Made by a program: the position numbers and the translations under genes | Shown: positions 1 to 64,000 of the stretch, piece after piece | How the letters are laid out: each line of letters starts with the position of its first letter | Numbering within the stretch: position 1 is the first letter of the stretch | The notes under the pieces: generated by a model | What the model saw: only the letters and a program-made list of their open reading frames with translations | What the model was told of the DNA's origin: nothing | Databases searched by the model: none | Assembly (NCBI GenBank): GCA_964527925.1 | Contig: CAZGQO010000001.1 | Span: 324,808-388,807 of the forward strand | Reading direction: 5' to 3' | DNA length: 64,000 bases | Source of the DNA: an uncultured Ignavibacteriaceae bacterium | GTDB lineage: Bacteria > Bacteroidota > Ignavibacteria > Ch128b

Positions 1-382
1 ATGCTTGCTTGGCTAATTTATTAAGAACACCTGCTTTTCCCTGTCTGTAATTGAATATAAAAACTCTAAGGTTATTTATTGATTTACTAAGATTCTCTAA
101 AATGGAATTAGTTTTATCCGTTGAACAATCTGAACCAACAAGAATTTCTAGCTTTGAATTGTCATAATTCTGATTTAATAAATTTTCAATTCTATTTTTA
201 ATGACTTTCTCTTCATTGTAAGCCGATATTAAGATTGAAACCGGCGCTTCATAATCATTCTGAATACTTTCGTTATCTTTATAGAATAGTGAGATCAGAA
301 AAATTATAAGTGGATAAAAAACATAAGAATTTACAATTAGAAATACGCATACAAAAAATATTGGTACCAAAAATTCATTCAT
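1..382 (-). CDS. Glycosyltransferase family 2 (partial, N-terminal part; continues beyond window start)
   Basis: Minus-strand ATG at 382 gives MNEFLVPIFFVCVFLIVNSYVFYPL (TM helix) then VSILISAYNEEKVIKNRIENLLNQNYD..LEILVGSDCSTDKT, a typical GT2 N-terminus. Open to position 1. Not in the supplied ORF track because it is truncated. Confidence 0.55.
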   Translation of the reverse strand, partial: MNEFLVPIFFVCVFLIVNSYVFYPLIIFLISLFYKDNESIQNDYEAPVSILISAYNEEKVIKNRIENLLNQNYDNSKLEILVGSDCSTDKTNSILENLSKSINNLRVFIFNYRQGKAGVLNKLAKQA

Positions 383-411
383 GATAAATTTTGATTTATT
401 TATTAATCAGC

Positions 412-1533
412 TTAACTCTTAAAATTTTCTATAATCTCTAAAAAATCTTTTACTGTGCTTTCCTTTGAAAATCTTTTATAATGTTCAAGTGATTTAGAAA
501 CATATTTTTCATATACAGAACTATCCTCAAGCAAAATTTTAATTTTTTCGAGAAAGCAATTTAAATCATTTGGTTCACAAAGCAATCCTGATTCACCAAT
601 AGTTTCTTTAAGTGCATCGCAATTCGAAGCAATGACTGGTTTTCCGCATGCCATTGCCTCAAGTGGCGGAATTCCAAAACCTTCCACAAAAGAAGGGAAT
701 AAAAATGCATGAGCTAAGTTATAAAGTAGTAATAAATCATCGTCGTTAACCTTATTATACATCAAGATCACATCACTAAGTTTTTGAATTTCATTTTTAA
801 ATTCATCTGAACCATATCCAAATCTACCAGCTAAAACTATTTTAAGATTTTCGTCGATTGATTTTAATTTTTCTGCAATATTAATAATCATTTCAACGTT
901 TTTTCGTTTTTCAATTACACCAACATACAATAAATATTTTTCTGGCAGGTTAAGACTGCTTTTTGAATTCATGATTTCGATTTCACTTTCACTTAACATT
1001 CGGAATCTGGGTGAAATTGTATTGTAAACGACTTTTATTTTTGATTCAGGAATTTTGAAGTAATCGATTATTTCTTTTTTAGAAGCATTTGAAATTGTTA
1101 TTACCAAATCAGAACTCTCAATAGAAGCTGGCAAATATCTTTTCAAGAAATTTCGATAAAAGAATGGAAAAAACTGTCGATGAGTCAAAGGCATAATATC
1201 ATGAACAATAGAAATGAATTTACATCCATTAATTTTCTTTGAAGGCACAAGAATGTTAGGACCAATAAAGATTTCTATCCCATATTTTTTTATCAAGCTC
1301 GGAATGATTCGATTGATCCAGAATGGAGTTAAAAGTTTTGAATTCAAAAGAGGTTTATTAGTAGTGATGTATCTATAAAATGAATGATTCAGGTGAAATT
1401 GATTCTTATTCAAAAAGATAAAATATTGGTTTGAAGAATCATGTTTAGGAAGTTCGTTCAAGATATTAAGAAGATATCTTCCAATGCCTGTCATTGGTTT
1501 TTCTAAGACTCTTCCATCAATTCCAATCTTCAT
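412..1533 (-). CDS. Glycosyltransferase family 4 (GT-B fold, GT1 domain)
   Basis: 373 aa. C-terminal EGFGIPPLEAMACGKPVIAS motif typical of GT4 retaining glycosyltransferases. Stop overlaps the next gene start, indicating an operon. Confidence 0.8.
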   Translation of the reverse strand: MKIGIDGRVLEKPMTGIGRYLLNILNELPKHDSSNQYFIFLNKNQFHLNHSFYRYITTNKPLLNSKLLTPFWINRIIPSLIKKYGIEIFIGPNILVPSKKINGCKFISIVHDIMPLTHRQFFPFFYRNFLKRYLPASIESSDLVITISNASKKEIIDYFKIPESKIKVVYNTISPRFRMLSESEIEIMNSKSSLNLPEKYLLYVGVIEKRKNVEMIINIAEKLKSIDENLKIVLAGRFGYGSDEFKNEIQKLSDVILMYNKVNDDDLLLLYNLAHAFLFPSFVEGFGIPPLEAMACGKPVIASNCDALKETIGESGLLCEPNDLNCFLEKIKILLEDSSVYEKYVSKSLEHYKRFSKESTVKDFLEIIENFKS

Positions 1534-2798
1534 AATGCAAATTGTAATTCTCGTTTTTGATTAAAAGTGACAATCATCTTTGTTGTAATATAAATCACAG
1601 AAAAGTCAAAAATATAATAAAGCCATGTGATCAACGGAATGAAAAATGAGAAAATAATTATGATCAAAAGCATTCCATAAGTTGAAATCGTATGTAAGTT
1701 TGGATTAAATCTCATTCTGTAATATAGAATTGAAGTAACAAATCCAATCAAAAACGGAAATAGAAAGCTTCCTATCAAACCAAAATCCCTGTAAAAAACA
1801 AAAAATGTTGTGTAAGTATTATAAAATGGTGATAAGAGATGCGGGAAATCTGAGATAAACAAATATTCTTTAAGTGTGTGTTTTAATCCTGACAGAGCTG
1901 TTATAAAATCAAAAGTATATAAACCATAAGTGTGATATTGTAATCTTTCAACAGCATAAGCGAAGTTTTCCACACTCATAACAAGGTACATATACGGTTC
2001 GGTTATTGCAGCATATTTCATACTGATTTTCATGTTTGAAAGATAATATAAATAATAAATGAAGAGCTCACTTTCACGAATAGTTGAAAGACCGAAAATT
2101 ATCAAGACCAATGGTATAAAAAAGATAAGAAAGTTCTTAAAGGAAAACTTAGTGGTCGCATAGTAGATATAAACAATACTTAGAATTATTGCAATCACCA
2201 GACTGAATCTTTGATAGAGTAAGAAGAAACTGAAGAAAGTTATCAGTGCAATTAATAAAAATCTTAATTTAACCATCATATTTTTAAATCTTAACCAATA
2301 AACAACAATTAAGTAAATTATCAGCGGTGTTAAATGAATAAAAAGACCAAAACCAAACATTCCCCAACCAACTCGAGTAATGTTAGGTCTTGCTGTGAAG
2401 GCTGGAATGTATCCCACGATAGACCAGATTACCAGATAAGAAATAATGTAAGCAAGAAATAATATTACGATAGAAGTTCTGAGCCTCCTCTCTCTGAGAA
2501 CCTCGTTCTCTATTTGAATAATGCGACCAGAATTGATTGTGTATGTTTTTTTTAGAAAATTCAGAGTGTAAACTACAAAACATCCAAGAAGGAAAGATAT
2601 TAGAGACAGAATAATTACAAACCAGCTATATGAATTCCATTCAAATTGATAATAACTCAATTTCAATTGAGATAAAAACAATATTAAAGACCAAAGTAGA
2701 ATAAAAACTTTTGAAGGTGAAAATAAGTCGCTGTTTTTTACGAATAAAGTTAATATCGTGATTACAAATACTGAAGCTAACATTATCTGTATTTCCAT
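1530..2798 (-). CDS. Polytopic membrane protein, Wzy-like oligosaccharide repeat-unit polymerase / O-antigen ligase family
   Basis: 422 aa with about 10 or more hydrophobic helices. Lies between the GT and Wzx genes in a Wzx/Wzy-type locus. No motif-level proof. Confidence 0.45.
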   Translation of the reverse strand: MEIQIMLASVFVITILTLFVKNSDLFSPSKVFILLWSLILFLSQLKLSYYQFEWNSYSWFVIILSLISFLLGCFVVYTLNFLKKTYTINSGRIIQIENEVLRERRLRTSIVILFLAYIISYLVIWSIVGYIPAFTARPNITRVGWGMFGFGLFIHLTPLIIYLIVVYWLRFKNMMVKLRFLLIALITFFSFFLLYQRFSLVIAIILSIVYIYYATTKFSFKNFLIFFIPLVLIIFGLSTIRESELFIYYLYYLSNMKISMKYAAITEPYMYLVMSVENFAYAVERLQYHTYGLYTFDFITALSGLKHTLKEYLFISDFPHLLSPFYNTYTTFFVFYRDFGLIGSFLFPFLIGFVTSILYYRMRFNPNLHTISTYGMLLIIIIFSFFIPLITWLYYIFDFSVIYITTKMIVTFNQKRELQFAL

Positions 2799-2799
2799 G

Positions 2800-4242
2800 C
2801 TAACTATTGAATGTAATTTTTTTCAACAAAGACACAATCAAATTTTTCTCATTCTCTTTTAAGAACAGGAAATAAGTGACAGTACAATATAAACTCAGAA
2901 AAACCAGAATTTCAATTATAAAGTGAAAGTTGAAAAGCAAATAAATCGAATAAACAATAATTAATGAGCTTAAGAAAAGGAATAGATTATTCAAATTTAA
3001 TAACCAATATCTGAACTCTTTGATCATATATGAAAAGTAAACAACTCCAACCAGCAAATTTACAATCAAAGAAACAGCAGCAGCTCCTTTTGTTAGAAAG
3101 CGGGGAATAAAATAACTATTCAATAAAACATTTAGAAGACTTGCACCAATGACTGTGTACATTCTAACAATCTGTCTATTTGAAGTAGTCAACATTAAAG
3201 CAAATGGTTCGAGTAAAAATCTGATAAACAAAGTAATTGCAAAAATTCGCAAAACAGGGATTGCATCAAAATAATTTTTTGCACCATAAATAAGATTAAT
3301 AATTGAATCAGAATAAAAGAACAGAATCAATGATATAGGAATAATAACCATGAATAAAACTCTTCCCATCAAACTTCCTAACATTATCCACTCATCCTTC
3401 GATTCCTTGTGGAGTTTTGAAAGTGTTGGCATCATTGAATTAATCAAAATATCCGGAATAACTAGGGGCAACAGAATCAATTTCATAACAGATTGATATA
3501 TTCCAACTGAATATTCTCCACTTAGCTTAGCCAGCAATAAAGTATCGATTTGAAAAAACAAATAGCTAAAGATGAGATGTAGTCCAAAAATCAAAACTTT
3601 TGATTTTAATAAACCAAATTCTTTAAAGTCAACTTTAATTTTGAGTTTACCAGTTAATTTTATCAGGTAGTAAATATCAAAACCTAATCCAAGAAATCTT
3701 GAAAACATAAATGCAATTCCGAGCACCAAAATATCAACATTCAAGAAAAGAAGAATGATAATTGTCACAATCATAATTCCATTTGAAATGAGAGAAACTC
3801 GAGTTTCGAAAATGAATTTTTCAAATCCTCTAAAAACTCCATAGAAGAAATTACTTAACGATGTGAAGACAAGATAAAGAGCAAATACAACGATTAAATT
3901 AAAGTATCTTTGACCCAAAGGGAAAAGTTGTGAAAGTAAAAGCATCAAAACAAAAGCCAGGAAAACAAAAATCAACTTTACACTTAACAGCTTTTGAATT
4001 ATTTCATTTTTATTTGTCCGTGTAGTTGATATTTCTGTAATGAGAAGAACATCCAGTCCAAAATCTGCCAGAATAATTAAAGTAGTTGCAAGCGTGTGAG
4101 CAAATGTAAAAATTCCAAACTGCTCAGGTCCATAAAACCTCGCCATCAACCAGAAGACAAACACATTCGCAAACAATCTTGATGAGATTGTTATAGTTGA
4201 ATAGAATGTATTTTTCTTCACAACAGATAAGTAAGGACTCAT
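2800..4242 (-). CDS. wzx: Polysaccharide flippase (Wzx, MOP superfamily)
   Basis: 480 aa with about 12-14 TM segments and MOP-like topology. Flanked by GT and polymerase genes. Confidence 0.6.
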   Translation of the reverse strand: MSPYLSVVKKNTFYSTITISSRLFANVFVFWLMARFYGPEQFGIFTFAHTLATTLIILADFGLDVLLITEISTTRTNKNEIIQKLLSVKLIFVFLAFVLMLLLSQLFPLGQRYFNLIVVFALYLVFTSLSNFFYGVFRGFEKFIFETRVSLISNGIMIVTIIILLFLNVDILVLGIAFMFSRFLGLGFDIYYLIKLTGKLKIKVDFKEFGLLKSKVLIFGLHLIFSYLFFQIDTLLLAKLSGEYSVGIYQSVMKLILLPLVIPDILINSMMPTLSKLHKESKDEWIMLGSLMGRVLFMVIIPISLILFFYSDSIINLIYGAKNYFDAIPVLRIFAITLFIRFLLEPFALMLTTSNRQIVRMYTVIGASLLNVLLNSYFIPRFLTKGAAAVSLIVNLLVGVVYFSYMIKEFRYWLLNLNNLFLFLSSLIIVYSIYLLFNFHFIIEILVFLSLYCTVTYFLFLKENEKNLIVSLLKKITFNS

Positions 4243-5420
4243 TTTTTAGATAAAAGATTTTCGTAAAGATTTACTAATTGATTAAAATAATTCTCAGAAT
4301 CAAAATTGGTCTTAGCAAAATTGTAACAGTTTCGAGAATATTCTTCATAATCTGAATCAGCTAAGTTTGATGTCATTTCGATTACACTTTTTAAACTCTC
4401 AACATTCTTTGCTTCAAACTCAAAACCATTTTTTCCATTATCAAGGAGTTCTTTCAAACCGCCTAAGCCTGATGTGATAACCGGTTTACTAAAGGACATT
4501 GACTCAACTGCACTCATAGGAAAATTTTCATAACATTCTGAAGGAATAATAACGAAATAAGATTTTTTAATTAGCTCTTCTAATTCTTCACCTTCCTTGA
4601 AACCGAAATAATGAATATTTCCATTTGCATTAAATTCATTTATCAAACTTGAAAATGGTCCAGTTCCAAGAATTACTAATTTTTTATCAGGCAATTCTTT
4701 GAATGCTTGAAGTAAAGTTAAAATCCCTTTTTCTCTATCGAGTCTTCCAAAATAAAGATAATAATCACCTTTTATAATTTCTGAATCAAAAGTATGGTTA
4801 AAGTTATACAAAACAAAAGATTTATTTTGAATTTTAGGTTTGAATGTCAAAAATTTCTGTTTCGTGAAGTTGCTGACAAAAATGTATGCGTCAAAATATT
4901 CTGTGTGAGGTAATAAGAAATCTCTCAAGTAACTTTCAGTGACAACCATCGCACTCTTCATCAATCCATCGGGATGACAATTTTTAACTAATCCATAAAA
5001 ATAGTTTGAACCCCCGCATTTCTCACAAATATCTTTATTACTATCAATCATCACACTGACCGGACAAAGTAATCTAAAATCGTGTATTGTAGCAGCAATT
5101 GGAATTTTGAATTTTTTTATTTCTGGAAGAATAGAAAAAGTTATCCCACCTACAATATTATGGATGTGAATTATATCTGGTTTATCAGTTTCTAGGATTT
5201 GTTTGATAACTTGTTTTGCTGAATAAGAATAGAATCGATTAAAAAAAAATTGCCTGTCTTGAATTACATAATCAGAGAAACTAATAGAATTAATGGAATG
5301 AAATCTCGATAAAGTTTTAACAGTGAAGCCTTTAGATTTTAAAAGTTGATATAAATTAAAAAAAACTTTTTCGGCACCTCCACGATTAAAACCATAATTA
5401 TTTACAAGTAAAACTTTCAT
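4239..5420 (-). CDS. Glycosyltransferase family 4
   Basis: 393 aa. C-terminal motif ESMSFSKPVITSGLGGLKELL with the E-x7-E GT4 signature region. Confidence 0.8.
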   Translation of the reverse strand: MKVLLVNNYGFNRGGAEKVFFNLYQLLKSKGFTVKTLSRFHSINSISFSDYVIQDRQFFFNRFYSYSAKQVIKQILETDKPDIIHIHNIVGGITFSILPEIKKFKIPIAATIHDFRLLCPVSVMIDSNKDICEKCGGSNYFYGLVKNCHPDGLMKSAMVVTESYLRDFLLPHTEYFDAYIFVSNFTKQKFLTFKPKIQNKSFVLYNFNHTFDSEIIKGDYYLYFGRLDREKGILTLLQAFKELPDKKLVILGTGPFSSLINEFNANGNIHYFGFKEGEELEELIKKSYFVIIPSECYENFPMSAVESMSFSKPVITSGLGGLKELLDNGKNGFEFEAKNVESLKSVIEMTSNLADSDYEEYSRNCYNFAKTNFDSENYFNQLVNLYENLLSKK

Positions 5421-5428
5421 TAAAGAAA

Positions 5429-6649
5429 TTACACATTCCTTTTCAACTTAATCCAGCTAAAAATGTAATTATATTTTTCCGGTTCTGATTGTTTTAGTTT
5501 TTCAAATAATTCTTTTGTAAAGACAATAAAAAGTCCAAGAACAAGTGATGAAACAAAACCAATCAAAAAGAAAATTCTAATTCTTGGTTTAGCTTTTTTC
5601 TCTGGCGGACCAGCTTTATCAAGAACAAGTACACTTGGAGTATTTCTTATTTCTTCAACTTTAGCCTGCTCATATAATGGTTGGATAAATTCAAGAATCT
5701 TATACTGGATCTCAAGGTTACGATAAATTTTCAAATATTCATTTGCCAGCTTAGGTGCCGATTTAAAGGGAATAAGTAATTTTACATCTTTTTGTGATAT
5801 GTCAGTTCCGCTATTTAATTGATCAATTTTCTTTCTGAGTTCGTCGAGATTTGTTTTTGCATATTTAGTAAGTGGATGGTCATCACCATAATTTTGTTTG
5901 ACTACATTAAACTCAATTTCTTTTTTATACATATCGAGATAAATATCAGCCATTGATTTCACAGTTGCTTCTATTTGCTCAGGAATAGCCATCACACCAT
6001 ACTTCTGTTGAAACTCTTTCATTTGAGTTTCAAGTGAGTTAATATCAGCAAGATTTTGAAGATATCTTTTTTCAATGAATTCACGATTAGCTTTTGCGTT
6101 GGTTATGCTTAATTGAGTATTAACTTCATTTAATCTTTCGACAAGATAATTAGCCATGGTTGCTGCTTTTTTAGGATCTTTCGAATAGACTGTGATTGTC
6201 AAATTTCCTTCTTCTTGTATTTCAAGTTCTAAATTTTTCTGCCATTTTTTAACTACATCTTCATAATAATCATCTTCCATGTCGTATTCTTTTCTCAAAT
6301 CAAATTTTTTAATTACATCATCAGTGATTGTCGCACTTTTTAAGATTGCGATATACTTATCGAGTTCAGTTGGTCCACCTGTCAATGCTGAAAGACCTCT
6401 TGCAGCTCTTGATGCACCAAAACTACGAGTGAGATTTGATAAACCAGTTAATGTTGAGAATAAATCACTTTTTTCTGCGGGCAGAACTGAAACTGTCGCT
6501 TTATACCATTTTGGCAGAAGCAGCGCTGTGATAGTTGCACCCGCAGTTATTATCAAAACGAATAGAAATAAAAACACTCGATATTTAACAACAATAACTA
6601 AGAAATCTACAAATGTTTTTCCGATCGTCATTTCTTTTTGTTCAGTCAT
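5429..6649 (-). CDS. wzz: Polysaccharide chain-length determinant (Wzz/GumC family)
   Basis: 406 aa. N-terminal TM (FLFLFVLIITAGATITALLL), a long coiled periplasmic region, C-terminal TM (IFFLIGFVSSLVLGLFIVF). This is PCP topology. Confidence 0.6.
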   Translation of the reverse strand: MTEQKEMTIGKTFVDFLVIVVKYRVFLFLFVLIITAGATITALLLPKWYKATVSVLPAEKSDLFSTLTGLSNLTRSFGASRAARGLSALTGGPTELDKYIAILKSATITDDVIKKFDLRKEYDMEDDYYEDVVKKWQKNLELEIQEEGNLTITVYSKDPKKAATMANYLVERLNEVNTQLSITNAKANREFIEKRYLQNLADINSLETQMKEFQQKYGVMAIPEQIEATVKSMADIYLDMYKKEIEFNVVKQNYGDDHPLTKYAKTNLDELRKKIDQLNSGTDISQKDVKLLIPFKSAPKLANEYLKIYRNLEIQYKILEFIQPLYEQAKVEEIRNTPSVLVLDKAGPPEKKAKPRIRIFFLIGFVSSLVLGLFIVFTKELFEKLKQSEPEKYNYIFSWIKLKRNV

Positions 6650-6662
6650 CTTAGCCTCTCGA

Positions 6663-8051
6663 TTATTTTTTCAACAATAAAATTAATGTTGTCATTATTC
6701 CTGTAACAATACTTCCAATAAATCCAACTCTTTGAACATAATAATCAAAATCACGAATTGGTTTTTTGGGTACCCAAATAAAATCACCTGGTTCTATTTT
6801 AGCATTCGGTTCTTCATCGATTCTAATCCAAGTACGTGACCGACCTTTGATTAAATAAATTTCCTCTTTTGCTGTTTCTCCAAGCCCACCCGCCTGTTCA
6901 ATATAGTAGTTGTAATCTTTCTCTGGAACAAATCTGACATATCCAAAATTTTTAACCTGACCAAAAACATACACAAGATCAATTTTAGGTGGAACGAAAA
7001 TGTAATCACCATCTTTAACAATCAAAGTATCAATATCAACCACTTCAGATTTAAGTTTTGTAAAATCATAAGCGGCTACTCCACGCGAAAATCTAAGTTT
7101 GTTATCTATGATAAAATTAAGTGAGTCTTCTCCTTTTATATTTGCCATTCTTCTCATCATCAGGTCTTCGAACTCTTCTGAAAAGAATATAGAACGAAAA
7201 GCATTTACACCACGAATTAATTCTGTTCTTGTTAAATCAGCAGTCTCTCTGACACCTCCAACCTGTTTAAAAGCTTCTTTAATTGGTAAACCTTTTTTTG
7301 GTAAAATGATTGTGCCTGGTTGAAATACTTCACCGGCAATGTAAGCTGTATAATCATTTCTTTGTGGAGCAATTCCTAAAATTCTTACTCTATCGCCTCT
7401 TTTTAATGGATAATTAAAATCAAGTGGTAATCTTAAAATAGTGTCTAAAGCACCGTCATAAGTTAATCTATAAATTTCCATTTCTTTTATGTTTTCGTAT
7501 GCAGGATCAAGTCCTTGTGTTAAAATGATTGCATCACCAACTTTGTCACCTTCCATGTATTGAAATCTATTCGGATTTTTTACAGCGCCTTCAATTCTGA
7601 TAAAATCTTTTTTTTCGTCATACTTTGGGAAAATAATTACATCATCATTTTGTAAATAAGGATTGTGATTAAAATCTCCCGTTAAACGAAATTTCTCTAA
7701 ATCTAATTTTTTGATTTCACCATTGGCTCGTTTCAAAGTGATATCTCTTCGTGGATATTTTTCTATTTCACGAAGCACAGCGGCTAATTTTTCCTCATAT
7801 TCTGGATCCTGAGGATTTACCATTCCAACCATCTGAGCTTTACCAATAGCAAACATTCTGGATACAAATTGATCAACTCTCTCATTTGGAGAAGCTGAGA
7901 ATGTTCCATTGACAATAAAATTTCCACCGATAGTTACGGAGATCGGGATAGTTGTGGGTGATGTAAGAACTTTATCTTTCAAATCAGTCTGGGGTAAAAC
8001 TAAGTTTGTTAGAAATAAAAATAGGATTAGAAAGATGGTTTTAAATTTCAT
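6663..8051 (-). CDS. Polysaccharide export protein (Wza/GumB-like, SLBB domains)
   Basis: 462 aa with a signal peptide and repeated beta-grasp SLBB-like segments. Sits next to the Wzz gene. Confidence 0.55.
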   Translation of the reverse strand: MKFKTIFLILFLFLTNLVLPQTDLKDKVLTSPTTIPISVTIGGNFIVNGTFSASPNERVDQFVSRMFAIGKAQMVGMVNPQDPEYEEKLAAVLREIEKYPRRDITLKRANGEIKKLDLEKFRLTGDFNHNPYLQNDDVIIFPKYDEKKDFIRIEGAVKNPNRFQYMEGDKVGDAIILTQGLDPAYENIKEMEIYRLTYDGALDTILRLPLDFNYPLKRGDRVRILGIAPQRNDYTAYIAGEVFQPGTIILPKKGLPIKEAFKQVGGVRETADLTRTELIRGVNAFRSIFFSEEFEDLMMRRMANIKGEDSLNFIIDNKLRFSRGVAAYDFTKLKSEVVDIDTLIVKDGDYIFVPPKIDLVYVFGQVKNFGYVRFVPEKDYNYYIEQAGGLGETAKEEIYLIKGRSRTWIRIDEEPNAKIEPGDFIWVPKKPIRDFDYYVQRVGFIGSIVTGIMTTLILLLKK

Positions 8052-8068
8052 AAGTCTCTCGCTCTCCT

Positions 8069-9160
8069 TTAATTTAACAACTCGACAAGTTTTGCAGTAA
8101 TTCTTAAAGCAGCTTTACCATCCCATAACGGTGGGATTTGAGTATTTCGTTTGGGATTTTCAATTTCAGCAAAACATTCAGTTGCAATTTTGTTATATGC
8201 AGTTCCAATCAAACGATTTGTTCCCAGTTCAATTGTTATTGGTCTTTCAGTATTTTCTCTTATAGTACGACAAGGAATTTTCAAATAAGTTGTTTCTTCT
8301 TGAATTCCACCAGAATCAGTCAATACTAATAGAGAATTCATCACAAGGTTTACAAAATTAATATAACCAATAGGATCAACCAAAATTATATTCTCATGAT
8401 TGATTTTTTTGTTTGTGCCTTTCAGTACCTTTCGTGTGCGTGGATGAATTGGAAAAACTATTTTATACTTTTTAGCAATCAACTCAAACTGTTCAAATAT
8501 TTTTATAAGGTTTTCTGGATTATCAACATTACTTGGTCGATGCAGAGTGACTACAATATATTCTTTTGGTTTCAGTCCAAGTTCATCAAGTATATTTGAT
8601 TTTTCAATTTTTGGCAGATAATTAACAAGCGAATCAATCATCGTATTTCCAACGAAGAAAATTTTTTTATCATCAATTCCTTCATTTTTCAAATTTTCAA
8701 TACCACTTTTTTCAGTGACGAACAAATAATCAGCAATTTGATCAGTGAGTAATCGATTAATTTCTTCAGGCATCGTTCTGTCGAAACTTCGAAGTCCTGC
8801 TTCTACATGGGCAACCTTAATTCCGAGTTTGACTGCTACAAGACTGCATGCAATTGTTGAGTTTACATCACCAACTACAATTATTAAATCTGGTTTTTCA
8901 TTCATCAAAACTTCTTCAAATTTGATCATGATGTTTGCAGTTTGTACAGCATGCGAACCAGACCCAACACCAAGATAAAAATCAGGTTTTGGCAGTTCTA
9001 ATTCTTCAAAAAAGATTTTGGACATGTTTTCATCATAGTGTTGCCCTGTATGACAGATCAAATGCACGATTTTATCATTATAATTTTGAAAAGCTTTATG
9101 AATTGGGGCAACTTTCATATAATTTGGACGTGCACCAACAACTGAAATAACTTTCTTCAA
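8069..9160 (-). CDS. wecB: UDP-N-acetylglucosamine 2-epimerase (non-hydrolysing)
   Basis: 363 aa. MKVAPI..CHTGQHYD..MS and HVEAGLRS motifs characteristic of WecB/MnaA. Confidence 0.85.
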   Translation of the reverse strand: MKKVISVVGARPNYMKVAPIHKAFQNYNDKIVHLICHTGQHYDENMSKIFFEELELPKPDFYLGVGSGSHAVQTANIMIKFEEVLMNEKPDLIIVVGDVNSTIACSLVAVKLGIKVAHVEAGLRSFDRTMPEEINRLLTDQIADYLFVTEKSGIENLKNEGIDDKKIFFVGNTMIDSLVNYLPKIEKSNILDELGLKPKEYIVVTLHRPSNVDNPENLIKIFEQFELIAKKYKIVFPIHPRTRKVLKGTNKKINHENIILVDPIGYINFVNLVMNSLLVLTDSGGIQEETTYLKIPCRTIRENTERPITIELGTNRLIGTAYNKIATECFAEIENPKRNTQIPPLWDGKAALRITAKLVELLN

Positions 9161-10500
9161 ACCGAGTACCCCTTTCTTGATCCTGACCCAAGCAGGACAA
9201 TTTTATCACGATTATTTTTTACATTTTTTGTGGCGTTTCTTGTATCGATAACTTTTCTCGAGTTTTTTACGATAAAATTGTAATCATAACAGGAATGATC
9301 TGTAGTTATAATTACTAAATCAGCATCATTCAAGTTTTTCTTTGTCAATTCTATTGATTTTAAAGTAATTCCATTTACTTCAATTTCTGGTACATAAGGA
9401 TCATTGTATTGGAGTTTTAATCCGTCAAAATCTTTGAGCAGTAATTCCATTACTCTAATTGCTGGAGAATGTCTTGTATCATCAACATTTTTCTTAAATG
9501 CTGCACCAAGGAAAAGTAACTTTGAATCGTATATTGATTTATTCGTCTGACTAATCTCTCTCAAAATCATGTGTTTAACATAAAAAGGCATATTTTCATT
9601 TGTTTCCGCGGCGATACGAATAAAGTGAGTTACAAAATCATATGCTCGAGCCTGCCATTCTAAATAATAAGGATCGATTAAAATACAATGACCGCCAATT
9701 CCTGGTCCAGGATAAAAAGGCATAAAACCGAACGGTTTAGTTGATGCTGCTTCAATGACTTCCCAAACATTAATTCCGCCCATTCTATCGCAAAGCAGAG
9801 CCATTTCATTAACCAGAGCTATATTCACGCTTCTAAAAATATTTTCGAGAAGCTTTTCCATTTCAGCAACTTTTGGATTGGAAACTTTCACAACCTTAGA
9901 GATTATTTGCTGATTTGACAGTGCTGCAAGTTCTGTGCATTTTTTGGTTACACCACCTACAACTATTGGAGTGTTTTTTGTTGTCCAGACTTTATTACCT
10001 GGATCAATTCTCTCAGGAGAAAATGCGAGAAAAAAATCTTTACCGACTTTCAGTCCTGTTTTTTCAAGAATGGGTTGAACAATTCCTTCAGTTGTGTTTG
10101 GAAATGTTGTGCTTTTCAGAATAACCAATTGACCTTTTCTCAATCCTCTGGCAATTTCTTCAGCAGCATTAACAATGTAAGAAACATCAGGATCTTTATT
10201 TTCTGTGAATGGTGTAGGAACACAAATGTAAATTATATCAATTTCAGGAATCGAATCGTAATTATTCTTTGCAACTAATAATCCTTTCTTTACTGCTTTT
10301 GATAAATCTTTATCATCTACATCTTGAATATAATTTTCACCTTGATTGATTTTTGCGACTTTCCATTCAGAAAGATCAATACCGATTGTTTTAAATCCTT
10401 TTAAAGCAAATTCAACAGCGAGCGGGAGCCCCACATAACCGAGTCCCACAACGCCAATAACAGCTTTTTTATTTTTTAGTTTTTGTTCGAGATTATTCAT
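9157..10500 (-). CDS. Nucleotide-sugar dehydrogenase (UDP-ManNAc/UDP-GlcNAc 6-dehydrogenase family, WecC/WbpA-like)
   Basis: 447 aa. N-terminal Rossmann motif VIGVVGLGYVGLPLAVEFA and catalytic Cys region GPGIGGHCIL. Translationally coupled to wecB. Confidence 0.8.
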   Translation of the reverse strand: MNNLEQKLKNKKAVIGVVGLGYVGLPLAVEFALKGFKTIGIDLSEWKVAKINQGENYIQDVDDKDLSKAVKKGLLVAKNNYDSIPEIDIIYICVPTPFTENKDPDVSYIVNAAEEIARGLRKGQLVILKSTTFPNTTEGIVQPILEKTGLKVGKDFFLAFSPERIDPGNKVWTTKNTPIVVGGVTKKCTELAALSNQQIISKVVKVSNPKVAEMEKLLENIFRSVNIALVNEMALLCDRMGGINVWEVIEAASTKPFGFMPFYPGPGIGGHCILIDPYYLEWQARAYDFVTHFIRIAAETNENMPFYVKHMILREISQTNKSIYDSKLLFLGAAFKKNVDDTRHSPAIRVMELLLKDFDGLKLQYNDPYVPEIEVNGITLKSIELTKKNLNDADLVIITTDHSCYDYNFIVKNSRKVIDTRNATKNVKNNRDKIVLLGSGSRKGYSV

Positions 10501-11511
10501 TTATCTTTCCTCATACCATTGTTTATAATATTTGAGATATTCACCTGATATTATTTCTTCCCACCACGATTTGTTTTCGATATACCATCGAATAGTTTTT
10601 TTGATTGCTGTTTCAAAAGAGTGTTGCGGTTTCCAGCCGAGTTCTGTTTTAATTTTTGTTGCGTCGATTGCATACCTTCTATCGTGTCCTGGACGATCTT
10701 TGACATAAGTTATAAGTGATTCATCTTTGCCCAATTCTTTTAAGATAAGTTTTACAATTTCAATATTTGGTTTTTCATTTTCTGCACCGATATTATAAAC
10801 TTCACCAATTCTTCCTTTTTCAAAAACTTTTAAGATTGCATCACAATGATCATCAACATAAATCCAATCTCTCACATTCATTCCATCGCCATACACAGGT
10901 AATGGTTTGTTGTTTAATGCATTTATGATCATCAATGGAATAAGCTTTTCCGGGAACTGGTAAGGTCCATAATTATTAGAACAACGAGTTATTAAAGCTG
11001 GAATGTCATAAGTATGATTGTAAGATCTAACTAATAAATCTGCGGCAGCTTTTGATGCAGAATAAGGACTATTTGGGGATAAAGGGGTCTGTTCTGTAAA
11101 CTTACCCGCTTTTCCCAATGAACCATAAACTTCATCAGTGGAAATTTGTAAGAATTTTTTCAAGTTAAATTTTCTGGTTAATTCAAGCAGAACATTTGTA
11201 CCAGAAACATTTGTTCGAATAAATTCTTGAGATGATAGAATACTTCTATCAACATGTGATTCGGCTGCAAAATTTATAATTGAATCGACTTTTTCCTTCT
11301 CAATGATGTAAGCAATTAACTCATAATTACAAATATCAGCTTTGTAAAATTTATATCGTGGATTTTCCTGGAGGTCCTTTAGATTTATTAAATTTCCCGC
11401 ATATGTGAGTTTGTCAATATTAACAATCTCGTAATCAGAATTCTTTATCAAAGATCGAATAAAATTACTTCCAATAAATCCACATCCGCCTGTTATTAAT
11501 ATTTTTGACAA
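10501..11511 (-). CDS. rfbB: dTDP-glucose 4,6-dehydratase
   Basis: 336 aa. ILITGGCGFIGSNF, YSASKAAAD (YxxxK), CSNNYGPYQFPEKLIP, DRPGHDRRYAID. Near-canonical RmlB/RfbB motifs along the whole length. Confidence 0.85.
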   Translation of the reverse strand: MSKILITGGCGFIGSNFIRSLIKNSDYEIVNIDKLTYAGNLINLKDLQENPRYKFYKADICNYELIAYIIEKEKVDSIINFAAESHVDRSILSSQEFIRTNVSGTNVLLELTRKFNLKKFLQISTDEVYGSLGKAGKFTEQTPLSPNSPYSASKAAADLLVRSYNHTYDIPALITRCSNNYGPYQFPEKLIPLMIINALNNKPLPVYGDGMNVRDWIYVDDHCDAILKVFEKGRIGEVYNIGAENEKPNIEIVKLILKELGKDESLITYVKDRPGHDRRYAIDATKIKTELGWKPQHSFETAIKKTIRWYIENKSWWEEIISGEYLKYYKQWYEER

Positions 11512-11523
11512 TTTGTTCTCCTT

Positions 11524-12240
11524 TTATTTCGACATAAATCCAATATTAATTCCCAATGTTAATAAAGAAGAATTGGATACAAAATCTTCTGGCACATTTT
11601 TGATTTCAAACTTTTTCAGAAAATGCCAGGCTTCATTTAATCTAATCAAATAAATATAATTCAATCTTACACTTAAAAAACGACTTAAACTATATTCAAC
11701 ACTAATTATGGGAGAAATCTGGAATGATGAACTCTCAAAACCAATTGAATAAGAATTGAATGTATTGGAATTAAACCGCTGAACAATATCATCAAAACTT
11801 ATCACTCCATTGTATCTTTTGATTTCAAAATTATCTTCAACTTTGCCTATCATAAAACCAGGACTGATATTCAAACTCTCCAATGAAAAAGTATATTCAA
11901 GTGAAAAGCCCCAGATTGATTGTTGATAATCAAAATACAATGACGGATCGTATGTTGATTTGTAAGAATTTTCTCCAGATAAATAAGTGAAAGACAATCT
12001 TGTGTCAGGCAGTATCAAAAAATAGATATATGTATTCAATCCAGATATCATGAAATTATTCGATAAACCTTTTTCACCTGATTGAAGAAAATGTATATTA
12101 AATGAATTGAACTTTGAAAACTCGATGCCTGAGTTATAACCAATTCCAAATCCGAATCTGCCTTTCAAACTTTGTTGAGCTGAGAGTTGTAAGTTGAAAA
12201 TAAGCATCAAAAAAACAACTATTTTTATAAGTTTATACAT
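11524..12240 (-). CDS. Hypothetical outer-membrane beta-barrel protein
   Basis: Start refined to MYKLIKIVVFLMLIFNLQLSAQQ (signal peptide) inside the 260-aa track ORF. Alternating beta-strand-like pattern ending ...GINIGFMSK. Confidence 0.4.
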   Translation of the reverse strand: MYKLIKIVVFLMLIFNLQLSAQQSLKGRFGFGIGYNSGIEFSKFNSFNIHFLQSGEKGLSNNFMISGLNTYIYFLILPDTRLSFTYLSGENSYKSTYDPSLYFDYQQSIWGFSLEYTFSLESLNISPGFMIGKVEDNFEIKRYNGVISFDDIVQRFNSNTFNSYSIGFESSSFQISPIISVEYSLSRFLSVRLNYIYLIRLNEAWHFLKKFEIKNVPEDFVSNSSLLTLGINIGFMSK

Positions 12241-12310
12241 TGTTACAAAGTTAAAGACCGATGAAAATTTTATCAATTTTGGATTTGTAATTATATTTTT
12301 ACACATACAA

Positions 12311-12970
12311 TTATTTTTTCAAGACAGGAAAGAAACAAAGCAATTCCTCAATAGAATTAATAATAAAATCAGCTTTCTGTAAATATTCTCTCTCCAATGT
12401 TGTTTCAACGGCAATGCAAATCATTTTGGCATTTTTTGCTGCCTCGATTCCAAGTGGAGCATTTTCAACTACGACGCATTCGTGTTCATTAAGTTCAAGT
12501 TTTTCCATTGCTTTTAAGTATGGTTCGGGATCTGGTTTTGATTTGGTGAAGTCTTCAGCGGTCAGAATAACATCAAAGAGTTTTCGTTTATCTGCAGGAA
12601 TTGCCTTCTCCATATTTTTTCGTGCTGAAGCAGTTACAAGTGCAGTTTTCAATCCACGAGATTTTAATTTCTTGATTACTTGAAAAACCTTTGGAAAATA
12701 TTTCAACTTTACGATTGAACGATAATATTTTCTTTTGTTTTCAATAAACTCTTCCCATTCGTTTTCGGGAATAGAAACATTAGCCTCTTTCATTAAAATT
12801 TGAATGATATCTCGTGAGCTTCTTCCTTCATGAAGTAAAACAGAATGTTTCGAAACTTTTCCGCCTCTCTCTTTAAACATTTTATCCCATGCCAGATAAT
12901 GATAATGGAGAGAATCAACAATAATTCCATCCATATCGAAGAGCACAGCTTTGATCATAATCTTTACCAA
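12311..12970 (-). CDS. HAD-superfamily hydrolase (beta-phosphoglucomutase-like subfamily)
   Basis: 219 aa. Motif I VLFDMDGIIVDS (DxDG); later K and DD motifs. Confidence 0.7.
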   Translation of the reverse strand: MVKIMIKAVLFDMDGIIVDSLHYHYLAWDKMFKERGGKVSKHSVLLHEGRSSRDIIQILMKEANVSIPENEWEEFIENKRKYYRSIVKLKYFPKVFQVIKKLKSRGLKTALVTASARKNMEKAIPADKRKLFDVILTAEDFTKSKPDPEPYLKAMEKLELNEHECVVVENAPLGIEAAKNAKMICIAVETTLEREYLQKADFIINSIEELLCFFPVLKK

Positions 12971-13010
12971 TTAATTTATTTTTCAATAATAAAGAAGGAT
13001 AAAAAAATAT

Positions 13011-13047
13011 AAAAAAACTCCCTACACTGAAGAATCAGCATAGGGAG
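13011..13047 (-). terminator. Rho-independent terminator downstream of ftsZ
   Basis: On the minus strand: CUCCCUAUGCUGA-uucu-UCAGUGUAGGGAG stem-loop followed by UUUUUUUAUAUUUUUUU. Begins about 30 nt after the ftsZ stop. Confidence 0.6.
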
Positions 13048-13080
13048 CGATATGTTTAAGGGAATGTTAAGGGGGGAAAC

Positions 13081-14412
13081 TCAGTCCATTAGCTTTCTCA
13101 AAAATTTAGAGGCATCTTCTTCGTCATCGTCTTTTGATTTACTCTTTCGAATATTTTTGAGAAAGTTTTCTTCTTCTGAATTTTTTAAATCTGAATTAAA
13201 GTTTAATTGCCCGCCTGATTTTTCTTTTAATCTGATGTGAGTTGGTATTTCATACTCATTAATTCTATCTGGATCATAAGTTACAAATTCAAGATCGAAA
13301 TTAAGAGTTTCATTAACGGTTGTAGTTGGAAGTACAGGTGGTAATTCTTCAGTTAGAAGTTTTAATTCAGTTCCATCATCACGAGTTTTATTCAGTCGGG
13401 TAATCTTATTATAACCTGTTGCAATGATTGTAACCATCACTTCATCCTGTAGTGAATCATCTTTAACAAGTCCGAACTTTTTGAATGCATTTGGATTAAC
13501 CATATCAGAAATCTTTTTCATCGCTTCCTGAACTTCTGCAAATGACATCGAATCAGAACCAGTGAAGTTGACAAGTACACTGTGGCAGCTTCTTAAATCC
13601 ATTTCATCAAGTAGTGGAGAACTAACAGCTTTATTGACTGCTTCAACAACTTTATTCTGTCCGCTTGCACGACCAATTCCCATTAATGCTTCACCGCTAT
13701 CACGCAGAACAGATTTGACATCGGCAAAATCGACATTAACCTTTCCATTTTTCAGAATTACATCACTAATTCCTTTGACTGCATTGAAGAGAACTTCATT
13801 AGGGACATCGTAAGCATCAAAAGCAGAGACTTTAGAAGTATCAATAACAAGGCTAATGTTATCATTTGGAATTGTTATCAAGCAGTCGCATACTTCTTTT
13901 AGTTCATGAATACCTTTTTCAGCAGTTTTAATTTTTTGTTCACCTTCGTACTTGAAAGGTTTAGTAACAACGGCAACGACAAGCGCACCTGTTGATTTGG
14001 CAATTCCACAAACAACTGGAGAAGCACCTGTACCTGTTCCACCACCAAGTCCAGTTGCAACAAAAACCATTTCAGCACCTTCAAGTGCTTGAAGAATTTT
14101 ATCTTTATCAAGCTCAGCTGATTTCTTACCAATTTCTACATTGCCTCCACTTCCTAAACCTTTAGTTATAGCAGCACCAATTTGAATTTTGTTGGGAGAG
14201 ATTGAACTAAGAAGATTTTGAGCATCAGTATTGACCGCAATGAATTCAACGCCGCTCAATCCTCGGGAAATCATATTGTTGATTGCATTGCAGCCTCCAT
14301 TGCCAACACCAATTACTTTAATCTTAGCAATCGGTTTTTCTTCGGGGGCTATGAAGATGGCGTATCTTCTTTGAGTTTGAGTTGTCGAGTGGTCAAGACG
14401 ATTTTCGAACAT
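13081..14412 (-). CDS. ftsZ: Cell division GTPase FtsZ
   Basis: Tubulin signature GGGTGTGASPVV and GVGNGGCNAINNM. Start refined to MFENRL at 14412 because a perfect SD (AAATGGAGGAATTATG) precedes it; the track ORF has a 16-aa N-terminal extension. Confidence 0.95.
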   Translation of the reverse strand: MFENRLDHSTTQTQRRYAIFIAPEEKPIAKIKVIGVGNGGCNAINNMISRGLSGVEFIAVNTDAQNLLSSISPNKIQIGAAITKGLGSGGNVEIGKKSAELDKDKILQALEGAEMVFVATGLGGGTGTGASPVVCGIAKSTGALVVAVVTKPFKYEGEQKIKTAEKGIHELKEVCDCLITIPNDNISLVIDTSKVSAFDAYDVPNEVLFNAVKGISDVILKNGKVNVDFADVKSVLRDSGEALMGIGRASGQNKVVEAVNKAVSSPLLDEMDLRSCHSVLVNFTGSDSMSFAEVQEAMKKISDMVNPNAFKKFGLVKDDSLQDEVMVTIIATGYNKITRLNKTRDDGTELKLLTEELPPVLPTTTVNETLNFDLEFVTYDPDRINEYEIPTHIRLKEKSGGQLNFNSDLKNSEEENFLKNIRKSKSKDDDEEDASKFLRKLMD

Positions 14413-14437
14413 AATTCCTCCATTTATGTTTTTGTGA

Positions 14438-15670
14438 TTAAAATTCTTTGAAAAATCCACTTATTTTCTCCATGATTTTTTTAAATGAGAATCCTGACTT
14501 TTTGATTTTCTCTTTTTCGATTTCGTAACTTTCAAAGTCGTTAAATAATAATCCAACAGCAGTTGCATAAACAGGATTTTCTACTTTTTTAGAGAGCCCA
14601 CTTCCCAGTTCATAAGGAATACCAAGTCTTGCTGGACGATCGAAAACTTCCTGAGCTAATTCAACACAACCTCTCAATAATGCACCTCCACCAGTTAAAA
14701 CTATTCCTGCATTAATTTGATCTTTCAGATTTTCATTTTTTAATTCATTTTTTATTAACATGAAAAGCTCTTTCATTCTTAGATGAATAATTTCCGTCAG
14801 CACACTGATTGAAACTTTTGTTGCGGGTCTAACTGGACTGACCTGAATATAGACTTCACGATCTTCAACGATAACTCTGGGAGTTGCATAGCCAAATTCA
14901 ATTTTCAATTTTTCGCATTGATCTGTAATTAATCTAAATGCTGCACGTATATCATTCGTAACCTGATTGCCAGCAATACCGATTACAAGCGTATGTCTGA
15001 TTGATCCATTGACATAAACAGCCAGGTCAGTTGTCCCGCCACCAATATCAATCATTGCAACACCGAGTTCTTTTTCATCTTTATCAAGAACAGCATTTGC
15101 TGATGCAAGAGGTTGTAAAATCATCTTATTAATTTTTAATCCTGCTTTCTCGACTGCAAGTTTTAGATTATCTGTTGCAGCCTTTTGGGCAAGAACAATA
15201 TGATGATAAGCTTCAAGTTTTTGAGCCACAACACCAACTGGATTTCTCGTTTCGATTTCGTTATCTATTATATATTTCTCTGGTAAGATGTGAAGAATAA
15301 AATAGTCTGATGGTATTCGAGTCATTCGAACATCATTGAGCAAACGTTCAACATCTGATTCATTGATGATAAAATCAGGATTGTTAATCGTAACAAAATT
15401 TCTGTACCGCATTGAATTAATGAAGATACCAGCTACTCCAACATTTACAGAAGAAATTTTTATTCCCGCCTGATTTTCAGCGATTGCGACAGCTTTTTTA
15501 ATTGATTCAGCCGTTTTCAAAATATTTGCTACGGTACCTCTTGTCATTCCTTCTGATGGAGCAGTTCCTATTCCAAGTATATTTAGCTTGGAATCCGATT
15601 TTCGCTCTGCAATTATTGCACAGGTCTTTGTTGTTCCAATATCCAGACTTGCAATAATATTTTTCTTCAT
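14438..15670 (-). CDS. ftsA: Cell division protein FtsA (actin-like ATPase)
   Basis: 410 aa. DIGTTKT, DIGGGTTD and GGGALL phosphate and adenosine motifs. Confidence 0.9.
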   Translation of the reverse strand: MKKNIIASLDIGTTKTCAIIAERKSDSKLNILGIGTAPSEGMTRGTVANILKTAESIKKAVAIAENQAGIKISSVNVGVAGIFINSMRYRNFVTINNPDFIINESDVERLLNDVRMTRIPSDYFILHILPEKYIIDNEIETRNPVGVVAQKLEAYHHIVLAQKAATDNLKLAVEKAGLKINKMILQPLASANAVLDKDEKELGVAMIDIGGGTTDLAVYVNGSIRHTLVIGIAGNQVTNDIRAAFRLITDQCEKLKIEFGYATPRVIVEDREVYIQVSPVRPATKVSISVLTEIIHLRMKELFMLIKNELKNENLKDQINAGIVLTGGGALLRGCVELAQEVFDRPARLGIPYELGSGLSKKVENPVYATAVGLLFNDFESYEIEKEKIKKSGFSFKKIMEKISGFFKEF

Positions 15671-16413
15671 TAGCTATTTTTTGAATTTGTTTTGATAACA
15701 ATTTGATCTTCAAAACGCAAATCGATGTAATCGTAATTCGTATCTGAATTTTTCAGAACCACATTCCTCCAGAATTCTGAGAAATAAAGTGCTTTAAACT
15801 TATCTAAAGATTTTCCAATTAATATTTTTCCTTTTGGTTTGGTTAAGAATAAAACAAGGTCAGAATTTGTATCGATATTCAATTCTGATGTAACTTCAAA
15901 CAGTGCATCATCAATCTTATCTATATTTAAGAAAGCATTGAATGCATTCTTAATTACGGGATTCTCACTCATCTTCGATCCATTAGCTAACTTAAAGTTA
16001 TTGACAGTTAGAATTGGTAAATCAAAAACTCTCAGTCGTTTGTCATCAGGTAAAATTTTACCGTCTTTTGAAATAATGAATGATCCTTGCTTAGTAATCA
16101 TCATAATAAATGGTTCTATTTCAGTAATAAACACTTGAAATGTATGGAGATCAACAAATCTTCCTTCTGCGTTTTTAACATATGGGATTTTTTCGATTCT
16201 ATCGATGATTGTTTTTGCTGGAATTTCTTTTAAATCTTCGCTGTTTTTTATTGAAATAAAATCATATATCATTTCGTCAGGGATGATTTGATTATTTGTA
16301 ATAATAATTTTTTGCACTTGATATTCGGGCTCAAATTTTTTTGCAAGAATTCCCAGATAAGAAATAAATGCAATAAATAGAACAAAGATTATGTAAATAC
16401 TGTATCTCTTCAT
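15670..16413 (-). CDS. ftsQ: Cell division protein FtsQ/DivIB (POTRA domain)
   Basis: 247 aa with a single N-terminal TM helix and a periplasmic POTRA-like region. Position between murB and ftsA. Confidence 0.7.
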   Translation of the reverse strand: MKRYSIYIIFVLFIAFISYLGILAKKFEPEYQVQKIIITNNQIIPDEMIYDFISIKNSEDLKEIPAKTIIDRIEKIPYVKNAEGRFVDLHTFQVFITEIEPFIMMITKQGSFIISKDGKILPDDKRLRVFDLPILTVNNFKLANGSKMSENPVIKNAFNAFLNIDKIDDALFEVTSELNIDTNSDLVLFLTKPKGKILIGKSLDKFKALYFSEFWRNVVLKNSDTNYDYIDLRFEDQIVIKTNSKNS

Positions 16414-17324
16414 TTTACAGTTTCTTTATTCTTGTTAAAGCCAATCAATTTAATTTCGGGTTCAAGCATCACACCAAATTTTTCAGAAACTTTTTTTTGG
16501 ATAACTTTCATCAATTCAACTACATCCTGTGCTTTAGAATTATTAAAATTGACAATAAAATTTGCATGCTTCTCAGATACTTTTGCTCCGCCAACCGTTA
16601 ATCCTTTCAATCCGGCTGCTTCTATTAATCGAGCAGCATAATCTCCAGCAGGATTCTTGAAAATACTGCCAGCATTTGGTAATTCAACTGGCTGAGATTG
16701 ATTTCTTTTAATCAAAAGCTCTTTTCGTCTTTTTTTAGCTTCTTCACTATTTCCGACTGGTAATTCAAATTTTGCTGAGATGATTATAGTTTTTTCAAGA
16801 TTTGATCTTCTATAAGCAAAACCACATTCTTCTTTCTTAAGATTTAATATTTTACCTTCTTTGATAACCTCAACAGACTTAATGTGATCAGATATTTCAC
16901 CTCCATAGGCACCTGCATTCATCAAGATTGCACCACCAAGAGTTCCTGGAATTCCAGCTAGGTTTTCAACTCCCACCAAAGAATGTTCAAGACAAACATC
17001 AACAAATTTGGACAAACGAATACCTGCTTCAGCATAAACTTCATTACCCTTCAATTCAATTTTATTGAAACCGTATTCGAGATTAATTGCAGCGCCTCTA
17101 ATTCCTTCATCACTTATCAAAACATTACTGCCATTTCCAATTACGATATAAGGATATTTAATTTCATCCAGATAATTAATCAGATTTAGTAAGTCAGATT
17201 TATCTTTTGGTTCGAGATAATAATCAGCCGGACCACCAATTTTGAATGTAGTGAATCGGGCCAGTGGTTCGCTTATTGAAATATGTCCTTTGAAAAATTC
17301 TCTTACTTTTTCTACTGAAAACAT
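16410..17324 (-). CDS. murB: UDP-N-acetylenolpyruvoylglucosamine reductase
   Basis: 304 aa. FAD-binding TTFKIGGPADY..GNGSNVL and C-terminal MurB domain. Confidence 0.85.
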   Translation of the reverse strand: MFSVEKVREFFKGHISISEPLARFTTFKIGGPADYYLEPKDKSDLLNLINYLDEIKYPYIVIGNGSNVLISDEGIRGAAINLEYGFNKIELKGNEVYAEAGIRLSKFVDVCLEHSLVGVENLAGIPGTLGGAILMNAGAYGGEISDHIKSVEVIKEGKILNLKKEECGFAYRRSNLEKTIIISAKFELPVGNSEEAKKRRKELLIKRNQSQPVELPNAGSIFKNPAGDYAARLIEAAGLKGLTVGGAKVSEKHANFIVNFNNSKAQDVVELMKVIQKKVSEKFGVMLEPEIKLIGFNKNKETVK

Positions 17325-17326
17325 TT

Positions 17327-18706
17327 TTACTTTTTATCTTTTAATTTTTTGATAAACTCTTCACCATATTTCCAGATATCGCCGGCTCCCATAGTAACGA
17401 CAATATCACTAGGTTGAACAATTTTTAACAAAGTATCTGGAATATCTTTTTTATCAGGTACATAAAGAACATTTTTATGACCGAATTTTTCAGCCGCATC
17501 AGTGATTAATTGACCTGTTATGCCTTGAATAGGAACTTCTCTGGCTGGATATATATCAGTGCAAATAAAAACATCTGAATCTAAAAATGATTTAGCAAAG
17601 TCATTATAGAAATCTCTTGTTCTTGTATAAAGATGCGGCTGGAAAACCGCAATTATTCTTCTGTCCCAGCCAGTTCGAATTGCAGATAAAGTTGCCGAGA
17701 CTTCCGTCGGATGATGTGCATAATCATCCACAACCATTATTCCGTTAACTTCTGCTTTAATTTCAAATCGTCTATAAACACCACTGAACTTTTTCAATGC
17801 AGACTTGATGACTTCAAAATCTACACCGAGTTCACGAGCAATTGTTAAAGCCACAAGAGAATTCTTTACATTATGAATCCCAGGAACATTCAATTCAACT
17901 TCTCCAAGTAGTTGACCAAAATATTTTACTTTGAATTTTGAAGTAGTTTGATGAAAAGAAACATCATAAGCACGTACATCAGCCTGTGCACTTAATCCAT
18001 AGGTAATCACTTTCCTGTTAATTCCAGGCAAAATTTCTCGTAAACCTTCTTCATCGAGACATAAAACTACAAAACCATAAAAAGGTACTTTGTTCGCAAA
18101 TTCAACAAAAGCTGATTTGATATCTTCAAGATCTTTGTAAATATCAAGATGTTCTTTCTCAAGAGTTGTTATTGCTGCAATAACTGGGGTTAACTGTAAA
18201 AAACTTCTATCAAACTCATCTGCTTCTACAATTATAAAATCACCATGACCTAATCGAGCATTGGTTCCACCAAGACCACTTAATTTTCCGCCAACAATAA
18301 CCGTTGGATCAAAACCAGCCTCAAGCATTACAAGTCCAACCATAGATGTTGTGGTAGTTTTTCCATGAGTTCCTGCAATACCAATTCCATATTTCAATCT
18401 CATCAGCTCTGCAAGCATCTCTGATCTTTTGATCACAGGAATTTTTCTTCTGAGTGCTTCCTGAATTTCCACATTATCCATAGTAACTGCCGAAGAATAA
18501 ACTACCACGTCAGCGTCTTTAATATTTTCTTCACTGTGACCTTCATAGATTTCTGCGCCAAGAGATTGAAGTCTATCTGTTATTTCACTAAGACTTCTGT
18601 CAGAACCAGAGACTTTGAAATTCATTGCAAGGAGAACCTCAGAAATACCGCTCATTCCAATTCCCCCAATACCAACCATGTGAACTTTATTAAAATTTTT
18701 AAGCAT
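17327..18706 (-). CDS. murC: UDP-N-acetylmuramate--L-alanine ligase
   Basis: HMVGIGGIGMSGISEVL, GTHGKTTTTSM. Start refined to MLKNFNKVH (18706); the track ORF extends 17 codons upstream. Confidence 0.9.
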   Translation of the reverse strand: MLKNFNKVHMVGIGGIGMSGISEVLLAMNFKVSGSDRSLSEITDRLQSLGAEIYEGHSEENIKDADVVVYSSAVTMDNVEIQEALRRKIPVIKRSEMLAELMRLKYGIGIAGTHGKTTTTSMVGLVMLEAGFDPTVIVGGKLSGLGGTNARLGHGDFIIVEADEFDRSFLQLTPVIAAITTLEKEHLDIYKDLEDIKSAFVEFANKVPFYGFVVLCLDEEGLREILPGINRKVITYGLSAQADVRAYDVSFHQTTSKFKVKYFGQLLGEVELNVPGIHNVKNSLVALTIARELGVDFEVIKSALKKFSGVYRRFEIKAEVNGIMVVDDYAHHPTEVSATLSAIRTGWDRRIIAVFQPHLYTRTRDFYNDFAKSFLDSDVFICTDIYPAREVPIQGITGQLITDAAEKFGHKNVLYVPDKKDIPDTLLKIVQPSDIVVTMGAGDIWKYGEEFIKKLKDKK

Positions 18707-19181
18707 GTTTCTCCTTCTCTTTCTCTTCAAGTTTACTTTTGATATATATAATATCATTCATCAATTCATCTTCGTTTTCATAATCAAATGGACGAATAAC
18801 CAGATTTTTTCTTTCACCTTGTTTAAGTTTAATTACAACTATTCTCAAGAAAGATGAGAGATAAAATCCTCTTTCACGTTTTATTTTTATTTCATTGATA
18901 TTTTCAAAAGGTATGGAAATAAATTTAAATTTAGATTCAACAATTAGTTTGTCATTCTCTATGATAATTTCTTTTTTCAGAATTATATAATAGATAGTAT
19001 TAACAAGAACATAAGCTATCAAAACAAGGAATAAGTGGAGAATTGAATCTTTTAAAATTCTTTCCATATCAAATCCAATAAATTGCAATCGCAATAAAAC
19101 ATAGACAATCAACGCAACCAGATAGACTGTTAAAGATTGATAATATAAAGTCATATTATACTTAAATGATTTTCTTTCCAT
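18699..19181 (-). CDS. Small membrane protein inserted in the dcw cluster (two TM helices plus a C-terminal PH-like, YdbS/bPH_2-like domain; function unknown)
   Basis: The ORF fills the murG-murC gap exactly (2-nt gap to the murC ATG). TM1 SLTVYLVALIVYVLL, TM2 ILHLFLVLIAYVLVNTIYYIIL, then a beta-rich domain ending in a Lys/Glu-rich tail. The track start is TTG; ATG at 19181 (MERKS) is preferred. Confidence 0.5.
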   Translation of the reverse strand: MERKSFKYNMTLYYQSLTVYLVALIVYVLLRLQFIGFDMERILKDSILHLFLVLIAYVLVNTIYYIILKKEIIIENDKLIVESKFKFISIPFENINEIKIKRERGFYLSSFLRIVVIKLKQGERKNLVIRPFDYENEDELMNDIIYIKSKLEEKEKEKHA

Positions 19182-20280
19182 TTTCCAGAACGATTTTTCT
19201 AATTCTTTCAACAATCACTTTTGAAGCATCAGCTTGAAAAAGTGATTTTGCATTTTCTGATAAACTCTTCAAACGTTCTTCATTCACTAATAAACTCACA
19301 ATCTTATCATAGAGCACATCAGCCAATTCTTCATCGAACAAAATTTCAGCAGCATCTTTTTCGAATAAAGTTCTTGCGTTATAGTATTGATGATTTTCTG
19401 TTACATTTGGTGATGGAATTAAGACAGCTGGTATTCCCTGCGAAATTATTTCAGAAATTGTGGATGCACCTGATCTCGAAACAAGTAAATCACACATTGA
19501 ATATGCATAATCCATTCTTTCAATAAATGGAAGAATCACTACTCTTTCACTTCTGGGCAAATCTTTATATTGATGATAATGAGTTTTTCCTGTTTGCCAG
19601 ATTAATTGATAGTTTTGTGCAAGTTTCAGGTAAATCTGAAAGATTTTTTCGTTCAGGGACTGAGCACCAAGGCTGCCACCAAGTACCAGAATTGTTTTGA
19701 CTTCAGGTGATAGACCAAAATATTTTGCTGCTGCCTCTCTATTTCTTTCATATAAATTTTTACGAACTGGAGTACCAGTAACCACAAAATTGTAATCTTT
19801 CTTGAAATACTCTTTTGTCTTTTCAAATGATAGATAGATTTCACTTGAAAACGGAACTAAAAATTTTGTTGCAAATCCAGGAAATGAATTCGATTCAACT
19901 AAAAATATTTTTGAGCCAAGTAATTTTGCTGCCAAAAGCGGAGGCACAGAAATATAACTGCCCGTTCCTATTGAAATTTTTGGTTTGAATGGAATTAATT
20001 TAATTATGGATTGTATGAATGCTATAAAAAGACTTACAAGAAAAACTATCAATTTGAAACTTAGTTTTCTTGGCAATCCAATTACTGATGTACCTGCGTA
20101 TTTATAACCTAACATTGGCAATATTTCGGATTCCATTCTTTTTTTGGTTCCCATGAAAAAAATTTCAGCGTCATTAAATTGTTCTTTAATTTCTTCTGCA
20201 ATAGCAATCGCCGGGAAAAGATGTCCACCCGTTCCACCTGCGCTAATCAATATTTTTAATCTTTCATTTTTTGACATCAT
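19162..20280 (-). CDS. murG: UDP-GlcNAc:undecaprenyl-PP-MurNAc-pentapeptide GlcNAc transferase
   Basis: 372 aa. ILISAGGTGGHLFPAIAIAEE N-terminal G-loop and C-terminal GT28 domain. Confidence 0.9.
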   Translation of the reverse strand: MMSKNERLKILISAGGTGGHLFPAIAIAEEIKEQFNDAEIFFMGTKKRMESEILPMLGYKYAGTSVIGLPRKLSFKLIVFLVSLFIAFIQSIIKLIPFKPKISIGTGSYISVPPLLAAKLLGSKIFLVESNSFPGFATKFLVPFSSEIYLSFEKTKEYFKKDYNFVVTGTPVRKNLYERNREAAAKYFGLSPEVKTILVLGGSLGAQSLNEKIFQIYLKLAQNYQLIWQTGKTHYHQYKDLPRSERVVILPFIERMDYAYSMCDLLVSRSGASTISEIISQGIPAVLIPSPNVTENHQYYNARTLFEKDAAEILFDEELADVLYDKIVSLLVNEERLKSLSENAKSLFQADASKVIVERIRKIVLENGKKII

Positions 20281-21434
20281 ATCCCATTTCTAAAGTTTAT
20301 TGAAATATCAGTTGATCTTTCAGGAACAGGTTTTATAGTCGAAGCAATATTAATCAACACACCTAAACCGATTGAATGCATCACCAAAGCAGAACCACCA
20401 TAGCTTAATAAAGGCAGTGGTAAACCAGTTGTTGGTAAAATTCCCACAACAACAAGTGTATTAGCAAACAGATAAAATCCAATTGTAATCACAACTCCTG
20501 CCGATATAACTTTACCGAAAATATCTTCAGCCCGCTGCATAACGATATAACCAATAATCATAATTACCAGATATAGAAAAAGAATAAAAATTGAGCCAAC
20601 AAAACCAAGCTCTTCACCAATTATCGAAAAGATAAAATCTCCATATGCTTCTGGAATAAACAGCTCACGGAAATTACTATTGCCAAAACCTACTCCAATT
20701 GTTCCTCCTGATCCTATTGCATAAATAGCATAACGTACCTGAGGGTCTGGATCAACTAGAGAAGGATTGAACAATCTCTTAACATAATTTCCAATTCGTT
20801 GGAGTCGATACTCTGCTGAAAACATATAAATTAAAATAATTGGAGCCGATGCAAGGACTGTGAAAAATAAATGTTTAAAACTTGCTCCACCAAGAAACAC
20901 CAGACTCAAACCAATTAAAATGATCATCATGCCCTGTGAAAAATTTGGCTGTAAAAAAACCAGAAGTGCAATAATTGAAATCCAGACAATAAATGGTAAA
21001 TAACCGTTTTTAAATTCCTGCACTCTCTCACCTTTTCTCTCAATCAAATTAGCGAAATGAAAAATCATCGCATAAAGTGCCAAGAATGATGTTTGAATTT
21101 CAATAAAACCAAAATCAAAGGAACGAACTGCTCCTTTCTTCATCGTACCAAAAAATAAAGTCAGAGTAAGTAAAAGTATCGAAATTAAAACCCCTAAGTG
21201 AGTTAAATTTTTATAAACTTTATATGGAATCTTACTGAAGATAACTAACACTATAGATGCAAATAAAACCTTTACTGCATGATTGGAAGCAAGTTGGTGC
21301 GGATTTTTCCCTGGAGTTAGAACTTCAGAGAAGGAAGCACTGGCAGAATACACAATTGCGATGCTTAATATCATCAAAGCTAAAACAGTGATGAATAAAA
21401 TTATTTTTAGATTTTCTATCTTAATCAGCTTCAT
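20277..21434 (-). CDS. ftsW: SEDS-family peptidoglycan polymerase FtsW
   Basis: 385 aa with 10 TM helices and conserved SEDS motifs (RSFDFGFIEIQTSF..., LPTTGLPLPLLSYGGSALV). Confidence 0.85.
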   Translation of the reverse strand: MKLIKIENLKIILFITVLALMILSIAIVYSASASFSEVLTPGKNPHQLASNHAVKVLFASIVLVIFSKIPYKVYKNLTHLGVLISILLLTLTLFFGTMKKGAVRSFDFGFIEIQTSFLALYAMIFHFANLIERKGERVQEFKNGYLPFIVWISIIALLVFLQPNFSQGMMIILIGLSLVFLGGASFKHLFFTVLASAPIILIYMFSAEYRLQRIGNYVKRLFNPSLVDPDPQVRYAIYAIGSGGTIGVGFGNSNFRELFIPEAYGDFIFSIIGEELGFVGSIFILFLYLVIMIIGYIVMQRAEDIFGKVISAGVVITIGFYLFANTLVVVGILPTTGLPLPLLSYGGSALVMHSIGLGVLINIASTIKPVPERSTDISINFRNGI

Positions 21435-22810
21435 AAACTATTTACCAATTCTTTGAAAGTTCTTCCTCTGTGTTCATAATCTTTAAACATATCAAAACTT
21501 TTACATGCTGGTGAAAACATTACAATATCACCTTTGCAGGCTATATCGTAAGATTTTTTAACTACTTCTTCTAATGATTCACAAACTATCACTTCAACAA
21601 CCTTATCGAAGAAGTTTTTAATTTTTTCTTTTGTTTCACCAAATGCAAGGATCACTCTTGCTTTTTCCTTCACGAGTTCTAAAATTTCTGTGTAGTCATT
21701 TCCTTCGCCTTCTTCTCGACCACCCAAAATTAGAATCAAAGGAGAATCATAGCTTTTCAATGCGTAATAAGTGGATCTTACATTTGTAGCTTTTGAATCA
21801 TTGATAAATAAAACTCCATTCAACTCACGAACTATCTCAAGTCGATGTTCAACTCCTTTGAAAGTCTCAACTCCCTCTCTAATTTTATCAAGTGAACATC
21901 CAACAAATCTTGCTGCAAGAGCGGAAGCCATTGAATTATAATAATTGTGAATTCCTTTCAGAATCATCTCTCTTGTATTAATAAATGGAAAAAATTCTGA
22001 TTGATTGCTTCCATTCTTGATACTATTCCTCAAATAAATTATGTCGTCTTTGTAGAACGCATCAGCATTATCAAAACCAATTATTGAGAAAGTTTCTTTT
22101 TTAGATTTTAGAGATGGGATGTTATTAGTAATTGAAGAATCATCAAGATTATAAATAAAGAGATCTTCCTTCTGTAAATTTTTTGTGATTCTGAACTTTG
22201 ATTCGATATATTTTTGAAAGCTGTTCTCATATCGATATAAATGATCGGGAGTAATATTAAGTATAATTGCAACATCTGGATGAAAACTATCAATCAAATC
22301 AAGTTGATAGCTGCTGACTTCAAGAACCGAAATTGAATCATCCGAAGTTTTATCAGCAAAACCCGAGAAGGCATCACCAATATTTCCACCGATAAGAGTC
22401 TTAAAACCTGCATTTTTCAAAATGTAATGAGTTAATGCAGTTGTTGTTGTTTTACCATTTGTTCCAGTAATTGCAATCATTTTTCCTTTATTAAACCAGC
22501 TTGCAAATTCGATTTCCGAATAAACTGGAATTCTCTTGCTAAATGCATTCTGTAAAACTTCAGATTTAATGGGAACGCCAGGACTCGTTACAATAAAATC
22601 ACAATCATAAACTTTCGATGAATGAGCACCTAATTCAATTTCAACGCCAAGACTCTTTAATTCATCTAGTTTATTTTTTCCGATTTCTTTTTTTCCATTA
22701 TCGCTGATAAAAACTTTTGCACCTTTTTTAGCAGCAAGAATAGCTGCAGGAATTCCACTTCTTTCTGCACCAAGAACAGTTATTCTTTTATTTTTGAGTT
22801 CTGTAATCAT
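21431..22810 (-). CDS. murD: UDP-N-acetylmuramoylalanine--D-glutamate ligase
   Basis: 459 aa. ITGTNGKTTTT P-loop; Mur ligase middle and C domains. Confidence 0.85.
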   Translation of the reverse strand: MITELKNKRITVLGAERSGIPAAILAAKKGAKVFISDNGKKEIGKNKLDELKSLGVEIELGAHSSKVYDCDFIVTSPGVPIKSEVLQNAFSKRIPVYSEIEFASWFNKGKMIAITGTNGKTTTTALTHYILKNAGFKTLIGGNIGDAFSGFADKTSDDSISVLEVSSYQLDLIDSFHPDVAIILNITPDHLYRYENSFQKYIESKFRITKNLQKEDLFIYNLDDSSITNNIPSLKSKKETFSIIGFDNADAFYKDDIIYLRNSIKNGSNQSEFFPFINTREMILKGIHNYYNSMASALAARFVGCSLDKIREGVETFKGVEHRLEIVRELNGVLFINDSKATNVRSTYYALKSYDSPLILILGGREEGEGNDYTEILELVKEKARVILAFGETKEKIKNFFDKVVEVIVCESLEEVVKKSYDIACKGDIVMFSPACKSFDMFKDYEHRGRTFKELVNSL

Positions 22811-23919
22811 TATCTAATCTTAAATGTTGTTAGACTTACAATTGCCAGGATTATTGCGATGATGTAAAAACGAGTTACAATTTTTGGTTCTGGCCAGCCC
22901 ATCAATTCAAAATGATGATGCAACGGAGCCATCTTAAAAACTCGTTTCCCTTCACCATATTTTCTTTTTGTGTATTTGAAGTATCCTCTTTGAATTATTA
23001 CTGAAATAGTTTCAGCGAAGAAAATTCCACCAAGGATCGGCAAAAGCAATTCTTTTTTTACAAGAACAGCAAGAGTCCCAAGTGCACCGCCAAGAGCAAG
23101 CGAGCCTGTATCGCCCATAAAAACCTGAGCTGGGTAGGCATTAAACCACAAAAATCCAAGCGTTGCACCAGCAATCGCAGCACAGAAAATTGTTAATTCA
23201 CCTGCACCAGCCAAATAAATGATATTCAAATAATCACTATAAACCACATTTCCAGTAACATAGCTAAAAATTGCAAGCGTCAGCATCGAAATTGCAACAG
23301 TTCCTGATGCTAAGCCATCAAGTCCATCGGTTAGATTAACAGCGTTTGCAGTTCCCATAATTATAAAGATTATAAATGGAATGTACAGACTGCCGAAATC
23401 GAAATTTAAATTCTTAAAGAATGGTAAAGTTGTTTCTGTCCTGACTAATTCAAACTCTGGTGCATAATAGACAGAAAGTCCAACTATTAAACCAATAATG
23501 AACTGAAGAATTAGTTTATATCTTTCGATTAAACCTTTTCTGTATTTCTTTACAACTTTCAAATAATCATCAAGCAAACCGACTGCAAAGAGCCACAAAG
23601 TTGAGGCAAGAATTATCCAGATGAATGTACTCATTATATCAGCCCAGAGAATCACAGGTATTACCATTGAAAGCACAATAATAATTCCACCCATTGTAGG
23701 AGTACCTTCTTTGCTCCAGTGAGTTTTTGGAGCTTCAACTTTTTTAGATTCACCAATCTGATTTTTCTTTAACCAGGCGATGATTTTCGGACCGAAATAA
23801 AAAGCAATAATCAAAGAAGTGACAGCAGCAGCTGCTGAACGTGTAGTGATGTATCTGAAAGCTCCAAGACCCGGGATATCATAATTTCGTTTTAAGAATT
23901 CAAATAAATAGTAAAGCAT
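22810..23919 (-). CDS. mraY: Phospho-N-acetylmuramoyl-pentapeptide transferase
   Basis: 369 aa. NAVNLTDGLDGLA and HHHFELMGW motifs. Confidence 0.9.
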   Translation of the reverse strand: MLYYLFEFLKRNYDIPGLGAFRYITTRSAAAAVTSLIIAFYFGPKIIAWLKKNQIGESKKVEAPKTHWSKEGTPTMGGIIIVLSMVIPVILWADIMSTFIWIILASTLWLFAVGLLDDYLKVVKKYRKGLIERYKLILQFIIGLIVGLSVYYAPEFELVRTETTLPFFKNLNFDFGSLYIPFIIFIIMGTANAVNLTDGLDGLASGTVAISMLTLAIFSYVTGNVVYSDYLNIIYLAGAGELTIFCAAIAGATLGFLWFNAYPAQVFMGDTGSLALGGALGTLAVLVKKELLLPILGGIFFAETISVIIQRGYFKYTKRKYGEGKRVFKMAPLHHHFELMGWPEPKIVTRFYIIAIILAIVSLTTFKIR

Positions 23920-23921
23920 GT

Positions 23922-25292
23922 TTATCCTTTTACTAATTCTATTATTTCTTCCATCTTCATTTTTCTTGAACCTTTAAGAAGAATTAAAAGGCGACTGTAA
24001 TTCATCTTTAATAATTCTTCTGTAATCTTTGATTTTGAATCAAAATGCTGAGCATTGAGTTTTAATTTATTTGCTTCATCAAAAGTGTATCTCGTTAGTT
24101 CACCAAATAAATAAATATTCTGAATACCTGATTCTTTCAAGTAATGAGCAAGATCACGATGAAATTTTTCTGAGTGTTCACCAAGCTCAAGCATATCACC
24201 AAGTATTGCAATTTTATTTTCAAATCCATTCATCTGTGAAAGAGTAGTGATGGCAAATCTCATAGAATCTGGATTTGCATTGTACGCATCATTAATAAAT
24301 GTGAATTTATTTATCGTTATGACCTGCATCCTCTTATCATAAGCTTGAAAAGATTCTAACGCATTTTTAATTTGTTTAAGGCTTATCCCGAACTTTATTC
24401 CAACTGATGCAGCTGCTAAAGCATTCTGTGCTGAATGAATGCCATAGGTTGGAAGATCTATTACAACTGATTTATTTTTATAAGTAATTTTCAAGACTGG
24501 CTGAGCTAATGAATTCAGTGAAAGGATCTTTCCTCTAACATCAGATCTTGAATTGAAACCAAAGGATAATTTTCTTTTAATATTTTTTGCTTGATCTTTG
24601 ATGAGTGTATCGTCTGGATTAACAAAGACAAATCCATTTTTCTTTTTTAGATATCTAAACAATTCGGCTTTTTCTTTAGCTATACCTTCACGACTTCCAA
24701 AGAATTCGATATGTGCTGTTCCAATCATAGTTATCAATCCAAAATCAGGATCAGCTATTTCACAAAGCGACCTCATTTCACCGAAGTGATTTATTCCCAT
24801 TTCAAGTACAGCTATCCTATGATTCTTTTTAAGTCTGAATAAATTGAGTGGAAGTCCAATATTATTGTTTAGATTTCCTTCCGTTTTCAACACATTGTAT
24901 TTTGATTCTAAAACTTTTGCAATCATTTCTTTCGTAGTAGTTTTACCATTTGAACCTGTTAGGCCAATGACTTTTACATCAAACTTATTTCGATAAATTC
25001 TTGCTAACTGACCAAGTGCTTGAATGGTATCATCAACCAGAATCATTGGATAATTTTTGTCAAAGAATCTTTGCATTTGCTTTTTTTGAATTACAAATGC
25101 AGATGCACCTTTCGAGATTACATCGTCAACAAAATCATGTCCATCAAAATTTTCTCCTTTGATAGCGAAGTATAGTTCACCTTGATTAATTTTTCTTGAA
25201 TCAATTGATACACCAGTTATCCTACCAATTAAGTTGGAGTTAACTATCTCTACATTTGTAATTTGTCTTATGTCTCTAAGTGTAATATTCAT
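23922..25292 (-). CDS. murF: UDP-MurNAc-tripeptide--D-alanyl-D-alanine ligase
   Basis: 456 aa. GLTGSNGKTTTKEM P-loop. Follows murE. Confidence 0.85.
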   Translation of the reverse strand: MNITLRDIRQITNVEIVNSNLIGRITGVSIDSRKINQGELYFAIKGENFDGHDFVDDVISKGASAFVIQKKQMQRFFDKNYPMILVDDTIQALGQLARIYRNKFDVKVIGLTGSNGKTTTKEMIAKVLESKYNVLKTEGNLNNNIGLPLNLFRLKKNHRIAVLEMGINHFGEMRSLCEIADPDFGLITMIGTAHIEFFGSREGIAKEKAELFRYLKKKNGFVFVNPDDTLIKDQAKNIKRKLSFGFNSRSDVRGKILSLNSLAQPVLKITYKNKSVVIDLPTYGIHSAQNALAAASVGIKFGISLKQIKNALESFQAYDKRMQVITINKFTFINDAYNANPDSMRFAITTLSQMNGFENKIAILGDMLELGEHSEKFHRDLAHYLKESGIQNIYLFGELTRYTFDEANKLKLNAQHFDSKSKITEELLKMNYSRLLILLKGSRKMKMEEIIELVKG

Positions 25293-26800
25293 TTCCCAAA
25301 TCTCTCTTCAAGAATTTTTTTTGCAACTTCACGATCATCAAAAGGGATTCTCTTGTTTTTCACAATTTGATAAGGCTCGTGTCCTTTTCCGGTAATCAAC
25401 ACAACATCACCGTCATTTGCGAGTGAAATTGCTTTTCGAATTGCATCTTCTCTATCCTCAATTACATAAAATTCTTTGTTTCTATTCATTCCACTCAAAA
25501 TATCATTGTTTATTTGGAATAGCTCTTCATTTCTTGGATTGTCTGCAGTTATAATTGCAACATCACTCAATTCTTCAACAACCTTTCCCATTTTTGGTCT
25601 TTTTGTTCTATCTCTATTTCCACCTGCACCAAAAACTGTAATTATTTTATTGGAAGAATTATTTCTGCGAAGTATTTCTCGAATTGTGTTTAATACATTT
25701 TGAAGTGCATCATGAGTATGTGCATAATCTACGATTACTTTTACCGGGTAATTTCCAATAACTTCAAATCTTCCCGGAACTTTTATTAAGTTTTTTATTG
25801 ATTCTCTAATAGAATTTATATCAACCCCCAGCTCAATGCAGGTTGCAATTGCAGCTGCTAAATTATAGACATTAAAAGTACCGGTAACATTTGCTGTGAA
25901 CTCTTCTATCTTTTCTCTAATCTTCATTTGAAACTTTATTTCATCAAAAGAAATCTGATAATTTATAATTTGAAAATCACTTTCTGGACTCATTCCATAA
26001 AATTTCACTTTTGATTTCGTATCAACAACAATGCTCTTACCATATTCATTATCAATGTTTACAATCGCGATTGAATACTTGCCAAGTGAGTCAAACAATT
26101 TTTTCTTAGCGGCAAAGTAATTATCCATTGTAAGATGAAAATCCAGATGGTCTTGTGTAAGATTCGTAAATACACCGGCTTTGAAATTTACACCATAAAC
26201 TCTATCAAGCTGAAGTGAGTGAGAAGAAACTTCAGTCACGCAATATTCACAACCTTTTTCAATCATTAAACTTAATAATTGATTGAATTCCAGAGATTCT
26301 GGGGTTGTTTTTTCTGAAGGTAAAATATCATCACCAATGTAATTATTAACTGTTCCAATCAAACCTGTTTTATAACCAGCAGATTCAAGAATCGATTTTA
26401 TAAAATATGTAGTTGAAGTTTTTCCATTAGTTCCTGTAATGCCAATTACTTTTATTTTGTCAGAAGGATTTTTAAAGAAATTTTTGGATAATAAAGCTAG
26501 TGCTTTACGAGAATCCTTCACTAAAATTTTTGTCACATTTTGATGAATTAAATAATCATTCGAAACCTTAGAATCATCTTCAAGAACAATTGCAGTTGAA
26601 CCTTTTGCAATTGCTTCCATAATAAAATTGTGTCCGTCAAAATTAAATCCTTTAATTGCAACAAAAATTGAATTCTTCACAACTTTTCGCGAATCATAAG
26701 CGATAGAAACAATATCTTTTCGCTCAACCTCTCCAGCTAATTGAACAATTGAAAGATTAGAAATTAAATTTTCTAACTTCACTATATATCTCTTTGACAT
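25289..26800 (-). CDS. murE: UDP-MurNAc-L-Ala-D-Glu--2,6-diaminopimelate (or lysine) ligase
   Basis: 503 aa. GITGTNGKTSTTYF; DNPR motif near the C-terminus (ITADNPRNEE) is consistent with meso-DAP-adding enzymes. Confidence 0.9.
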   Translation of the reverse strand: MSKRYIVKLENLISNLSIVQLAGEVERKDIVSIAYDSRKVVKNSIFVAIKGFNFDGHNFIMEAIAKGSTAIVLEDDSKVSNDYLIHQNVTKILVKDSRKALALLSKNFFKNPSDKIKVIGITGTNGKTSTTYFIKSILESAGYKTGLIGTVNNYIGDDILPSEKTTPESLEFNQLLSLMIEKGCEYCVTEVSSHSLQLDRVYGVNFKAGVFTNLTQDHLDFHLTMDNYFAAKKKLFDSLGKYSIAIVNIDNEYGKSIVVDTKSKVKFYGMSPESDFQIINYQISFDEIKFQMKIREKIEEFTANVTGTFNVYNLAAAIATCIELGVDINSIRESIKNLIKVPGRFEVIGNYPVKVIVDYAHTHDALQNVLNTIREILRRNNSSNKIITVFGAGGNRDRTKRPKMGKVVEELSDVAIITADNPRNEELFQINNDILSGMNRNKEFYVIEDREDAIRKAISLANDGDVVLITGKGHEPYQIVKNKRIPFDDREVAKKILEERFGK

Positions 26801-28887
26801 TTAATTTTTAATTCTTGACTCGAATTAATGTATTGCCCAGGTGCAATACTCTGATCAACAACATAACCTGTTCCATCCACGCTAAACTTGATTCCACGAG
26901 ATTTTAATTTGGTAGTCGCCTCTCTTAAAGATAAACCTACAAGATTTGGAACAACATTTTTTGAACCATTATTTTGATTTTCGTAGTCTTCGAAAAATAG
27001 AACAACTTTGTTGTTAAAAGGATCGAATATCTGCTTTTGAACAATATCCCCTTTGCCTCGAATTTCAATCCTTATATTAAAACTTTTTGCAGTATGAATT
27101 GCAGAAACTTTTGATTTTCCAGTTAAATCTGGTAGAGATTTGTTATTATCTTTTGAATCGTTACCAGTAAATTTTATATCTTCAATAGCCTTAACTTGAT
27201 TTAATTCATTCTGCCTCTCTGCCCAGATTCTATCCCCAATTTTTTTGAATAATGGTGCAGCAACCTCAGCAGCGTAATATCCGTTTTTGGGTGAATCCAG
27301 TTTGACAAAAATCAAATATTCAGGATTCTCGACCGGGAAAAATCCAACGAAGGATGAGATATAGTCTTTATCAGAATAGCCAACACCTTGAATAAATTTT
27401 TTTGCTGTTCCGGTTTTTCCTCCACAACTGACATTCTCTAATTTTGCTTTTTCCCCAGTGCCTTCAGTGATTACTGATTGCATAATTTCTTTCATCAATC
27501 TGCTTGTGGATTCAGAAATAACTTTCCGTACCACTGTTGGCTTATTTTCAAGAACAACATTGTTATTATTATCAAAGACTTTCTTCACAACAAAAGGCTT
27601 CATCAAATTCCCGCCGTTAATTATTGAAGCATACATTGTAATTAATTGCAAAGGCGTAACTGAAATCGAATATCCATGAGCTACCCACAACATAGCAAGA
27701 TCATTTTTAACGGGCTTTCTCACTATTCCTCGTACTTCTCCTGGAAGATCAATTCCAGTATAACTTCCAAAACCAAAATTGTAGATGCTTTTATAAAAAT
27801 TTTCTTCTCCAATTAACCGCGAAATTTTCGCCATTACTATGTTGCTTGAATAAACAAATGATTCCTTTGGAGTCAAAAAGGTATATTTATGGTCATCTCG
27901 AATCACCTTACCATTTGAAACTTTATAGATTCCATTTTCCGCATTCATGACGGAATTAATATTAACTTTATTCAATTCGATAGCTGTTGCAAGTGTAACA
28001 GCCTTAAAAGTCGAACCTGGATCATAAACCTCAGCAATTGATCTGTTTTTTCTCTCTTGATCTGAATATTCAGAATAACGGGCGGGATTAAATGTTGGAA
28101 TATTTGCAAGTGCTAAAATTTCTCCAGTGTTTGGATTCATAACAATTCCAACAGCACTCTTTGCTTGCCATTGTTCTACAGCTTTTACCAACTCTTCTTC
28201 AACAATCGATTGAATTCCAAAATCTATTGTAAGTTGAACATTATATCCATCAACTGCATCATTACCCTTATTTTGTATTCTTCCTCTTTTTCGTCCTGTT
28301 GCATCCTTTCTGTAGTAGATTAATCCTTCTTTGCCTCTTAAATAATTATCATAGTATTTTTCAACTCCATCCAGACCCACTGCTGAATCAAACTTTACAT
28401 ATCCAATCAAATGTGCTTCAAGTCCTTCTTTCGTATAAATTCTTGTTTGATATTCTTCAAATCCAAAACAACCCAATTTCGCCCGTTGCAATTTTTCGTT
28501 TAATTTATAATAAACTTCACTTGAAAGATCTTGTTGAAGATAGACAATTTTATTATCACTAGTGTTTACTTTCTTAAGGTATTCTTCACTCGAAGTATTC
28601 AAAAGCTTTGCAAGAGAGTCAAGTATTTTAGCATAATCAATCTTATCAACCATTGACTTATCAAAATATAACTTATATGATTTGACAGTTGAAGCAAGGA
28701 GAATATTGTTTCTATCGTATATCTCTCCCCTTAATGGTTTTTTGATTTCAGCTTTTTGAGTTAACTGTATTGATTTTTCAAGATAAAAGTTGTGATTTTT
28801 AAACTGTAAATAAATCAGTCTTGATACTAAAACACCAAAGGCAAATAAAAATAGAATTACAAAAAGTAGAAATCTTCTCGTTATCAA
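26782..28887 (-). CDS. ftsI: Penicillin-binding protein (FtsI/PBP3 class B transpeptidase) with C-terminal PASTA domain
   Basis: 701 aa. SxxK (STFK), SSN and KTGT transpeptidase motifs. C-terminal ~70 aa (VVPNLVGLSLREATTKLKSRGIKFSVDGTGYVVDQSIAPGQ) matches the PASTA fold. Confidence 0.85.
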   Translation of the reverse strand: MITRRFLLFVILFLFAFGVLVSRLIYLQFKNHNFYLEKSIQLTQKAEIKKPLRGEIYDRNNILLASTVKSYKLYFDKSMVDKIDYAKILDSLAKLLNTSSEEYLKKVNTSDNKIVYLQQDLSSEVYYKLNEKLQRAKLGCFGFEEYQTRIYTKEGLEAHLIGYVKFDSAVGLDGVEKYYDNYLRGKEGLIYYRKDATGRKRGRIQNKGNDAVDGYNVQLTIDFGIQSIVEEELVKAVEQWQAKSAVGIVMNPNTGEILALANIPTFNPARYSEYSDQERKNRSIAEVYDPGSTFKAVTLATAIELNKVNINSVMNAENGIYKVSNGKVIRDDHKYTFLTPKESFVYSSNIVMAKISRLIGEENFYKSIYNFGFGSYTGIDLPGEVRGIVRKPVKNDLAMLWVAHGYSISVTPLQLITMYASIINGGNLMKPFVVKKVFDNNNNVVLENKPTVVRKVISESTSRLMKEIMQSVITEGTGEKAKLENVSCGGKTGTAKKFIQGVGYSDKDYISSFVGFFPVENPEYLIFVKLDSPKNGYYAAEVAAPLFKKIGDRIWAERQNELNQVKAIEDIKFTGNDSKDNNKSLPDLTGKSKVSAIHTAKSFNIRIEIRGKGDIVQKQIFDPFNNKVVLFFEDYENQNNGSKNVVPNLVGLSLREATTKLKSRGIKFSVDGTGYVVDQSIAPGQYINSSQELKIKCQRDI

Positions 28888-29183
28888 TTTCCCTCCAGTT
28901 GACTCAATTTTTCTCGTGGAATTTTGAGTAAAATTGGTGCTTCAACAGGATTAATCATACCTAACTGAGTGATTGCAATTTTTTCAATTCTATCTTTTGC
29001 AATTAAAGACTCATATTCAGATCTAAGCTTTTTATTAGCATTAATTAAAATTTGAATCTCTTCAGTCCTTTGATCGATTTTCTTAATTAAATCTCTGACT
29101 ATTACTGTGTTAGCAACAAAAAGTGTAATTAAAACAATAAAAATAACTATCAATGATATAGTAAATCCTGGATTCTTTATCAT
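28884..29183 (-). CDS. ftsL: Cell division protein FtsL-like (single TM plus coiled coil)
   Basis: 99 aa. TM ISLIVIFIVLITLFVANTVIV followed by a heptad-rich region. Position between rsmH and ftsI. Confidence 0.55.
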   Translation of the reverse strand: MIKNPGFTISLIVIFIVLITLFVANTVIVRDLIKKIDQRTEEIQILINANKKLRSEYESLIAKDRIEKIAITQLGMINPVEAPILLKIPREKLSQLEGN

Positions 29184-30109
29184 AATACTTCCACTGATCT
29201 TAATTTTGCACTTCTAGAACGTGGATTATTTTTGATTTCCGTTTCATCCGTTCTGATAACTTTTTTTGTTAATTTTTTCAGCCGTAATTTTTTGCCGCAG
29301 ATACATCGACCAAGTTCCGGTGGACAATTACACTCCTGAGAATTTTTATTAAAAAATTCTTTTACAATTCTATCCTCTAATGAATGATAAGAGATAATTA
29401 CTATTCTGCCGCCAGATTTAATTAACTCAATTGCATCTTCAAGAAAAGTTTTCAAGTTTACTAACTCATCATTTACATATATCCTGAAAGCTTGAAAAAC
29501 TCTGGAGAGTGTATCATTTAATTTATGTCTTGGCGTAACTCTTGAAATGATTTCTACAATTTCTCTCGTAGTTCGAACAGGATTTTTCTTAACTGATTTT
29601 TCCAATTCTCTCGCAATCTTGTGTGCAAATTTTTCTTCACCATAAGTTGAAATGATTTTGTAAAGTTCTCTTGCTTCGGAATTGTCGATTATTTCATAAG
29701 CAGGAACACCAGTGCTTTTATCAAATCTCAAATCAAAATCTCCTTCAAACCGATATGAAAATCCTTCATCAGGGGTATCGATTTGATAGGAAGAAATTCC
29801 CAGGTCAAGAACTGACCCATCGATTTTTTGAAAACCAAGTGAGGTTAAAATATCTTTTATGTTCTTAAAATTTTCTTTCACAATTATAATCCTGTTTTCA
29901 TCAGCAAATTTTTTTTTGCAATAATTTATTGCTGCATCACTTAAATCAGTTGAAATCAGTTTCCCTGATGGACTTAATTTTTTCAGGATTGCTTCAGAAT
30001 AACCACCACCACCGAGTGTTCCGTCAAAATAAATTCCATCAGGATTTGTAAGTAAATATTCAATCGCAGTTTCTAAAAGAACAGGCTTGTGAAACTCACT
30101 TATTTCCAT
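29180..30109 (-). CDS. rsmH: 16S rRNA (cytosine1402-N4)-methyltransferase
   Basis: 309 aa. HKPVLL, DGTLGGGGYS (SAM site), LGISSYQID motifs. Confidence 0.9.
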   Translation of the reverse strand: MEISEFHKPVLLETAIEYLLTNPDGIYFDGTLGGGGYSEAILKKLSPSGKLISTDLSDAAINYCKKKFADENRIIIVKENFKNIKDILTSLGFQKIDGSVLDLGISSYQIDTPDEGFSYRFEGDFDLRFDKSTGVPAYEIIDNSEARELYKIISTYGEEKFAHKIARELEKSVKKNPVRTTREIVEIISRVTPRHKLNDTLSRVFQAFRIYVNDELVNLKTFLEDAIELIKSGGRIVIISYHSLEDRIVKEFFNKNSQECNCPPELGRCICGKKLRLKKLTKKVIRTDETEIKNNPRSRSAKLRSVEVL

Positions 30110-30572
30110 TCATCACCGTTGCTAATAAACTTCCAAAATCACCAGGATGTTGATTTGCCGATTCCTCAAGATATTTTTCAAACTCTTGCGGATTCCATAA
30201 TTCGATATAATCACCAACACCAACTACAAGGCATTCACCATCAATATTAACTTTTTTCAAAAGTTCTGATGGAAGTTTGATTCTGTATTGTCCATCCATT
30301 TCTTCATCATAGATGTTCGAGAAAAATCTTCTTCGCACATAAGCATTAACGGGATCAAAAGAATTTGCTTTGTTTATTGTTTCAAGAATGTTTTGAAAAA
30401 TTTTGTAAGGATAAAGTTTGATGCACTTATCATCTTTATCAGATAAAATTATAAATCTTTTATCTGTATCGAGTGAGATTTCTCTTCTCAGTTTAGCTGG
30501 AATGCTGATTCGATTTTTAGCATCTACCATGTACTTGAAGCTTCCTGAGAATCCTTTTGATCTTTCCATCAC
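30096..30572 (-). CDS. mraZ: Transcriptional regulator MraZ
   Basis: 158 aa. Two repeated DxxxR-type MraZ half-domains (KNRISIPAKLRREI ... QYRIKLPSELLKKV). Confidence 0.85.
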   Translation of the reverse strand: MMERSKGFSGSFKYMVDAKNRISIPAKLRREISLDTDKRFIILSDKDDKCIKLYPYKIFQNILETINKANSFDPVNAYVRRRFFSNIYDEEMDGQYRIKLPSELLKKVNIDGECLVVGVGDYIELWNPQEFEKYLEESANQHPGDFGSLLATVMNGNK

Positions 30573-30650
30573 TTTCGAACTCCGAAAGTCTCAAAAATTG
30601 AATATTTGCAGGTTCCCTTAAACATATCTTCTAACTCCGTGGAAGAATTT

Positions 30651-30713
30651 GGGCATTTGACCCACAATCCTCCACTTTTTAGGCAAAGCTAAACCTTTTT
30701 ATGGGATTTGTCA
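30651..30713 (-). promoter_or_regulatory. Candidate mraZ promoter (-35 TTGACA) with MraZ-box direct repeats (GTGGA-n5-GTGGG-n5-degenerate third) 80-100 nt upstream of the mraZ ATG
   Basis: The minus strand reads cTTGACAaatcccataaaaaggtTTAGCTttgcctaaaaaGTGGAggattGTGGGtcaaaTGCCC. The 10-bp periodic GTGGR repeats match the known MraZ operator architecture. Confidence 0.4.
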
Positions 30714-30948
30714 AGAGTTTATCAAACATTTTTTCAGATTTTTAATTTTTGTTAAGAAACGCCAAGGGAAAGCAATTGTAAGGTATGAATCAATGAAGTT
30801 GATAGCTTAATACTTCAGCACTCGAAGGTAAGTAACTATCCGATTCTCAGATCAATCTAAATTTGAAGATTGATTTATTTCAGGTTAGAAACTAAAATCT
30901 TTGTTAAAATTTTTAAGTGAAATGAAAAAATCATCCTTAAAAAAATTT

Positions 30949-33192
30949 CTACATCATAACTTTCATAGTTAATCTAAAATTTCTTCCAGCTTCAGGATAA
31001 ACTGATTTAATTCTTGAAAGATGATTTCGATATTCTTTATTAAAAACATTATCCATACTTACGACAAAAACCAAAACCATCGTTTTATAAGTTATTAGAT
31101 ACTGCGAATAAAGATTGACGATTGAATAACCGGGAGTTGGTTGTTCAAATTCATCTACTCTTTTTTGACTTAAAGCCCACTCATTTGAAATTCCAGCTTC
31201 AAAATTTTCTTTGATGAATTTTATCGAATTAATTCCTTTGGTTGGTGGAATTTGCGGCAGTGGCTTTTTTGTTTCTCTGAATTCTCCAATTGTGTGATTT
31301 ACAGAAAATTGAAAAGATAAAAACTTCAAGTATTTTATGTTTACTCCAGCTTCAAACCCGTAAAGTTTTGCTGCTACACCTGAAGTTGCATAAATAGGCA
31401 AGAAAGTTTGATAATTAATTCTTCCGGTGTTTCTTGGAATAATGTAAGAATCAAGGTGATTGTAGAACACATTCAAATTAAAATCCAATTTGTCAAATCG
31501 ATGATAAACAAAAGCTTCACTACCCCAGCCCTTCTCTGAACTCAAATCAGGATTTCCAACTTCATAAGAATATGCAGCAAGATGTGGACCTTCAGAAAAT
31601 AATTCTTCAATGGTTGGAACTCGTGTAGATCTACTCAAACTCAAACCTGTATAAACAACATCTGTCAGCTTATAAATCACTGAAACAACCGCTGACAAAT
31701 TGAAGAATTCTCGTTTTCTAATTTCACCAATTCGTGGACTTGTTTTTTTAACTTTAGGATCAACCACATCATAACTCAATCTGAGAGCACCATCCACACT
31801 TAATCTCTTTAGATGAAAATCCTGATAAATGAATGAAGAGAGATTAAATGAAGTTGTCGGTGGAGTAAAAACATATCCGCCAATTTCAAAATTTCTGTGT
31901 TCAAACGAGAAACCTATTTCTCCTGAGCTTAAAATTCCATCATTCTCATAATCATAAGTTATTCTACCAGAGTTAGTATTAATTCTAAATTCACTCCCAA
32001 TCAATCCACTTTTCTCAAACTCTTTATGTCTGTAATAATCGTAGTTATATTTAATGTTTATTGATTTCTTCTCGTTGTCCCATTTGAATTTAGAGTTAAC
32101 TGAAAATTGTCGTTTAGCTATTTGAATGTTCACACCATAAGGATGTGCACCAATAAATCCACCTGGAATTCCATACTCTAATTGATAAATTCTAAAACCT
32201 GAACCAACAAAGCCAAAATCTTTAATAAAACTTGAACCTGCTGAAAGTTCGTGATTCTTAGAAAATGAATTTTTTAAGATTCCAATTGGTGTTGAAAGAT
32301 CTGAGGTTTTTCTCTGCGAAGCCATTACTCTAAATTGAAAAGGTTTTATTGGTGCATCGAATTTGAATGAACCGAGTAATCCTTTGTTAACAGATTCATA
32401 ATAACTCCCTGCTAAGAAATGAATTGTATTGTGAACAACATCAGGAATCTCCTCTCGTATAACATTAATTACTCCACCTATTGATGAAGAAGTGAAAGTT
32501 AAAATTTTTGGACCACGTAAAACCTCCATTCTTTCTGAATTAAATGGTTCAATTGTAACAGCGTGATCAGGAGAAGTTGCTGATAAGTCAATTGATTTCA
32601 TTCCATCTTCTGTTATCAAAACTCTATCCTGACCTAAGCCTCTAAAAACAGGTCTTGAAGGTGCTGGACCCATTGAACGCAAAGAAATTCCAGCTTCATT
32701 TTTTAATGTTATAGCCAGATTCTGACCAAGTTTTTGATGTAAATCTTTCCCCGATAATTTGTAATTATATTCCTGCAATTCATCTATCAAGTTACTGTTC
32801 CTCTCACCTGAGACAATTACCGGATTTAAGTTAATCGTTTTTGGAAAAAGATAAACAACAATTTTCTTGTCTTTTTCTTCTTCAAGATCTATATCAATTA
32901 GTTTTTCTTGAAATCCGAGATGAGTAAGCTTTATTCGAAAAGTCTTTGTGGTAATTGGTCCAATTTCAAAACTTCCATCTTTTTTTGATGTAGTGTAGAT
33001 ATTGAGATCAATTATCTGAATAACAGCATTACTAATAGGTTCAGAATTTTCGGCATTTAAGATTCTTCCTGCTATCTTGACCGGCAATTCAATTGCAAAC
33101 AAAACATTATTCAATAATAGAAAGAGGATGGATACGATAATGTATCCACCCACAAAATTTTTATTAATTTTTGATCTATCTTTCATCTTCAA
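30949..33192 (-). CDS. TonB-dependent outer-membrane receptor (CarboxypepD_reg-like N-domain, plug and beta-barrel)
   Basis: 747 aa. Signal peptide; plug-domain region LRSMGPAPSRPVFRGLGQDRVLITEDGM...; long beta-barrel with C-terminal aromatic residues. Confidence 0.8.
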   Translation of the reverse strand: MKMKDRSKINKNFVGGYIIVSILFLLLNNVLFAIELPVKIAGRILNAENSEPISNAVIQIIDLNIYTTSKKDGSFEIGPITTKTFRIKLTHLGFQEKLIDIDLEEEKDKKIVVYLFPKTINLNPVIVSGERNSNLIDELQEYNYKLSGKDLHQKLGQNLAITLKNEAGISLRSMGPAPSRPVFRGLGQDRVLITEDGMKSIDLSATSPDHAVTIEPFNSERMEVLRGPKILTFTSSSIGGVINVIREEIPDVVHNTIHFLAGSYYESVNKGLLGSFKFDAPIKPFQFRVMASQRKTSDLSTPIGILKNSFSKNHELSAGSSFIKDFGFVGSGFRIYQLEYGIPGGFIGAHPYGVNIQIAKRQFSVNSKFKWDNEKKSINIKYNYDYYRHKEFEKSGLIGSEFRINTNSGRITYDYENDGILSSGEIGFSFEHRNFEIGGYVFTPPTTSFNLSSFIYQDFHLKRLSVDGALRLSYDVVDPKVKKTSPRIGEIRKREFFNLSAVVSVIYKLTDVVYTGLSLSRSTRVPTIEELFSEGPHLAAYSYEVGNPDLSSEKGWGSEAFVYHRFDKLDFNLNVFYNHLDSYIIPRNTGRINYQTFLPIYATSGVAAKLYGFEAGVNIKYLKFLSFQFSVNHTIGEFRETKKPLPQIPPTKGINSIKFIKENFEAGISNEWALSQKRVDEFEQPTPGYSIVNLYSQYLITYKTMVLVFVVSMDNVFNKEYRNHLSRIKSVYPEAGRNFRLTMKVMM

Positions 33193-33197
33193 ATACC

Positions 33198-33671
33198 TTA
33201 TCTGCTCATTAAAACTTTCACTGGAATTTTTTCGGATCTGAAATCTGGATGACCTTCGTGAAGAATAAAAAATTCAATTTGAGTTGTTCCAGGTTTTTTA
33301 CCGGCAAGATGAAATTCATAACTTCCCTCTTCGCCCTCGTACTGCCAGATTGAAACAATTGAAGTGTCCTGAATTTCCCACGCCAATGGTTGTTTCTTGT
33401 AATCGGGTGGATCAATTTCCTGTTTCTCTGGACTTAAAAATTTTACTTCAATTCCTGCAGTCATCTGGCTGGCAAAGACATAAAAGGTATCCTGCGTAAC
33501 TCCACGAAAAATTTCTGCAATTTTAATTCCTGATTCATAAAAAACCATTCCTTCAGCTTCGAAGTGTTCTTCAGCTGGTGATAATGGATCACCTTTTGAG
33601 CAGGAATTAAAAGTATATAATCCAATAAATAAGAATAAGATTAAATAAGATTTCAAAATTAGAGACTTCAT
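33198..33671 (-). CDS. Hypothetical lipoprotein
   Basis: 157 aa with a lipobox (LYTFNSC). Ends 6 nt before the TonB-receptor start, so probably co-transcribed. Confidence 0.5.
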   Translation of the reverse strand: MKSLILKSYLILFLFIGLYTFNSCSKGDPLSPAEEHFEAEGMVFYESGIKIAEIFRGVTQDTFYVFASQMTAGIEVKFLSPEKQEIDPPDYKKQPLAWEIQDTSIVSIWQYEGEEGSYEFHLAGKKPGTTQIEFFILHEGHPDFRSEKIPVKVLMSR

Positions 33672-33744
33672 AAATTCACTCCTTTATTTTTTACAAAAAA
33701 AATGATTAATGATTTTCGTTGTTTATTCTTAAAGCCAGTTACTT

Positions 33745-34083
33745 TTAGGAGTGAATGGGCGGAGCTCGTAATTTTATTGATTGAAGATGATGTGAGTTTG
33801 GTGAGTGATTATCTTGATAATAGAAATAATCAATCGATTGAAAGAGGTCTATGTAATTGTTGAAAGAACTTGCAATAACTGAATTAATATTTTTATAAGT
33901 TAAATTGACTAAACAATTATCATGTGAGTGAAGGTTAAATGATTTTCCGTTAAAAACATTATAAATCTGATTCTGTGAATTAATGAAAATATTTACAGTA
34001 TGATAATGATAAACATTAGCTGAAAGAAGCCCAAGATAAGCCGTTATAATTAATAACGAAGTATGTAAACTATATTTTTTCAT
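33745..34083 (-). CDS. Small secreted His/Tyr-rich protein, hypothetical
   Basis: 112 aa with a signal peptide. HYH, HSH and HSPNSHH clusters suggest metal binding. A gene call only, from ORF and signal peptide. Confidence 0.35.
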   Translation of the reverse strand: MKKYSLHTSLLIITAYLGLLSANVYHYHTVNIFINSQNQIYNVFNGKSFNLHSHDNCLVNLTYKNINSVIASSFNNYIDLFQSIDYFYYQDNHSPNSHHLQSIKLRAPPIHS

Positions 34084-34199
34084 TTCCTTCTTACAAGTAA
34101 GATGTAAAAAATTAAGTTTTGTTTCAATGTATTCTTTTATTACTAAATCTATAAAAATGATTTCTTATTTTTGCATCGAACCATTCAATAAAATATGGA

Positions 34200-35294
34200 A
34201 TGAAAGAAAAGATAAATCTAAAAGGCAAAACTCTGGATGAATTGCAGCAATTTTTTGAAGACATAAACGAAGACAGGTATCGTGCACTTCAGGTATTTCA
34301 GTGGCTTTACAGCAAACGGGTTGATAGTTTTGATGCAATGACCAATCTTTCAAAAGCACTAAGATCAAAACTCGAACAAATTGCATTCATAAAATCACTC
34401 GAACTTGTTGAAATTCAGTTTTCTCAAAAAACGGAGACAAAAAAATTTCTTTCCCGATGTGATGATGGTTCTTTGATTGAATCAGTTTTAATTCCTGATC
34501 AGGATAGATTAACTCTCTGTTTATCAACTCAGGTTGGTTGTCCTCTGGATTGTCAATTTTGTGCAACGGGACAGATGGGTTATAGAAGAAACCTTTCTGT
34601 TTATGAGATTGTTGATCAGTTCATTCAAACCAGCAAACATTCAAATCGACCCATTACTAACATTGTCTACATGGGAATGGGAGAACCATTCTTAAATTAT
34701 GAGAATACAATCAAGTCACTTTCAATTTTTTCATCAGATCAAGCATTCGATATTTCTGGTAGAAAAATAACTGTTTCAACTGTTGGGATTCCAGAAAAAA
34801 TCATTGACTTTGCACATCAACCATTCAAAGGTAAGCTTGCGTTTTCTCTCCACTCGACTGATGAAGAGATAAGATCTCTAATAATGCCAATCAACAAAAA
34901 ATATTCACTCAAACAAAACATCGAAGTACTTGAATATTTTTATAAGCAAACAAGAAGAAGAATTACATTTGAATATATCCTATTGAAAGGAATAAATGAT
35001 TCTGAAAAAGATATTCAGGGTTTGGTTAAACTGAGTAAAAGGATCCCAAGCAAAATAAATATCATTCCATTTAACTCAATTGCACATACAAATCCGAGAG
35101 GACTTGGTTCGCAGCTTAAACCAACATCACAGGAAGAGTTTGATGAATTTGTGAATAAGCTGAGAAGAAATAATCTCACTGTGTTTGTAAGAAACACAAA
35201 AGGAAGTGATATTGAAGGTGCCTGCGGTCAGCTTGCAGTTAAAACTATTCGTGGTGCAAAAATCAGCTTAAAAGAATTTTCAACTAATATTTAG
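34200..35294 (+). CDS. rlmN: 23S rRNA (adenine2503-C2)/tRNA methyltransferase, radical SAM
   Basis: 364 aa. CPLDCQFCATGQMG (CxxxCxxC) and the conserved C-terminal GSDIEGACGQL motif. Confidence 0.9.
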   Translation: MKEKINLKGKTLDELQQFFEDINEDRYRALQVFQWLYSKRVDSFDAMTNLSKALRSKLEQIAFIKSLELVEIQFSQKTETKKFLSRCDDGSLIESVLIPDQDRLTLCLSTQVGCPLDCQFCATGQMGYRRNLSVYEIVDQFIQTSKHSNRPITNIVYMGMGEPFLNYENTIKSLSIFSSDQAFDISGRKITVSTVGIPEKIIDFAHQPFKGKLAFSLHSTDEEIRSLIMPINKKYSLKQNIEVLEYFYKQTRRRITFEYILLKGINDSEKDIQGLVKLSKRIPSKINIIPFNSIAHTNPRGLGSQLKPTSQEEFDEFVNKLRRNNLTVFVRNTKGSDIEGACGQLAVKTIRGAKISLKEFSTNI

Positions 35295-35301
35295 GTGGAT
35301 T

Positions 35302-36204
35302 ATGACAACAAAAAATAATCTTACAAAAATAGCTCTGATCCAAATGGCAATGGAAGCAGACACTTCAAAAAATTTGAAAAAAGCAAAACAGATGGTAACT
35401 GATGCTTTAAAAAAAGGGGCAAGGATTATCTGCTTACCGGAAATGTATAAATCACTTTACTTTTGTCAGAAAGAAGATCACGAATTCTTCAAACTTGCTG
35501 AACCATTCGATGGTGAATCATTTAATGAATTCTCTCCGCTTGCAGAAAAACATCACGCTGTTTTAATAGTCCCAATCTTTGAAAAAATGACCAATGGAAT
35601 TTATTACAATAGTTTGATTGTAATTACACCCGAGGGAGAAATAAGAAATCTTTATCGCAAAATGCACATTCCTGATGATCCACATTATTATGAGAAATTT
35701 TATTTCACTCCTGGCGATATTGGTTTTGTTTCGACAGAAACAAAATATGGAAATATTGGAACACTAATTTGCTGGGATCAATGGTTTCCTGAAGCTGCAA
35801 GAATCACTGCACTACTTGGTGCAGAAATAATTTTTTATCCCACGGCAATTGGCTGGCATCCATCGGAAAAAGAAAAATATGGAGAAACTCAGAGAGAAAG
35901 CTGGATGACAATTCAACGAAGTCATGCAATCGCAAATGGTGTTTATGTCGCTGCAGTGAACAGAGTCGGTTTCGAAAAAGTAGATGAAAATAATGACGGT
36001 ATTATTTTCTGGGGTTCTTCATTTGTGTGCGATCCACAGGGAAGCATAATTGCTCAGGCTTCGGAAAACAACGAAGAAATTCTTTTCGCCGATATTGATT
36101 TTAGTAAGATTGATGTTGTCAGAACTCACTGGCCGTTTTTCAGAGATCGTCGAATTGATTTCTATCAAGATATTTTAGAACGTTTTCTTGGCGATAGGTT
36201 GTGA
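35302..36204 (+). CDS. aguB: N-carbamoylputrescine amidase (carbon-nitrogen hydrolase)
   Basis: 300 aa. ICLPEM (Glu), RKMHIP (Lys) and the LICWDQWFPEAAR catalytic Cys motif diagnostic of AguB/CPA. Confidence 0.75.
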   Translation: MTTKNNLTKIALIQMAMEADTSKNLKKAKQMVTDALKKGARIICLPEMYKSLYFCQKEDHEFFKLAEPFDGESFNEFSPLAEKHHAVLIVPIFEKMTNGIYYNSLIVITPEGEIRNLYRKMHIPDDPHYYEKFYFTPGDIGFVSTETKYGNIGTLICWDQWFPEAARITALLGAEIIFYPTAIGWHPSEKEKYGETQRESWMTIQRSHAIANGVYVAAVNRVGFEKVDENNDGIIFWGSSFVCDPQGSIIAQASENNEEILFADIDFSKIDVVRTHWPFFRDRRIDFYQDILERFLGDRL

Positions 36205-36207
36205 AAT

Positions 36208-37245
36208 ATGAAATTGAGATTACCTGCAGAATGGGAAACTCACGAAGCAACATGGATTAGCTGGTCTTATAACAAAGAAGATTGGCCCGGAAAGTTTTCC
36301 CCTATTACATGGGTCTTTGCTGAGATTGTTAAAAAATTAGTCAAAGGTGAACAGGTTTATATAATTGTGAGAGATGATAAACATAAAAAATCTGCCATCA
36401 ATATTTTGAGAAAAGTTGGCGCTGATTTGAGTCAGATAATTTTTGTTGAACAGAAAACTGACAGAAACTGGTTGAGAGATTCAAGTTCATTTTTTGTGAA
36501 AGATGAAAATCAAAAAGTTCATCCTGTTCGATTTCAGTTTAATGCCTGGGCGAAGTACAAAAACTTCAAGCTTGATCAGAAAATACCTTTTACAATTTCA
36601 AAAGTGATTAATAAAAAATTAATTGATGCAGTTTATAACGATAAACTTGTAGTGCTTGAAGGTGGTGCAATTGATACAAATGGGCAGGGAACAATAATCA
36701 GTACGGAAGAATGTCTGCTGGATGAAAAAACTCAAACGCGAAATCCAGGTTTTACGAAAAAAGATTACGAGAAAGTTTTTGAGAAATATTTTGGATGCAA
36801 GAATATTATCTGGCTTAAAAAAGGAATTGCTGGTGATGATACACATGGACACATTGACGATGTTTGTCGATTTGTAAATTCAAATACAGTTGTTCTTTGC
36901 ATCGAAAAAAATCCCTACGATGAGAATTACAAAATTCTGCAGGAAAATAAAGAAATACTTCAATCAGCAAAGCTGGAAGACGGAAATAAAATAAATGTAG
37001 TCGAACTTCCAATGCCAGAACCATTGTATTTTGATGGTCAAAGATTGCCAGCAAGCTATGCAAATTTTTACATTTCCAATAAATATGTTCTCGTTCCAAC
37101 TTTCAATGATCCAAACGATAGAATTGCACTCGGAATTCTAAGCGAATTTTTCTCTGGTAGAAAAGTTGTTGGAATTCATGCAGTTGATCTTGTTTGGGGA
37201 CTTGGAACAATTCATTGTCTAACTCATCAACAACCTGCTGAATGA
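36208..37245 (+). CDS. aguA: Agmatine deiminase
   Basis: 345 aa. The C-terminal GLGTIHCLTHQQP catalytic-Cys motif and the overall match to the PAD_porph family are the evidence. Confidence 0.8.
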   Translation: MKLRLPAEWETHEATWISWSYNKEDWPGKFSPITWVFAEIVKKLVKGEQVYIIVRDDKHKKSAINILRKVGADLSQIIFVEQKTDRNWLRDSSSFFVKDENQKVHPVRFQFNAWAKYKNFKLDQKIPFTISKVINKKLIDAVYNDKLVVLEGGAIDTNGQGTIISTEECLLDEKTQTRNPGFTKKDYEKVFEKYFGCKNIIWLKKGIAGDDTHGHIDDVCRFVNSNTVVLCIEKNPYDENYKILQENKEILQSAKLEDGNKINVVELPMPEPLYFDGQRLPASYANFYISNKYVLVPTFNDPNDRIALGILSEFFSGRKVVGIHAVDLVWGLGTIHCLTHQQPAE

Positions 37246-38108
37246 TTATGATGTGGATTCCCCTTGCATTTGGCGTTGCACTTTTCGATTCACTTAAAAA
37301 TGTCCTCGCAAAACATACTCTCAAAAATATTGATGAGTATGTAGTTGCCTGGTCAAATTCGTTCTTTTCAGCATTGTTTTTAATTCCAATTTTATTTCTG
37401 GGAATCCCTGAAATTAAACCAATGTTTTTTGTTGGACTGATAGTCAGCGGTTCGCTGAATATTGCTGCGTTAGTTTTCTTTATGAAGTCAATCAAGTCTG
37501 GTGATTTGTCGAACACTGTTCCTTTAACTACACTTTCGCCGCTTCTTTTGTTAATTACATCTCCAATCATTGTTGGTGAATTTCCTTCGTTTCAAGGAAT
37601 ACTGGGAATGATATCGATTGTTGCTGGTGCGTATTTATTGAATTTTAAAAGCACTCAAGAAGATTTTTTGATGCCATTTAAATCGATTGTAAAAGAAAAA
37701 GGATCCAGATATATGATGATTGTTGTTTTAATCTGGGCAATCACAGCAAACTTCGATAAAATTGGTGTGGTTAATTCTTCGCCTTTGTTTTATTCTTTCG
37801 TTGTTCAATTATACATCGGTACATTGATGCTGCCATTGATTTACGCGAAGCACAAAAAAAATCATGCAGAGATAAACACCAATATCCAAGCATTGATTGG
37901 GGTAGGTTTTCTATCTACACTGACAATCATCTGTCACATGCTGGCAATTAGTATGACCATTGTCCCATATGTAATTTCAATTAAACGGACAAACTCGATT
38001 TTGAGTGTGATCTTCGGAAGAATTTTCTTCAAAGAAGGTTTTTTGAAGGAAAGATTATTAGCAGCTACTCTGATGTTTATTGGTGTTTTGTTGATAACTT
38101 TTGCTTGA
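37242..38108 (+). CDS. EamA-like (DMT superfamily) transporter
   Basis: 288 aa with 10 TM helices in two EamA repeats. 4-nt overlap with aguA. Confidence 0.7.
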   Translation: MIMMWIPLAFGVALFDSLKNVLAKHTLKNIDEYVVAWSNSFFSALFLIPILFLGIPEIKPMFFVGLIVSGSLNIAALVFFMKSIKSGDLSNTVPLTTLSPLLLLITSPIIVGEFPSFQGILGMISIVAGAYLLNFKSTQEDFLMPFKSIVKEKGSRYMMIVVLIWAITANFDKIGVVNSSPLFYSFVVQLYIGTLMLPLIYAKHKKNHAEINTNIQALIGVGFLSTLTIICHMLAISMTIVPYVISIKRTNSILSVIFGRIFFKEGFLKERLLAATLMFIGVLLITFA

Positions 38109-38208
38109 TTTTATTTATTTATTCTTCTTTTCTAAATCATGATTAGAAATTGAAGTGCAAAAATTTGTTGAGTTGATAAAGATCAGCTATGAAAAATAAA
38201 TCTTCACT

Positions 38209-38877
38209 TCATTCATTAAGAGAAAAATAAATATTGCCATTCTCTTCTTGATGCAAAAAAAGAACGCCAAACCTTACAAGTTTAACCAGAATTCTCTGAG
38301 CTCGCCTTTCAGAAATATTTACAAGTCGACAAAATTCTCTTGTATTGATTCTTTCATTTTTCTCGAGATAGTCAAATAATGCTTTCTCTTTTCTTCCAAG
38401 TTTGAATTCCGATTCAAGATGATCATCTGATGATGTATGCAGAAATTTAATCATCTCTTTTGATGCAAGAACTGATTTAGATTTCATCCGCACAAAAACT
38501 TTAGCGGTTTTGTAATTCAAATACGGCTGATAATCCTGCAATCTATGCGGTTTGTTTTTGCTTTCTTTGATTTCACCAATCACAACATCTTTACCATCAA
38601 TTTCCAGCACATAAGTACTTATGTCAATCGAAGGTTCACAATAATTTTGGGCTGTTTCTTTCAGCAATTCTTCTGTTTCCTTTTCGCTTTTGACACCAAC
38701 AATTTCTCCATTATCATCAACACCGAAGAAAATTAATCCACCTTTAGAATTTGCAAAGGCAATAATTTCGCGGGCAATTTTTTCAAAAGAAGTAAATTTT
38801 CTTTTGAACTCTACTTTTGAACCTTCACCTTCGGAAATTAACCTTAATGCTTCCTGTTCGTTAAGTTCTACATTCAT
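38209..38877 (-). CDS. Putative transcriptional regulator with AlbA_2 (Schlafen-like divergent-AAA) domain and C-terminal HTH
   Basis: 222 aa. GSKVEFKRKF..IAREIIAFANSKGGLIFFGVDDNGEIVGV matches the AlbA_2 putative DNA-binding domain. C-terminal INTREFCRLVNISERRAQRILVKLV is a winged HTH. Confidence 0.55.
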   Translation of the reverse strand: MNVELNEQEALRLISEGEGSKVEFKRKFTSFEKIAREIIAFANSKGGLIFFGVDDNGEIVGVKSEKETEELLKETAQNYCEPSIDISTYVLEIDGKDVVIGEIKESKNKPHRLQDYQPYLNYKTAKVFVRMKSKSVLASKEMIKFLHTSSDDHLESEFKLGRKEKALFDYLEKNERINTREFCRLVNISERRAQRILVKLVRFGVLFLHQEENGNIYFSLNE

Positions 38878-38879
38878 TT

Positions 38880-39626
38880 TTAGTCTGGTAAAATTGCTGA
38901 ATTCATTCTGCTTAGTGCAATATTTTTTCGTCTCACAACAAATCTGCTGTTGTCAACTGGAGAATGTCGTAGTGGTGATGGAATTACTGCAACAATTCTT
39001 GCAATCTGTTCACGAGTAAGTTTACTTACATCTTTATTAAAATATTTTTTACTTGCTTCACCAATTCCAAAAATTCCATCTCCAAGTTCAATCACATTTG
39101 CATAATGTTCGAGTATGGTTTGTTTGGGCAATTCTTTTTCCATTCTAATTGCTGTGAGAATTTCTTTTGCTTTCCTGAAATAATGTCTTCGAGTTGAAAA
39201 ATAAATATTTTTTGCCAGCTGCATTGTGATGGTGCTTCCACCTTTAACAATTTTCCCTCTTCTGAGATTAACTCTTGCAGCGAGTTGAATACTTTCCCAA
39301 TCAATTCCTCGATGCGATGCAAATCCATCATCTTCCATTACGAGAAAAGTCTGTTTGAATTGCAGTGGAATTTCTTCGTAATCAACCCAATCTTGCTGTG
39401 GAAAATAAATCAGAAAATTTTCGAGTGATCTTTGCTCCATCACAGCTGAAATTCTTGTTCGAGTTAATTCAAGAGCGGGAATTTGAAATCCTGGAACAGC
39501 TAGATAAAAAATTATAATTGCTGATAAGAAGAAAAATTTTACTTTCGATTTTTGATATAGTCTTTCTTTTACGAATTGGTAATAATAAGCAAGTTCAAGT
39601 TCAGAATTTTCAAATTTGGTTTTCAC
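38880..39626 (-). CDS. mtgA: Monofunctional biosynthetic peptidoglycan transglycosylase (GT51)
   Basis: 248 aa with an N-terminal TM. EDDGFASHRGIDWESI and GGSTITMQLAKN glycosyltransferase-51 motifs. Confidence 0.75.
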   Translation of the reverse strand: MKTKFENSELELAYYYQFVKERLYQKSKVKFFFLSAIIIFYLAVPGFQIPALELTRTRISAVMEQRSLENFLIYFPQQDWVDYEEIPLQFKQTFLVMEDDGFASHRGIDWESIQLAARVNLRRGKIVKGGSTITMQLAKNIYFSTRRHYFRKAKEILTAIRMEKELPKQTILEHYANVIELGDGIFGIGEASKKYFNKDVSKLTREQIARIVAVIPSPLRHSPVDNSRFVVRRKNIALSRMNSAILPD

Positions 39627-41752
39627 TTTCTTTTTTCGCGCAATGGTTTTTCTTCGATTCGTTCTTTTTTGATTGAAGAATCCTGTTTTTGTGGGATATT
39701 CTGCTGTTGAATCTCAGGTTTAGTAAGTTCCTCATTTTTTATTTCGCCAATTTCAGAAGTTTTTAAAGAATCAGGATTTTCATTTTCTTTTTTCAACTCT
39801 TGTTCTTGAATTTTTTCCTGTTCTTTTCGCTGCAATTCACTTTCATAAGCTATTAATTTAGAATTAATTCTTTGAGTATAAAGTGATCCTGGATATTTTG
39901 ATTTCAATTCTTTGTAAACCGAATAAGCAGAATCATTCTGTTTTAATTTTTCTTCATAGATGTACCCAATCATGAGAAGAGCTTTTGGTGCATAATCAGT
40001 TTTTGAGTGATTCTGTACTATATCATATAATTTTTTAATTGCGTCTTTGTATTTTCCATTTAATGCGAGTTGTTCTGCTTTCTGATATTCAAGTTCAGGT
40101 ATATTTTTTTCTGATACTTTTGGTTTAAGATTTAATCTTCTCGCAACAGCACGAGTTATTTGTGAATCGGGGAATTTATCATAAATCAATTGATACAAAC
40201 TATCAGCTTTTTGGTTCTCACCTTTTACAATGAAATAATTTGCCAGCGCATAATATGCTCTTTCTGAAAAATCTTTGTCAGGAAATTCACTCACAATTTC
40301 TTGAAGATAGAATCCAGTTGAATCAGGTTGATTAAAATCTATCATAAACAGAGTTGCAAGTTCAAACTTCAAACGAGCAATATTGACTTCAAGTGAATCA
40401 GCAGTTTTTAAATTGGCTTGATAAGTTGCTGAATCTCTCTGGAGTTTGACAAAATACAGACTATCAGCAACTCGTTTTTGTTCGAAATACTCTTGCAAAT
40501 CAGCAAGATATGCTGAATCACTCAACATCGATGAATCAATCTCTATTTCCTGAAATTTTTGATAAGTCGAATCAACTGGAAAAGTCCTCAAGAAAGGTAT
40601 TTGTTTCTGAAGATTATAAATACTTGTCCAGAGATTTTTATAGCGAGTAAAAATATTTACTTTTTTCTGAGCAATTTTTTTGTATTGTTCGGAGATTGGA
40701 GTTCGAAGAGATTTTTCATAATAATATTTTGCTGAATCAAGATTTTTCAAATTGTGTTCTAGAAAGTTTGCAATTTCAAACTGTGCAATTCCACCAGTCT
40801 CTTTCGATGGATAAGTTGTATCAACTTTAGTGAAATAATTTAGTGCAGCTAAAGTATCATTCTTAGCAAGATGCAAGTAAGCATATTCTAATTCAGTATA
40901 ATCTTTATATTCTTCAAAGAGCGATTCAGAATAAAGGTCATTCAAAATTTTTTCAGCAGTTTCAAAATTTCCAAGTTCCCTGAAAATCTTTGCAAGTTCG
41001 AGTTGAGACTTAAATTGATAGTAATAATCGTTAGTATAATCATTCACTAATTCAAACCTATTTTTAGCCTCATCGAGTTTGCCCAGCTTGTAATAACTAA
41101 TTCCCATTTGTAAAAGTACCTGAGCAATTGCCTCGTCATCATCAGAAATTTCTATAAATTCTTTCGCAAGATTAACAAAGCCTTCGTAATCATTTCTTTT
41201 ATAATAGATTTTTAGAATTTCCAGTAATGCCTGACTCCGAATTTTCTCTTCGTCTTTTGCTTCTTGATAAACATCATTTAGTAATCTAAAGGCTTTATCT
41301 ATTTCAATAGTATTTGCATAAGATCGAGCTATCCACAACTTTGATTCAAGATAGTAAGGACTTTCCGGGAAGTTTGAAACAAGCTCGGTGAATTTACGGA
41401 TTGCACTTGGATATTCTTTTTGATAGAAGTAAGACTTGCCAATCATGAACAAAGCATTGTCAACAAATGAACTCTTTGAATGGTACTGTAAAATTTTTGA
41501 ACATTTTTCTATTACAGTCACAAACTTACCAGTTAAATTTCCCGGTACCTGATAAGGTTTATCTGTAAAAATATCTTTTTGTTGTTTTAGAATTTCGTCT
41601 TCCGCTTCATTGAAAATTTTCGATGCGTTGTAATAAATATTAAAATATGTTGTGAAGTTCTCGTAGCCTTTAGCAATAAAATTTGTTACACCACAAGATA
41701 AATTTAGAATAAGAGATAAAATTAAGATTAGAATTATAATTGATTTTTTCAT
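39623..41752 (-). CDS. Tetratricopeptide-repeat lipoprotein (about 709 aa)
   Basis: Lipobox LNLSCG. Many 34-residue repeats of the W-LG-Y/A-F-A-P type. C-terminal Glu/Lys-rich low-complexity tail. Confidence 0.7.
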   Translation of the reverse strand: MKKSIIILILILSLILNLSCGVTNFIAKGYENFTTYFNIYYNASKIFNEAEDEILKQQKDIFTDKPYQVPGNLTGKFVTVIEKCSKILQYHSKSSFVDNALFMIGKSYFYQKEYPSAIRKFTELVSNFPESPYYLESKLWIARSYANTIEIDKAFRLLNDVYQEAKDEEKIRSQALLEILKIYYKRNDYEGFVNLAKEFIEISDDDEAIAQVLLQMGISYYKLGKLDEAKNRFELVNDYTNDYYYQFKSQLELAKIFRELGNFETAEKILNDLYSESLFEEYKDYTELEYAYLHLAKNDTLAALNYFTKVDTTYPSKETGGIAQFEIANFLEHNLKNLDSAKYYYEKSLRTPISEQYKKIAQKKVNIFTRYKNLWTSIYNLQKQIPFLRTFPVDSTYQKFQEIEIDSSMLSDSAYLADLQEYFEQKRVADSLYFVKLQRDSATYQANLKTADSLEVNIARLKFELATLFMIDFNQPDSTGFYLQEIVSEFPDKDFSERAYYALANYFIVKGENQKADSLYQLIYDKFPDSQITRAVARRLNLKPKVSEKNIPELEYQKAEQLALNGKYKDAIKKLYDIVQNHSKTDYAPKALLMIGYIYEEKLKQNDSAYSVYKELKSKYPGSLYTQRINSKLIAYESELQRKEQEKIQEQELKKENENPDSLKTSEIGEIKNEELTKPEIQQQNIPQKQDSSIKKERIEEKPLREKRK

Positions 41753-41889
41753 TTTTCAGAACATTAATTATGGTATTACTTAAAAATTAATAGATTTAAA
41801 TTATTCAATAAATTTTTCTTAATAAAATATTATTTACTTAAGGTGAAGATTTGATTGATTAATGTAAATAATAATCCTTTTATTTCGCA

Positions 41890-42882
41890 TTATACACCAT
41901 TTCGCCAATCTTTTTGCTCCTTTTCTTTTTTACTTTCAGATTTAAACAATTTGGGCGTGTTAAAATTTAAGTAAAATTCTTTGATACGCCTTTTGGCTAA
42001 TTTTACATATTCTTCGTTTTTCTCATACCCAATATAACGTCGATTTGATTTTATTGCTGCGATGGCAGTTTGTCCACTGCCCATAAAAGGGTCTAAAACA
42101 ACCTCATCTTCAAAAGTGTATAGTTGAATTAATCTGTAAGGTAATTCAACTGGAAAAGGTGCTGGATGCCCAACCTTCGTCGTTTGTTCAGCAGCAAATG
42201 TCCATACGCTTTTAGTAAATTCAAGAAATTCATCTTTAGAAATTGTGTTTTTTCTATTTAGATTTTCCCTTGTGAACATACCTTTGGAAAACACTAAAAT
42301 ATATTCATGAATATCTCTCAATGTTGGATTTTTAGCTGAAAGCCAGCTACCCCAAGCCGTGGAGGGACTACTACTGGATGGTTTATTCCAGATGATTTCA
42401 CCTCGCATCAAAAATCCCAATTCAATCATATCCTCATTGATAAAAACATGCAGAGGTATGTATGGTTTCCTTCCAAGATTCGCGATGTTAATACAAACTC
42501 TTCCACCTGGAACGAGAAATCTTTTTACCTCTTTCCATACCCTTTTCAAGAATGCTCTGTACTCATTTAGTGTAAGATTGTCATCGTATTCTTTGCCTAT
42601 ATTATAAGGTGGTGATGTAACCATTAGATGAATACCGTTATCTGGTATTTCTTCCATTTTTTCACTTAACTTACATAAAACTTTGTCAAGGTACTGTGAT
42701 GAGATTTGATTTTCTAAATATTGAGTAAATTCTTCTTTCGGCAATCCCTCATATAATCTACTCGTATAAAAAGGAGTAGAATCGTGATTAATTTTTCCAG
42801 AAGAGCCAAAGTTGCTTGTTTTTGTTCCAGTCTCCTGTCTGACTCGAAGCGAAGATAAATCTTTATTATTGTATTTCCCCAA
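41890..42882 (-). CDS. DNA methyltransferase, beta-class amino-MTase (SPPY motif IV; probably N4-cytosine, possibly N6-adenine)
   Basis: 330 aa. Motif IV LMVTSPPYNIGKEYD precedes motif I DPFMGSGQTAIAA (the beta permutation). No ATG for 75 codons; the frame begins with TTG directly after an in-frame TAA. Confidence 0.75.
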   Translation of the reverse strand: MGKYNNKDLSSLRVRQETGTKTSNFGSSGKINHDSTPFYTSRLYEGLPKEEFTQYLENQISSQYLDKVLCKLSEKMEEIPDNGIHLMVTSPPYNIGKEYDDNLTLNEYRAFLKRVWKEVKRFLVPGGRVCINIANLGRKPYIPLHVFINEDMIELGFLMRGEIIWNKPSSSSPSTAWGSWLSAKNPTLRDIHEYILVFSKGMFTRENLNRKNTISKDEFLEFTKSVWTFAAEQTTKVGHPAPFPVELPYRLIQLYTFEDEVVLDPFMGSGQTAIAAIKSNRRYIGYEKNEEYVKLAKRRIKEFYLNFNTPKLFKSESKKEKEQKDWRNGV

Positions 42883-43515
42883 TTAATTCTCCCTCCAGAG
42901 ATCAACCCATTTTTTATAAAAATTAAACTCTATATTTGTTCTTTGCCAAATAATTTTAATACTCCTAGTATCATCATCTTCAAGTAAACATAAAAGAGTC
43001 TCTTTAGTAATTTCTACACCTCGTGGATTTGTTCCTGGTTTTGGAAGTTTAATATAATTTTCTCTGCCAATTTTATCAAAAACTTTCTTTTGAACCTCCA
43101 ATGGAATAAATTGAAAACCGCCTACACTGTTCCAATTAACATGAACCAATAACATATCACAACTGGGGTAATAACTTTCATAAAATCCTTTTGCCTTTTA
43201 TGCATCAACAGTCCATATAAGTTTAACACCTCCTAAACTTTTACTAGTAATTGTTTTAATAGATATTGAATTTCCAAATAATCTCACATCTACTTCTGGT
43301 TCTGTAATTGGAATTTCTGTTTGTACATTTGCTTCACCATATTTATAAATAAGCAAAGCAATGATTATCCGTTCATGGACTGAACCGACCTCCATTCCTA
43401 ATTTACCTGCTCTTGAACTTTCTAACTCAGCAAGTTGGAAGAGATAGGGCAAATGTCTTTGTATCTTTTCTATAAGTTTTGCATCTTCAAATAATTCTAA
43501 CAAGCGACTAGACAT
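42883..43515 (-). pseudogene. Two small ORFs (105 aa and 90 aa) in one frame separated by a single TAA, upstream of and in frame with the MTase. Candidate nonsense-interrupted restriction endonuclease or partner gene.
   Basis: 43515, 43155 and 42882 are all congruent mod 3. TAA lies at 43198-43200 and 42883-42885. The segment has a possible PD-(D/E)xK-like stretch EPEVDVRLFGNSISIK. Family not recognised. Confidence 0.3.
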
Positions 43516-43914
43516 TTTTTGTTTTTTTCATTCTTTCATGAGTGAAATGGCTTATAACTTTTAAGCACAAACGAAACCATCAGATTTGTAAAATTTATAA
43601 GTTACTTAAGCTTGTAAACGTTTATTCTGGTAGATTGTTAATTTAATTCACCTCTTCCCAATATTAATTATCAAAAGATAATAACCTTTTAGGATCTTCT
43701 ATTTTAAGAGGTAAAGATATCGACTTACCATAGAAGTCAAACAATGTTATTTCTATTTTTTCGATATTTCGTGTAAATTTTTCGATACTCCCGACTGACC
43801 TATCGATAATAAACCGAACAAAATAAGAGTTAACTTTTTCTTTTTCTAAAACATTTGTGTACAAAATACCCTCTTCAATTGGAATGCGTAACCTTTTTTA
43901 ATCCCATTATAGTC

Positions 43915-44322
43915 TTAAATTATTTCATTCGCTGGAATGACTTCTCCTTTATACTTTTGATCATCCCCAAAAAATTTAATAAATACATCGAAATCTTTAA
44001 GGATGAAATTTTTATTTCGAACTGCAATTATGACATTTATTGTATATCCAACACCTTCAATATTTATTAAGATTCCACTAGTATCAATGTAAGAATAATT
44101 CATATATCCCGTGCGGAGTAGGCCAGTAATTCTACCATCAATTTTAATTTGTTGTAAATAAGGAATCGAACTTATAAGAACTGCAATAATCGAAATAAAA
44201 GTAGGAATCCAAAACTTTAAATCTTTGAAAATCGAATACCACGGTTTGTCTTTAATGCTTAGCACATTACAAATTCTAACCTTTATTTCATCATTAGTTT
44301 CTTTTTCTTTAACTTTTTTCAT
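43915..44322 (-). CDS. Hypothetical single-pass membrane protein
   Basis: 135 aa with a TM helix (WIPTFISIIAVLISSIPYL). No recognisable domain. AT-rich islet context. Confidence 0.3.
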   Translation of the reverse strand: MKKVKEKETNDEIKVRICNVLSIKDKPWYSIFKDLKFWIPTFISIIAVLISSIPYLQQIKIDGRITGLLRTGYMNYSYIDTSGILINIEGVGYTINVIIAVRNKNFILKDFDVFIKFFGDDQKYKGEVIPANEII

Positions 44323-44403
44323 TTATTTTTATTAACCTTTAGTTATTTCATTTTTATTTAAGACTAACTTTTATTTCCTTACTTTGCCAAATTCTTAACC
44401 TAA

Positions 44404-44769
<366 letters not shown>

Positions 44770-44774
44770 TCAGA

Positions 44775-47700
44775 TTATCTCCCATGACAATGTTTATATT
44801 TTTTCCCGCTGCCACAAGGACAGGGATCATTTCTACCTATTTTTTCGCCTACTCTAACTGGCTGCGGTTTACCAGCTGGCTGCGATGTTGTTTTAGCTCC
44901 ATCACGACCCTGAGCAATGCTGAATCCATCAACCGATTGATGAATAGTTGTAATTCTTTCTGGTACTTTTCTTCTTCTTTGAACTTGTTCTGGCATTTCA
45001 GGAAACCATTTGAAAACAAATCTTAAACTATCATCTCTTATGGATGTCAGCATATCCATAAAAAGTTCATATGCTTCTTTTTTGTATTCAATTAATGGAT
45101 CTTTTTGACCATAAACACGAAGACCAATTCCTTCCTTCAAATCATCCATGTCACGGAGATGTTCTTTCCACTTTTCATCAATCACAGTGAGAACAGCAAA
45201 TCTTTCAAGATTAGCCATTAGTTCAGAACCGAGCATTTTTTCTTTCTTGTTATAGAAATCTTTAGCAGCTTCAAAGATTTTCTCTGTTAGTCCATCTTCT
45301 CCTAATTCTTGAAATACTTGAGGTGTAATTTGAACATCAATTAAAAGATTTCTAATCAATTCTTCTCTCAATTGATCTATCTCAGCATTTTCATAATGCT
45401 TATGAACAAGATCTGCGATGAACTCATACAAATCTTCAAGAATTTTTCCTTTGAGTCTTTCACCTTTCAATGCCTGCATTCGTTTTGTGTAAATAACTTC
45501 ACGCTGCGAGTTCATGACATTGTCATATTCGAGAAGTCGTTTACGAATTGCGAAGTTATTCTCTTCAACTTTTTTCTGTGCTCGTTCAACACTTCTTGTA
45601 ATTAAAGGATGAGTAATAACTTCACCTTCTTTTACACCAATTCTTTCCATTATTGCAGCAATTCTGTCACTTCCAAAGAGACGCATCAAATCATCTTCTA
45701 ATGAAAGATAGAACTTAGATGAACCTGGATCGCCCTGTCTTCCAGCTCTTCCTCTTAATTGTCGGTCAATTCGTCTTGATTCGTGTCTGGTTGTACCAAG
45801 AATTGCAAGTCCGCCGAGTTCTTTCACACCAGGACCAAGTTTGATGTCCGTTCCACGACCTGCCATGTTTGTTGCAATTGTAACAGCACCTCTTAAACCT
45901 GCGTTTGCAACAATCTCAGCTTCCCGTTGATGATGCTTTGCATTGAGAACATTATGAGGAATTACTTTTCTCTTCAACATTCGAGAGATAGTTTCAGAAG
46001 CTTCAACTGAAGTTGTACCAACAAGAACAGGTCGACCAATTTTATGCAGTTCTTCAATTTCATCAAGAAGTGCGTTATATTTTTCTCGCATTGTACGATA
46101 AATCACATCATCGTAATCAATCCGAATGCAGGGCTTGTGAGTTGGAATTACGACAACATCGAGTTTATAAATTTCCCAGAATTCGGCAGCTTCAGTTTCC
46201 GCAGTACCTGTCATTCCTGCCAATTTTTTATAAAGACGGAAATAATTTTGCAGTGTAATGGTAGCTAAAGTTTGAGTATCCTTTTCAACTTTTACATTTT
46301 CTTTTGCTTCGATTGCTTGATGAAGCCCATCGGAATATCTTCTCCCTGGAAGTAATCTTCCAGTAAACTCATCAACAATCATTACTTTTCCATCTTCGGT
46401 CACAACATATTCAACATCTTTTTCATAAAGAGCATAGGCTCTTAAAAGTTGTTGTACAGTATGAATTCTATCACTTCGTTCTGCATAGAGTTGATAAAGT
46501 TTATCTTTTCTTTTCGCTTTTTCTTCGAGTGAAAGTGAATGGTCATTTTCAATTTTACTAATTTCAGTTCCAATATCAGGTAAGACGAAGAAATCTTTAT
46601 CTTCATTTATGTTTGTTATGAACTCTCGTCCTTTTTCTGTTAAATCGATGGAGTGATTTTTTTCGTCAATTCTGAAATACAACTCATCATCAATCTCGTG
46701 CATTCGTTTTTCTTGCTCGCGTAAATATTCAAGCTCAGTTTCCTGCATCAACTTTTTGTTTGATGGTTCACTGAAAAGTTTCATCAATTTTTTGTTTTTT
46801 GGATAGCCACGATAAGCTCTTAACAATAAGACACCAGCTTTGTGATAATCTGGTTCTGGTTTGTTTAATTCATCTTCAGCTTCCTGAACAATTTTAGCAA
46901 CCAGCTGAGCTTGCGCACGAACAAGTCGTTCAACACGAGGTTTCAATTCAGTAAATTTTTGTTCTGAACTTTCAACTGGACCACTGATGATTAATGGAGT
47001 TCTCGCTTCATCAATAAGAACTGAATCAACTTCATCAACAATTGCATAATTGTGACCACGCTGAACAATTCCATCCATATCAATAGCCATGTTGTCACGG
47101 AGATAGTCAAAACCAAACTCATTATTTGTTCCATATGTTATGTCGCACTGATACATCTTTTTTCGTTCTTCAGGCGACATATGATTTAATATTACACCGA
47201 CTGTCAAACCATGAAACTCAAAAATCTTGCCCATCCATTCTCTATCTCGTTGAGCAAGATAATCGTTAACAGTTACAAGATGACAACCACGTCCAGTTAA
47301 TGCATTTAAGAAAAGCGGCATCGTTGCGACAAGAGTTTTACCTTCACCTGTAGCCATTTCGGCAATTTTTCCCTGATGAAGTACAATTGCTCCCATCAAC
47401 TGGACATCGAAGGGAATCATATCCCAGGTAATTTTTCTTCCAACAACTTCCCAGGACTGCCCAACAAGTCTTCGACAGGTGTCTTTTACAATCGCATAAG
47501 CAGTTGGAAGGATTTCATCAAGAATTTCTTCGTATTTATCATCCAGTTCCTGGTTAAGTTCTTCAAGTTCATCGTATATTTGTTGCTGTTCATCAATGGA
47601 AAGATCTTCCATCAATCTGGCTTCCAGTCCTAAGATTTTATCTCTCAATTCTTGTGTTTCATCGTTTATTTTTTGTTTGAGTTTTTGGGTTTCAGCGCGA

Positions 47701-47825
47701 AGTTCAGCATCTGAGAGATCTTTCAGGGTTTCGTAAATGCTGTTAATTTCAGCAACAATAGGTTTTAGCGCTTCAATATCTCTTTTGTGTTTATCACCAA
47801 ATATTTTCTTCAAAATCATTAACAT
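44775..47825 (-). CDS. secA: Preprotein translocase ATPase SecA
   Basis: 1016 aa. DEAD-like motor motifs ([30 protein letters not shown]), preprotein cross-linking and helical scaffold regions, C-terminal zinc finger [23 protein letters not shown]. Confidence 0.95.
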
Positions 47826-48205
47826 TTTACCTCTTTGTAATTTTATTAAAACTAATTAAATGACTTCTTAAATACAATTTGTTAAAAAATTTTCAATTAT
47901 ACTTTCAAGGAAGTACTTTGAGTTTCATATTTTTTGATACAGGCTTAATTAATTCACAATTATTTGAACTTTAATAGTGATTATCTTAAAAAATTTCCAT
48001 GTGAGAACCGGGAAATCATTTATTTAATATTGGATTAATGAATCAAGTGATCCATATTAACTTAGCTCTTATAATTAATTAGAACTAACCTAACCGCGAA
48101 AATCCAAATATTAAGATGAAATCATTCCAATTTATTAAATGATAAAATGACCTGAACAAAAACTTCAATTGTGTTTTTCGTTTTATTATTCAAATATTTC
48201 TGTAA

Positions 48206-51043
48206 TTGGTAATTTTGTATGTGTTAAAGAAACAGCTTATAGATTATTTAATAAGTCATTTCTCAAAAATTCTAAGCGATAAAGAACTCGAAATTTTTAC
48301 TGGCGACATCACTCCAGTATTAGATGAGGTTTTCGTCTCACCAAGAACTCTTCTAAATTTCTCCCGGATAATTCAAAATGATTATTTCATAAATTCTTAT
48401 GCAGAAAATCTGCCTTTACTTAAATTTTATGTCGAAGTGATTATAATGATTTCTGCTTTCAGTAATTATCTGACTGATATTGTTGTCAGAAATCCGGAAT
48501 TTTTATCAAGATTTATTGGCAGTGGAGAATTATATACAGATTTTAACGAACCTATTTTTGAGAAAGAGCTTGATTCAACAACCAACGCATTTAGAACCTT
48601 TAATAAGAAAATTGATGCAATTAAAAGGTTCAAAAGATTACACACCCTTAGAATTGGGCTTCGAGATATATTAAATCTTACTAACATTGAAAATACAATG
48701 TTCGAATATTCATTACTTACCAGTTCAATTTTAGATCGCGTCTTCAAGTTGGTCATCAATAGTATCAAAGAGAATAAACCTGATAGAGAAATTCCAGAAT
48801 ATTGCCTTGTTTCACTTGGAAAGCTTGGTGGACTTGAACTTAATTTTAGTTCTGATGTTGACTTGATGTGTTTTTATGATGATAACGAAAACAAGCCAGA
48901 AAACCTGGAATTATTTTATACAATTGTTAAAAAATTTATTGATGTTTGTTCAAATCCAACTAACGAAGGTTATTTATACAGAGTTGATTTTAGACTAAGA
49001 CCTGATGGTAAATATTCACCACTTGCTCGATCGATGACCTATTATCAGATTTACTATGAAAGCTATGGAAGTGATTGGGAAAAACAAATGCTCCTGAAAA
49101 TGAATTTCGTTAGCGGTTCCAAGGTTCTTTTTGAAAGATTCCAGAAGTTTGTTCATAGTTTTATTTTTCATGGAGTGTTTTTTGATTCACCTAAAGTATT
49201 TGTAAAGAGATTTAGAAATATTTATCAAAACATTATAACAGCAGATTCAACTGATGATAAAATGAACATTAAGCATTTCAGCGGCGGAATCAGAGATGTA
49301 GAATTTTCAATTCAGGTACTTCAGCTATTAAATGGGAAAAAAATTAATGATTTGAGAACTCCAAATACTATTAATGCAATAAAACAACTTGCCAGATACA
49401 AACTTATAAGCGAAAAGGAATCTAAAAGGTTAATTGACTCATACAAATTTTTACGACGAGTTGAAAATTTCATTCAATTGATGGATGATAGACAAATCCA
49501 TGCTTTGCCTAAGGACAACGAAAAAATAGTAAACCTGACAAGATTTTTAGGACTGAGAAAAAGTAAACAATTCTATTCGCAGCTTGAATTCACTCGAAAA
49601 ATTATTAAAAACTTTGCTGCAAATATTTTTGAGAGTGAAGATATTAAACAATTTGAAATTAATCGATACATCGACCCGTCGAAAGTCAAAAATCCTGAAA
49701 GTATAAAAAAACATTTCCAACTCACTCTCAACATACTGCGCGATAATTTATCTGATTTAGATGACTCAACTCTGGAGGAATTTCAAAAAGAAATTTTAAG
49801 AAGAATTAATATTTCTAGTAACCCAGAAATTTTCACTAAAAATTTTTACAGATTTATTTCTTCAATAAAAACAAAAGTTCAGATAAAGGAATTACTGACA
49901 AACAAAGGTTTACTTGAGTTAACATTATTAATTTCTGAATTATCTGAACATTTGATGACAAGTCTCATTTCCAGTCAGAGATTAATAGATCTTTATTTTT
50001 CGGGAAGACTTTTCAGTAGAGATTTTACTGAAATTGATTTTCAAAATTTAGATGAAGAACAAATTAGAATTTTCATTCTGCAGATAACTTTAAATTTTTT
50101 ACTAAAAAATTTCGATTCACAAGAAGTAAACTTTCTGCTTACAAATTTTGTTGATTCAACTTTTGAAAATTTAACTCAGGAAATCACTATTAAATACAAA
50201 CTGGAAAAAGAAGCCTACTCAATCATTGCACTTGGAAGCTATGGAACAAAAGAAATGCACTTGAAATCAGATATTGATATACTCTTTGTATTTGATAGTG
50301 AAATCGATCAAGCTAAAGCAGAAAAATTTTCATTAAACATACTCAGCAGTTTCAGAGATAAATTTAAACTTTTTGATTTCTTTCAAGCTGATTCAAAAAT
50401 TCGTCCTGAAGGGAAAGCTTCCAAATTAAGCTGGCAAATTGATGAAATGAAAAATTACATTAACTCTCGAATGCGAATTTGGGAATTTCAATCCTATACC
50501 AAAATGAGATTGGTAGATGGTTCAGAAAAAATCTTCAATACCCTTTTAGAATCTGTTAGATCAAAAGTTATTGAACTTAAGTCTGACTATATTGCAAATG
50601 AAATTAAAAAGAACAAAACTTTGATTCGTCAAAATAAAATTCACGCTGGAAGAGATTTTCTTGACCTAAAAAATTCAACAGGCGGTTTGCTCGATTTGCA
50701 ATTCACTCAACAATATCTAACTCTAATTAATAAGACCAATTTTCAGAATTTTATTGCAAGAAGTTTTATCCAATTCTGCAGCGATTATTCCAGATTCAAT
50801 AAAAATTACAGAACAAGACTTGAACAATTGTCAAGAAATTTTTATCAGATATTTACATTTATTTTACTTAATCAGATAATTACTGGAACAAAAGGACATA
50901 TTTTATCACGGAACTTTAATTCTAAATTTGTAAACCAATTTTTGAATATTTCAAATACCACAAAAATTTTCGACTACTTAAAATCACTTTTGGACGAAAA
51001 TTATCGCTTGATTAAGGAAATAAGTCCGGAGATAAACAAATGA
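48206..51043 (+). CDS. glnE: Glutamine synthetase adenylyltransferase / adenylyl-removing enzyme
   Basis: 945 aa (E. coli GlnE is 946 aa). Two nucleotidyltransferase motifs: LGKLGGLELNFSSDVDLMCFYDD (N-terminal AR domain) and LGSYGTKEMHLKSDIDILFVFD (C-terminal AT domain). The track start is TTG; an in-frame GTG at 48221 is an alternative. Confidence 0.8.
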   Translation: MVILYVLKKQLIDYLISHFSKILSDKELEIFTGDITPVLDEVFVSPRTLLNFSRIIQNDYFINSYAENLPLLKFYVEVIIMISAFSNYLTDIVVRNPEFLSRFIGSGELYTDFNEPIFEKELDSTTNAFRTFNKKIDAIKRFKRLHTLRIGLRDILNLTNIENTMFEYSLLTSSILDRVFKLVINSIKENKPDREIPEYCLVSLGKLGGLELNFSSDVDLMCFYDDNENKPENLELFYTIVKKFIDVCSNPTNEGYLYRVDFRLRPDGKYSPLARSMTYYQIYYESYGSDWEKQMLLKMNFVSGSKVLFERFQKFVHSFIFHGVFFDSPKVFVKRFRNIYQNIITADSTDDKMNIKHFSGGIRDVEFSIQVLQLLNGKKINDLRTPNTINAIKQLARYKLISEKESKRLIDSYKFLRRVENFIQLMDDRQIHALPKDNEKIVNLTRFLGLRKSKQFYSQLEFTRKIIKNFAANIFESEDIKQFEINRYIDPSKVKNPESIKKHFQLTLNILRDNLSDLDDSTLEEFQKEILRRINISSNPEIFTKNFYRFISSIKTKVQIKELLTNKGLLELTLLISELSEHLMTSLISSQRLIDLYFSGRLFSRDFTEIDFQNLDEEQIRIFILQITLNFLLKNFDSQEVNFLLTNFVDSTFENLTQEITIKYKLEKEAYSIIALGSYGTKEMHLKSDIDILFVFDSEIDQAKAEKFSLNILSSFRDKFKLFDFFQADSKIRPEGKASKLSWQIDEMKNYINSRMRIWEFQSYTKMRLVDGSEKIFNTLLESVRSKVIELKSDYIANEIKKNKTLIRQNKIHAGRDFLDLKNSTGGLLDLQFTQQYLTLINKTNFQNFIARSFIQFCSDYSRFNKNYRTRLEQLSRNFYQIFTFILLNQIITGTKGHILSRNFNSKFVNQFLNISNTTKIFDYLKSLLDENYRLIKEISPEINK

Positions 51044-52938
51044 TGAAAATCAGAAATTTTGTTTTCATCTCATCACTATTAATTTTATTTATAGTTTACC
51101 TGATCACATTAGCACCTGGAGTTGTTCAAATTGATTCTGGTGAATTAGCTGCGGTTGCTTCTACACTTGGTATTGCTCATCCGACTGGCTATCCATTATT
51201 TACACTTATTGGTTATGCTTTTACAAAAATTTTCTTCTTTATCTCCAGAATTCAAGCTTTGAATTTACTCTCCACGATTTACACTCTAATCGGATTTATT
51301 TTTATTTATAAAATCAATTGCCTACTGCTGAAAAATCTTAATCAAGAAAAAACAGTTGAAAGAAAGAAGAAGAAAAAAGTCCCTGAAATGATTTTTCTCG
51401 ATGATAAAAAAATAAAAATTATTGGATTGGTTGGTGCTTTATCTGCTGCATTTTCAAAAACATTCTGGCTGCAATCGACTTCTGTAGAAGTCTATTCGCT
51501 TCACATCGCTTTGATATCAGTAACTTTATTTCTGTTTTTGAAAGCCTATTATTCTTCACAGAATCAAGATTTAAATTCATCATTAGTAAAATTACCTGAC
51601 TGGCTTTTATTTGCTTTTTTTCTTGGACTTTGTTTCACAAATCACATGACAAGCATCTTAATTCTTCCGGCACTTGGATATTTTTATTTCCAAAAATTCA
51701 AATTCACTAAAGAATCTTTCAAAAGAATTCTTGTGATGCTGATTCCATTTTTTATCGCATTATCTTTGTATGTCTATTTATCAATTGCAGCGTCTAACAA
51801 TCCAGAGATCAACTGGGGAAATCCAGTCAGCTGGGAAAATTTCAAAAGACATGTAATGGGCTGGCAATATCAAAGTTGGATTTTTTCGTCAACAGAATCG
51901 GCTTCAAAACAATTCAAATATTTCTTATCAATTTATCCTGAAGAGTTCGCTTACATTGGTTTGATCTTAGTCTTAGTCGGTATCTATACATTATTCAAAT
52001 CAAATAAAAAATTACTCCTCTTCATTCTTCTCTTATTCATCACCTGTGTGCTTTATTCAATCAATTACGATATCAATGATATCGATTCATATTTTCTGCT
52101 GGCATTCATTTCTTCTGGATTTTTATTGACCTTCGGGATCTATCAGCTGGATCAAAAATTTTCGAAGGATAAAATCAACTATGGATTTTTTTTAATTCCA
52201 CTAACAATTTTCATCCTCAACTTCGAAAAGGTAAACCAAAAAGATAATACTCAATTTGAAGAGTACACTTATTCAATCCTGAATTCAGTAGATAAGAATT
52301 CAATTGTAGTTTCATATCTCTGGGATTTTTTCATCTCACCTTCTTATTATATTCAATTTGTTGAAAATTATAGAAAAGATATTTCGATTATCGATAAGGA
52401 ACTTGTTCGAAGAAGCTGGTATTTCAATCAAATTAAAAGAAATTATCCAGAGATATATGAGAAATCAAAGCATTTGATTGATGCATTTTTGCCGGAGCTG
52501 CAAAAGTTCGAAAGGAATCAAAAATATAATCCACAAATTCTTGAAAAATTTTATAAGGAGATAATCTTAAATTTTATTCTGAGTAATATTAACGATAGAA
52601 CCGTTTATCTTTCACCGGAGATGGTAACAAACGAAATCCAACAGGGATGGATTGCACTTCCCGATTCTCTGAAACTAATCCCCGATTTATTCTTATTCAA
52701 AGTTGTAAAAGATACTTCATATCAACCAATCAAAAATCTTGATTATAACATTCACATCAAGAATGAAAACGATTATTACACTGAGACTTTGAAAAATTTA
52801 ATAACAACAGCTCATATCAATCGTGCATTTTATGAATTAAGGTATGGACAAAAAGAAATAGCGAAGAAACTTGTAAACAAATCTCTTGAAATAAATCCCG
52901 AACTTAAACTGCCCGATGAGTTATTAAGTATTGAATGA
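51040..52938 (+). CDS. DUF2723 / TMEM260-like GT-C fold membrane protein (putative polyprenyl-phosphate-sugar dependent protein glycosyltransferase) with C-terminal TPR-like tail
   Basis: 632 aa. N-terminal signature LAPGVVQIDSGELAAVASTLGIAHPTGYPLFTLIGYAF matches the DUF2723 conserved motif. 11 or more TM helices. ATGA overlap with the glnE stop. SD GGAGA. Confidence 0.7.
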   Translation: MMKIRNFVFISSLLILFIVYLITLAPGVVQIDSGELAAVASTLGIAHPTGYPLFTLIGYAFTKIFFFISRIQALNLLSTIYTLIGFIFIYKINCLLLKNLNQEKTVERKKKKKVPEMIFLDDKKIKIIGLVGALSAAFSKTFWLQSTSVEVYSLHIALISVTLFLFLKAYYSSQNQDLNSSLVKLPDWLLFAFFLGLCFTNHMTSILILPALGYFYFQKFKFTKESFKRILVMLIPFFIALSLYVYLSIAASNNPEINWGNPVSWENFKRHVMGWQYQSWIFSSTESASKQFKYFLSIYPEEFAYIGLILVLVGIYTLFKSNKKLLLFILLLFITCVLYSINYDINDIDSYFLLAFISSGFLLTFGIYQLDQKFSKDKINYGFFLIPLTIFILNFEKVNQKDNTQFEEYTYSILNSVDKNSIVVSYLWDFFISPSYYIQFVENYRKDISIIDKELVRRSWYFNQIKRNYPEIYEKSKHLIDAFLPELQKFERNQKYNPQILEKFYKEIILNFILSNINDRTVYLSPEMVTNEIQQGWIALPDSLKLIPDLFLFKVVKDTSYQPIKNLDYNIHIKNENDYYTETLKNLITTAHINRAFYELRYGQKEIAKKLVNKSLEINPELKLPDELLSIE

Positions 52939-53016
52939 CTTTTAAAACCATTTATGAAAATTAAGAGATTATGAATGATAATCTTCTTACTTGTTCAGCA
53001 ACTCGCAAAATTATTT

Positions 53017-54108
53017 TTATTTCAAGTAACTCAGTAGTTTATCAATTTCTTCTTTCGTCAGTTCATCTCTGGTTTTGAAAGTCCGTAAAGTCACATCAAC
53101 CTGTTGAATTAAAAACTTTTTCTCGTACCTTGGTGAGAAAACAGATCCATCCAACATGTATAATCTATTATTCTTTTCCTCGATGAATGTATAATTAACA
53201 TATGGTCCACCCATAGACATATCACTCATTCGCCACAATCCTTGTGTGAAAAGTGCATATCTGCCATTGAAATTATAAACCGACTGTCTTACATAATCTG
53301 GATTAACTTCAACATAAGCTTTATCATCTTTTGTTCTTAAAAATCTTTGTGTGATTCGATTTCGAATTGCAAGAACACTATCTCGATTTAACCATCTTGA
53401 ATCTACAGAATCAATCCAATGAATGAAAATCCATCTTTCCATATCTGAATCAGGTGATCTTCTTAGCCAGACAAAATTATGCTCTTTATCATTTATAGCT
53501 TCGAGAAAATCTGCTTGAATGTAAATCTTCCAGCCGTAATTTTTCAAGTATTTAGCTTCCAGGTCTTTCTTTTCATAGGTAGGATTGTATAGATTTTTCA
53601 TTACACGTTCATCAGATGCAGACTGAAAATAGTAAAGTAAATTTTCCAGATTCTGAATTGAATTCGTTCTCAATTCATCGAGTGTGTTTGCAACAAGAAT
53701 CACAAGCACCTGATTTTTAGCCCATACATCTTTCTTCTTGATTACAAATTCTTCACCATTCTTAATCAGATTCAATGCATTGGTATCAAGGATTGATTTA
53801 ACATAATCAGTGACTTCATTGTTTTTATCAAGAGAAGTGACTATCAATAAATTTTTTCTGCTTTGATATTTTTTAAGTTCTGAAATATTAGCTCGTTTTA
53901 ATTCGAATAGCTGCTCAGGTTGAGGTGTGATGATTTCTTTTTCAAAGATGACTGAAAGAAAATCGTAGTAATCATTCCATCTTGAAGAATCTGCAAAAAC
54001 AATTATTTCATCTTCCTTGCCAATGGCTGGCTTTAAGTTTGATTGACAACCAGTTGTAATTGTTAAGATTGAAATTCCTACTATTAAAAGAATGTAAATC
54101 TTTTTCAT
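53017..54108 (-). CDS. Hypothetical lipoprotein
   Basis: 363 aa with lipobox ITTGCQS. No recognisable catalytic motif. Confidence 0.5.
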   Translation of the reverse strand: MKKIYILLIVGISILTITTGCQSNLKPAIGKEDEIIVFADSSRWNDYYDFLSVIFEKEIITPQPEQLFELKRANISELKKYQSRKNLLIVTSLDKNNEVTDYVKSILDTNALNLIKNGEEFVIKKKDVWAKNQVLVILVANTLDELRTNSIQNLENLLYYFQSASDERVMKNLYNPTYEKKDLEAKYLKNYGWKIYIQADFLEAINDKEHNFVWLRRSPDSDMERWIFIHWIDSVDSRWLNRDSVLAIRNRITQRFLRTKDDKAYVEVNPDYVRQSVYNFNGRYALFTQGLWRMSDMSMGGPYVNYTFIEEKNNRLYMLDGSVFSPRYEKKFLIQQVDVTLRTFKTRDELTKEEIDKLLSYLK

Positions 54109-54112
54109 ATTC

Positions 54113-54826
54113 TCACCCTAATATATAAACATTAATTTGTGGTAACAATAAAGCGTAAAGAATCCACATAACTGTACCAATTGTAATTGGGATTGATAAA
54201 TTATCATCGATTTCAAACGACATACTCTCAGCAATTGTTCCAAAGAATACAGCTACAATGGCGATTATATATTCCATAAAGAGATATTCTGCTTTGGGAG
54301 TGAAAAAGATGACAATAACTGCCGAGATAAAAAATGCTGCAGAACCTTCAAGACTCTTTGCGAAAAATTTTCTTTTTCCAAATTTTCTACCAATCAATGC
54401 CGATGAAATGTCAGAAATAATCAAAACAGAAAAGGCAGTCACAAAAAATAATTTTGGAAAAACTATAATGCAGAATAATGCAGATAACAGAACATTCGTT
54501 GCACCGTTTAATCTCGTTCTTTTGTCGTCCTTCTCTTTTTTGCGGAGCAGAAATCCAAAAATTTTATAAAACAACTTTGCAACCTGCGGATTATAGTAAC
54601 GAATTACATCGACGATTAGAAACGCAAGAGTAAGAGGGACAAGAATTGTTAATGCTAATTGCTTTTCTATATGATAATAAATAATTGGAATTGATATAGA
54701 GTTAAGATGAATAAGTTTTCTTATAACCTCATGCCTATACTCAATTGTAGCAGCTTCGTGGATATTATGTCTGGACTCTTTCAAAAGATCAAGCTTCCGA
54801 AGTTTCTGAAGAGGTTGATTCGGCAT
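54113..54826 (-). CDS. CTP-dependent polyprenol (dolichol/phytol) kinase-like membrane protein, CdsA (CTP_transf_1) superfamily
   Basis: 237 aa with 6 TM helices. SVLIISDISSALIGRKFGKRKF resembles the GD/SD-x-x-A-x-x-x-G-R/K-x-x-G-x-x-K motif of dolichol/phytol kinases. Lies immediately after ftsH, the position cdsA occupies in many genomes. Confidence 0.5.
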   Translation of the reverse strand: MPNQPLQKLRKLDLLKESRHNIHEAATIEYRHEVIRKLIHLNSISIPIIYYHIEKQLALTILVPLTLAFLIVDVIRYYNPQVAKLFYKIFGFLLRKKEKDDKRTRLNGATNVLLSALFCIIVFPKLFFVTAFSVLIISDISSALIGRKFGKRKFFAKSLEGSAAFFISAVIVIFFTPKAEYLFMEYIIAIVAVFFGTIAESMSFEIDDNLSIPITIGTVMWILYALLLPQINVYILG

Positions 54827-56843
54827 CCGTTTTACCTTTTCTCAATTCCATCAATTTTTTAACATGGTCTGGAAGTTCTTCTTCTTTATGATTATTTTTT
54901 TTCACAGGAGGCAACTCTTCACCATGAATTAACTTTTCAATTTCTTCGTTATCAAGAATCTCTCGTTCAAGTAAGTTTTTGGCGAGACGATGTAAAATAT
55001 CAATGTTATCTCTTAAGATTTTTTCAGCTCTTTGCATGCAGCTATTTACAATGTTTTGAACTTCCTGGTCAATCAACTGAGCTGTTTTTTCACTCACTTC
55101 TTGATGTCTTGTAATTTCTCGACCAAGGAAGAGTTCTTCTTCACGACTGCCATAAGCAATTGGTCCAAGTTTTTCACTCATTCCCCATTCGCAAACCATT
55201 TTTCTTGCAATTTGAGTAACTCTTTCTATATCGTTGCCAGCACCAGTTGTAAATTCATTAAAGATTAAAAGCTCAGCTGCACGTCCGCCAAGTGCATAAG
55301 TCATCATCGCAAGCAAGTATGATTTCGAATAAGTATGTTTTTCATCGATTGGAAGATAAGTTGTAACGCCAAGTGCTCTTCCGCGTGGAATGATTGTAAC
55401 TTTGTGAACCGGATCAGCTTCAGGAATCATTTTAGCAACAAGGACATGACCACTTTCGTGATAAGCAGTCATTTCTTTTTCTTTTTCGGAAATGATCAAA
55501 CTCTTTCGTTCCATTCCCATCATTACTTTATCTTTCGCTTCTTCAAAATCTTCCATATCAACATATTTTTTATTCTTTCTCGCAGCAAGAAGAGTTGCTT
55601 CATTTACGAGATTGGCAAGATCAGCTCCGGAAAGTCCTGGTGTGCCCTTCGCAATGACTGAAAGATCAACATCAGGAGCCAGAGGAATTTTTCTTGTATG
55701 AACTTTTAGTATTCCTTCTCTTCCTTTTACATCAGGACGATCAACAACAACCTGACGATCAAATCTACCTGGTCTTAGCAATGCAGGATCAAGAATATCA
55801 GGTCTATTCGTTGCGGCAATAATTATTATTCCATTATTCGGTTCAAAACCATCCATCTCAATTAATAATTGATTGAGAGTTTGTTCTCTTTCATCATGTC
55901 CACCGCCAAGACCAGCACCTCGCTGTCTTCCAACAGCATCAATTTCATCAATGAAAATTATACATGGAGCGTATTTTTTTCCTTGCTCGAATAGATCTCT
56001 AACTCTGCTCGCACCAACACCAACAAACATCTCAACAAACTCTGCACCAGAAATTGAAAGGAATGGAACTCCAGCCTCACCTGCAACGGCACGAGCAAGT
56101 AATGTTTTTCCTGTTCCTGGAGGACCCAATAACAAAACTCCTCTTGGAATTCTTGCACCAAGTCGTTGAAATTTTGAAGGTTCTTTCAAGAACTCAATAA
56201 TTTCTTGTAATTCTAATTTTGCTTCGTCACAGCCAGCAACATCTTTGAAAGTTACTTTTGGAAGATTCTCGGTGAAAATTCTTACACGACTTTTGCCGAA
56301 GTTGAAGATTCCTTTTGTTCCACCAGTGCCACCCTGCATTCTTCTCATGAAAAATATCCATAATCCAAAAATTATCAACCATGGAAGCAGAGTCATTAAT
56401 GCTGTCCACCACGCAGAATCTTTTTCTTCAAATGTAAAATTAATTCCTTTCTCGTTCCAGACTTTAATGTTATCGGGTGAACCAGCTTCTGGCAAGAAGA
56501 CTACAAATTTTTTTGTTCTTATTGTTCGATTTGCACCGACATTAAGATTTTCTTCCTGTTTTAACTTTCCGTGAAAGTAGTAGTTATTAATTTCTGATTT
56601 TTTGATTACAGCACTTTCAATTTTATTTTCATTAAGAAGTCGCTGATATTCGTTATAAGTTATTTCCACTTCCGCCATATCCCCGGAACGAAACATTTGC
56701 ATCACAATTAAAGCAGCGACAATTACTCCGCCCCAACCGAATACGGTTCTTAAGATCTTTGACCAATCAAAATTTTCATTGTTTTTGTTTGGTTTGTTAT
56801 CGGGTGAATTATCTTTATTATTTTGTTTTTTGTTGTCTTCCAT
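54789..56843 (-). CDS. ftsH: ATP-dependent zinc metalloprotease FtsH
   Basis: 684 aa. Two N-terminal TM helices, Walker [26 protein letters not shown], zinc site HESGHVLVA. Confidence 0.95.
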
Positions 56844-56855
56844 ATTTTCTCCAAT

Positions 56856-57413
56856 TCAACTCTTTAAAGCGTATATTGATCTTAAATTTCTATATTTCTG
56901 AGTATGGTCTAAACCATACCCTATTACAAATCTATTAGGAATTTGAAATCCGATGTAGTCAAGCTTAATATCGTATTTAGTTGCTTCAGGTTTATGAAGT
57001 AAAGTAACAATTTTTATGCTCTCTGGTTTCTGTGATTCTATCAAGTTTTTCATATAAACAATTGAAAGACCTGAATCCACAATATCTTCAACTATAATTA
57101 CATCTCTGCCTTTAATATCTGCATTCAATTCTTTTATCAGTTTCACATTTCCGCTTGAGATTTTTGCGTCTCCATAACTTGATAATTTCAAAAAATCTAC
57201 TTCACAATCAACAGAAATGTTTCTGATTAAATCGGCAAAGAAGATGACAGAACCATTAAGGACACCAATAAAGATTGGTACTTTTTTCACATAATCTTTA
57301 CTAATCTCTTCGCCTAATTCAGCTACTCTCTTTTGAATGGTTGGTTCATCGATTAAAATTTCAAAAGTTTCACCATTAACAACAATTTCTTTTGCGTTAA
57401 ATTTCGAAATCAT
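56856..57413 (-). CDS. hpt: Hypoxanthine-guanine phosphoribosyltransferase
   Basis: 185 aa. PRPP-binding VIIVEDIVDSGLS. Confidence 0.85.
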   Translation of the reverse strand: MISKFNAKEIVVNGETFEILIDEPTIQKRVAELGEEISKDYVKKVPIFIGVLNGSVIFFADLIRNISVDCEVDFLKLSSYGDAKISSGNVKLIKELNADIKGRDVIIVEDIVDSGLSIVYMKNLIESQKPESIKIVTLLHKPEATKYDIKLDYIGFQIPNRFVIGYGLDHTQKYRNLRSIYALKS

Positions 57414-58797
57414 AATTTATTCTCGCTTTTATTACTCGTTTAGTTTCACTGGTGACTTTGTATTTTTCAGAAAGTCTTACACCAACAACCCAAATTATCT
57501 CATTTCCATCACAAAGAACAAGAATTTGTTTCTTGAATAAAGCAGGGACTTTTGCATCAGTGAGCAAATCACTAACTTTTTTCGAATACTTCATACCTAA
57601 CGGAACAAGTTTATCACCAGGTCTCCAATTTCTTAAAATTAATTTGCCTTTAATTTTTTCTTCATCAAAAAATTCGACTGAAGAATTATCTGATAACTTA
57701 ACTTCTTTCACTAATGCTGAACTTATCTTGAATTCAAAATAACTTCCGTAATATTTCTGCAATTTTGAATCGTAGGTAATCGAAATGTTTACTTCTTCAA
57801 ACTCGGGGATTGTTAAGATCAAAATAGAAGCTGATTCTCTTAACGCAACAATTTTATCGGTTATCTGAATTGTAGTTCCTTTGTCCTGTTTGATTAGATT
57901 AATTATCTCCTTAGTTTTATCATAACCGAGTGAAAGATTAAATTGAATTTCAACTTTCTTTCTCACCATATCCATTATGATGTAACTTTTGTAATCAACA
58001 CTCTCTTCGAGACGAATTCTAAGCATCTTATCGACTTTTTTCGAAACAAACAATTTTTCAAACTTTTCTGATTCCTTCTCAATATATTTTTCAAGTAACC
58101 AGAGGAGTTGTGCCGTAGAAAGTAAAGTTTCGTGAAGGTTAGGATTTAATTCCTGTAATAAAGGAATGATTTTGTTTCTGATAAAATTCCTTGTGTATTC
58201 TTCATTGAAGTTTGTTTCATCAATTCTAAACTCTAATTCTTCTTCTTTCAGGAAATTTGTTATTTCATCTTTAGTGAGACAAAGCAATGGTCTTATAATA
58301 TTATCTCTTTTTGCAGGAATTCCTCGCAAGCCTGATACACCGCTACCTCGAGCAAAATTGAAAATCATAGTTTCAACATTATCGTTGAGTGTATGTCCAG
58401 TTGCAATTTTATTTGCACCAAATTTCTGAGAGGCTGCTTGAAATAGTTTGTATCGTTCTTCTCGTGCAGTCTCTTCAATACTCTTTTTTCTATCTTTAGC
58501 TAATGTTGCGATATCTTTCTTTTCGACTAATAATCCTATCTTGTTTTCTTTACAGAAATTTTTTACAAAAAGTTCGTCATCATCAGAGTTTTTGCCCCTT
58601 AGTTGATGATTCAAATGAGCCGCGTAAATTTTTAAGTTGAATAAACTCTTGATTATTAGTAGAAGATACATCAAAAAAGTAGAATCTGGTCCTCCACTGA
58701 AACCGACAACAATTGAATCATTATTTTTGATCATTTCGTTGTCTCTGATGAATTTCAGAACTTTTTGAACTATGGCAGAATTAATTCTTTTTTTCAT
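57397..58797 (-). CDS. tilS: tRNA(Ile)-lysidine synthetase
   Basis: 466 aa. PP-loop VVGFSGGPDSTFL. Conserved tilS-hpt-ftsH gene order. Confidence 0.85.
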   Translation of the reverse strand: MKKRINSAIVQKVLKFIRDNEMIKNNDSIVVGFSGGPDSTFLMYLLLIIKSLFNLKIYAAHLNHQLRGKNSDDDELFVKNFCKENKIGLLVEKKDIATLAKDRKKSIEETAREERYKLFQAASQKFGANKIATGHTLNDNVETMIFNFARGSGVSGLRGIPAKRDNIIRPLLCLTKDEITNFLKEEELEFRIDETNFNEEYTRNFIRNKIIPLLQELNPNLHETLLSTAQLLWLLEKYIEKESEKFEKLFVSKKVDKMLRIRLEESVDYKSYIIMDMVRKKVEIQFNLSLGYDKTKEIINLIKQDKGTTIQITDKIVALRESASILILTIPEFEEVNISITYDSKLQKYYGSYFEFKISSALVKEVKLSDNSSVEFFDEEKIKGKLILRNWRPGDKLVPLGMKYSKKVSDLLTDAKVPALFKKQILVLCDGNEIIWVVGVRLSEKYKVTSETKRVIKARINYDFEI

Positions 58798-59692
58798 AAG
58801 TTAAATTCTTCATATAGTCATAGATTTGTTTTGAAACTCTTGCAATAGTTTCTTTTCCTTTTGTTGCATCTTCAAGTTCTTTAGATAAAATCACCAGTAC
58901 ATATTGCTTACCATCTGGGAGAAAAACTATTCCGCTGTCATGTTCAACCTTTGATATACTTCCTGTTTTGTGAGCAACTTTGACATCTCCTGGTAAATAT
59001 TTTGGAATTTTATCATTGAATTTTTGGTCCATCAAAATTCTAATCATTGCATCACAATCTTTTTCAAATAAGATTTTCTTTTCAGCAATCAAAAGATAAA
59101 GTTTCATCAAACTCAGAGCATCGGTAATATTGTTTAATCCAGCTTCATAAGCTTTGATGTCTTCAACACCACGCAGGACTTTTAAGTTTTCTATTCCTAA
59201 ATTTTTCATTGTTTGATAAACTTTATCAGCACCAACTAATTCAATCAAAAGATTTGTAGCTAAATTACTGCTTACAGTAATCATATCATATACTAAATCA
59301 TATATCTTGTGTTTTTGACCGATCAATGAATAAAGTTTATCATCACTATCACTGGAAAGATCAAGACTATAGGGTGATCCATCCACAATACTTTTAAATT
59401 CATTCTTAACAAGGATAGAATCATCGAGAGAAAATTTGCCCTCGCCAGCCTGTTTGAAAACTTCTATCATCACAGGAGTTTTCATCGTGCTTGCGGCATG
59501 AAAAATAATCGACTCGTTGATTAAAATTTGATTTTCCGAATTGCCAATTTCCTGGAAAGCAACAGCGAAAGTACCAGCAGTGGAGCTTAATTCTTTTTCA
59601 ATATTTTGTTTTAATGGATTCAAATTAACCTGTGAATGAATTTGATTTACAAAAGCAAGCATAAAAAAAAATATTGAAATGTATACTCTCAT
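58781..59692 (-). CDS. Class A beta-lactamase-like periplasmic serine hydrolase
   Basis: Start refined to MRVYISIFFFMLAFVNQIHSQ (signal peptide). SxxK = HAASTMK, SxN = VSSNL, KTG = HKTGS. Omega-loop Glu166 context not canonical. Confidence 0.6.
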   Translation of the reverse strand: MRVYISIFFFMLAFVNQIHSQVNLNPLKQNIEKELSSTAGTFAVAFQEIGNSENQILINESIIFHAASTMKTPVMIEVFKQAGEGKFSLDDSILVKNEFKSIVDGSPYSLDLSSDSDDKLYSLIGQKHKIYDLVYDMITVSSNLATNLLIELVGADKVYQTMKNLGIENLKVLRGVEDIKAYEAGLNNITDALSLMKLYLLIAEKKILFEKDCDAMIRILMDQKFNDKIPKYLPGDVKVAHKTGSISKVEHDSGIVFLPDGKQYVLVILSKELEDATKGKETIARVSKQIYDYMKNLTYEKKN

Positions 59693-59702
59693 AAAATATT
59701 GT

Positions 59703-60176
59703 TTATCTTGAAATCTCAAGAATCTGAAGTTCAATCAATCCTGCAGGGACATTTACTTTAACAACATCCCCGACTTTTTTCCCGAGCAATTGCCTGCCAA
59801 TAGGACTGTTGATTGACATTTTACCGTTTTCAAAATCAGCTTCTTCAGGAGAAACGAGATGATAGATTTGTTCTTTATTGGTTTTAAGATTTTTGACCTT
59901 AACTTTTGTAAGAACTCTAACTTCATCTGTTGAGATTGAATTTGTATCGATTATTTTAGCACGAGCTAGCATACTTTCAAGTTTAGCAATTTTAAGTTCG
60001 AGCAATCCCTGTTCTTCTTTGGCAGCATCATACTCCGCGTTTTCTGAAAGATCACCGTGAGTCCGAGCTTCAGCAATTTTTTGAGCTATTTCTTTTCGAC
60101 CACGAATTTTTAAGTCATTTAATTCTCTTTCGAGTTCGAGTAGTCTTTCTCTTGTCATATAAATGTAGTCGTTCAT
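59703..60176 (-). CDS. greA: Transcription elongation factor GreA
   Basis: 157 aa. N-terminal coiled coil with acidic tip (DLSENAEYDAAKEEQ) and C-terminal FKBP-like domain. SD AAAGAGG 7 nt before the ATG. Confidence 0.9.
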   Translation of the reverse strand: MNDYIYMTRERLLELERELNDLKIRGRKEIAQKIAEARTHGDLSENAEYDAAKEEQGLLELKIAKLESMLARAKIIDTNSISTDEVRVLTKVKVKNLKTNKEQIYHLVSPEEADFENGKMSINSPIGRQLLGKKVGDVVKVNVPAGLIELQILEISR

Positions 60177-60200
60177 ATTGAAAACCTCTTTAAACTTGTT

Positions 60201-60235
60201 GGGACACTATAAAAAAATTAGCCACTTCCTTAAGG
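60201..60235 (-). terminator. Intrinsic terminator in the greA leader (GraL-like attenuator), about 25-60 nt upstream of the greA ATG
   Basis: Minus-strand RNA: UUAGCCAUUUCC-cuuaa-GGAAGUGGCUAA (11-bp stem, one mismatch) followed by UUUUUUUAU, then the SD and ATG of greA. Confidence 0.55.
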
Positions 60236-60359
60236 GAAATGGCTAATTCTCAGTACAAACTTAGTGAAAGGTCATTTTATTAGCAAATGATTTTTAAGGA
60301 TGTGATAATTGGCGAATTTAATTTGTGTTCATTTGCGTAATTCGTGGTTGGAAATGTTT

Positions 60360-60377
60360 AGCCGCTAATTCACGAAT
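60360..60377. repeat. 18-bp direct repeat AGCCGCTAATTCACGAAT, copy A (second copy at 61837-61854)
   Basis: Identical 18-mers in the same orientation, 1,477 bp apart, flanking the COG1373 ATPase pseudogene. Copy B forms a perfect 10-bp hairpin (cgctaattca / tgaattagcg). Confidence 0.5.
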
Positions 60378-60547
60378 TTTTTGCTGTAAAAAAGCAAATC
60401 TAGTTTTAATTTTTTCTTAACATCACTTTGATTTACGCTAAAATCTCATAAAGTATAAATTTATTTCAATACTAAATCTGGTTTTATCATAAATATAAGA
60501 TTTTATATTTTTTATGATTATCAATATAAATTCATTCAGATTGATGA

Positions 60548-61682
60548 TTACTTTAGTTCCAGCAGGAATTCCTCAGCGGGAACAATAGAAATTCCATCTA
60601 TTAACAATCTTTCTTTTCCACAATAAATAAGGAATCTCTTAGCTTCAGGATAATCTTCACCAAATGATTTGAGTGATCTTAACATTTGTGGATGAATCGT
60701 ATTGGTGTTTTTCACCTCTATTGCATAAAAAATATCTTCGTCATAAATAACAAAATCTATTTCATCTCCAGAGAAAGTTCTCCAATAGTATAGCTTCGCA
60801 TCTGGATGAAAATAATCAATCCATGCTCGTAGATGTTGCGCTACAAAACCCTCAAATGCAGCACCTGATTTTTCATCAGGTCTATCAAGAGGACCAGAAG
60901 GTCTAAGCGTATTATAAATACCCGCATCAAAAAAATAAAATTTAGGATGGGAGGCTACATTCCTTTTCATCCTTCGCGAAAATATGGGAACTCTATGACC
61001 TAAAAGTAGGTCTTCTAAAATTGTGATATAGCCTTCAACTACTTTACTTTCTATCTGACACTCTCAGGCTACACTACTGATATTTAATACAGCACTATGA
61101 GAAAAGCTAATTGCTTCTAAAAATCTTGTGAAGTTTCCAATATTTCTTGTAAGTCCTTCCATCTGAACTTCTTCTTTAACATAAAGATTTACATAAGCGT
61201 GAAGTGTTTATTTTGGATCCTCACTCCTAAAAATGAGAGGAATAGTACCTATTTGTAAGGATCTGTCCAGTTCAAATTTTTCTTTGAGTTCAGCTGCAAC
61301 AAAAGGGTGCATTTGTTTTAATTAATGCTCTACCAGCCAACAAGTTCACACCTCCCTTTCGTAGTTTGCGAGCACTTGAACCTGTCATTATAAACTGAAT
61401 GCCTCGCTTTTCTTCAATTAAACTGTGGACTACTTCGATAAGCTGTGGTGCTTTTTGTATCTCATCTATGACCACTGTCTTTTTATCTTTATGAGCTTCA
61501 ACTAATTCTTTTAATCTTTCTGGTCGGGCAGTGTAGTTCCTGTAGACATCAGGAAACAGCAGGTCAACATAGATTGCATCAGGGTAATTTTGTTTAATAA
61601 AAGTAGATTTACCTGTTCCCTAAGGTCCGAAAAGGAAGAAACTATTTTTTTCTGGTTTTAATAATCGTTCTATTAATTCCAT
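60548..61682 (-). pseudogene. Disrupted COG1373/DUF4143 AAA+ ATPase gene
   Basis: N-terminus MELIERLLKPEKNSFFLFGP*GTGKSTFIK has a TAG stop inside the Walker A motif. VVIDEIQKAPQLIEVVHSL...FIMTGSS AAA region follows, then at least one frameshift and two more in-frame stops. The C-terminal DUF4143-like part (track ORF 60548-60970) is in another frame. Confidence 0.65.
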
Positions 61683-61836
61683 TTTTAGTCCCATTTTGGA
61701 ATCATCACTTCCAAAATTAAGCTAAATTTTGATAGTATTAAAAATTTTTAATACTTGAAAGGGTAGATCAATGAATCTAATTTTTGATATTAATAAACTC
61801 AAATAAATAATGATGCAATGTATGGTTAATCATTTC

Positions 61837-61854
61837 AGCCGCTAATTCACGAAT
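61837..61854. repeat. 18-bp direct repeat AGCCGCTAATTCACGAAT, copy B (hairpin-forming)
   Basis: See copy A. Hairpin stem 61840-61849 / 61858-61867 with an 8-nt loop. Confidence 0.5.
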
Positions 61855-62010
61855 ATTTTGAATTAGCGTTCTAACGGTCATAATTCTTTTTTATTTGATT
61901 TATAGAGCAAGATTATTGAAATTGATGAATTTAAAAATTGAAACTCATATTACCTGAATAGTGGATACTCATTCCAGATTTTAACCCTAAAAAATCTGCC
62001 ATTTTCTGTC

Positions 62011-62680
62011 TTACTTCTTTTTACTTCGTCTGCACCCCAACTGCCCCATTGTTTGAAAAAGCAAGCAACATTTTGTTGTTTGCACTGATAAAAAATTTCT
62101 TCAACCTACAGTTGTTTTATTGGTCTTGCTTGCCGTCCAGATTCTCCACCAACTATCGTACAATGAATTCCATTTAAATTTAATTTACCAACTGAACCTA
62201 TAAGTGGTTCAAATGAGATAAATCTTACTTTTGCTTTTATTTTTTTTAAAGAATCTATCCTTTTCTTGAATGTTGCATTCTCAACGCTAACACCCAACCA
62301 AACATTTTCGAGCACTTTTCTATCGGAAAAATGCTCTACCATTATTTTATCCCGCTTTGTCAGAATTTGATAAATATGCTGTGGAGTCTTTCTAATTACA
62401 TCAAAAATCATATCCAGATATTCAAAAGGCATTTCTTCATGAAAAAGATCACTCATTGAATTTACAAAAAATTTAGTCGGCTTTTTAATTTTCAATGGTT
62501 CTTCAAGTCTGTGTACAAAATTTTGAATTTAAAACCATCTTTATAATCTTCTAATCCCATTGACTTTAATCTATTTGCAAGGACTTCTGCATAACAAAAC
62601 TTACAACCTGCAGAAACTTTATCACATCCAATAGAAGGATTCCATACTTTTTCTGTCCATTTGATTTTTGTGGTCTTCAT
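62011..62680 (-). pseudogene. Frameshifted phage Gp37/Gp68-family (PF07505/DUF5131) gene
   Basis: MKTTKIKWTEKVWNPSIGCDKVSAGCKFCYAE (family N-terminal signature) is in one frame and the ...CTIVGGESGRQARP segment in a second. The C-terminal ...CLLFQTMGQLG (FFKQWG-like) part is in a third frame. Confidence 0.6.
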
Positions 62681-62765
62681 AAAATTTTGCTTTCTAATAT
62701 AGATATATACATTATATTTGTAGTAATCCAGAATATCTGGAGGTGGAAGGACTTAAAATCCTTTG

Positions 62766-62786
62766 CCCCGAGAAATCGGGGTTTTT
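62766..62786 (+). terminator. Orphan plus-strand intrinsic terminator (CCCCGA-gaaa-TCGGGG + TTTTTATTTTT)
   Basis: Perfect 6-bp GC-rich stem with a GNRA-like loop and a T-tract on the plus strand only. There is no plus-strand CDS upstream. Confidence 0.4.
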
Positions 62787-62790
62787 ATTT

Positions 62791-63577
62791 TTACGGCAAA
62801 AGTTTTATTCCATATCCTTCAACATTGCCAGATTTACCCCTATAATATTTTTTCTCAATCACATCAATAATTTTATCACCAAATGAATATTTTTTTCCTT
62901 CATTTATTTATACCATATTTTCTAAACATATACCTTCGTGATGGATGGGCAATCAAATCTGCCAATTGTAAGCAGGAGATATTTAATAGTTTAGTCTTTA
63001 CTTTTAATTCTTTACTTGTCAATCAATTCTGAATTCGTTTAGCTTCAATAAATTGAGTGCCATCCATAAAAATGCTTGTGTAAGATTTTTTTAATCTCAT
63101 ATCTTCTTTACCCCCGCGTGATTCCACCATTACCTCACCTGTGGAATTATTTGCATCAAGAAAAAAGAAAAAACGTTCTAGAATAATTTCCAAACAATAA
63201 TGATAAGGATCATATTTCCATGTATGATATTTAGTTTTGTGTTCCAGTTTATCAAGTAAAACTGATATAACTACAAATTTTAAGTCAGATAAAAGTGCGA
63301 GAAAATAAGATTCAAATTTATTGTTTATTTCCTCATCTCTTAAGACATTAAAAGGATACCTTTTATTAACAATATCTTTTCTATGAAGAATTACAGGTTC
63401 ATCAGGATGATATGGGAAATATTTTTGCTTTAACTTTTCTAATTCTGGTGTGACTGTTGATTTGACATAATCCAAATCGAAGATTAATCCAGTTAAGCTC
63501 AAATATCGGTGATTAGGATCAATAGAACTATCTAAATCGTTATTTCCTACTTCATCAATATAAGTTCTATATTTCAC
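62791..63577 (-). pseudogene. Frameshifted DUF3800-family gene
   Basis: The 184-aa ORF starts MKYRTYIDEVGNN (a DESG-like motif). The conserved C-terminal LADLIAHPSRRY motif and the terminal ...KKYYRGKSGNVEGYGIKLLP segment lie downstream in two other frames. Confidence 0.4.
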
Positions 63578-63623
63578 AGGATAAGTGTTTTATTAATTTC
63601 TTTAAATAATTTATAAATCCTTT

Positions 63624-64000
63624 TTAACTTCTTTTGGATAATATTGAAATTAATTCTCCAATGTTCTTATTTAATTCTTTAAAATATTTTTCTACTACAG
63701 ACTCATATTCCGGCAATAAACGGTTAAAAAATTGGTCTATTGTGAGTTCTAATTTTTGTGATAATTTTTTCCCAGTCAAATTTTCATAGTCTAATGTTAT
63801 TAAATATTTCGTTGGAATCTTATTTTGTTTGTAAAGTTTAGAAGACTTTGAAGTTAATCCTACCAAAATACGATATTCTCTATTTGGGGCTAAGTGTATA
63901 CCCATTTGATTAATTGCATTTTTCAAAAAATAGTCTTTGATTTTTTCATCTACTAAATCAAGGTCTGGGGTTATAGTTAATGTTATATTTTTTGCAAGGC
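63624..64000 (-). CDS. Hypothetical protein (partial; ORF open to the window end)
   Basis: The frame continues upstream of the track Met with no stop up to position 64000 (..LAKNITLTITPDLDLVDEKIKDYFLKNAINQMGIHL..). No recognisable domain. Confidence 0.3.
   Translation of the reverse strand, partial: LAKNITLTITPDLDLVDEKIKDYFLKNAINQMGIHLAPNREYRILVGLTSKSSKLYKQNKIPTKYLITLDYENLTGKKLSQKLELTIDQFFNRLLPEYESVVEKYFKELNKNIGELISILSKRS

Follow-up and report, generated by a model that had tools for sequence, protein, structure and literature searches.

A predicted split-PH membrane protein encoded between murG and murC in Ignavibacteria-type bacteria probably assists cell division or the synthesis of cell-wall precursors

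Background

Few bacterial gene arrangements are conserved as strongly as the dcw cluster, and almost every gene in it is essential and well characterized. EROS (also known as CYBC1) is a chaperone of human NOX2, and its relative in plants and cyanobacteria, Ycf4, is an assembly factor for photosystem I. The layout of EROS has been described (PMC11161758). YdbS from Bacillus subtilis is a protein of 159 amino acids with two transmembrane (TM) helices and one PHb2 domain (PMC8657885). The known bacterial PH (bPH) membrane proteins have been linked to the transport of or resistance to bacteriocins and to sigma-W stress regulons (PMC8657885, PMC2817789).

Two other systems concern MurG itself. First, MurG-MurC fusion proteins occur in Actinobacteria, and one proposal sees MurG as the scaffold of the Mur ligases (PMC10214165, PMC6420597). 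The fusions, together with interaction data, suggest an association between MurG and MurC despite their catalyzing non-consecutive steps (PMC10214165, PMC6420597), so the murG/murC junction is a place where a physical association was already inferred. [quoted passage not shown]

Here we describe a gene, X, that lies between murG and murC in a stretch of 64,000 nucleotides (the window) from an uncultured Ignavibacteriaceae bacterium. It was first noticed in a sequence-only reading of this DNA.

Gene X within the dcw cluster

The window contains a complete dcw cluster of 16 genes on the minus strand (13081..30572, from the open reading frame lists and Pfam), in the order mraZ, rsmH, ftsL-like, ftsI, murE, murF, mraY, murD, ftsW, murG, X, murC, murB, ftsQ, ftsA, ftsZ. 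All of these genes are co-oriented, and most of them overlap or abut. The cluster's sole strong terminator-like hairpin lies after ftsZ (13048-13017); a scan of the window for terminators found no convincing one between murG, X, and murC, and promoter-like sites were no commoner in the window than in shuffled sequence. X thus has the marks of a component of the dcw operon: it is co-oriented with its neighbors, no terminator intervenes, and its start and stop codons overlap the adjacent genes. Directly upstream is murG (19162..20280, minus strand; 372 amino acids), which matches Pfam families Glyco_transf_28 (E 5.9e-30) and Glyco_tran_28_C (E 1.4e-34). Directly downstream is murC (17327..18706, minus strand; 459 amino acids from the ATG at 18706), which matches Mur_ligase, Mur_ligase_M, and Mur_ligase_C.

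The sequence-only reading had placed an open reading frame at 18699-19214. The frame exists, but it is on the minus strand, and these limits are those of its longest form, with a TTG start at 19214 and 171 codons (from the open reading frame list). The 160-amino-acid form, MERKSFKYNMTLYYQS...EKEKHA, runs from an ATG at 19181 to a TAA stop (18699..19181, minus strand). The starts of the homologs all match the position of this ATG, and residues F6-K7-Y8-N9, which precede the next ATG, are conserved.

Both junctions can be read from the sequence. X and murG overlap by 20 nt (19162..19181, minus strand), with the stop codon of murG (TAA) at 19164-19162; the overlap of about 17 nt that was reported earlier is correct if this stop codon is not counted. 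In contrast, the reported gap of 2 nt before the ATG of murC does not exist, because the TAA of X (18701-18699) ends past that ATG (18706-18704). Instead, the two genes overlap by 8 nt, ATGCTTAA (18699..18706, minus strand). A Shine-Dalgarno-like hexamer, AAGGAG (18711..18716, minus strand), lies 4 nt upstream of the ATG of murC, within the codons for the acidic tail of X, and may be the Shine-Dalgarno site for murC. Across relatives, 53 of 76 loci have a murG-X junction of -4 nt, with values from -14 to +1 nt in the others, and at the X-murC junction 74 of 77 loci have -8, -1, or 0 nt. The tight spacing implied by the earlier proposal of translational coupling is therefore conserved on both sides (n = 76 for murG and n = 77 for murC), and murG, X, and murC may be co-translated.

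X is a genuine protein-coding gene under purifying selection. It has 15 close homologs of about 160 amino acids each. Its relatives form 164 clusters at 50% identity, nearly all of them 150-170 amino acids long and with full-length matches, and even at about 30% identity the homologs have 154-163 amino acids. In gap-free close pairs, pN was 0.20-0.31 versus a pS of 0.64-0.83, which is saturated. (We left out dN/dS values involving locus L104, where equal length concealed indels and put the codons out of register.) No family in Pfam or NCBIfam covers X, and a scan of X against NCBIfam came back empty even with E values of up to 10 allowed. Its homologs in the source databases are nameless or have contradictory names, and our literature searches did not find any genetic or biochemical work on the gene. 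Scans of the window with Rfam (at gathering thresholds) and for tRNAs gave zero matches, so no RNA element accounts for this region.

Conservation of X beside murG

The sequence-only reading had suggested comparing the synteny of related genomes, and in this comparison X kept its place. The slot between murG and murC was filled by X in 11 of 11 loci found via protein homologs (L001-L011), in all 80 loci from metagenomes wherever the flank exists (a scan based on alignment A4), and in 5 of 5 loci that were picked via MurG alone. The position is thus conserved across the lineage, including in loci that were selected independently of X. All the sampled MurG relatives were at least 43% identical, so that the boundary of the clade lies beyond this sample; within it, the murG-murC junction was not empty in any related genome. 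Throughout the Ignavibacteria-type bacteria, X is fixed in the murG-murC slot.

When loci are compared in pairs, the identities of X correlate with the identities of MurG (r = 0.91), MurC (r = 0.85), and FtsW (r = 0.95, n = 12 loci), which shows that X is inherited vertically together with all three. We did not count these correlations as direct co-evolution, because MurG and MurC correlate with each other to a similar degree (r = 0.86); the correlation between X and MurG is no higher than shared phylogeny predicts.

More distant members of the family show that the linkage of X to murG outlasts the dispersal of the cluster. In two loci (L015 and L016), MurG is just 34% identical to the MurG of the window and is detached from ftsW and murC, and neither ftsW, ftsA, nor ftsZ is nearby, but X is still 3' of murG, at a spacing of 12 nt. 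In three other loci, the X-family gene does not follow murG: it follows a GIY-YIG/exonuclease gene (L017), a UPRTase gene (L018), or genes for outer-membrane proteins (L019). In L015, L018, and L019, the X-family gene is paired with a downstream membrane protein, "Y." A tblastn search for Y in the window and all loci found it neither in the window nor in the murG-X-murC loci. We considered whether the array upstream in L019 might be paralogs of Y, but these genes encode unrelated outer-membrane beta-barrels and lipoproteins. Since some distant members are away from murG or are paired with Y, the ancestral role of the family may be more general than tethering MurG.

A PH-like domain that seems to be split by a TM hairpin

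Hydropathy and two AlphaFold structure models agree on the layout of X. The protein begins with a beta-strand at residues 4-8 (19158..19172, minus strand; DSSP assigns E4-8 in both models, and the pLDDT of this block is 84-92 in both). The strand carries an F-K-Y-N motif, and F6, K7, Y8, and N9 are invariant or nearly so in the clade. TM helix 1 covers residues 11-35 (19077..19151, minus strand; from hydropathy and helix H11-35 in both models) and has a conserved stripe of tyrosines, Y13, Y20, and Y27 (conservation over 202 sequences). TM helix 2 covers residues 46-68 (18978..19046, minus strand; from hydropathy, both models, and conservation). It is preceded by a conserved D45-P46 motif within the short outer loop; this periplasmic loop has only about 10 residues. 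The two TM helices proposed by the sequence-only reading are thus confirmed by hydropathy and the models, at about residues 12-35 and 46-68.

The rest of the protein is a cytoplasmic PH-like domain, residues 71-159 (18705..18971, minus strand), with strands at 71-74, 78-82, 87-91, 95-102, 113-119, and 127-129 and a C-terminal helix at 137-159. R84-F85, R123, R125, I129-R130-P131, Y134, and L140 are conserved. The overall fold is that of the PH-like superfold: a seven-stranded beta-sandwich that is capped by an amphipathic C-terminal helix. The sequence-only reading had named lack of support for a PH-like fold as a point against its proposal; fold comparison bears the PH-like domain out. In the models, the strand at 4-8 pairs with the C-terminal sheet and would be beta1 of the domain. 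With a conserved strand ahead of TM helix 1, the PH domain can be described as split. The linkers on either side of the hairpin are predicted to be just 2 residues each (between beta1 and TM helix 1 and between TM helix 2 and the PH strands), which would clamp the domain flat on the cytoplasmic face of the membrane.

Comparison to YdbS and to EROS and Ycf4

X was proposed to be YdbS-like or bPH_2-like. As far as architecture goes, this holds: X is similar to YdbS of B. subtilis and DdE of Enterococcus faecalis in its size (160 amino acids versus 159 for YdbS) and in its layout, with two N-terminal TM helices, one cytoplasmic PH-like domain, and a C-terminal helix. However, membership in bPH_2 (PF03703) at the Pfam threshold does not hold. 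X from the window has no match to PF03703, and its best bPH matches, to bPH_4 (E 0.053) and bPH_5 (E 0.077), are both below the cutoff. Of 44 family members, one touches bPH_2 (E 0.0039), and several bPH families are matched below threshold. Another sub-threshold Pfam match of X, to CTV_P13 (E 8e-4), is a hydrophobic or low-complexity artifact. X also differs from YdbS and DdE in having a conserved strand before TM helix 1, in lacking a partner gene for a YdbT- or DdF-like multi-PH protein, and in lying in a dcw operon instead of a sigma-W or bacteriocin locus.

Could X nevertheless be a YdbS-like protein for envelope stress, transport, or resistance that hitchhikes in the dcw cluster without any specific role for MurG or MurC? 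It would then be a bacterial PH membrane protein that oligomerizes into a pore or serves as an accessory to a transporter. The size and layout of YdbS (PMC8657885), the sub-threshold matches to several bPH families, the distant family members outside dcw clusters, and the ties of bPH proteins to bacteriocins and sigma-W (PMC8657885, PMC2817789) all fit this explanation. But X has kept its position for a long time (in loci whose MurG is 42-66% identical), with overlapping junctions in about 100 loci, and it stays behind murG even where the cluster is scattered. No YdbT-like partner (with six TM helices and three PH domains) is beside X in those roughly 100 loci, where the neighbors are murG and murC, and no bacteriocin gene is nearby. 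Together with the failure of X to reach the PF03703 threshold, this makes a YdbS-like function fairly unlikely.

The other resemblance is to EROS. In the fold comparison, 128 residues of the predicted model of X align to EROS (8kei_D), and the predicted likeness extends over the whole protein, but it is structural only. In the model, X shares with EROS and Ycf4 a TM hairpin that is inserted after the first PH strand. The Ycf4 and EROS families are absent from the Pfam matches of 44 members of the X family. A profile built from a 44-sequence alignment had only chance-level matches among all PDB sequences (E 0.22 and 0.49) and no significant match to EROS. X also differs from EROS and Ycf4 in its organisms and clients. 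The similarity, as seen in the models, could be convergent, or it could be older than sequence comparison can detect. Chaperone activity of X is putative, by analogy to EROS and Ycf4.

Possible roles of X

As a PH-like membrane protein that is fixed between murG and murC, X probably has an undescribed supporting part in making cell-wall precursors or in cell division. The gene context strengthens the earlier suggestion that X is an accessory factor of the divisome or of peptidoglycan synthesis, but the neighborhood is evidence of co-expression, not of binding. What follows on the binding partners of X, and on a part for it in division or lipid II synthesis, is our inference.

We favor, at about even chances, a role for X as a vertically inherited dcw gene whose product, a split-PH protein anchored in the membrane, serves the membrane steps of peptidoglycan-precursor synthesis as an adaptor or scaffold. 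X would be a small protein of the inner membrane, with the TM hairpin dividing its PH-like domain. The cytoplasmic PH domain would dock MurG, a peripheral glycosyltransferase, and might also dock MurC, the product of the overlapping next cistron. The hairpin would pack against MraY or FtsW, which are polytopic and encoded in the same operon. The basic charge of the soluble domain across the family (median +10) speaks for this role, and the charge of only +1 in X from the window speaks against it. X would thus act much as the split-PH proteins EROS and Ycf4 do in holding their membrane clients. That X is encoded between murG and murC and overlaps both is consistent with a bridging role, and this is the same junction at which the genes are fused in Actinobacteria or that the scaffold model concerns. 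Unlike those fusions, X is a separate membrane protein and not a fusion linker, and its contact with either enzyme is putative. Gp11 offers a precedent for a small membrane protein that binds MurG and alters the production of lipid II (PMC11237401), but it is a phage-encoded inhibitor that is not known to be a relative of X, which is a chromosomal and vertically inherited member of an operon.

It is unlikely, and slightly more so than a YdbS-like function, that X acts on FtsW/FtsI or FtsA/FtsZ as a regulator of the divisome at the cytoplasmic face, with its adjacency to murG reflecting only the history of the operon. Its task could then be to modulate the activity of SEDS proteins or to anchor the Z-ring. 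X does share an operon with ftsW, ftsI, ftsQ, ftsA, and ftsZ; its hairpin could touch FtsW; and its identities track those of FtsW (r = 0.95 across the 12 loci). However, L015 and L016 retain X with murG and not with ftsW, ftsA, or ftsZ. Also, apart from the loop of about 10 residues, X has almost no periplasmic part, which rules out a mode of action like that of FtsN, FtsB, or FtsQ, although all of this is still compatible with a role at the cytoplasmic face.

We consider it quite improbable that X is mainly an organizer of lipids, with a basic PH-like domain on the inner leaflet and no stable protein-protein complex. In this case, X would bind anionic phospholipids or the head group of undecaprenyl-pyrophosphate, and the resulting local patch would favor MurG and MraY. 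The soluble domain is indeed strongly basic in most members of the family (median net charge +10, range 0 to +21), but that of X from the window is nearly neutral (+1). R84, R123, R125, and R130 are conserved, and the 2-residue linkers that flank the hairpin would hold the domain at the surface of the membrane. Binding of anionic lipids is common among eukaryotic PH domains, and the function of MurG depends on cardiolipin (PMC6381277). On the other hand, the hairpin of X takes the place of the beta1-beta2 loop, the site where PH domains classically bind lipids, and bacterial PH domains are predicted not to use that site (PMC2817789).

Finally, a chance open frame across the murG-murC region, as might arise in an AT-rich genome (32% GC) and as the nameless or contradictorily named homologs might hint, is refuted by conservation and has a negligible probability: the length, the start, the two TM helices, and the fold are kept down to about 30% identity in over 100 loci, pN is well under pS, the structure models are confident (pLDDT 91), and removing X would leave about 460 nt without coding sequence in an operon that has no other gaps.

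Overall, an extra gene that is found across a clade, with frames overlapping at the murG-murC junction, points to a component of division or lipid II synthesis that is specific to this lineage and that annotation has missed. The membrane organization of MurG, which is peripheral, and of the Mur ligases, which are soluble, is debated, and X is a concrete and testable candidate for an organizer. X would also extend the functional range of bacterial PH membrane proteins, whose links so far are mostly to stress responses and to the transport of bacteriocins, and it would offer a bacterial example of the split-PH architecture known from EROS and Ycf4. A bolder proposal, to which we give only a small chance, is that X is an unrecognized core component of the cell-wall machinery of Ignavibacteria and a bacterial counterpart of EROS and Ycf4, physically coupling MraY and/or FtsW to MurG and MurC. 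If so, X would be the first membrane anchor or assembly factor to be described as dedicated to the complex that makes lipid II, and the scaffold of a TM hairpin within a PH domain would be an ancient design that is common to bacteria, chloroplasts, and animals.

Gene boundaries and genomic setting

X, a gene for a 160-aa membrane protein, lies on the minus strand (18699-19181) between murG and murC. The sequence-only reading had placed an open reading frame at 18699-19214, and one is present on that strand in the ORF list: the longest mechanical ORF runs from a TTG start at 19214 to 18699. The best-supported biological start is the ATG at 19181, because close homologs all begin at the equivalent residue and because the (nearly) invariant F6-K7-Y8-N9 precedes the next in-frame ATG. 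This start gives the 160-aa protein MERKSFKYNMTLYYQS...EKEKHA.

Both neighbors, identified with Pfam, are on the minus strand. The overlap with murG (19162-20280) is 20 nt with the murG stop codon and 17 nt without it, in agreement with the roughly 17 nt first proposed. A gap of 2 nt before murC (ATG at 18706, ending at 17327) had also been proposed, but the murC ATG is upstream of the X stop, and the genes overlap by 8 nt (ATGCTTAA). AAGGAG, a Shine-Dalgarno-like hexamer for murC (18711-18716, minus strand), lies 4 nt upstream of the murC ATG, within the codons of the acidic C-terminal tail of X (EEKEKEKHA). Since this tail varies among homologs and has the hexamer embedded in it, its sequence may be partly shaped by initiation of murC translation rather than by protein function.

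X is a real gene. A word-indexed search found 15 homologs (159-163 aa, 38-100% identity), whose named sources are Ignavibacteria MAGs. When 1.84 billion representatives were searched exhaustively with a profile, 164 clusters matched at E ≤ 1e-3, 121 of them at E ≤ 1e-10; almost all of the 164 are 150-170 aa long and match end to end. In gap-free close pairs, pN (0.20-0.31) is far below the saturated pS (0.64-0.83), and a spurious ORF is extremely improbable. In the source databases, the homologs have either no name or conflicting automatic names. The names assigned automatically by JGI to homologs P0006, P0008, P0019, and P0169 are mutually inconsistent and almost certainly mistaken; among them are "predicted DNA-binding antitoxin AbrB/MazE fold protein," "tellurite resistance protein TehA-like permease," "amino acid permease," and "cytochrome c biogenesis factor."

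[quoted passage not shown] Directly downstream of ftsZ is the cluster's only strong terminator-like hairpin (14 pairs and then a T run; 13017-13048, minus strand), which is probably the 3' end of the dcw transcription unit. The FtsI/PBP of this cluster (26782-28887, minus strand, 701 aa) has a C-terminal PASTA domain (residues 645-695, E = 6.7e-14), as does the PBP of L018, one of the compared loci (L-numbers). PASTA domains are seen more typically in Gram-positive PBP2x-type enzymes and in Ser/Thr kinases.

Conservation of the murG-X-murC arrangement

The arrangement murG-X-murC is present in all 11 loci reached via protein homologs or via the genome collection. Scanning metagenomes with X yielded 80 further loci (30-56% identity to the query); where there was enough flanking sequence, murG was upstream in 76 of 76 and murC was downstream in 77 of 77. 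Because these 80 loci were selected by searching with X itself, we performed a separate, X-blind test via MurG: five relatives (45-64% identity) on long contigs were chosen irrespective of X. All five loci encode an X homolog of 159-160 aa between murG and murC (blastp E = 1e-18 to 1e-60). X was present with every MurG relative sampled, all of which were at least 43% identical. In each of these samples, the junction holds the ORF that the sequence-only reading had noted.

The spacing is also tight. X begins at -4 nt relative to murG (ATGA) in 53 of 76 loci and at -14 to +1 in the remainder, and the gap from X to murC is -8, -1, or 0 in 74 of 77. Pairwise identities of X correlate with those of MurG (r = 0.91), MurC (0.85), and FtsW (0.95) about as well as those of MurG correlate with those of MurC (0.86), so X is inherited vertically with the cluster. 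X evolves somewhat faster than MurG and at about the same rate as FtsW.

The gene order downstream of murC varies: murB (16410-17324 in the window) separates murC from ftsQ in just the window and its closer relatives (such as L006-L009, L022, L100, and L101), while ftsQ directly follows murC in more distant X-containing loci (L001, L003-L005, L011, L023-L099, and L102-L104). Therefore, murB was gained or lost within the clade while X stayed put.

Predicted structure and classification

The two TM helices that had been claimed for X are seen in both the hydropathy profile and the AlphaFold models. The profile also shows a positively charged N terminus, consistent with an N-in, C-in orientation in which the outer loop has about 10 residues. 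Two AlphaFold models, from 15 sequences (pLDDT 84.4) and from 44 diverse sequences (pLDDT 91.4, pTM 0.78), agree on every element except the end of TM2: a strand (residues 4-8), TM1 (11-35; window 19077-19151, minus strand), a short helix (39-43), TM2 (46-68, or 46-67 in the second model), strands at 71-74, 78-82, 87-91, 95-102, 113-119, and 127-129, and a C-terminal helix (137-159). The predicted fold is a PH superfold, with seven strands and a capping helix, and with the TM hairpin inserted after the first strand. DSSP strands require hydrogen bonds, so in these models the strand at 4-8 has to be paired with the C-terminal sheet; and because the linkers on either side of the hairpin are about 2 residues, the PH-like domain must sit on the inner-leaflet surface. 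Foldseek supports the PH fold (Sin1 PH, E = 5e-3, probability 1.0). In the fold comparison, EROS (8kei_D) aligns with 128 residues of X, versus about 85 for PH-only matches.

By sequence, X from the window reached no Pfam or NCBIfam threshold, and no solved structure was detectable. Across 44 family members, we found scattered weak matches to bPH_4, bPH_5, bPH_6, bPH_7, bPH_10, bPH_2, EbsA, YcxB, and DUF6585; one distant member was just over the DUF6585 cutoff (28.1 versus 27.7 bits, with partial coverage). Given scattered subthreshold matches of the bPH type and no curated family, X is a divergent branch, not yet curated, of the PH-domain membrane proteins of bacteria. The PH-like fold originally suggested for the C-terminal domain stands, and the whole protein has the architecture and size of YdbS, but it is not a member of PF03703.

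Conserved positions across 202 nonidentical sequences are F6, Y13, Y20, Y27, D45-P46, R84-F85, I95, I98, I117, R123, R125, I129-R130-P131, Y134, and L140. The three tyrosines, exactly seven residues apart and kept in 89-96% of these sequences, form one aromatic face of TM1, and D45-P46 is at the outer end, at the start of TM2. The tyrosine stripe and D45-P46 could be a contact surface for another helix or for a lipid carrier. Most members have a strongly basic soluble domain (median net charge, +10; +1 in the window protein).

Distant family members

More distant loci show how far the linkage to murG extends. Loci with homolog P0030 (L012-L014) retain murG-X-murC, with a different upstream part of the cluster. 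In one lineage with a dispersed cluster (L015 and L016), MurG is just 34% identical to that of the window and is encoded apart from ftsW and murC, yet X is still attached, 12 nt after murG. Not every member keeps this linkage: X comes after a UPRTase gene in L018, an outer-membrane protein array in L019, and a GIY-YIG/exonuclease gene in L017. In L017 (contig of 61% GC), the X-family gene (1405-1896) overlaps the end of the gene for an RNase_T exonuclease and GIY-YIG protein; L018 (52% GC) is from a MAG labeled Chloroflexota (GCA_050260015.1). Because these members are from high-GC organisms and lie outside dcw clusters, the family is wider than the low-GC Ignavibacteria clade.

A second, unannotated protein, Y, is encoded directly after X (overlapping or up to 4 nt away) at L015:6502-7140, L018:8474-9064, and L019:8468-9034. 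Y has 188-212 aa and begins with a signal-like N terminus, followed by a variable central part. Its C-terminal tail, EPV..VA.SALTV.LFFTVRS[NK], is invariant; this tail is a TM helix, basic at its end, and resembles a sorting or anchor signal. Y has no Pfam or NCBIfam match and was not found in the window or in the murG-X-murC loci. Upstream of the X-Y pair in L019 (644-7815) are two tandem arrays of paralogous genes, each encoding about 205-245 aa: three of lipoprotein type on one strand and, on the opposite strand, six resembling outer-membrane beta-barrel genes, of which one weakly matches TDE1717, a family of outer-membrane beta-barrel proteins.

Proposed role

X is a small protein of the inner membrane whose PH-like domain is split in the predicted structure; its frame overlaps those of murG and murC, and it is inherited with the cluster. 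Independent findings make this junction meaningful: Actinobacteria have MurG-MurC fusions and MurG was proposed as a scaffold for Mur ligases (PMC10214165, PMC6420597), and Gp11, a small membrane protein from a phage, binds MurG and alters lipid II synthesis (PMC11237401). We infer, with about even confidence, that X, anchored in the membrane, is an adaptor for those steps of peptidoglycan precursor synthesis that take place at the membrane. In one version, drawn by analogy from EROS and Ycf4, MurG, and perhaps MurC as well, would dock on the PH domain, and the TM hairpin would pack onto MraY or FtsW. The PH domain of EROS is "separated by H1 and H2," with six strands and a C-terminal helix, and its TM helices and strands both grip its client, NOX2 (PMC11161758); Ycf4, a photosystem I assembly factor, is related to EROS (PMC5379978). 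The model of X has the same split-PH layout; still, this specific bridging mechanism is tentative and somewhat unlikely.

Alternatively, X might be a stress or transport protein of the YdbS type, carried along in the operon as a hitchhiker. YdbS (159 aa, two TM helices and PHb2 [PMC8657885]) is similar to X in size and architecture, but X is not a PF03703 member and lacks a YdbT-like partner, and we consider this unlikely. X as a regulator of the divisome that acts on FtsW or FtsA from the cytoplasmic face is less probable again, and an organizer of lipid patches is the least probable of these.

We found no account in the literature of a gene at the murG-murC junction in Ignavibacteria or of any link between a PH-domain membrane protein and MurG. 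Two-TM bacterial PH-domain proteins are already known as a kind; what is new is one in a conserved and functionally suggestive context, with a predicted split-PH layout like that of EROS. Because distant members lie beside other genes and Y, the X family may have a more general membrane role; in the Ignavibacteria-type clade, X became fixed between murG and murC.

Follow-up and report, generated by a model that had tools for sequence, protein, structure and literature searches.

On the minus strand of the window, i.e. the whole stretch of 64,000 nucleotides from an uncultured Ignavibacteriaceae bacterium that was analysed here, two short open reading frames (ORFs) are followed by a DNA methyltransferase gene, and it is considered very probable that together they represent an acquired restriction-modification (R-M) operon of the ThaI type, in which the endonuclease gene (R) was knocked out by one nonsense substitution and the methyltransferase gene (M) is separate and looks intact. 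According to this reading, a ThaI-type Type IIP R-M operon (R and then M, with CGCG as target) would have been acquired horizontally by an Ignavibacteria genome, a single nonsense substitution at Gln106 (CAA to TAA) would have knocked out its endonuclease gene, and the separate M gene, which would start at a TTG right after the R stop, would remain as an orphan methylase. It is a general and well-described fate of Type II systems that the R gene decays and an orphan methyltransferase remains, and the locus is in this regard an ordinary decaying restriction-modification module, a known system with a common fate.

One endonuclease gene of the ThaI family in two fragments

The layout of the locus (Table 1) was established from the list of ORFs and a single-frame translation of the minus strand (43560-41887), which confirmed the coordinates that the initial annotation had given for the three ORFs, both TAA codons and the TTG, as well as the single frame common to the 105-aa ORF, the 90-aa ORF and the 330-aa methyltransferase. 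The methyltransferase ORF opens with the TTG at 42882-42880 and its earliest in-frame ATG is codon 76. The same annotation had given 195 aa for the stop-joined product of the two small ORFs and about 545 aa for the frame read through both stops; the joined product is actually 210 aa long, because the 14 codons at 43197-43156 are also part of the gene, and the read-through frame was counted as 541 codons.

Table 1. Coordinates of the features discussed, as positions of the window
Feature	Position	Strand	Basis or remark
N-terminal fragment ORF, 105 aa, residues 1-105	43515..43198	minus	ORF list, translation
C-terminal fragment ORF, 90 aa, residues 121-210 plus natural TAA	43155..42883	minus	ORF list
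Codons 107-120, stranded between TAA and next ATG	43156..43197	minus	alignment and translation
Joined endonuclease gene, 210 codons plus stop	42883..43515	minus	ThaI-family Type IIP, now classed as pseudogene
Premature TAA, codon 106 of the endonuclease	43200-43198	minus	alignment with homologues
Codon 47, CAT (His), adjoining catalytic Glu48	43375..43377	minus	homologue alignment
Second TAA, the endonuclease's own stop	42885-42883	minus	fixed family length
R/M junction: GGAGGGAG, then TAA (R stop), then TTG (M start)	42880..42896	minus	read from sequence
Beta-class N4/N6 DNA methyltransferase, 330 aa, TTG start	41890..42882	minus	PF01555, PADLOC
SPPY, catalytic motif IV, residues 90-93	42604..42615	minus	conserved in all aligned homologues
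DPFMGSGQT, AdoMet-binding motif I, residues 264-272	42067..42093	minus	follows motif IV
ORF135, hypothetical protein, one hydrophobic stretch	43915..44322	minus	in inserted segment
Lineage-specific insertion, 2.65 kb	41753..44403		between P-II gene and TPR-protein gene

When joined across the premature stop, the product matched the Pfam profile PF15514 over positions 1-203 of 203 (E 6.5e-98; 326.9 bits, the cut-off being 25 bits), the 105-aa ORF on its own covering positions 1-98 of 203 (E 1.4e-48) and the 90-aa ORF positions 114-203 of 203 (E 5.1e-36). It was likewise matched over its whole length by the PADLOC model REase_II PDLC03575 (E 9e-93), and proved collinear with crystallised ThaI (PDB 3NDH) over residues 1-209 (E 4e-90). 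Judged by sequence, the two small ORFs are recognisable as the two parts, N-terminal and C-terminal, of a single Type II endonuclease of the ThaI family with a length of 210 aa, and the search with the joined product, which the initial annotation had proposed as a check, has thereby supplied the family that it did not recognise. Uninterrupted homologues, also named there as a point to look for, are present as well: a search of a large protein collection returned 4069 relatives of the joined product, and among the best 120 of these 4069, which share about 75% identity with it, 116 are 210 aa long, two are 211 and two are 206. The full-length profile match and the match to a solved structure both place the product within the ThaI family (PF15514); an uninterrupted ORF of about 210 codons is not what the window holds, since TAA stands at codon 106, and the endonuclease is therefore filed as a ThaI-family pseudogene rather than as a working member. 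For annotation this means that the two "hypothetical" ORFs can be merged as a ThaI-family endonuclease pseudogene.

ThaI of Thermoplasma acidophilum (PDB 3NDH, PF15514) is a blunt cutter of CG/CG. Its structure in complex with DNA has demonstrated that the active site is formed by Glu54, Asp82 and Lys93, that Met47 intercalates into the CG steps and Trp107 acts as a wedge, and that bases are contacted by Glu48, Lys104, Asn169 and Arg171; catalysis resides in the N-terminal half, and the contacts made by Arg171 and Asn169 together with the dimerising helices lie in the C-terminal half (PMC3025569). With these roles carried over at an offset of 6, the active-site equivalents E48, D76 and K87 are encoded in the window, are invariant in the alignment and all fall within the 105-aa fragment. 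The equivalents of the intercalating residue (M41), of two base contacts (E42 and K98) and of the wedge (W101) are also encoded before the stop; those of the remaining base contacts, N163 and R165, are encoded downstream of it in the C-terminal fragment, which holds the C-terminal dimerisation helices too. The PD-(D/E)xK-like stretch EPEVDVRLFGNSISIK to which the initial annotation had drawn attention indeed contains two of the active-site equivalents, D76 and K87. The window product therefore resembles ThaI in possessing all catalytic, intercalating, wedge and base-contact residues, and in having an operon partner of the same kind. It is unlike ThaI in that its codon 106 is a stop, only residues 1-105 being expected to be made, in that the invariant Arg adjoining its catalytic Glu is replaced by His, and in that its host is bacterial (Ignavibacteria) and that of ThaI archaeal, the specificity of the window system being ascribed to it by homology.

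The nonsense codon and its reproducibility

Position 106 is Gln in 15/19 aligned homologues, and among 67 homologous genes 39 have CAA and 14 have CAG as codon 106, i.e. a Gln codon in 53/67. One C-to-T transition, turning CAA into TAA, is thus enough to explain the stop, and the profile alignment passes straight across it with no indel. An altered genetic code, in which TAA would be a sense codon, was considered and rejected, as TAA is a frequent genuine stop that terminates 17/39 long ORFs in the window. A second departure from the family concerns position 47, which is Arg in 69/69 as well as in 19/19 homologues and His in the window; since the usual homologue codon is CGT (39/67), this change is likewise explained by a single transition, from G to A.

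Translation up to codon 106 would yield a truncated product of 105 aa in which the catalytic triad is kept. This product is probably inactive as a specific endonuclease because it is devoid of two base-reading residues and of the dimerisation helices, and endonuclease activity is accordingly inferred to have been lost. Of the two explanations put forward in the initial annotation, the first, namely that a nonsense mutation has disabled an endonuclease gene which precedes a methyltransferase left as an orphan, is borne out by the ThaI match and by the stop at codon 106.

On the other hand, a dead gene would not be the outcome if the UAA were leaky, with Gln, Lys or Tyr inserted by read-through, or if translation were reinitiated at the ATG at 43155 and the two fragments reassembled; an attenuated endonuclease would then still be live and would provide a low-toxicity "standby" restriction activity. 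Such a view gains from the fact that, besides codon 106, the gene has neither a frameshift nor a second stop, that R has not diverged in excess relative to M (see below), that homologues tolerate any of Q, E, K, R and T at position 106, and that the next in-frame ATG lies just 42 nt downstream. It nevertheless appears highly improbable, given that UAA is a normal and common stop in the host genome and that the stop (GAT GCA TAA AAG GCA) shows no read-through-promoting structure and neither a slippery nor a repeat tract. A fragment made by reinitiation would be deprived of residues 107-120, which include seven family-invariant ones in the alignment of 19 homologues (K107, A108, K109, F111, Y115, P117 and D120), and no SD-like sequence was seen before the ATG at 43155 when the sequence was read. 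The His that replaces the invariant Arg beside the catalytic Glu also speaks against a live enzyme, and so do the stops found at other codons in other genomes, which fit random knockouts.

A phase-variable gene or one subject to programmed recoding was considered as a separate candidate and rejected, as there is no repeat tract and the stops of other genomes lie elsewhere, at codons 10, 79, 101 and 190.

Because the genome is metagenome-derived and is known here from assembled contigs, the TAA could also be attributed to an artefact of sequencing or assembly, or to an allele carried by a minority, with an endonuclease that is really intact. To this only a very small probability is assigned. 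Contigs carrying the locus were found by exact look-up with the 105-aa ORF and with the methyltransferase and were compared by local BLAST. The locus, including the TAA, showed 100% identity among contigs from independent assemblies of the runs SRR11582145, SRR11582147 and SRR11582148, although all three assemblies belong to one study and possibly represent just one population. The identical stretch extends over 2.8 kb in two contigs (L001 and L002) and over 1.8 kb in two shorter ones (L003 and L004), and the NCBI contig of 567,734 bp carries the same sequence. Substitution errors in a short-read consensus are rare and would not recur identically; the identity of the DNA in three separate assemblies thus makes an assembly artefact unlikely, and an error confined to one assembly is unlikely as well. 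The preferred reading, in which a genuine nonsense codon has inactivated R, is retained in what follows.

A separate methyltransferase gene and its junction with the endonuclease

The methyltransferase was matched by PF01555 with 173 bits (E 1e-50), the cut-off of this profile being 26.7 bits, and over its full length by the PADLOC model MTase_II PDLC03350 (E 1.3e-129). FMGSG, at residues 266-270, comes after SPPY, which is the order of the beta class, and the gene is located directly downstream of a ThaI-family R with a spacer of 0 nt. Solved relatives, which are more distant, include the N4-cytosine methyltransferases 8S9N and M.PvuII 1BOO. It has been reported that the partner of ThaI is an N4-cytosine methyltransferase (PMC3025569), and m4C at CGCG has been assigned to M.ThaI by SMRT data (PMC11033074). 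The methyltransferase of the window is predicted, from homology and from the Ser of SPPY, to be M.ThaI-like and to produce m4C in CGCG. It shares with enzymes of the M.ThaI type (PF01555) its position after a ThaI-family R and the occurrence of the SPPY motif IV before the FxGxG motif I, and it is unlike them in its TTG start, its longer N-terminus and three private substitutions, its methylated base and site being predicted ones.

The TTG is the sole start codon which keeps the conserved N-terminal block GTKTS.FGS.G.INHDSTPFYTS. The start is ATG in about 61/67 homologues and TTG in the window, where the N-terminus is approximately 8 residues longer than the consensus. The three substitutions, R30K, V95I and A234T, affect otherwise invariant columns outside SPPY and FMGSG, and on their account M is considered probably, not certainly, active. 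The gene appears intact, and its product, now an orphan, most likely continues to methylate cytosine N4 in CGCG; both its continued activity and its m4C/CGCG specificity are inferred. Its expression could be low, in view of the TTG start and of the loss of upstream translation through R. In annotation it can be labelled a probable CGCG m4C methylase, which provides a methylome motif, predicted and testable, for an uncultured lineage of Ignavibacteria.

The organisation of R and M was compared with that of homologues in the neighbourhoods of four intact homologues and then in the best 80 loci, obtained by scanning a single genome for each species. A methyltransferase of the family found in the window follows R in 80/80 best loci, and the window enzyme is 63-81% identical to these M products. 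Junction statistics refer to the 72 intact loci in which R and M are adjacent: the M start lies at most 4 nt from the R stop in 67/72, the commonest junction is TAAaATG, which places M in the +1 frame, and a spacer of 0 nt, as in the window, occurs in 16/72. M is read in the same frame as R in 17/72 loci and in a different one in 55/72.

These figures bear on the second explanation of the initial annotation, that of a fused restriction-methylase ancestor of all three ORFs which acquired two nonsense mutations. The single frame of the three ORFs and the TTG that directly follows the second TAA would suit such an origin; it is nonetheless refuted by the criterion that the initial annotation itself had set, as fusions were encountered in 0/80 best homologous loci, where R and M are separate genes with their own starts. 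In the family R ends at residue 210, where the Pfam profile is fully consumed, M begins at its own start and is out of the R frame in 55/72 loci, most commonly through TAAaATG, and the same-frame junction with 0 nt is itself seen with separate genes in 16/72 intact loci. As the length of R is fixed at 210 aa across the family, the second TAA is to be read as an ordinary stop. On this comparison of sequences, M is to be regarded as a separate cognate cistron and the second TAA as the normal stop of R. The common frame stressed in the initial annotation is therefore meaningful within the endonuclease, where it joins the two parts of one gene cut by a nonsense codon; its extension from R to M is a coincidence, expected about once in three to four cases.

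The sequence GGAGGGAG before the second TAA falls within the conserved W-R-E codons of R. An SD-like core is present in just 9/39 long ORFs, and for this reason GGAGGGAG at the junction may simply be these W-R-E codons.

Insertion, age of the knockout and comparable cases

The R-M genes are part of a segment that is absent from related genomes. In three distinct relatives, whose SecA is 87-92% identical, SecA, the P-II gene and the TPR gene occur in the same order; between the P-II and TPR genes there is either an overlap or a gap of no more than about 175 bp, with no R-M genes, and in the window nucleotide homology breaks at 44410 and resumes at 41698. The empty site in the relatives, together with the break in homology, identifies 41753-44403 as a lineage-specific insertion, which agrees with the earlier impression of an accessory module. 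The insertion contains ORF135, a spacer of roughly 400 bp in which a 66-aa ORF of doubtful standing is located, and the R-M pair with its broken R. Neither ORF135 nor the 66-aa ORF had a match in Pfam, NCBIfam or PADLOC, and neither has a counterpart adjoining the other ThaI loci that were fetched; ORF135 stands alone in its 90% cluster. With regard to the vehicle, neither a target-site duplication nor a mobility gene was detected, and the search for flanking direct or inverted repeats and for repeats elsewhere in the window yielded just short AT-rich chance matches. No ThaI-family gene was found in the viral contigs of IMG/VR, which provides no evidence of a phage as vehicle. Promoter and terminator scans of 41600-44900 gave counts at the level of shuffled sequence (15 vs 16.3 and 1 vs 1.3, respectively). 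GC3 amounts to 0.19 for R, 0.28 for M and 0.24 for the host, and this likeness to the host suggests either that the module arrived some time ago or that its donor was similarly AT-rich. The window contains 20 CGCG sites against 25.4 ± 5.5 expected, so that CGCG is not depleted, a result which is uninformative on past restriction.

The age of the knockout was approached by aligning the R and M of the window with those of 69 intact R-M pairs and comparing their divergence. The mean identity of the window proteins is 0.708 for R and 0.735 for M, and the ratio of R to M divergence is 1.10, as compared to 1.07 ± 0.12 in intact systems. In columns conserved to at least 95%, R of the window carries 2 private substitutions (the others having a mean of 1.3 and a maximum of 7) and M carries 5. 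Relaxed selection on R, tested against the 69 intact pairs, would be expected to appear as decay, and none was seen. The lack of excess erosion in R makes the knockout look recent.

Comparable cases are found among the homologues, as R has an in-frame nonsense codon of its own in 4/80 best representative genomes, no two of them sharing a position: W101* in a MAG of Atribacteria (L018) and E10* in a Methanoperedenaceae genome (L048), both with M intact, and W190* in a Thermodesulfovibrionales MAG (L045) and L79* in the isolate Rosettibacter primus (L088), both with M also degraded. These differing positions favour random knockouts over a programmed recoding site, and the state seen in the window is one that the ThaI-type R-M family routinely passes through in its life cycle. 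Like other orphan methyltransferases that derive from decay, for instance those of L018 and L048, the window system has an R killed by a point mutation and an M that is kept. It is unlike those orphans in that decay is at its earliest visible stage, with a single nonsense codon in an R that has neither indels nor excess divergence, and it offers a clean early-stage example of Type II decay toward an orphan methylase, in which the insertion can be dated against sister genomes.

Distribution of the ThaI restriction-modification pair

The ThaI pair was found to be unusually uniform although its hosts are very distant from one another, as judged from the 80 loci with endonuclease homologues (L012-L091) and the best 120 of 4069 homologous proteins (P0001-P0120). 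In these two sets the endonuclease is 210 aa long in nearly every match, and its identity to the window copy is 65-77% across distant hosts. Among these hosts are Thermoplasmatales, Methanoliparum, Altarchaeum, Heimdallarchaeota, Patescibacteria, Nitrospirota, Elusimicrobia, Dehalococcoidia and Bacteroidota. Such uniformity in very distant hosts implies that inter-domain transfer of the pair is frequent; a search of IMG/VR returned no copy among its viral contigs.

In the window, the pair came in together with ORF135, a hypothetical protein, and an AT-rich spacer as one insertion. Neither ORF135 nor the spacer was found in relatives or at other ThaI loci, and family matches sought for ORF135 gave none.

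Disrupted copies of the pair

Independent nonsense codons interrupt the ThaI-family endonuclease in four of the 80 representative genomes, as listed in the table.

Co-inserted features of the window and endonuclease genes with nonsense codons in other genomes
Feature	Location	Position	Strand	Remarks
ORF135	window	43915-44322	-	single hydrophobic stretch; singleton in 90% cluster
AT-rich spacer, roughly 400 bp	window	43516-43914		contains doubtful 66-aa TTG ORF
Endonuclease gene	L018	about 5001-5630		nonsense codon W101*
Endonuclease gene	L045	about 5001-5630		nonsense codon W190*; methyltransferase broken or truncated
Endonuclease gene	L048	about 5001-5630		nonsense codon E10*
Endonuclease gene	L088 (Rosettibacter primus)	about 5001-5630		nonsense codon L79*; methyltransferase broken or truncated

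Codon 47 of the window endonuclease (43375-43377, minus strand) is CAT, encoding a His directly before the catalytic Glu48, at a position occupied by Arg in all 88 homologues inspected. This substitution may be a second, possibly earlier, hit that inactivated or attenuated the enzyme.

Lethality would be expected where an intact endonuclease coexists with a truncated cognate methylase. In Deltaproteobacteria bin23 (CP070770.1) the endonuclease is apparently intact (210 aa), and the adjacent methyltransferase, at about 5647-6057, is a 190-aa ORF aligning over query residues 15-151 only. The frame of this short form may have been shifted or broken by an insertion, or the assembly may be at fault; alternatively, the genome may be protected by another CGCG methylase.

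The methyltransferase gene of the window

Only 9 of the 39 long ORFs in the whole window have a Shine-Dalgarno-like core within 20 nt upstream, and the leaders of the endonuclease gene and of the TPR gene are A-rich and devoid of such a sequence. Shine-Dalgarno pairing thus seems to play a small part in this organism, a point relevant to translation of its TTG-initiated methylase.

The Logan contigs SRR11582145_990 and SRR11582147_120518, which are independent of each other, end at the identical base, window position 42601, just past the SPPY-N codons of the methyltransferase; this shared end likely represents an assembly-graph break at a k-mer common to other methyltransferase genes or to a strain variant in the samples. 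The same gene contains one of the 20 CGCG sites of the window, at 42481-42484.

Follow-up and report, generated by a model that had tools for sequence, protein, structure and literature searches.

A conserved terminator-like hairpin in the predicted greA leader of an Ignavibacteriaceae bacterium and its relatives: an architectural analogue of E. coli GraL

GreA rescues stalled RNA polymerase and proofreads transcripts, and in an uncultured Ignavibacteriaceae bacterium its gene is preceded at short distance by a hairpin and a run of U residues. Is this element an attenuator within the greA leader, comparable to GraL of Escherichia coli, as an initial annotation of the DNA had proposed, or does it serve another purpose? 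The window that we analysed is a stretch of 64,000 nucleotides (64 kb) with a GC content of ~32%. In it, the greA open reading frame (157 aa; 59703-60176, minus strand) matched both the GreA_GreB_N and the GreA_GreB domains of Pfam (E about 1e-26 each), confirming that its product is GreA; the exact protein sequence is present on one public contig, from the same organism. Downstream of greA, an ORF of the Beta-lactamase2 family (58781-59734, minus strand) overlaps the greA stop in its longest reading and is followed by tilS (57397-58797, minus strand), the ends of these two genes overlapping in turn. No terminator was found between greA, the Beta-lactamase2-family gene and tilS, so the latter two probably share the greA transcript. 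The downstream neighbour of greA is the same in a related locus, L001. Upstream of greA, and on the same strand, the window carries a run of broken genes (60548-60970, 61290-61475, 62106-62680 and 63023-63577), comprising two or more fragments of an AAA_14/DUF4143 ATPase, a DUF5131 gene present as two overlapping ORFs and a DUF3800 ORF. This run looks like a decayed accessory island.

We then examined the layout of the element itself. On the greA strand, the stem-loop UUAGCCAUUUCC-cuuaa-GGAAGUGGCUAA occupies positions 60246-60218, and a U7 tract follows immediately 3' of the stem (60217-60211), as the initial annotation had described. The GC-containing hairpin that it reported is present, with a stem that is 12 bp long in place of the 11 bp given there (11 Watson-Crick pairs and one G.U pair; 5 G-C pairs; 5-nt loop). 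Its placement upstream of greA also held, with the distance of about 25-60 nt from the start codon revised to 35-70 nt for the hairpin and U-run together: the greA ATG is at 60176, the hairpin lies 42-70 nt upstream of it and the U-run 35-41 nt upstream. The Shine-Dalgarno-like AAAGAGG that had been noted was read at 60191-60185 on the minus strand, 8 nt 5' of the ATG. Folding, which had been suggested as a check, returned the hairpin at -16.5 kcal/mol and a z-score of -3.05 for a 161-nt region relative to dinucleotide shuffles. The hairpin is the dominant structure of the predicted leader, and it combines the stable GC-containing stem-loop and the U-tract of an intrinsic terminator. When the predicted transcript was folded, this terminator hairpin could be extended to 17 bp if a 5' GAGAA pairs with the U-run. 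Within the predicted leader, the centroid fold leaves the Shine-Dalgarno sequence free, although the minimum free energy structure has it partly paired to the early ORF. Folding of the predicted leader revealed no competing fold, and no leader ORF fits into the leader sequence upstream of the terminator.

How often does a site of this kind arise? We defined a strict site as a hairpin with a dG ≤ -16.5 followed by a tail that starts with UUU and holds at least 6 U in 8 nt, and searched both strands of the 64-kb window. Four strict sites were found in the real sequence, compared with a mean of 0.1 over ten dinucleotide shuffles, and only two of the four are intergenic: the greA leader site and one located 34 nt after the ftsZ stop. 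The ftsZ site (13018-13047, minus strand) is composed of a hairpin, T7 and then ATA, and lies 48 nt before a gene for a HAD-family hydrolase. Because it is the only other intergenic site of such strength in 64 kb, intrinsic terminators of this strength seem to be sparse in the genome. Since the same signal ends the ftsZ operon, the organism appears to use a hairpin followed by T7 as a terminator; this suggests that it ends operons with the same kind of signal as is found in the greA leader, and the ftsZ site can serve as an internal positive control. A simple promoter and terminator scan missed the greA site, and our own scanner was used in its place. The miss is likely explained by an upstream AGAAUU that pairs with the U-run, such that a maximally extended stem consumes the tail.

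To place the element in a wider context, we collected 80 loci from species genomes and 80 from metagenomes, covering Ignavibacteria, Bacteroidota and Rhodothermota, and applied a uniform hairpin scanner alike to the 150 nt upstream of greA and of other genes. In the first 80 loci, a terminator-like hairpin was detected upstream of greA in 95% of cases (61/64), compared with 26% for other genes (64/247). Where the upstream neighbour was divergent, an arrangement in which the hairpin could not end the neighbour's transcript, it was found at 11 of 12 greA genes versus 16 of 62 other genes in the same 80 loci. Over all loci, a hairpin and U-run occurred within 150 nt upstream of greA in ~94% (148/158), with a median distance of 37 nt from hairpin to start codon and 80% of hairpins positioned 16-59 nt upstream. 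At least one of the ten hairpin-negative loci is a scanner miss (L086). The upstream neighbours of the 20 closest loci fell into 8 unrelated homology groups. Together, these comparisons support a hairpin and U-run on the greA strand that is tied to greA irrespective of the upstream gene. The GreA sequences closest to that of the window came from Ignavibacteria MAGs, with a best identity of 73%, and a scan of metagenomes gave no relative above 60% identity; L001 is therefore the only locus to share the stem type seen in the window, TTAGCCATTTCC.

The leader varies in some lineages. In four Ignavibacteria loci (L013, L016, L084 and L085), greA follows a ribBA-like gene and has neither hairpin nor U-run; the distance from the ribBA-like gene to the greA start is 3-12 nt in L013 and L016, and an AT-rich spacer of up to ~115 nt intervenes in L084. 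The leader terminator has been lost or bypassed in some lineages, and because of these four ribBA-linked loci we regard the element as dispensable, common but not obligatory. Three Dyadobacter loci (L014, L015 and L017) have longer leaders, ~60-170 nt upstream of greA (locus position ~2830-2945), in which a TAnnTTTG box ~170 nt upstream is followed by an ORF of ~15 codons (MRKKTIHMCRNDLGS, MVYSKSHSNRKDEVF, MVNTKSYINRKEKVF) and then by the terminator. These ORF-bearing leaders may represent a leader peptide variant of the greA leader. Two further loci carry two tandem units of hairpin and U-run between promoter and greA (L088, ~194-290; L089, ~2393-2490).

We next asked whether the stem has been maintained as a structure, as a covariance search in relatives had been among the checks put forward by the initial annotation. 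Twenty leaders sharing a GCCA...UGGC stem base were aligned (alignment A1), with the 12 pairs of the window as the reference. Standard pairing was found in 87.8% of cells, versus 28-53% when the 3' partners were slid to other registers. Compensatory double changes were observed in 9 of the 12 pairs (42 cells; 20 relatives), and none of 500 shuffles reached the observed covariation score, so the search bore out a conserved stem. RNAalifold, run unaided, predicted 10 of the 12 pairs, the two outermost being absent. Counts of G.U wobbles (17) exceed those of A.C pairs (5), as would be expected if the structure forms in RNA of the greA strand. These data support a stem that has been kept through compensatory changes. 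The CCA/UGG of the lower stem is invariant in all 20 leaders (A1 columns 10-12 and 35-37, corresponding to window positions 60242-60240 and 60224-60222), among GreA proteins that are only 57-73% identical, and with the predicted start the lower 5' arm of the stem is also the initially transcribed sequence. Other clades have conserved stem bases of their own, namely GAGUCCCG...CGGGAUUC, AACGGUC...GACCGUU and CAACGCUUC...GGAGCGUUG.

A covariance model (R1) was built from the 20-leader alignment. In the window it returned one significant match, the greA leader itself (47.2 bits), and in 0.8 Mb of flanking DNA it returned greA leaders only, including one Rhodothermales locus outside the training set. 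Because R1 matches greA leaders only, the element is neither a repeat nor a generic terminator consensus.

If the hairpin attenuates greA, it has to lie within the greA transcript. Upstream of it we found a predicted promoter, TTGCTA-17-TAAGTTTG, that spans 60286-60256 on the minus strand. The predicted -35 element TTGCTA (60281-60286) aligns with TTGACA, TTGACT or TTGAAA in 20/20 close relatives. The predicted -10/-7 element TAAGTTTG (60256-60263) is of the Bacteroidota type, fitting the Bacteroidota -7 consensus TAnnTTTG, and is identical in L001, where the flanks have diverged. With +1 set 7 nt from the -10 hexamer, as is usual, the predicted start is G 60251 or A 60250, which leaves 4-5 nt ahead of the hairpin; applied to the close relatives, this rule places +1 directly on the base that opens the stem in about half of them. 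All 20 close relatives carry TTGnnn (mostly TTGACA, TTGACT or TTGAAA), a spacer of 17-18 nt and TAnnTTnn upstream of the hairpin. Among 146 loci, TAnnTTTG occurred within 60 nt upstream of the hairpin in the sense orientation in 87, compared with 5 in the antisense orientation and 15 further upstream, and the box ends no more than 10 nt before the hairpin in 48 of 89 box-bearing loci. The intergenic DNA of the window holds TAnnTTTG 3 times in sense and once in antisense, too little such DNA to establish the promoter type. No promoter-like element was found in the 41 nt between hairpin and ATG. A conserved promoter-like element thus precedes the hairpin, and this supports placing the hairpin inside the predicted greA leader.

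What would a hairpin at this position do? In many relatives the stem begins within 0-5 nt of the predicted start, a geometry shared by known 5' stabiliser hairpins such as those of the ompA and aprE leaders. This geometry, and a fold that dominates the predicted mRNA, would suit a 5'-terminal hairpin that shields greA mRNA from 5'-end-dependent RNases, with a U-run that is incidental or serves some other purpose and with little or no termination. For a stabiliser a U-run would be superfluous, yet in 20/20 close relatives, even at 45-54% GC, the stem is directly followed by a T-run, and hairpin and U-run are found together at 148 of the 158 loci. The site also has the same form as the terminator of the ftsZ operon. 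We therefore consider it unlikely that the element acts purely as a stabiliser, and stabiliser and terminator functions could coexist.

Alternatively, the locus could chiefly be an sRNA gene, whose ~40-nt terminated leader would act in trans, as has been reported for GraL and nudE, with any effect on greA being secondary. Effects of GraL in trans have been reported in E. coli (PMC2836576, PMC6829880), and the invariance of CCA/UGG among the 20 relatives exceeds the sequence conservation that a terminator would need. Against such a role, the segments in which seeds usually lie, namely the loops of the 20 leaders and the upper stem, are free to vary in both length and sequence, and the only conserved single-stranded segment is the U-run of an RNA that is almost fully base-paired. 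Moreover, the element is strictly linked to greA in three phyla, as would be expected if it acted in cis. A predominantly trans-acting RNA is, on this evidence, decidedly unlikely.

The hairpin might also end a transcription unit lying upstream, either the neighbouring gene or an unannotated sRNA in the 300-nt gap, and so shield greA, which would then start downstream of the hairpin or be transcribed by read-through only. In favour of this reading, greA and its upstream neighbour share a strand in the window and in 45 of 64 loci, the gap is only 66-100 nt in some Bacteroidia, where the hairpin comes just after the upstream stop, and the mapped greA 5' region of Flavobacterium psychrophilum (see below) begins further upstream. 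However, in the window the hairpin is 302 nt from the upstream stop compared with 42 nt from the greA start, and the ORFs that precede it are remnants of a decayed AAA_14/DUF4143 gene. The hairpin is likewise retained in 11/12 loci with a divergent neighbour, neighbours are unrelated across loci, and a conserved predicted promoter stands between neighbour and hairpin. The stretch of 41 nt from hairpin to ATG offers no promoter-like element, and we judge termination of an upstream unit to be very improbable. We also ruled out a bidirectional terminator, since no U-run follows the hairpin on the plus strand; a repeated or mobile element, since R1 finds a single copy in the window; and a classical terminator/antiterminator, riboswitch or leader-peptide attenuator, since the predicted start is at most 5 nt from the hairpin and neither an alternative fold nor an Rfam match was found.

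The site is thus probably an attenuator in the greA leader, of the type represented by GraL in E. coli. Sequence comparison confirmed the element as real and conserved, and it is best read as a leader terminator or attenuator of greA in a superphylum for which none had been described. Comparative evidence supports every structural part of the interpretation first proposed for it; termination at the greA leader and feedback by GreA are inferred. RNA polymerase would start at ~60251 from TTGCTA-17-TAAGTTTG, as the conserved boxes indicate, and the first ~35 nt of RNA are predicted to fold into the 12-bp hairpin, followed by U7. Part of the polymerases would then release a leader RNA of ~40 nt at ~60211-60214, while those that read through would continue for a further 35 nt to the Shine-Dalgarno sequence and greA, and probably into the Beta-lactamase2-family gene and tilS. 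With 5 nt at most between the predicted start and the hairpin, neither an antiterminator nor a leader peptide nor a ligand-binding domain could be accommodated, and any regulation would therefore have to act on the termination efficiency of the polymerase. By analogy with E. coli (PMC6829880), more active GreA could lead to more termination and less greA mRNA, forming a negative feedback; in a minimal version, the element would be a constitutive throttle on a strong promoter.

More tentatively, an intrinsic terminator that lacks an antiterminator and sits at or near +1 may be a near-universal companion of greA in Bacteroidota, Ignavibacteria and Rhodothermota, with RNA polymerase itself as the sensor and GreA activity read as termination efficiency, a proposal that we regard as possible but doubtful. 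Leader terminators of greA are also known in Proteobacteria and Firmicutes, their sequences being unrelated from lineage to lineage. The same architecture is found at ~94% of greA genes in a distant superphylum, in a minimal form of predicted promoter, hairpin at or near +1 and U-run. If the proposal is true, the feedback principle would be ancient or repeatedly reinvented, and the stripped-down FCB version could help to find the missing factor of GreA autoregulation in E. coli. The minimal form narrows the possible regulatory signal, since there is little apart from the terminator on which such a signal could act. Simple test systems could be set up in culturable organisms, including Flavobacterium, Bacteroides and Ignavibacterium. 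For annotation, the element would constitute a cis-regulatory RNA class covered by no Rfam family.

Lastly, we compared the element with known RNAs and with published greA leaders. A search of the whole window against Rfam at gathering score returned nothing, as did a search of 20 related loci, and in E-value mode the leader region gave only noise (U4, microRNA precursors). The Enterobacteria greA leader family, RF01769, had no match at E ≤ 10 on window positions 60100-60600, and none at its gathering score (60 bits) in the whole window or in the 20 related loci, whereas the E. coli positive control scored 127.5 bits. Because RF01769 has no match here while the E. coli control scores, the element is to be read, at the level of sequence, as an architectural analogue of GraL and not as a homologue or a member of RF01769. 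The label 'GraL-like' in the initial annotation is therefore apt for the architecture (promoter, few nucleotides, terminator, greA), and does not extend to membership of RF01769.

Predicted 5' terminators upstream of greA-family genes have been reported in distant lineages, with greA/rnk ranking 7th among attenuator-prone gene families (Naville & Gautheret, 2010, PMC2965389). Those candidates share this placement with the element described here and differ from it in being from Proteobacteria, bacilli and Clostridia and in having an antiterminator described each time, where none is possible in our leader; Bacteroidetes are unmentioned in the main text of that paper. No paper came up in whole-word literature searches that combined greA with Bacteroidetes or B. 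thetaiotaomicron, and no greA entry for B. thetaiotaomicron was found in the supplements of two transcriptome papers. The only description of the element that we found in the Bacteroidota and Ignavibacteria literature is an unannotated table entry for F. psychrophilum (THC0290_N_1499; PMC9723704, Table S7). This greA 5' region, of 105 nt, was shown by experiment to be transcribed and was flagged as significantly structured, and like our leader it presents a box (TATCTTTG), a hairpin, a U-run and greA, in a member of the same superphylum. It differs in its stem sequence and in that the mapped region starts ~50 nt upstream of the presumed promoter box, for which reason start sites may lie further upstream in some lineages; its authors proposed no mechanism and drew no link to GraL (PMC9723704). 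The initial annotation had set its reading against a greA start downstream of the hairpin, and in F. psychrophilum the mapped 5' region includes the hairpin.

Of the E. coli transcripts, about two-thirds terminate within the greA leader (PMC2836576), and in vivo GreA, when active, acts through the leader to repress greA (PMC6829880). This GreA-dependent control was not reproduced in vitro and requires an additional, unnamed factor (PMC6829880). Termination, autoregulation and trans targets have been shown in E. coli. The two leaders differ in the spacing of terminator and ATG (~95 nt in E. coli, compared with ~35-41 nt here) and in their promoters, E. coli having overlapping sigma70 and sigmaE promoters and our window a single predicted promoter of the Bacteroidota type. 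They are alike in that a promoter, predicted in our window, is separated by only a few nucleotides (19 in E. coli; a predicted ~5 here) from an intrinsic terminator, putative in our case, with greA beyond it, and in a terminated RNA of ~40-60 nt, which in our case is predicted. In both, the stem is held by compensatory changes, and neither element carries a classical antiterminator.

Follow-up and report, generated by a model that had tools for sequence, protein, structure and literature searches.

A decaying patch of accessory genes beside greA in an Ignavibacteriaceae genome, with a candidate small RNA next to a DUF3800 pseudogene

The window analyzed in this work, a stretch of 64,000 nucleotides from an uncultured Ignavibacteriaceae bacterium, ends in a run of accessory genes of defence and mobile type that adjoins greA and in which nearly all genes have been killed by stop codons and frameshifts (Table 1). 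All protein genes of this patch point the same way. Read along the minus strand, the tail of a DNA methyltransferase gene comes first, followed by a 179-aa ORF, a four-helix-bundle-suffix gene and a gene for a small membrane protein; next come a DUF3800 gene, with a small RNA convergent to it, and an orphan DUF5131 gene, and nearest to greA stands a solo DUF4143 ATPase-nuclease gene. Sequence past position 64000 was taken from two contigs found by exact-protein matches (L002 and L088), both of which end at the same base, 65722 in window-equivalent numbering. An exact 32-mer from this far end had no match in the JGI metagenomes.

Table 1. Features of the greA-proximal patch (window coordinates)
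Feature	Position	Strand	Remarks
greA	59703..60176	-	Intact 157-aa ORF; Pfam GreA_GreB_N and GreA_GreB on the identical product; housekeeping flank
greA promoter-proximal leader	60211..60263	-	TAAGTTTG box 60256-60263, hairpin 60218-60246, U-run 60211-60217; proximal edge of the decayed patch
D3a, 27-nt direct repeat copy	60357..60383		Between ATPase stop codon and greA promoter
DUF4143/AAA_14 ATPase pseudogene, 377 codons	60548..61682	-	TAG 61620-61622, extra A 61316, TAA 61208-61210, TGA 61064-61066
D3b, second 27-nt copy	61834..61860		Upstream of ATPase pseudogene; 25/27 identical to D3a
DUF5131 (Gp37/Gp68) pseudogene	61950..62680	-	-1 frameshift 62514-62515, TAG 62106-62108; without TcmP partner
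Candidate small RNA gene	62713..62792	+	Convergent with DUF3800; TATATTTG box 62713-62720; appears intact
DUF3800 pseudogene	62791..63577	-	TGA 63023-63025, +4 tandem duplication ~62904-62911; start codon GTG
Membrane-protein gene, C-terminal piece	63624..64000, ORF to 64085	-	153-aa ORF; gene ~205 aa

When its lesions are repaired, the ATPase gene nearest to greA yields 377 aa that are collinear with intact 377-aa homologues at identities of up to 79%. The product contains AAA_14 (PF13173, 2e-20, residues 14-132) followed by DUF4143 (PF13635, 8e-33, residues 172-325) and matches the PADLOC candidate PDC-S01 (8e-51). DUF4143 is listed as one of the PD-(D/E)XK families (PMC3424549). Codon-level mapping against homologues recovered exactly what the earlier note had claimed for this gene, i.e. 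a TAG in the Walker A motif, a frameshift and two more stops. The TAG replaces the Walker A arginine (GP*GTGKST versus GPRGTGKST in the homologues), a residue invariant in the 13 aligned homologues, and the frameshift is a +1 shift by an extra A within an A-run. As its reading frame stands in the sequence, the locus cannot make the protein. Intact homologues, among them the closest relatives of this ATPase, stand alone in contexts unrelated to each other; at the DNA level the similarity to them ends about 30 nt ahead of the start codon on one side and with the stop codon on the other.

The repaired DUF5131 frame matches PF07505 from end to end (5e-89, 298 bits, profile positions 1-243 of 243), PADLOC PDC-M41B/M30B (1e-97 to 1e-102) and phrog_2045, a family of unknown function (1e-78), which is the only strong phage-family match in the patch; its nearest relatives are chromosomal genes of Ignavibacteria or Melioribacter. 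The gene had been described as split over three frames. It is disrupted, but only two frames are involved, with a single -1 frameshift that falls inside a Pro codon and one in-frame TAG at the position occupied by W192 in all homologues. DUF5131 genes usually reside in a two-gene unit with TcmP, as in the related locus L090 (TIGR04474, 136 bits; PDC-M41A, 1e-97). A tblastn search with the L090 TcmP protein against 58000-65722 gave neither a TcmP gene nor a remnant at E up to 1, while the same search detected the remnants in locus L089. Since TcmP is the broken partner in L089 and DUF5131 is truncated in L097, partial decay of this gene set recurs.

DUF3800 proteins are now turning up beside Cas12a2/a3, Cas13 and retron systems. 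The copy studied here matches PF12686 (5e-12), and alignment with its homologues shows that it retains the conserved motifs IDEVGN at the N-terminus and QLAD (QxxD) at the C-terminus. It was previously proposed that the C-terminal LADLIA motif lies in a different frame from the N-terminal motif. This does not hold: LADLIA shares the frame of IDEVGN, from which it is separated by the in-frame TGA that stands for R185 (AGA) of the homologues, and the sole frameshift, a 4-nt tandem duplication, lies downstream of LADLIA near the C-terminus. An RNase H-like fold has been assigned to DUF3800 (PMC7736814, PMC10910872).

Facing the 3' end of this pseudogene is a candidate RNA gene, a terminator-ended motif of about 65 nt (62723-62792, plus strand) with the helix P1 (UCCAG/CUGGA), a GGUG linker, the helix P2 (GAAGGA/UCCUUU) and a terminator (CCCCG/CGGGG, 62766-62781) with its U-run. 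The covariance model R2 (Infernal) scored 45.6 bits at 62723-62765. Motif copies were aligned by anchors and by covariance model; these alignments replaced MAFFT alignments that were out of structural register. In them, 93.5% of cells are paired as compared to at most 62% when the partners are slid, and two pairs are changed on both sides; z-scores for the three-hairpin fold range from -1.9 to -3.2. The motif was found with every retrieved DUF3800 gene of this subfamily, and its nucleotide identity (83-90%) exceeds that of the DUF3800 coding sequence (70-76%). It also recurs in phage contigs, in some of which tblastn, and Pfam searches of selected neighbouring ORFs, revealed no DUF3800 gene nearby. 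All four Ignavibacteria copies are preceded by a TAnnTTTG box, the phage copies by TATAAT-like boxes. A short peptide encoded within the motif was considered and discarded, as the compared copies do not share a conserved frame downstream of its GTG.

DUF3800-associated RNA motifs I-XI were described by Weinberg et al. (2017; PMC5737381), several of them encoded on the opposite strand beside the gene and ended by a terminator. The Rfam models of DUF3800 motifs gave no match over 60100-64000 (E up to 10) or in the loci L095, L100, L101 and L002 (E up to 1), and the motif itself matched no Rfam family, including DUF3800-I, -VIII and -IX (E up to 10 for the window and up to 1-5 for six related loci). 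The only related Rfam match, to DUF3800-VIII, stayed below threshold (31 bits, cut-off 40.2) and lies about 200 nt off the motif in the phage locus L144. With its layout of putative promoter, P1 UCCAG/CUGGA, invariant GGAGG(U)G linker, P2 and terminator, the RNA may possibly represent an undescribed small-RNA family of mobile elements and phages that is at the same time an obligate partner of the DUF3800 RNase H-like protein in Ignavibacteria, in other words a twelfth DUF3800-associated RNA class; we put this forward tentatively, with somewhat greater doubt than confidence. On this reading, the RNA would seem to have persisted in the genome studied here after its partner protein was lost.

Decay does not end with the window. 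The partial ORF at its edge, expected to run on, extends to 64085 and is the C-terminal piece of a gene split by an in-frame stop codon at 64095-97 (window-equivalent numbering), the start of which lies at about 64253. This membrane-protein family is rare: a set of 1.84 billion representative proteins contains only 16 clusters of it. In the adjacent four-helix-bundle-suffix gene, which is likewise broken, there is one stop codon together with a frameshift located in a run of five G; correction of the frameshift extends the TIGR04258 match from positions 1-34 of 49 (47 bits) to 1-48 of 49 (76 bits). The suggestion that the decayed segment might be longer than the window is thus confirmed by two further broken genes within 1.7 kb past position 64000. 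They are followed by the 179-aa ORF, which is intact, and, still within the same 1.7 kb, by the C-terminal end of the DNA methyltransferase gene.

On the other side, the order greA-(bla)-tilS-hpt-ftsH is kept among Ignavibacteria relatives, whereas the genes on the patch side of greA are different in every relative examined. The hairpin and T-run of the greA leader recur 20-40 nt ahead of the greA start in nine related loci, and we infer that the greA leader may be of the attenuator type. The closest GreA among species representatives is only 73% identical, and just 733 nt are available there on the relevant side. As the other relatives carry unrelated genes at this position, no empty site can be defined. 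Between greA and the ATPase gene, and again upstream of the latter, lies D3, the only significant direct repeat found; it brackets the ATPase gene alone, and the window contains exactly two copies of its 18-nt core (0.07 expected). Several explanations for D3 were tried and rejected. It is not part of the ATPase unit, since five loci with an intact ATPase gene lack it. Descent from a protein gene was rejected because the short peptides have no Pfam match and the 25-mer in locus L094 lies outside any ORF. Nor is it a widespread element: a single exact match came from JGI metagenomes, viral contigs gave none, and the matches in plasmids stayed at chance level.

The pseudogenes are real. Contigs from three other sequencing runs in Logan (SRR11582148, SRR11582147 and SRR11582145) align to the window without gaps, with 4, 1 and 2 mismatches, respectively (99.94-99.98% identity), and contain the same lesions, which are therefore not read errors. 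The accession numbers of these runs adjoin one another, and a single population is probably their source; they exclude sequencing errors, but the lesions may be specific to that population. Stops and frameshifts produced by sequencing, by assembly or by a mixed-strain consensus would be conceivable for what is evidently a metagenome-derived genome. The concern that many frameshifts sit in homopolymers is justified for only two of the four, one in an A-run and one in a G-run. Identical lesions in three separately assembled read sets, base substitutions as the cause of 7 of the 11 lesions and the absence of any hit among 45 neighbouring genes make such artefacts exceedingly improbable. Furthermore, residues that are otherwise invariant carry a surplus of substitutions, each dead gene having 2-4 times as many as its intact relatives: at columns invariant in 13 homologues there are 15 changes versus 1-7 in intact homologues for the ATPase, 9 versus 0-6 for DUF5131 and 8 versus 0-5 for DUF3800. 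Expression through recoding, be it readthrough of the stops, programmed frameshifting or a changed genetic code, is favoured by nothing other than the full-length collinearity of the repaired frames. TAA, TGA and TAG all occur in frame in the broken genes and each also ends normal genes among the 45 intact ones, and for practical purposes recoding is therefore excluded. The frameshifts (+1, -1 and +4) have no slippery motif in common, the Walker A arginine has given way to a stop, and several other invariant residues of these genes are substituted.

Disrupted genes cluster well beyond chance. Three of the four genes in 60177-64000 are disrupted as compared to 0 of 45 long ORFs that span 92% of the remaining window (Fisher p = 2e-4), which bears out the earlier claim of three neighbouring pseudogenes beside intact housekeeping genes. 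Counting the stretch up to 65722, there are 11 lesions in five genes and 3.9 kb, seven nonsense codons and four frameshifts. Of the six protein genes that can be recognised, five are broken; each of these contains one to three nonsense mutations and four of them also one frameshift. The lesion density of 2.8 per kb is even over the five genes (chi-square p = 0.96), and, given that 5.9% of single-base changes yield a stop, the seven nonsense codons imply a divergence of about 1-3%. Two of the stop codons require two mutational steps. Because the 179-aa ORF and the RNA are intact, part of the patch is not demonstrably dead. Two further candidate properties were not borne out. The patch does not stand out by composition, since the three pseudogenes of the window have GC contents (0.29-0.35) within the housekeeping range (0.28-0.37), and there is no mutational signature, since the stops are not all C-to-T or G-to-A changes (AGG->TAG and AGA->TGA are A-to-T).

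The region from the greA promoter (~60290) to at least 65580 in window-equivalent numbering is, very probably, a variable accessory-gene hotspot that took up defence-type or selfish genes bit by bit and is now decaying. Its content has a defence-type character: the PDC-S01 ATPase, the PDC-M41B match, DUF3800 with its RNA, the four-helix-bundle gene and the DNA methyltransferase tail. In such a course of events, more than one acquisition would have placed genes of this kind into the hotspot of an Ignavibacteria chromosome; selection on them would then have lapsed across the whole patch over roughly one period, equivalent to about 1-3% neutral divergence, and nonsense mutations and frameshifts would have accumulated in DNA that still awaits deletion. 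The even lesion density fits equally well with a single block of genes that were acquired together and lost selection all at one time. Moreover, no close relative with an intact or empty locus was found (best GreA 73%), and the order of acquisition and the boundaries are therefore not directly shown.

The earlier note had interpreted the segment as an old horizontally acquired island of mobile or phage origin. Accessory-gene pseudogenes are indeed present, but the idea of a single island is not supported. A remnant of one integrated element or prophage, gained and decayed as a block and with its integrase and att site further out or deleted, would agree with the uniform gene direction and lesion density, with the abundance of the DUF5131 family in phages (phrog_2045, 1e-78) and with the reappearance of the order DUF3800, RNA, DUF5131 in another Ignavibacteriaceae genome (L097-L099); the identical end of two independent contigs within the methyltransferase gene could mark a repeat. 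However, neither a recombinase nor an integrase was found among the ORFs of 60177-65722 (Pfam, NCBIfam, PHROGs), and ARAGORN detected no tRNA or tmRNA in the window or in L088, so that the reported lack of integrase and tRNA in the window extends over the next 1.7 kb. Between greA and 65722 there are also no att-type repeats at both ends of the patch and no phage structural or packaging genes, PHROGs giving only phrog_2045 and a weak match to phrog_9607. The sole flanking repeat, D3, encloses nothing but the ATPase gene, the component genes differ in their nearest relatives and in GC (0.25-0.35), and L089 has DUF5131 and DUF3800 in reverse order. We consider a single element unlikely; a mosaic accessory/defence hotspot fits better than a prophage remnant. 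To a similarly small extent it is conceivable that selection, and not neutral drift of mutations, drove the inactivation: defence genes that were costly or toxic to their own host would have been knocked out serially, for example after the loss of partners like TcmP. The missing TcmP and the recurrent partial decay in L089 and L097 point in this direction, whereas several lesions per gene at even density are what neutral decay predicts.

As a pseudogene cluster, the one beside greA is routine. It documents how accessory and defence-type genes turn over at a hotspot of the chromosome, and its proper annotation is as five pseudogenes instead of a string of short hypothetical ORFs. It also illustrates that public assemblies from independent data allow such lesions to be verified when the genome is derived from a metagenome. 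A simple two-part module of protein and RNA would offer a convenient system for studying the role of DUF3800-associated RNAs.

In defence and accessory islands, genes arrive by transfer and disappear via pseudogenes. The hotspot described here resembles decaying islands of this type in that PADLOC candidate families are co-located beside a DNA methyltransferase gene and that the neighbourhood varies between relatives; it differs in that only candidate families (PDC-S01, PDC-M41B) and no experimentally established system are present and that nearly the whole patch is dead together. Among its components, the ATPase is a full-length collinear match to COG1373-type AAA_14 + DUF4143 ATPases and a solo gene like its intact homologues, but a stop has taken the place of its Walker A arginine and two more stops and a frameshift follow. 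The DUF5131 frame corresponds end to end to PF07505 and to PDC-M41B of the TcmP-DUF5131 unit (TIGR04474; PDC-M41); here it is broken and has no TcmP gene or remnant beside it. Both domains of the four-helix-bundle + suffix proteins (TIGR02436 + TIGR04258; 23S rRNA intervening-sequence protein family) are recognised, in a gene interrupted by a stop and the G-run frameshift. Finally, the candidate RNA shares with several of the DUF3800 motifs I-XI the opposite-strand position adjoining a DUF3800 gene, a predicted structure and an intrinsic terminator at its end, but it is without an Rfam match and also occurs in phage contigs in which tblastn and the Pfam searches of selected ORFs detected no DUF3800 gene.

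The three genes next to greA were translated from the minus strand in three frames, the repaired readings were scanned against Pfam and aligned with 13 intact homologues each, and the flanking peptides were then located in the DNA. The Pfam scan bears out the assignment of all three in an earlier note, as a DUF4143 ATPase, a phage Gp37/Gp68-family (DUF5131) gene and a DUF3800 gene, and the amber codon reported in the Walker A motif of the ATPase, the frameshift and the two further stops were found as described. The pseudogenes are real, and only two details need correction. On alignment to homologues the DUF5131 gene occupies two frames and not three, and the LADLIA motif of the DUF3800 gene shares its frame with the N-terminus, the two being separated by a stop codon, not by a frameshift.

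Features at the greA locus and related copies of the RNA motif
Feature	Position	Strand	Remarks
ftsH, hpt, tilS, class A beta-lactamase-like gene, greA		-	last intact genes before the patch of accessory genes
Direct repeat D3a/D3b	60357-60383 / 61834-61860		27 nt, 25/27 identical; brackets ATPase pseudogene
DUF4143 ATPase pseudogene	60548-61682	-	TAG 61620-22 at Walker A arginine; extra A 61316; TAA 61208-10; TGA 61064-66
DUF5131 pseudogene	61950-62680	-	one base lost in Pro codon 62514-15; TGG to TAG 62106-08
RNA motif	62713-62792	+	~65 nt, three hairpins and terminator; convergent with DUF3800
DUF3800 pseudogene	62791-63577	-	AGA to TGA 63023-25; 4-nt tandem duplication ~62904-11
Further RNA motif copies	L089 9742-9811; L097 3784-3860; L101 1044-1112; L095 2262-2334		also ~20 IMG/VR loci (L112-L144)

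Sequencing error, a possible source of the frameshifts, is contradicted by contigs from three other runs (SRR11582148, SRR11582147, SRR11582145), which were recovered by exact-protein look-up and correspond to 55145-61764, 61528-65722 and 53023-65722 in the coordinates of the window and its extension. These contigs share 99.94-99.98% identity with the window, are gap-free, and carry every lesion. A changed genetic code is likewise excluded, since TAA, TGA and TAG each serve as the stop of normal genes in the window (21, 20 and 4 times, respectively) and all three are also seen as in-frame lesions. When changes were counted at alignment columns invariant among the 13 homologues, the ATPase pseudogene had 15 versus 1-7 in intact sequences, DUF5131 9 versus 0-6 and DUF3800 8 versus 0-5, an excess as expected under relaxed constraint. 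Among 5.8 billion clustered proteins, no intact copies of the three genes were closer than 77-84% identity.

The window differs from the SRR11582148 contig at four positions (55155, 60393, 60769 and 61527), two of them within the ATPase pseudogene, one intergenic beside D3a and only one in 5.4 kb of intact genes. The 25-nt core of the repeat, CAAAAAATTCGTGAATTAGCGGCTA, has one exact match in JGI metagenomes, in an intergenic, non-coding position (61-85) of an unrelated contig of 49% GC (L094), and the repeat shows no link to other ATPase loci.

Two contigs of the same locus, L002 and L088, extend the sequence by 1722 nt beyond position 64000. As had been supposed, the partial ORF at 63624-64000 continues outside the window; its full length is 153 aa. 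A 52-aa ORF with a transmembrane segment precedes it in the same frame, and both jointly align full length with rare proteins of ~200 aa; they therefore constitute a single gene interrupted by a stop codon. Next comes a gene for a four-helix-bundle protein with suffix domain, disrupted by a stop codon and a frameshift, the latter in a G5 run. With the frameshift corrected, the match to TIGR04258 scores 76 bits instead of 47 and spans 48 of the 49 profile positions instead of 34. This gene is followed by a 179-aa ORF without family match and by the final 46 codons of another gene; the C-terminus they encode matches annotated N-6 DNA methyltransferases (E = 2e-7). L002 and L088, which were assembled independently, end at the same base within these codons (their position 1, equivalent to 65722), which suggests a repeat or strain-variable segment just beyond.

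Altogether, 11 lesions are spread evenly over five genes and 3.9 kb (chi-square p = 0.96). A stop codon would result from ~5.9% of all single-base changes in these genes, and on that basis the seven nonsense codons would correspond to neutral divergence of ~1-3% after the loss of constraint. Comparable partial decay was observed at two related loci: in L089 a TcmP pseudogene (7448-8001) lies upstream of an intact DUF5131 gene, and in L097 a DUF5131 gene lacking the first 33 profile positions (4069-4689) lies downstream of an intact DUF3800-RNA pair.

The window (32% GC) is densely filled with intact genes, 45 long ORFs covering 92% of positions 1-60176. GreA relatives place the organism in the Ignavibacteria; the closest GreA among GTDB species representatives is 73% identical, and the species is therefore not represented there. 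The order greA-tilS-hpt-ftsH is kept in relatives and gene content on the other side of greA differs in every relative genome examined, so that the patch sits at a synteny break. The greA leader (60211-60263, minus strand) has a TAnnTTTG box, a GC-rich hairpin and a T-run ~35 nt ahead of the start codon, an arrangement conserved across Ignavibacteria at the same position (L003, L004, L005, L007, L009, L010, L012, L013, L014) and presumably comparable to GraL, the greA leader of E. coli, which contains a terminator.

The earlier note took the patch for a decayed phage-derived or mobile island. Decay of acquired genes holds; no evidence was found that they form one phage or mobile island, and the 1722 nt beyond the window, where an att site, tRNA or integrase had been envisaged, contain neither a tRNA nor a gene for an integrase or a phage structural protein. 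The ATPase matches the single-gene PADLOC candidate PDC-S01, and its intact homologues stand alone in unrelated neighbourhoods, with DNA similarity extending from ~30 nt before the start codon to the stop codon. DUF5131 matches the B component of the candidates PDC-M41 and PDC-M30; the intact copy in L090 overlaps a TcmP gene (TIGR04474, PDC-M41A) that lies upstream of it, and no TcmP remnant was found in the window. Patch genes range from 0.25 to 0.35 in GC, and the three window pseudogenes are not set apart from housekeeping genes. A less probable alternative is acquisition of the patch as one single block. Together with the decay seen elsewhere, the features listed point to a mosaic accessory or defence hotspot that would be in neutral decay, rather than to one decayed prophage. 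As a finding such a patch is ordinary, and only the adjacent RNA motif deserves follow-up.

The 110-nt spacer between DUF3800 and DUF5131 holds a 70-nt stretch 90% identical to the DNA directly after the stop codon of the intact DUF3800 gene of L089, whereas the two DUF3800 proteins are only ~74% identical. The element follows every fetched DUF3800 gene of the subfamily, in four Ignavibacteria lineages and a viral lineage (37% protein identity), and is more conserved than the gene beside it (83-90% nucleotide identity to the window copy versus 70-76% for coding sequence and ~50-60% for flanks). Read on the strand opposite DUF3800, it comprises a TAnnTTTG box, hairpin P1 (UCCAG/CUGGA), a GGUG linker, hairpin P2 (GAAGG/CCUUU), and a GC-rich hairpin with U-run ending at the DUF3800 stop codon. 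All copies tested have the three-hairpin fold as their minimum-energy structure (z-scores -1.9 to -3.2), and the core AATCCA-N(3-9)-TGGAGG does not recur in 1.5 Mb of locus sequence examined. A degenerate pattern leaving the 3' arm of P2 unspecified returned 35 IMG/VR loci; ~24 possess the complementary arm, most of them also a TATAAT-like box ~8 nt upstream and a terminator. The covariance model R2 (Infernal) scores members at 37-55 bits (window copy 45.6) versus at most 26 for pattern-only matches. The fifth pair of P1 is G-C in 11 sequences, C-G in four and A-U in one, the third pair of P2 is U-A in all four GAUGG sequences and A-U elsewhere, and 93.5% of cells pair versus at most 62% with partners slid. 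The structure is moderately supported, since most pairs are invariant and the sequences were collected by sequence pattern. Ideas about function drawn from its GGAGGUG sequence are speculation.

In eight runs, contigs with one identical DUF3800 protein (L103-L110; 1.06-1.11 kb) always end 199-201 nt past its stop codon, as would be expected if DUF3800 and its RNA were a discrete unit in varying contexts. Phage contigs often bear the motif upstream of terminase or capsid genes, and no DUF3800 gene was detected near it by tblastn or by Pfam scans of selected neighbouring ORFs; its role is therefore probably broader than a partnership with DUF3800. Some of these contigs also carry tRNA genes, one a tmRNA-like segment, at most ~1 kb from the motif (L117 7382-7974; L129 12512-12583). 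No Rfam 15 family matches the motif itself; a sub-threshold DUF3800-VIII match lies ~200 nt off it in one phage locus. DUF3800 proteins have an RNase H-like fold and are tied to mobile elements, retrons and Cas12 or Cas13 loci, and 11 unrelated RNA motifs, several of them terminator-ended, occur near their genes in either orientation (PMC5737381; PMC7736814; PMC10910872; PMC13594972). The element described here fits this pattern and may represent a further class of DUF3800-associated RNA.
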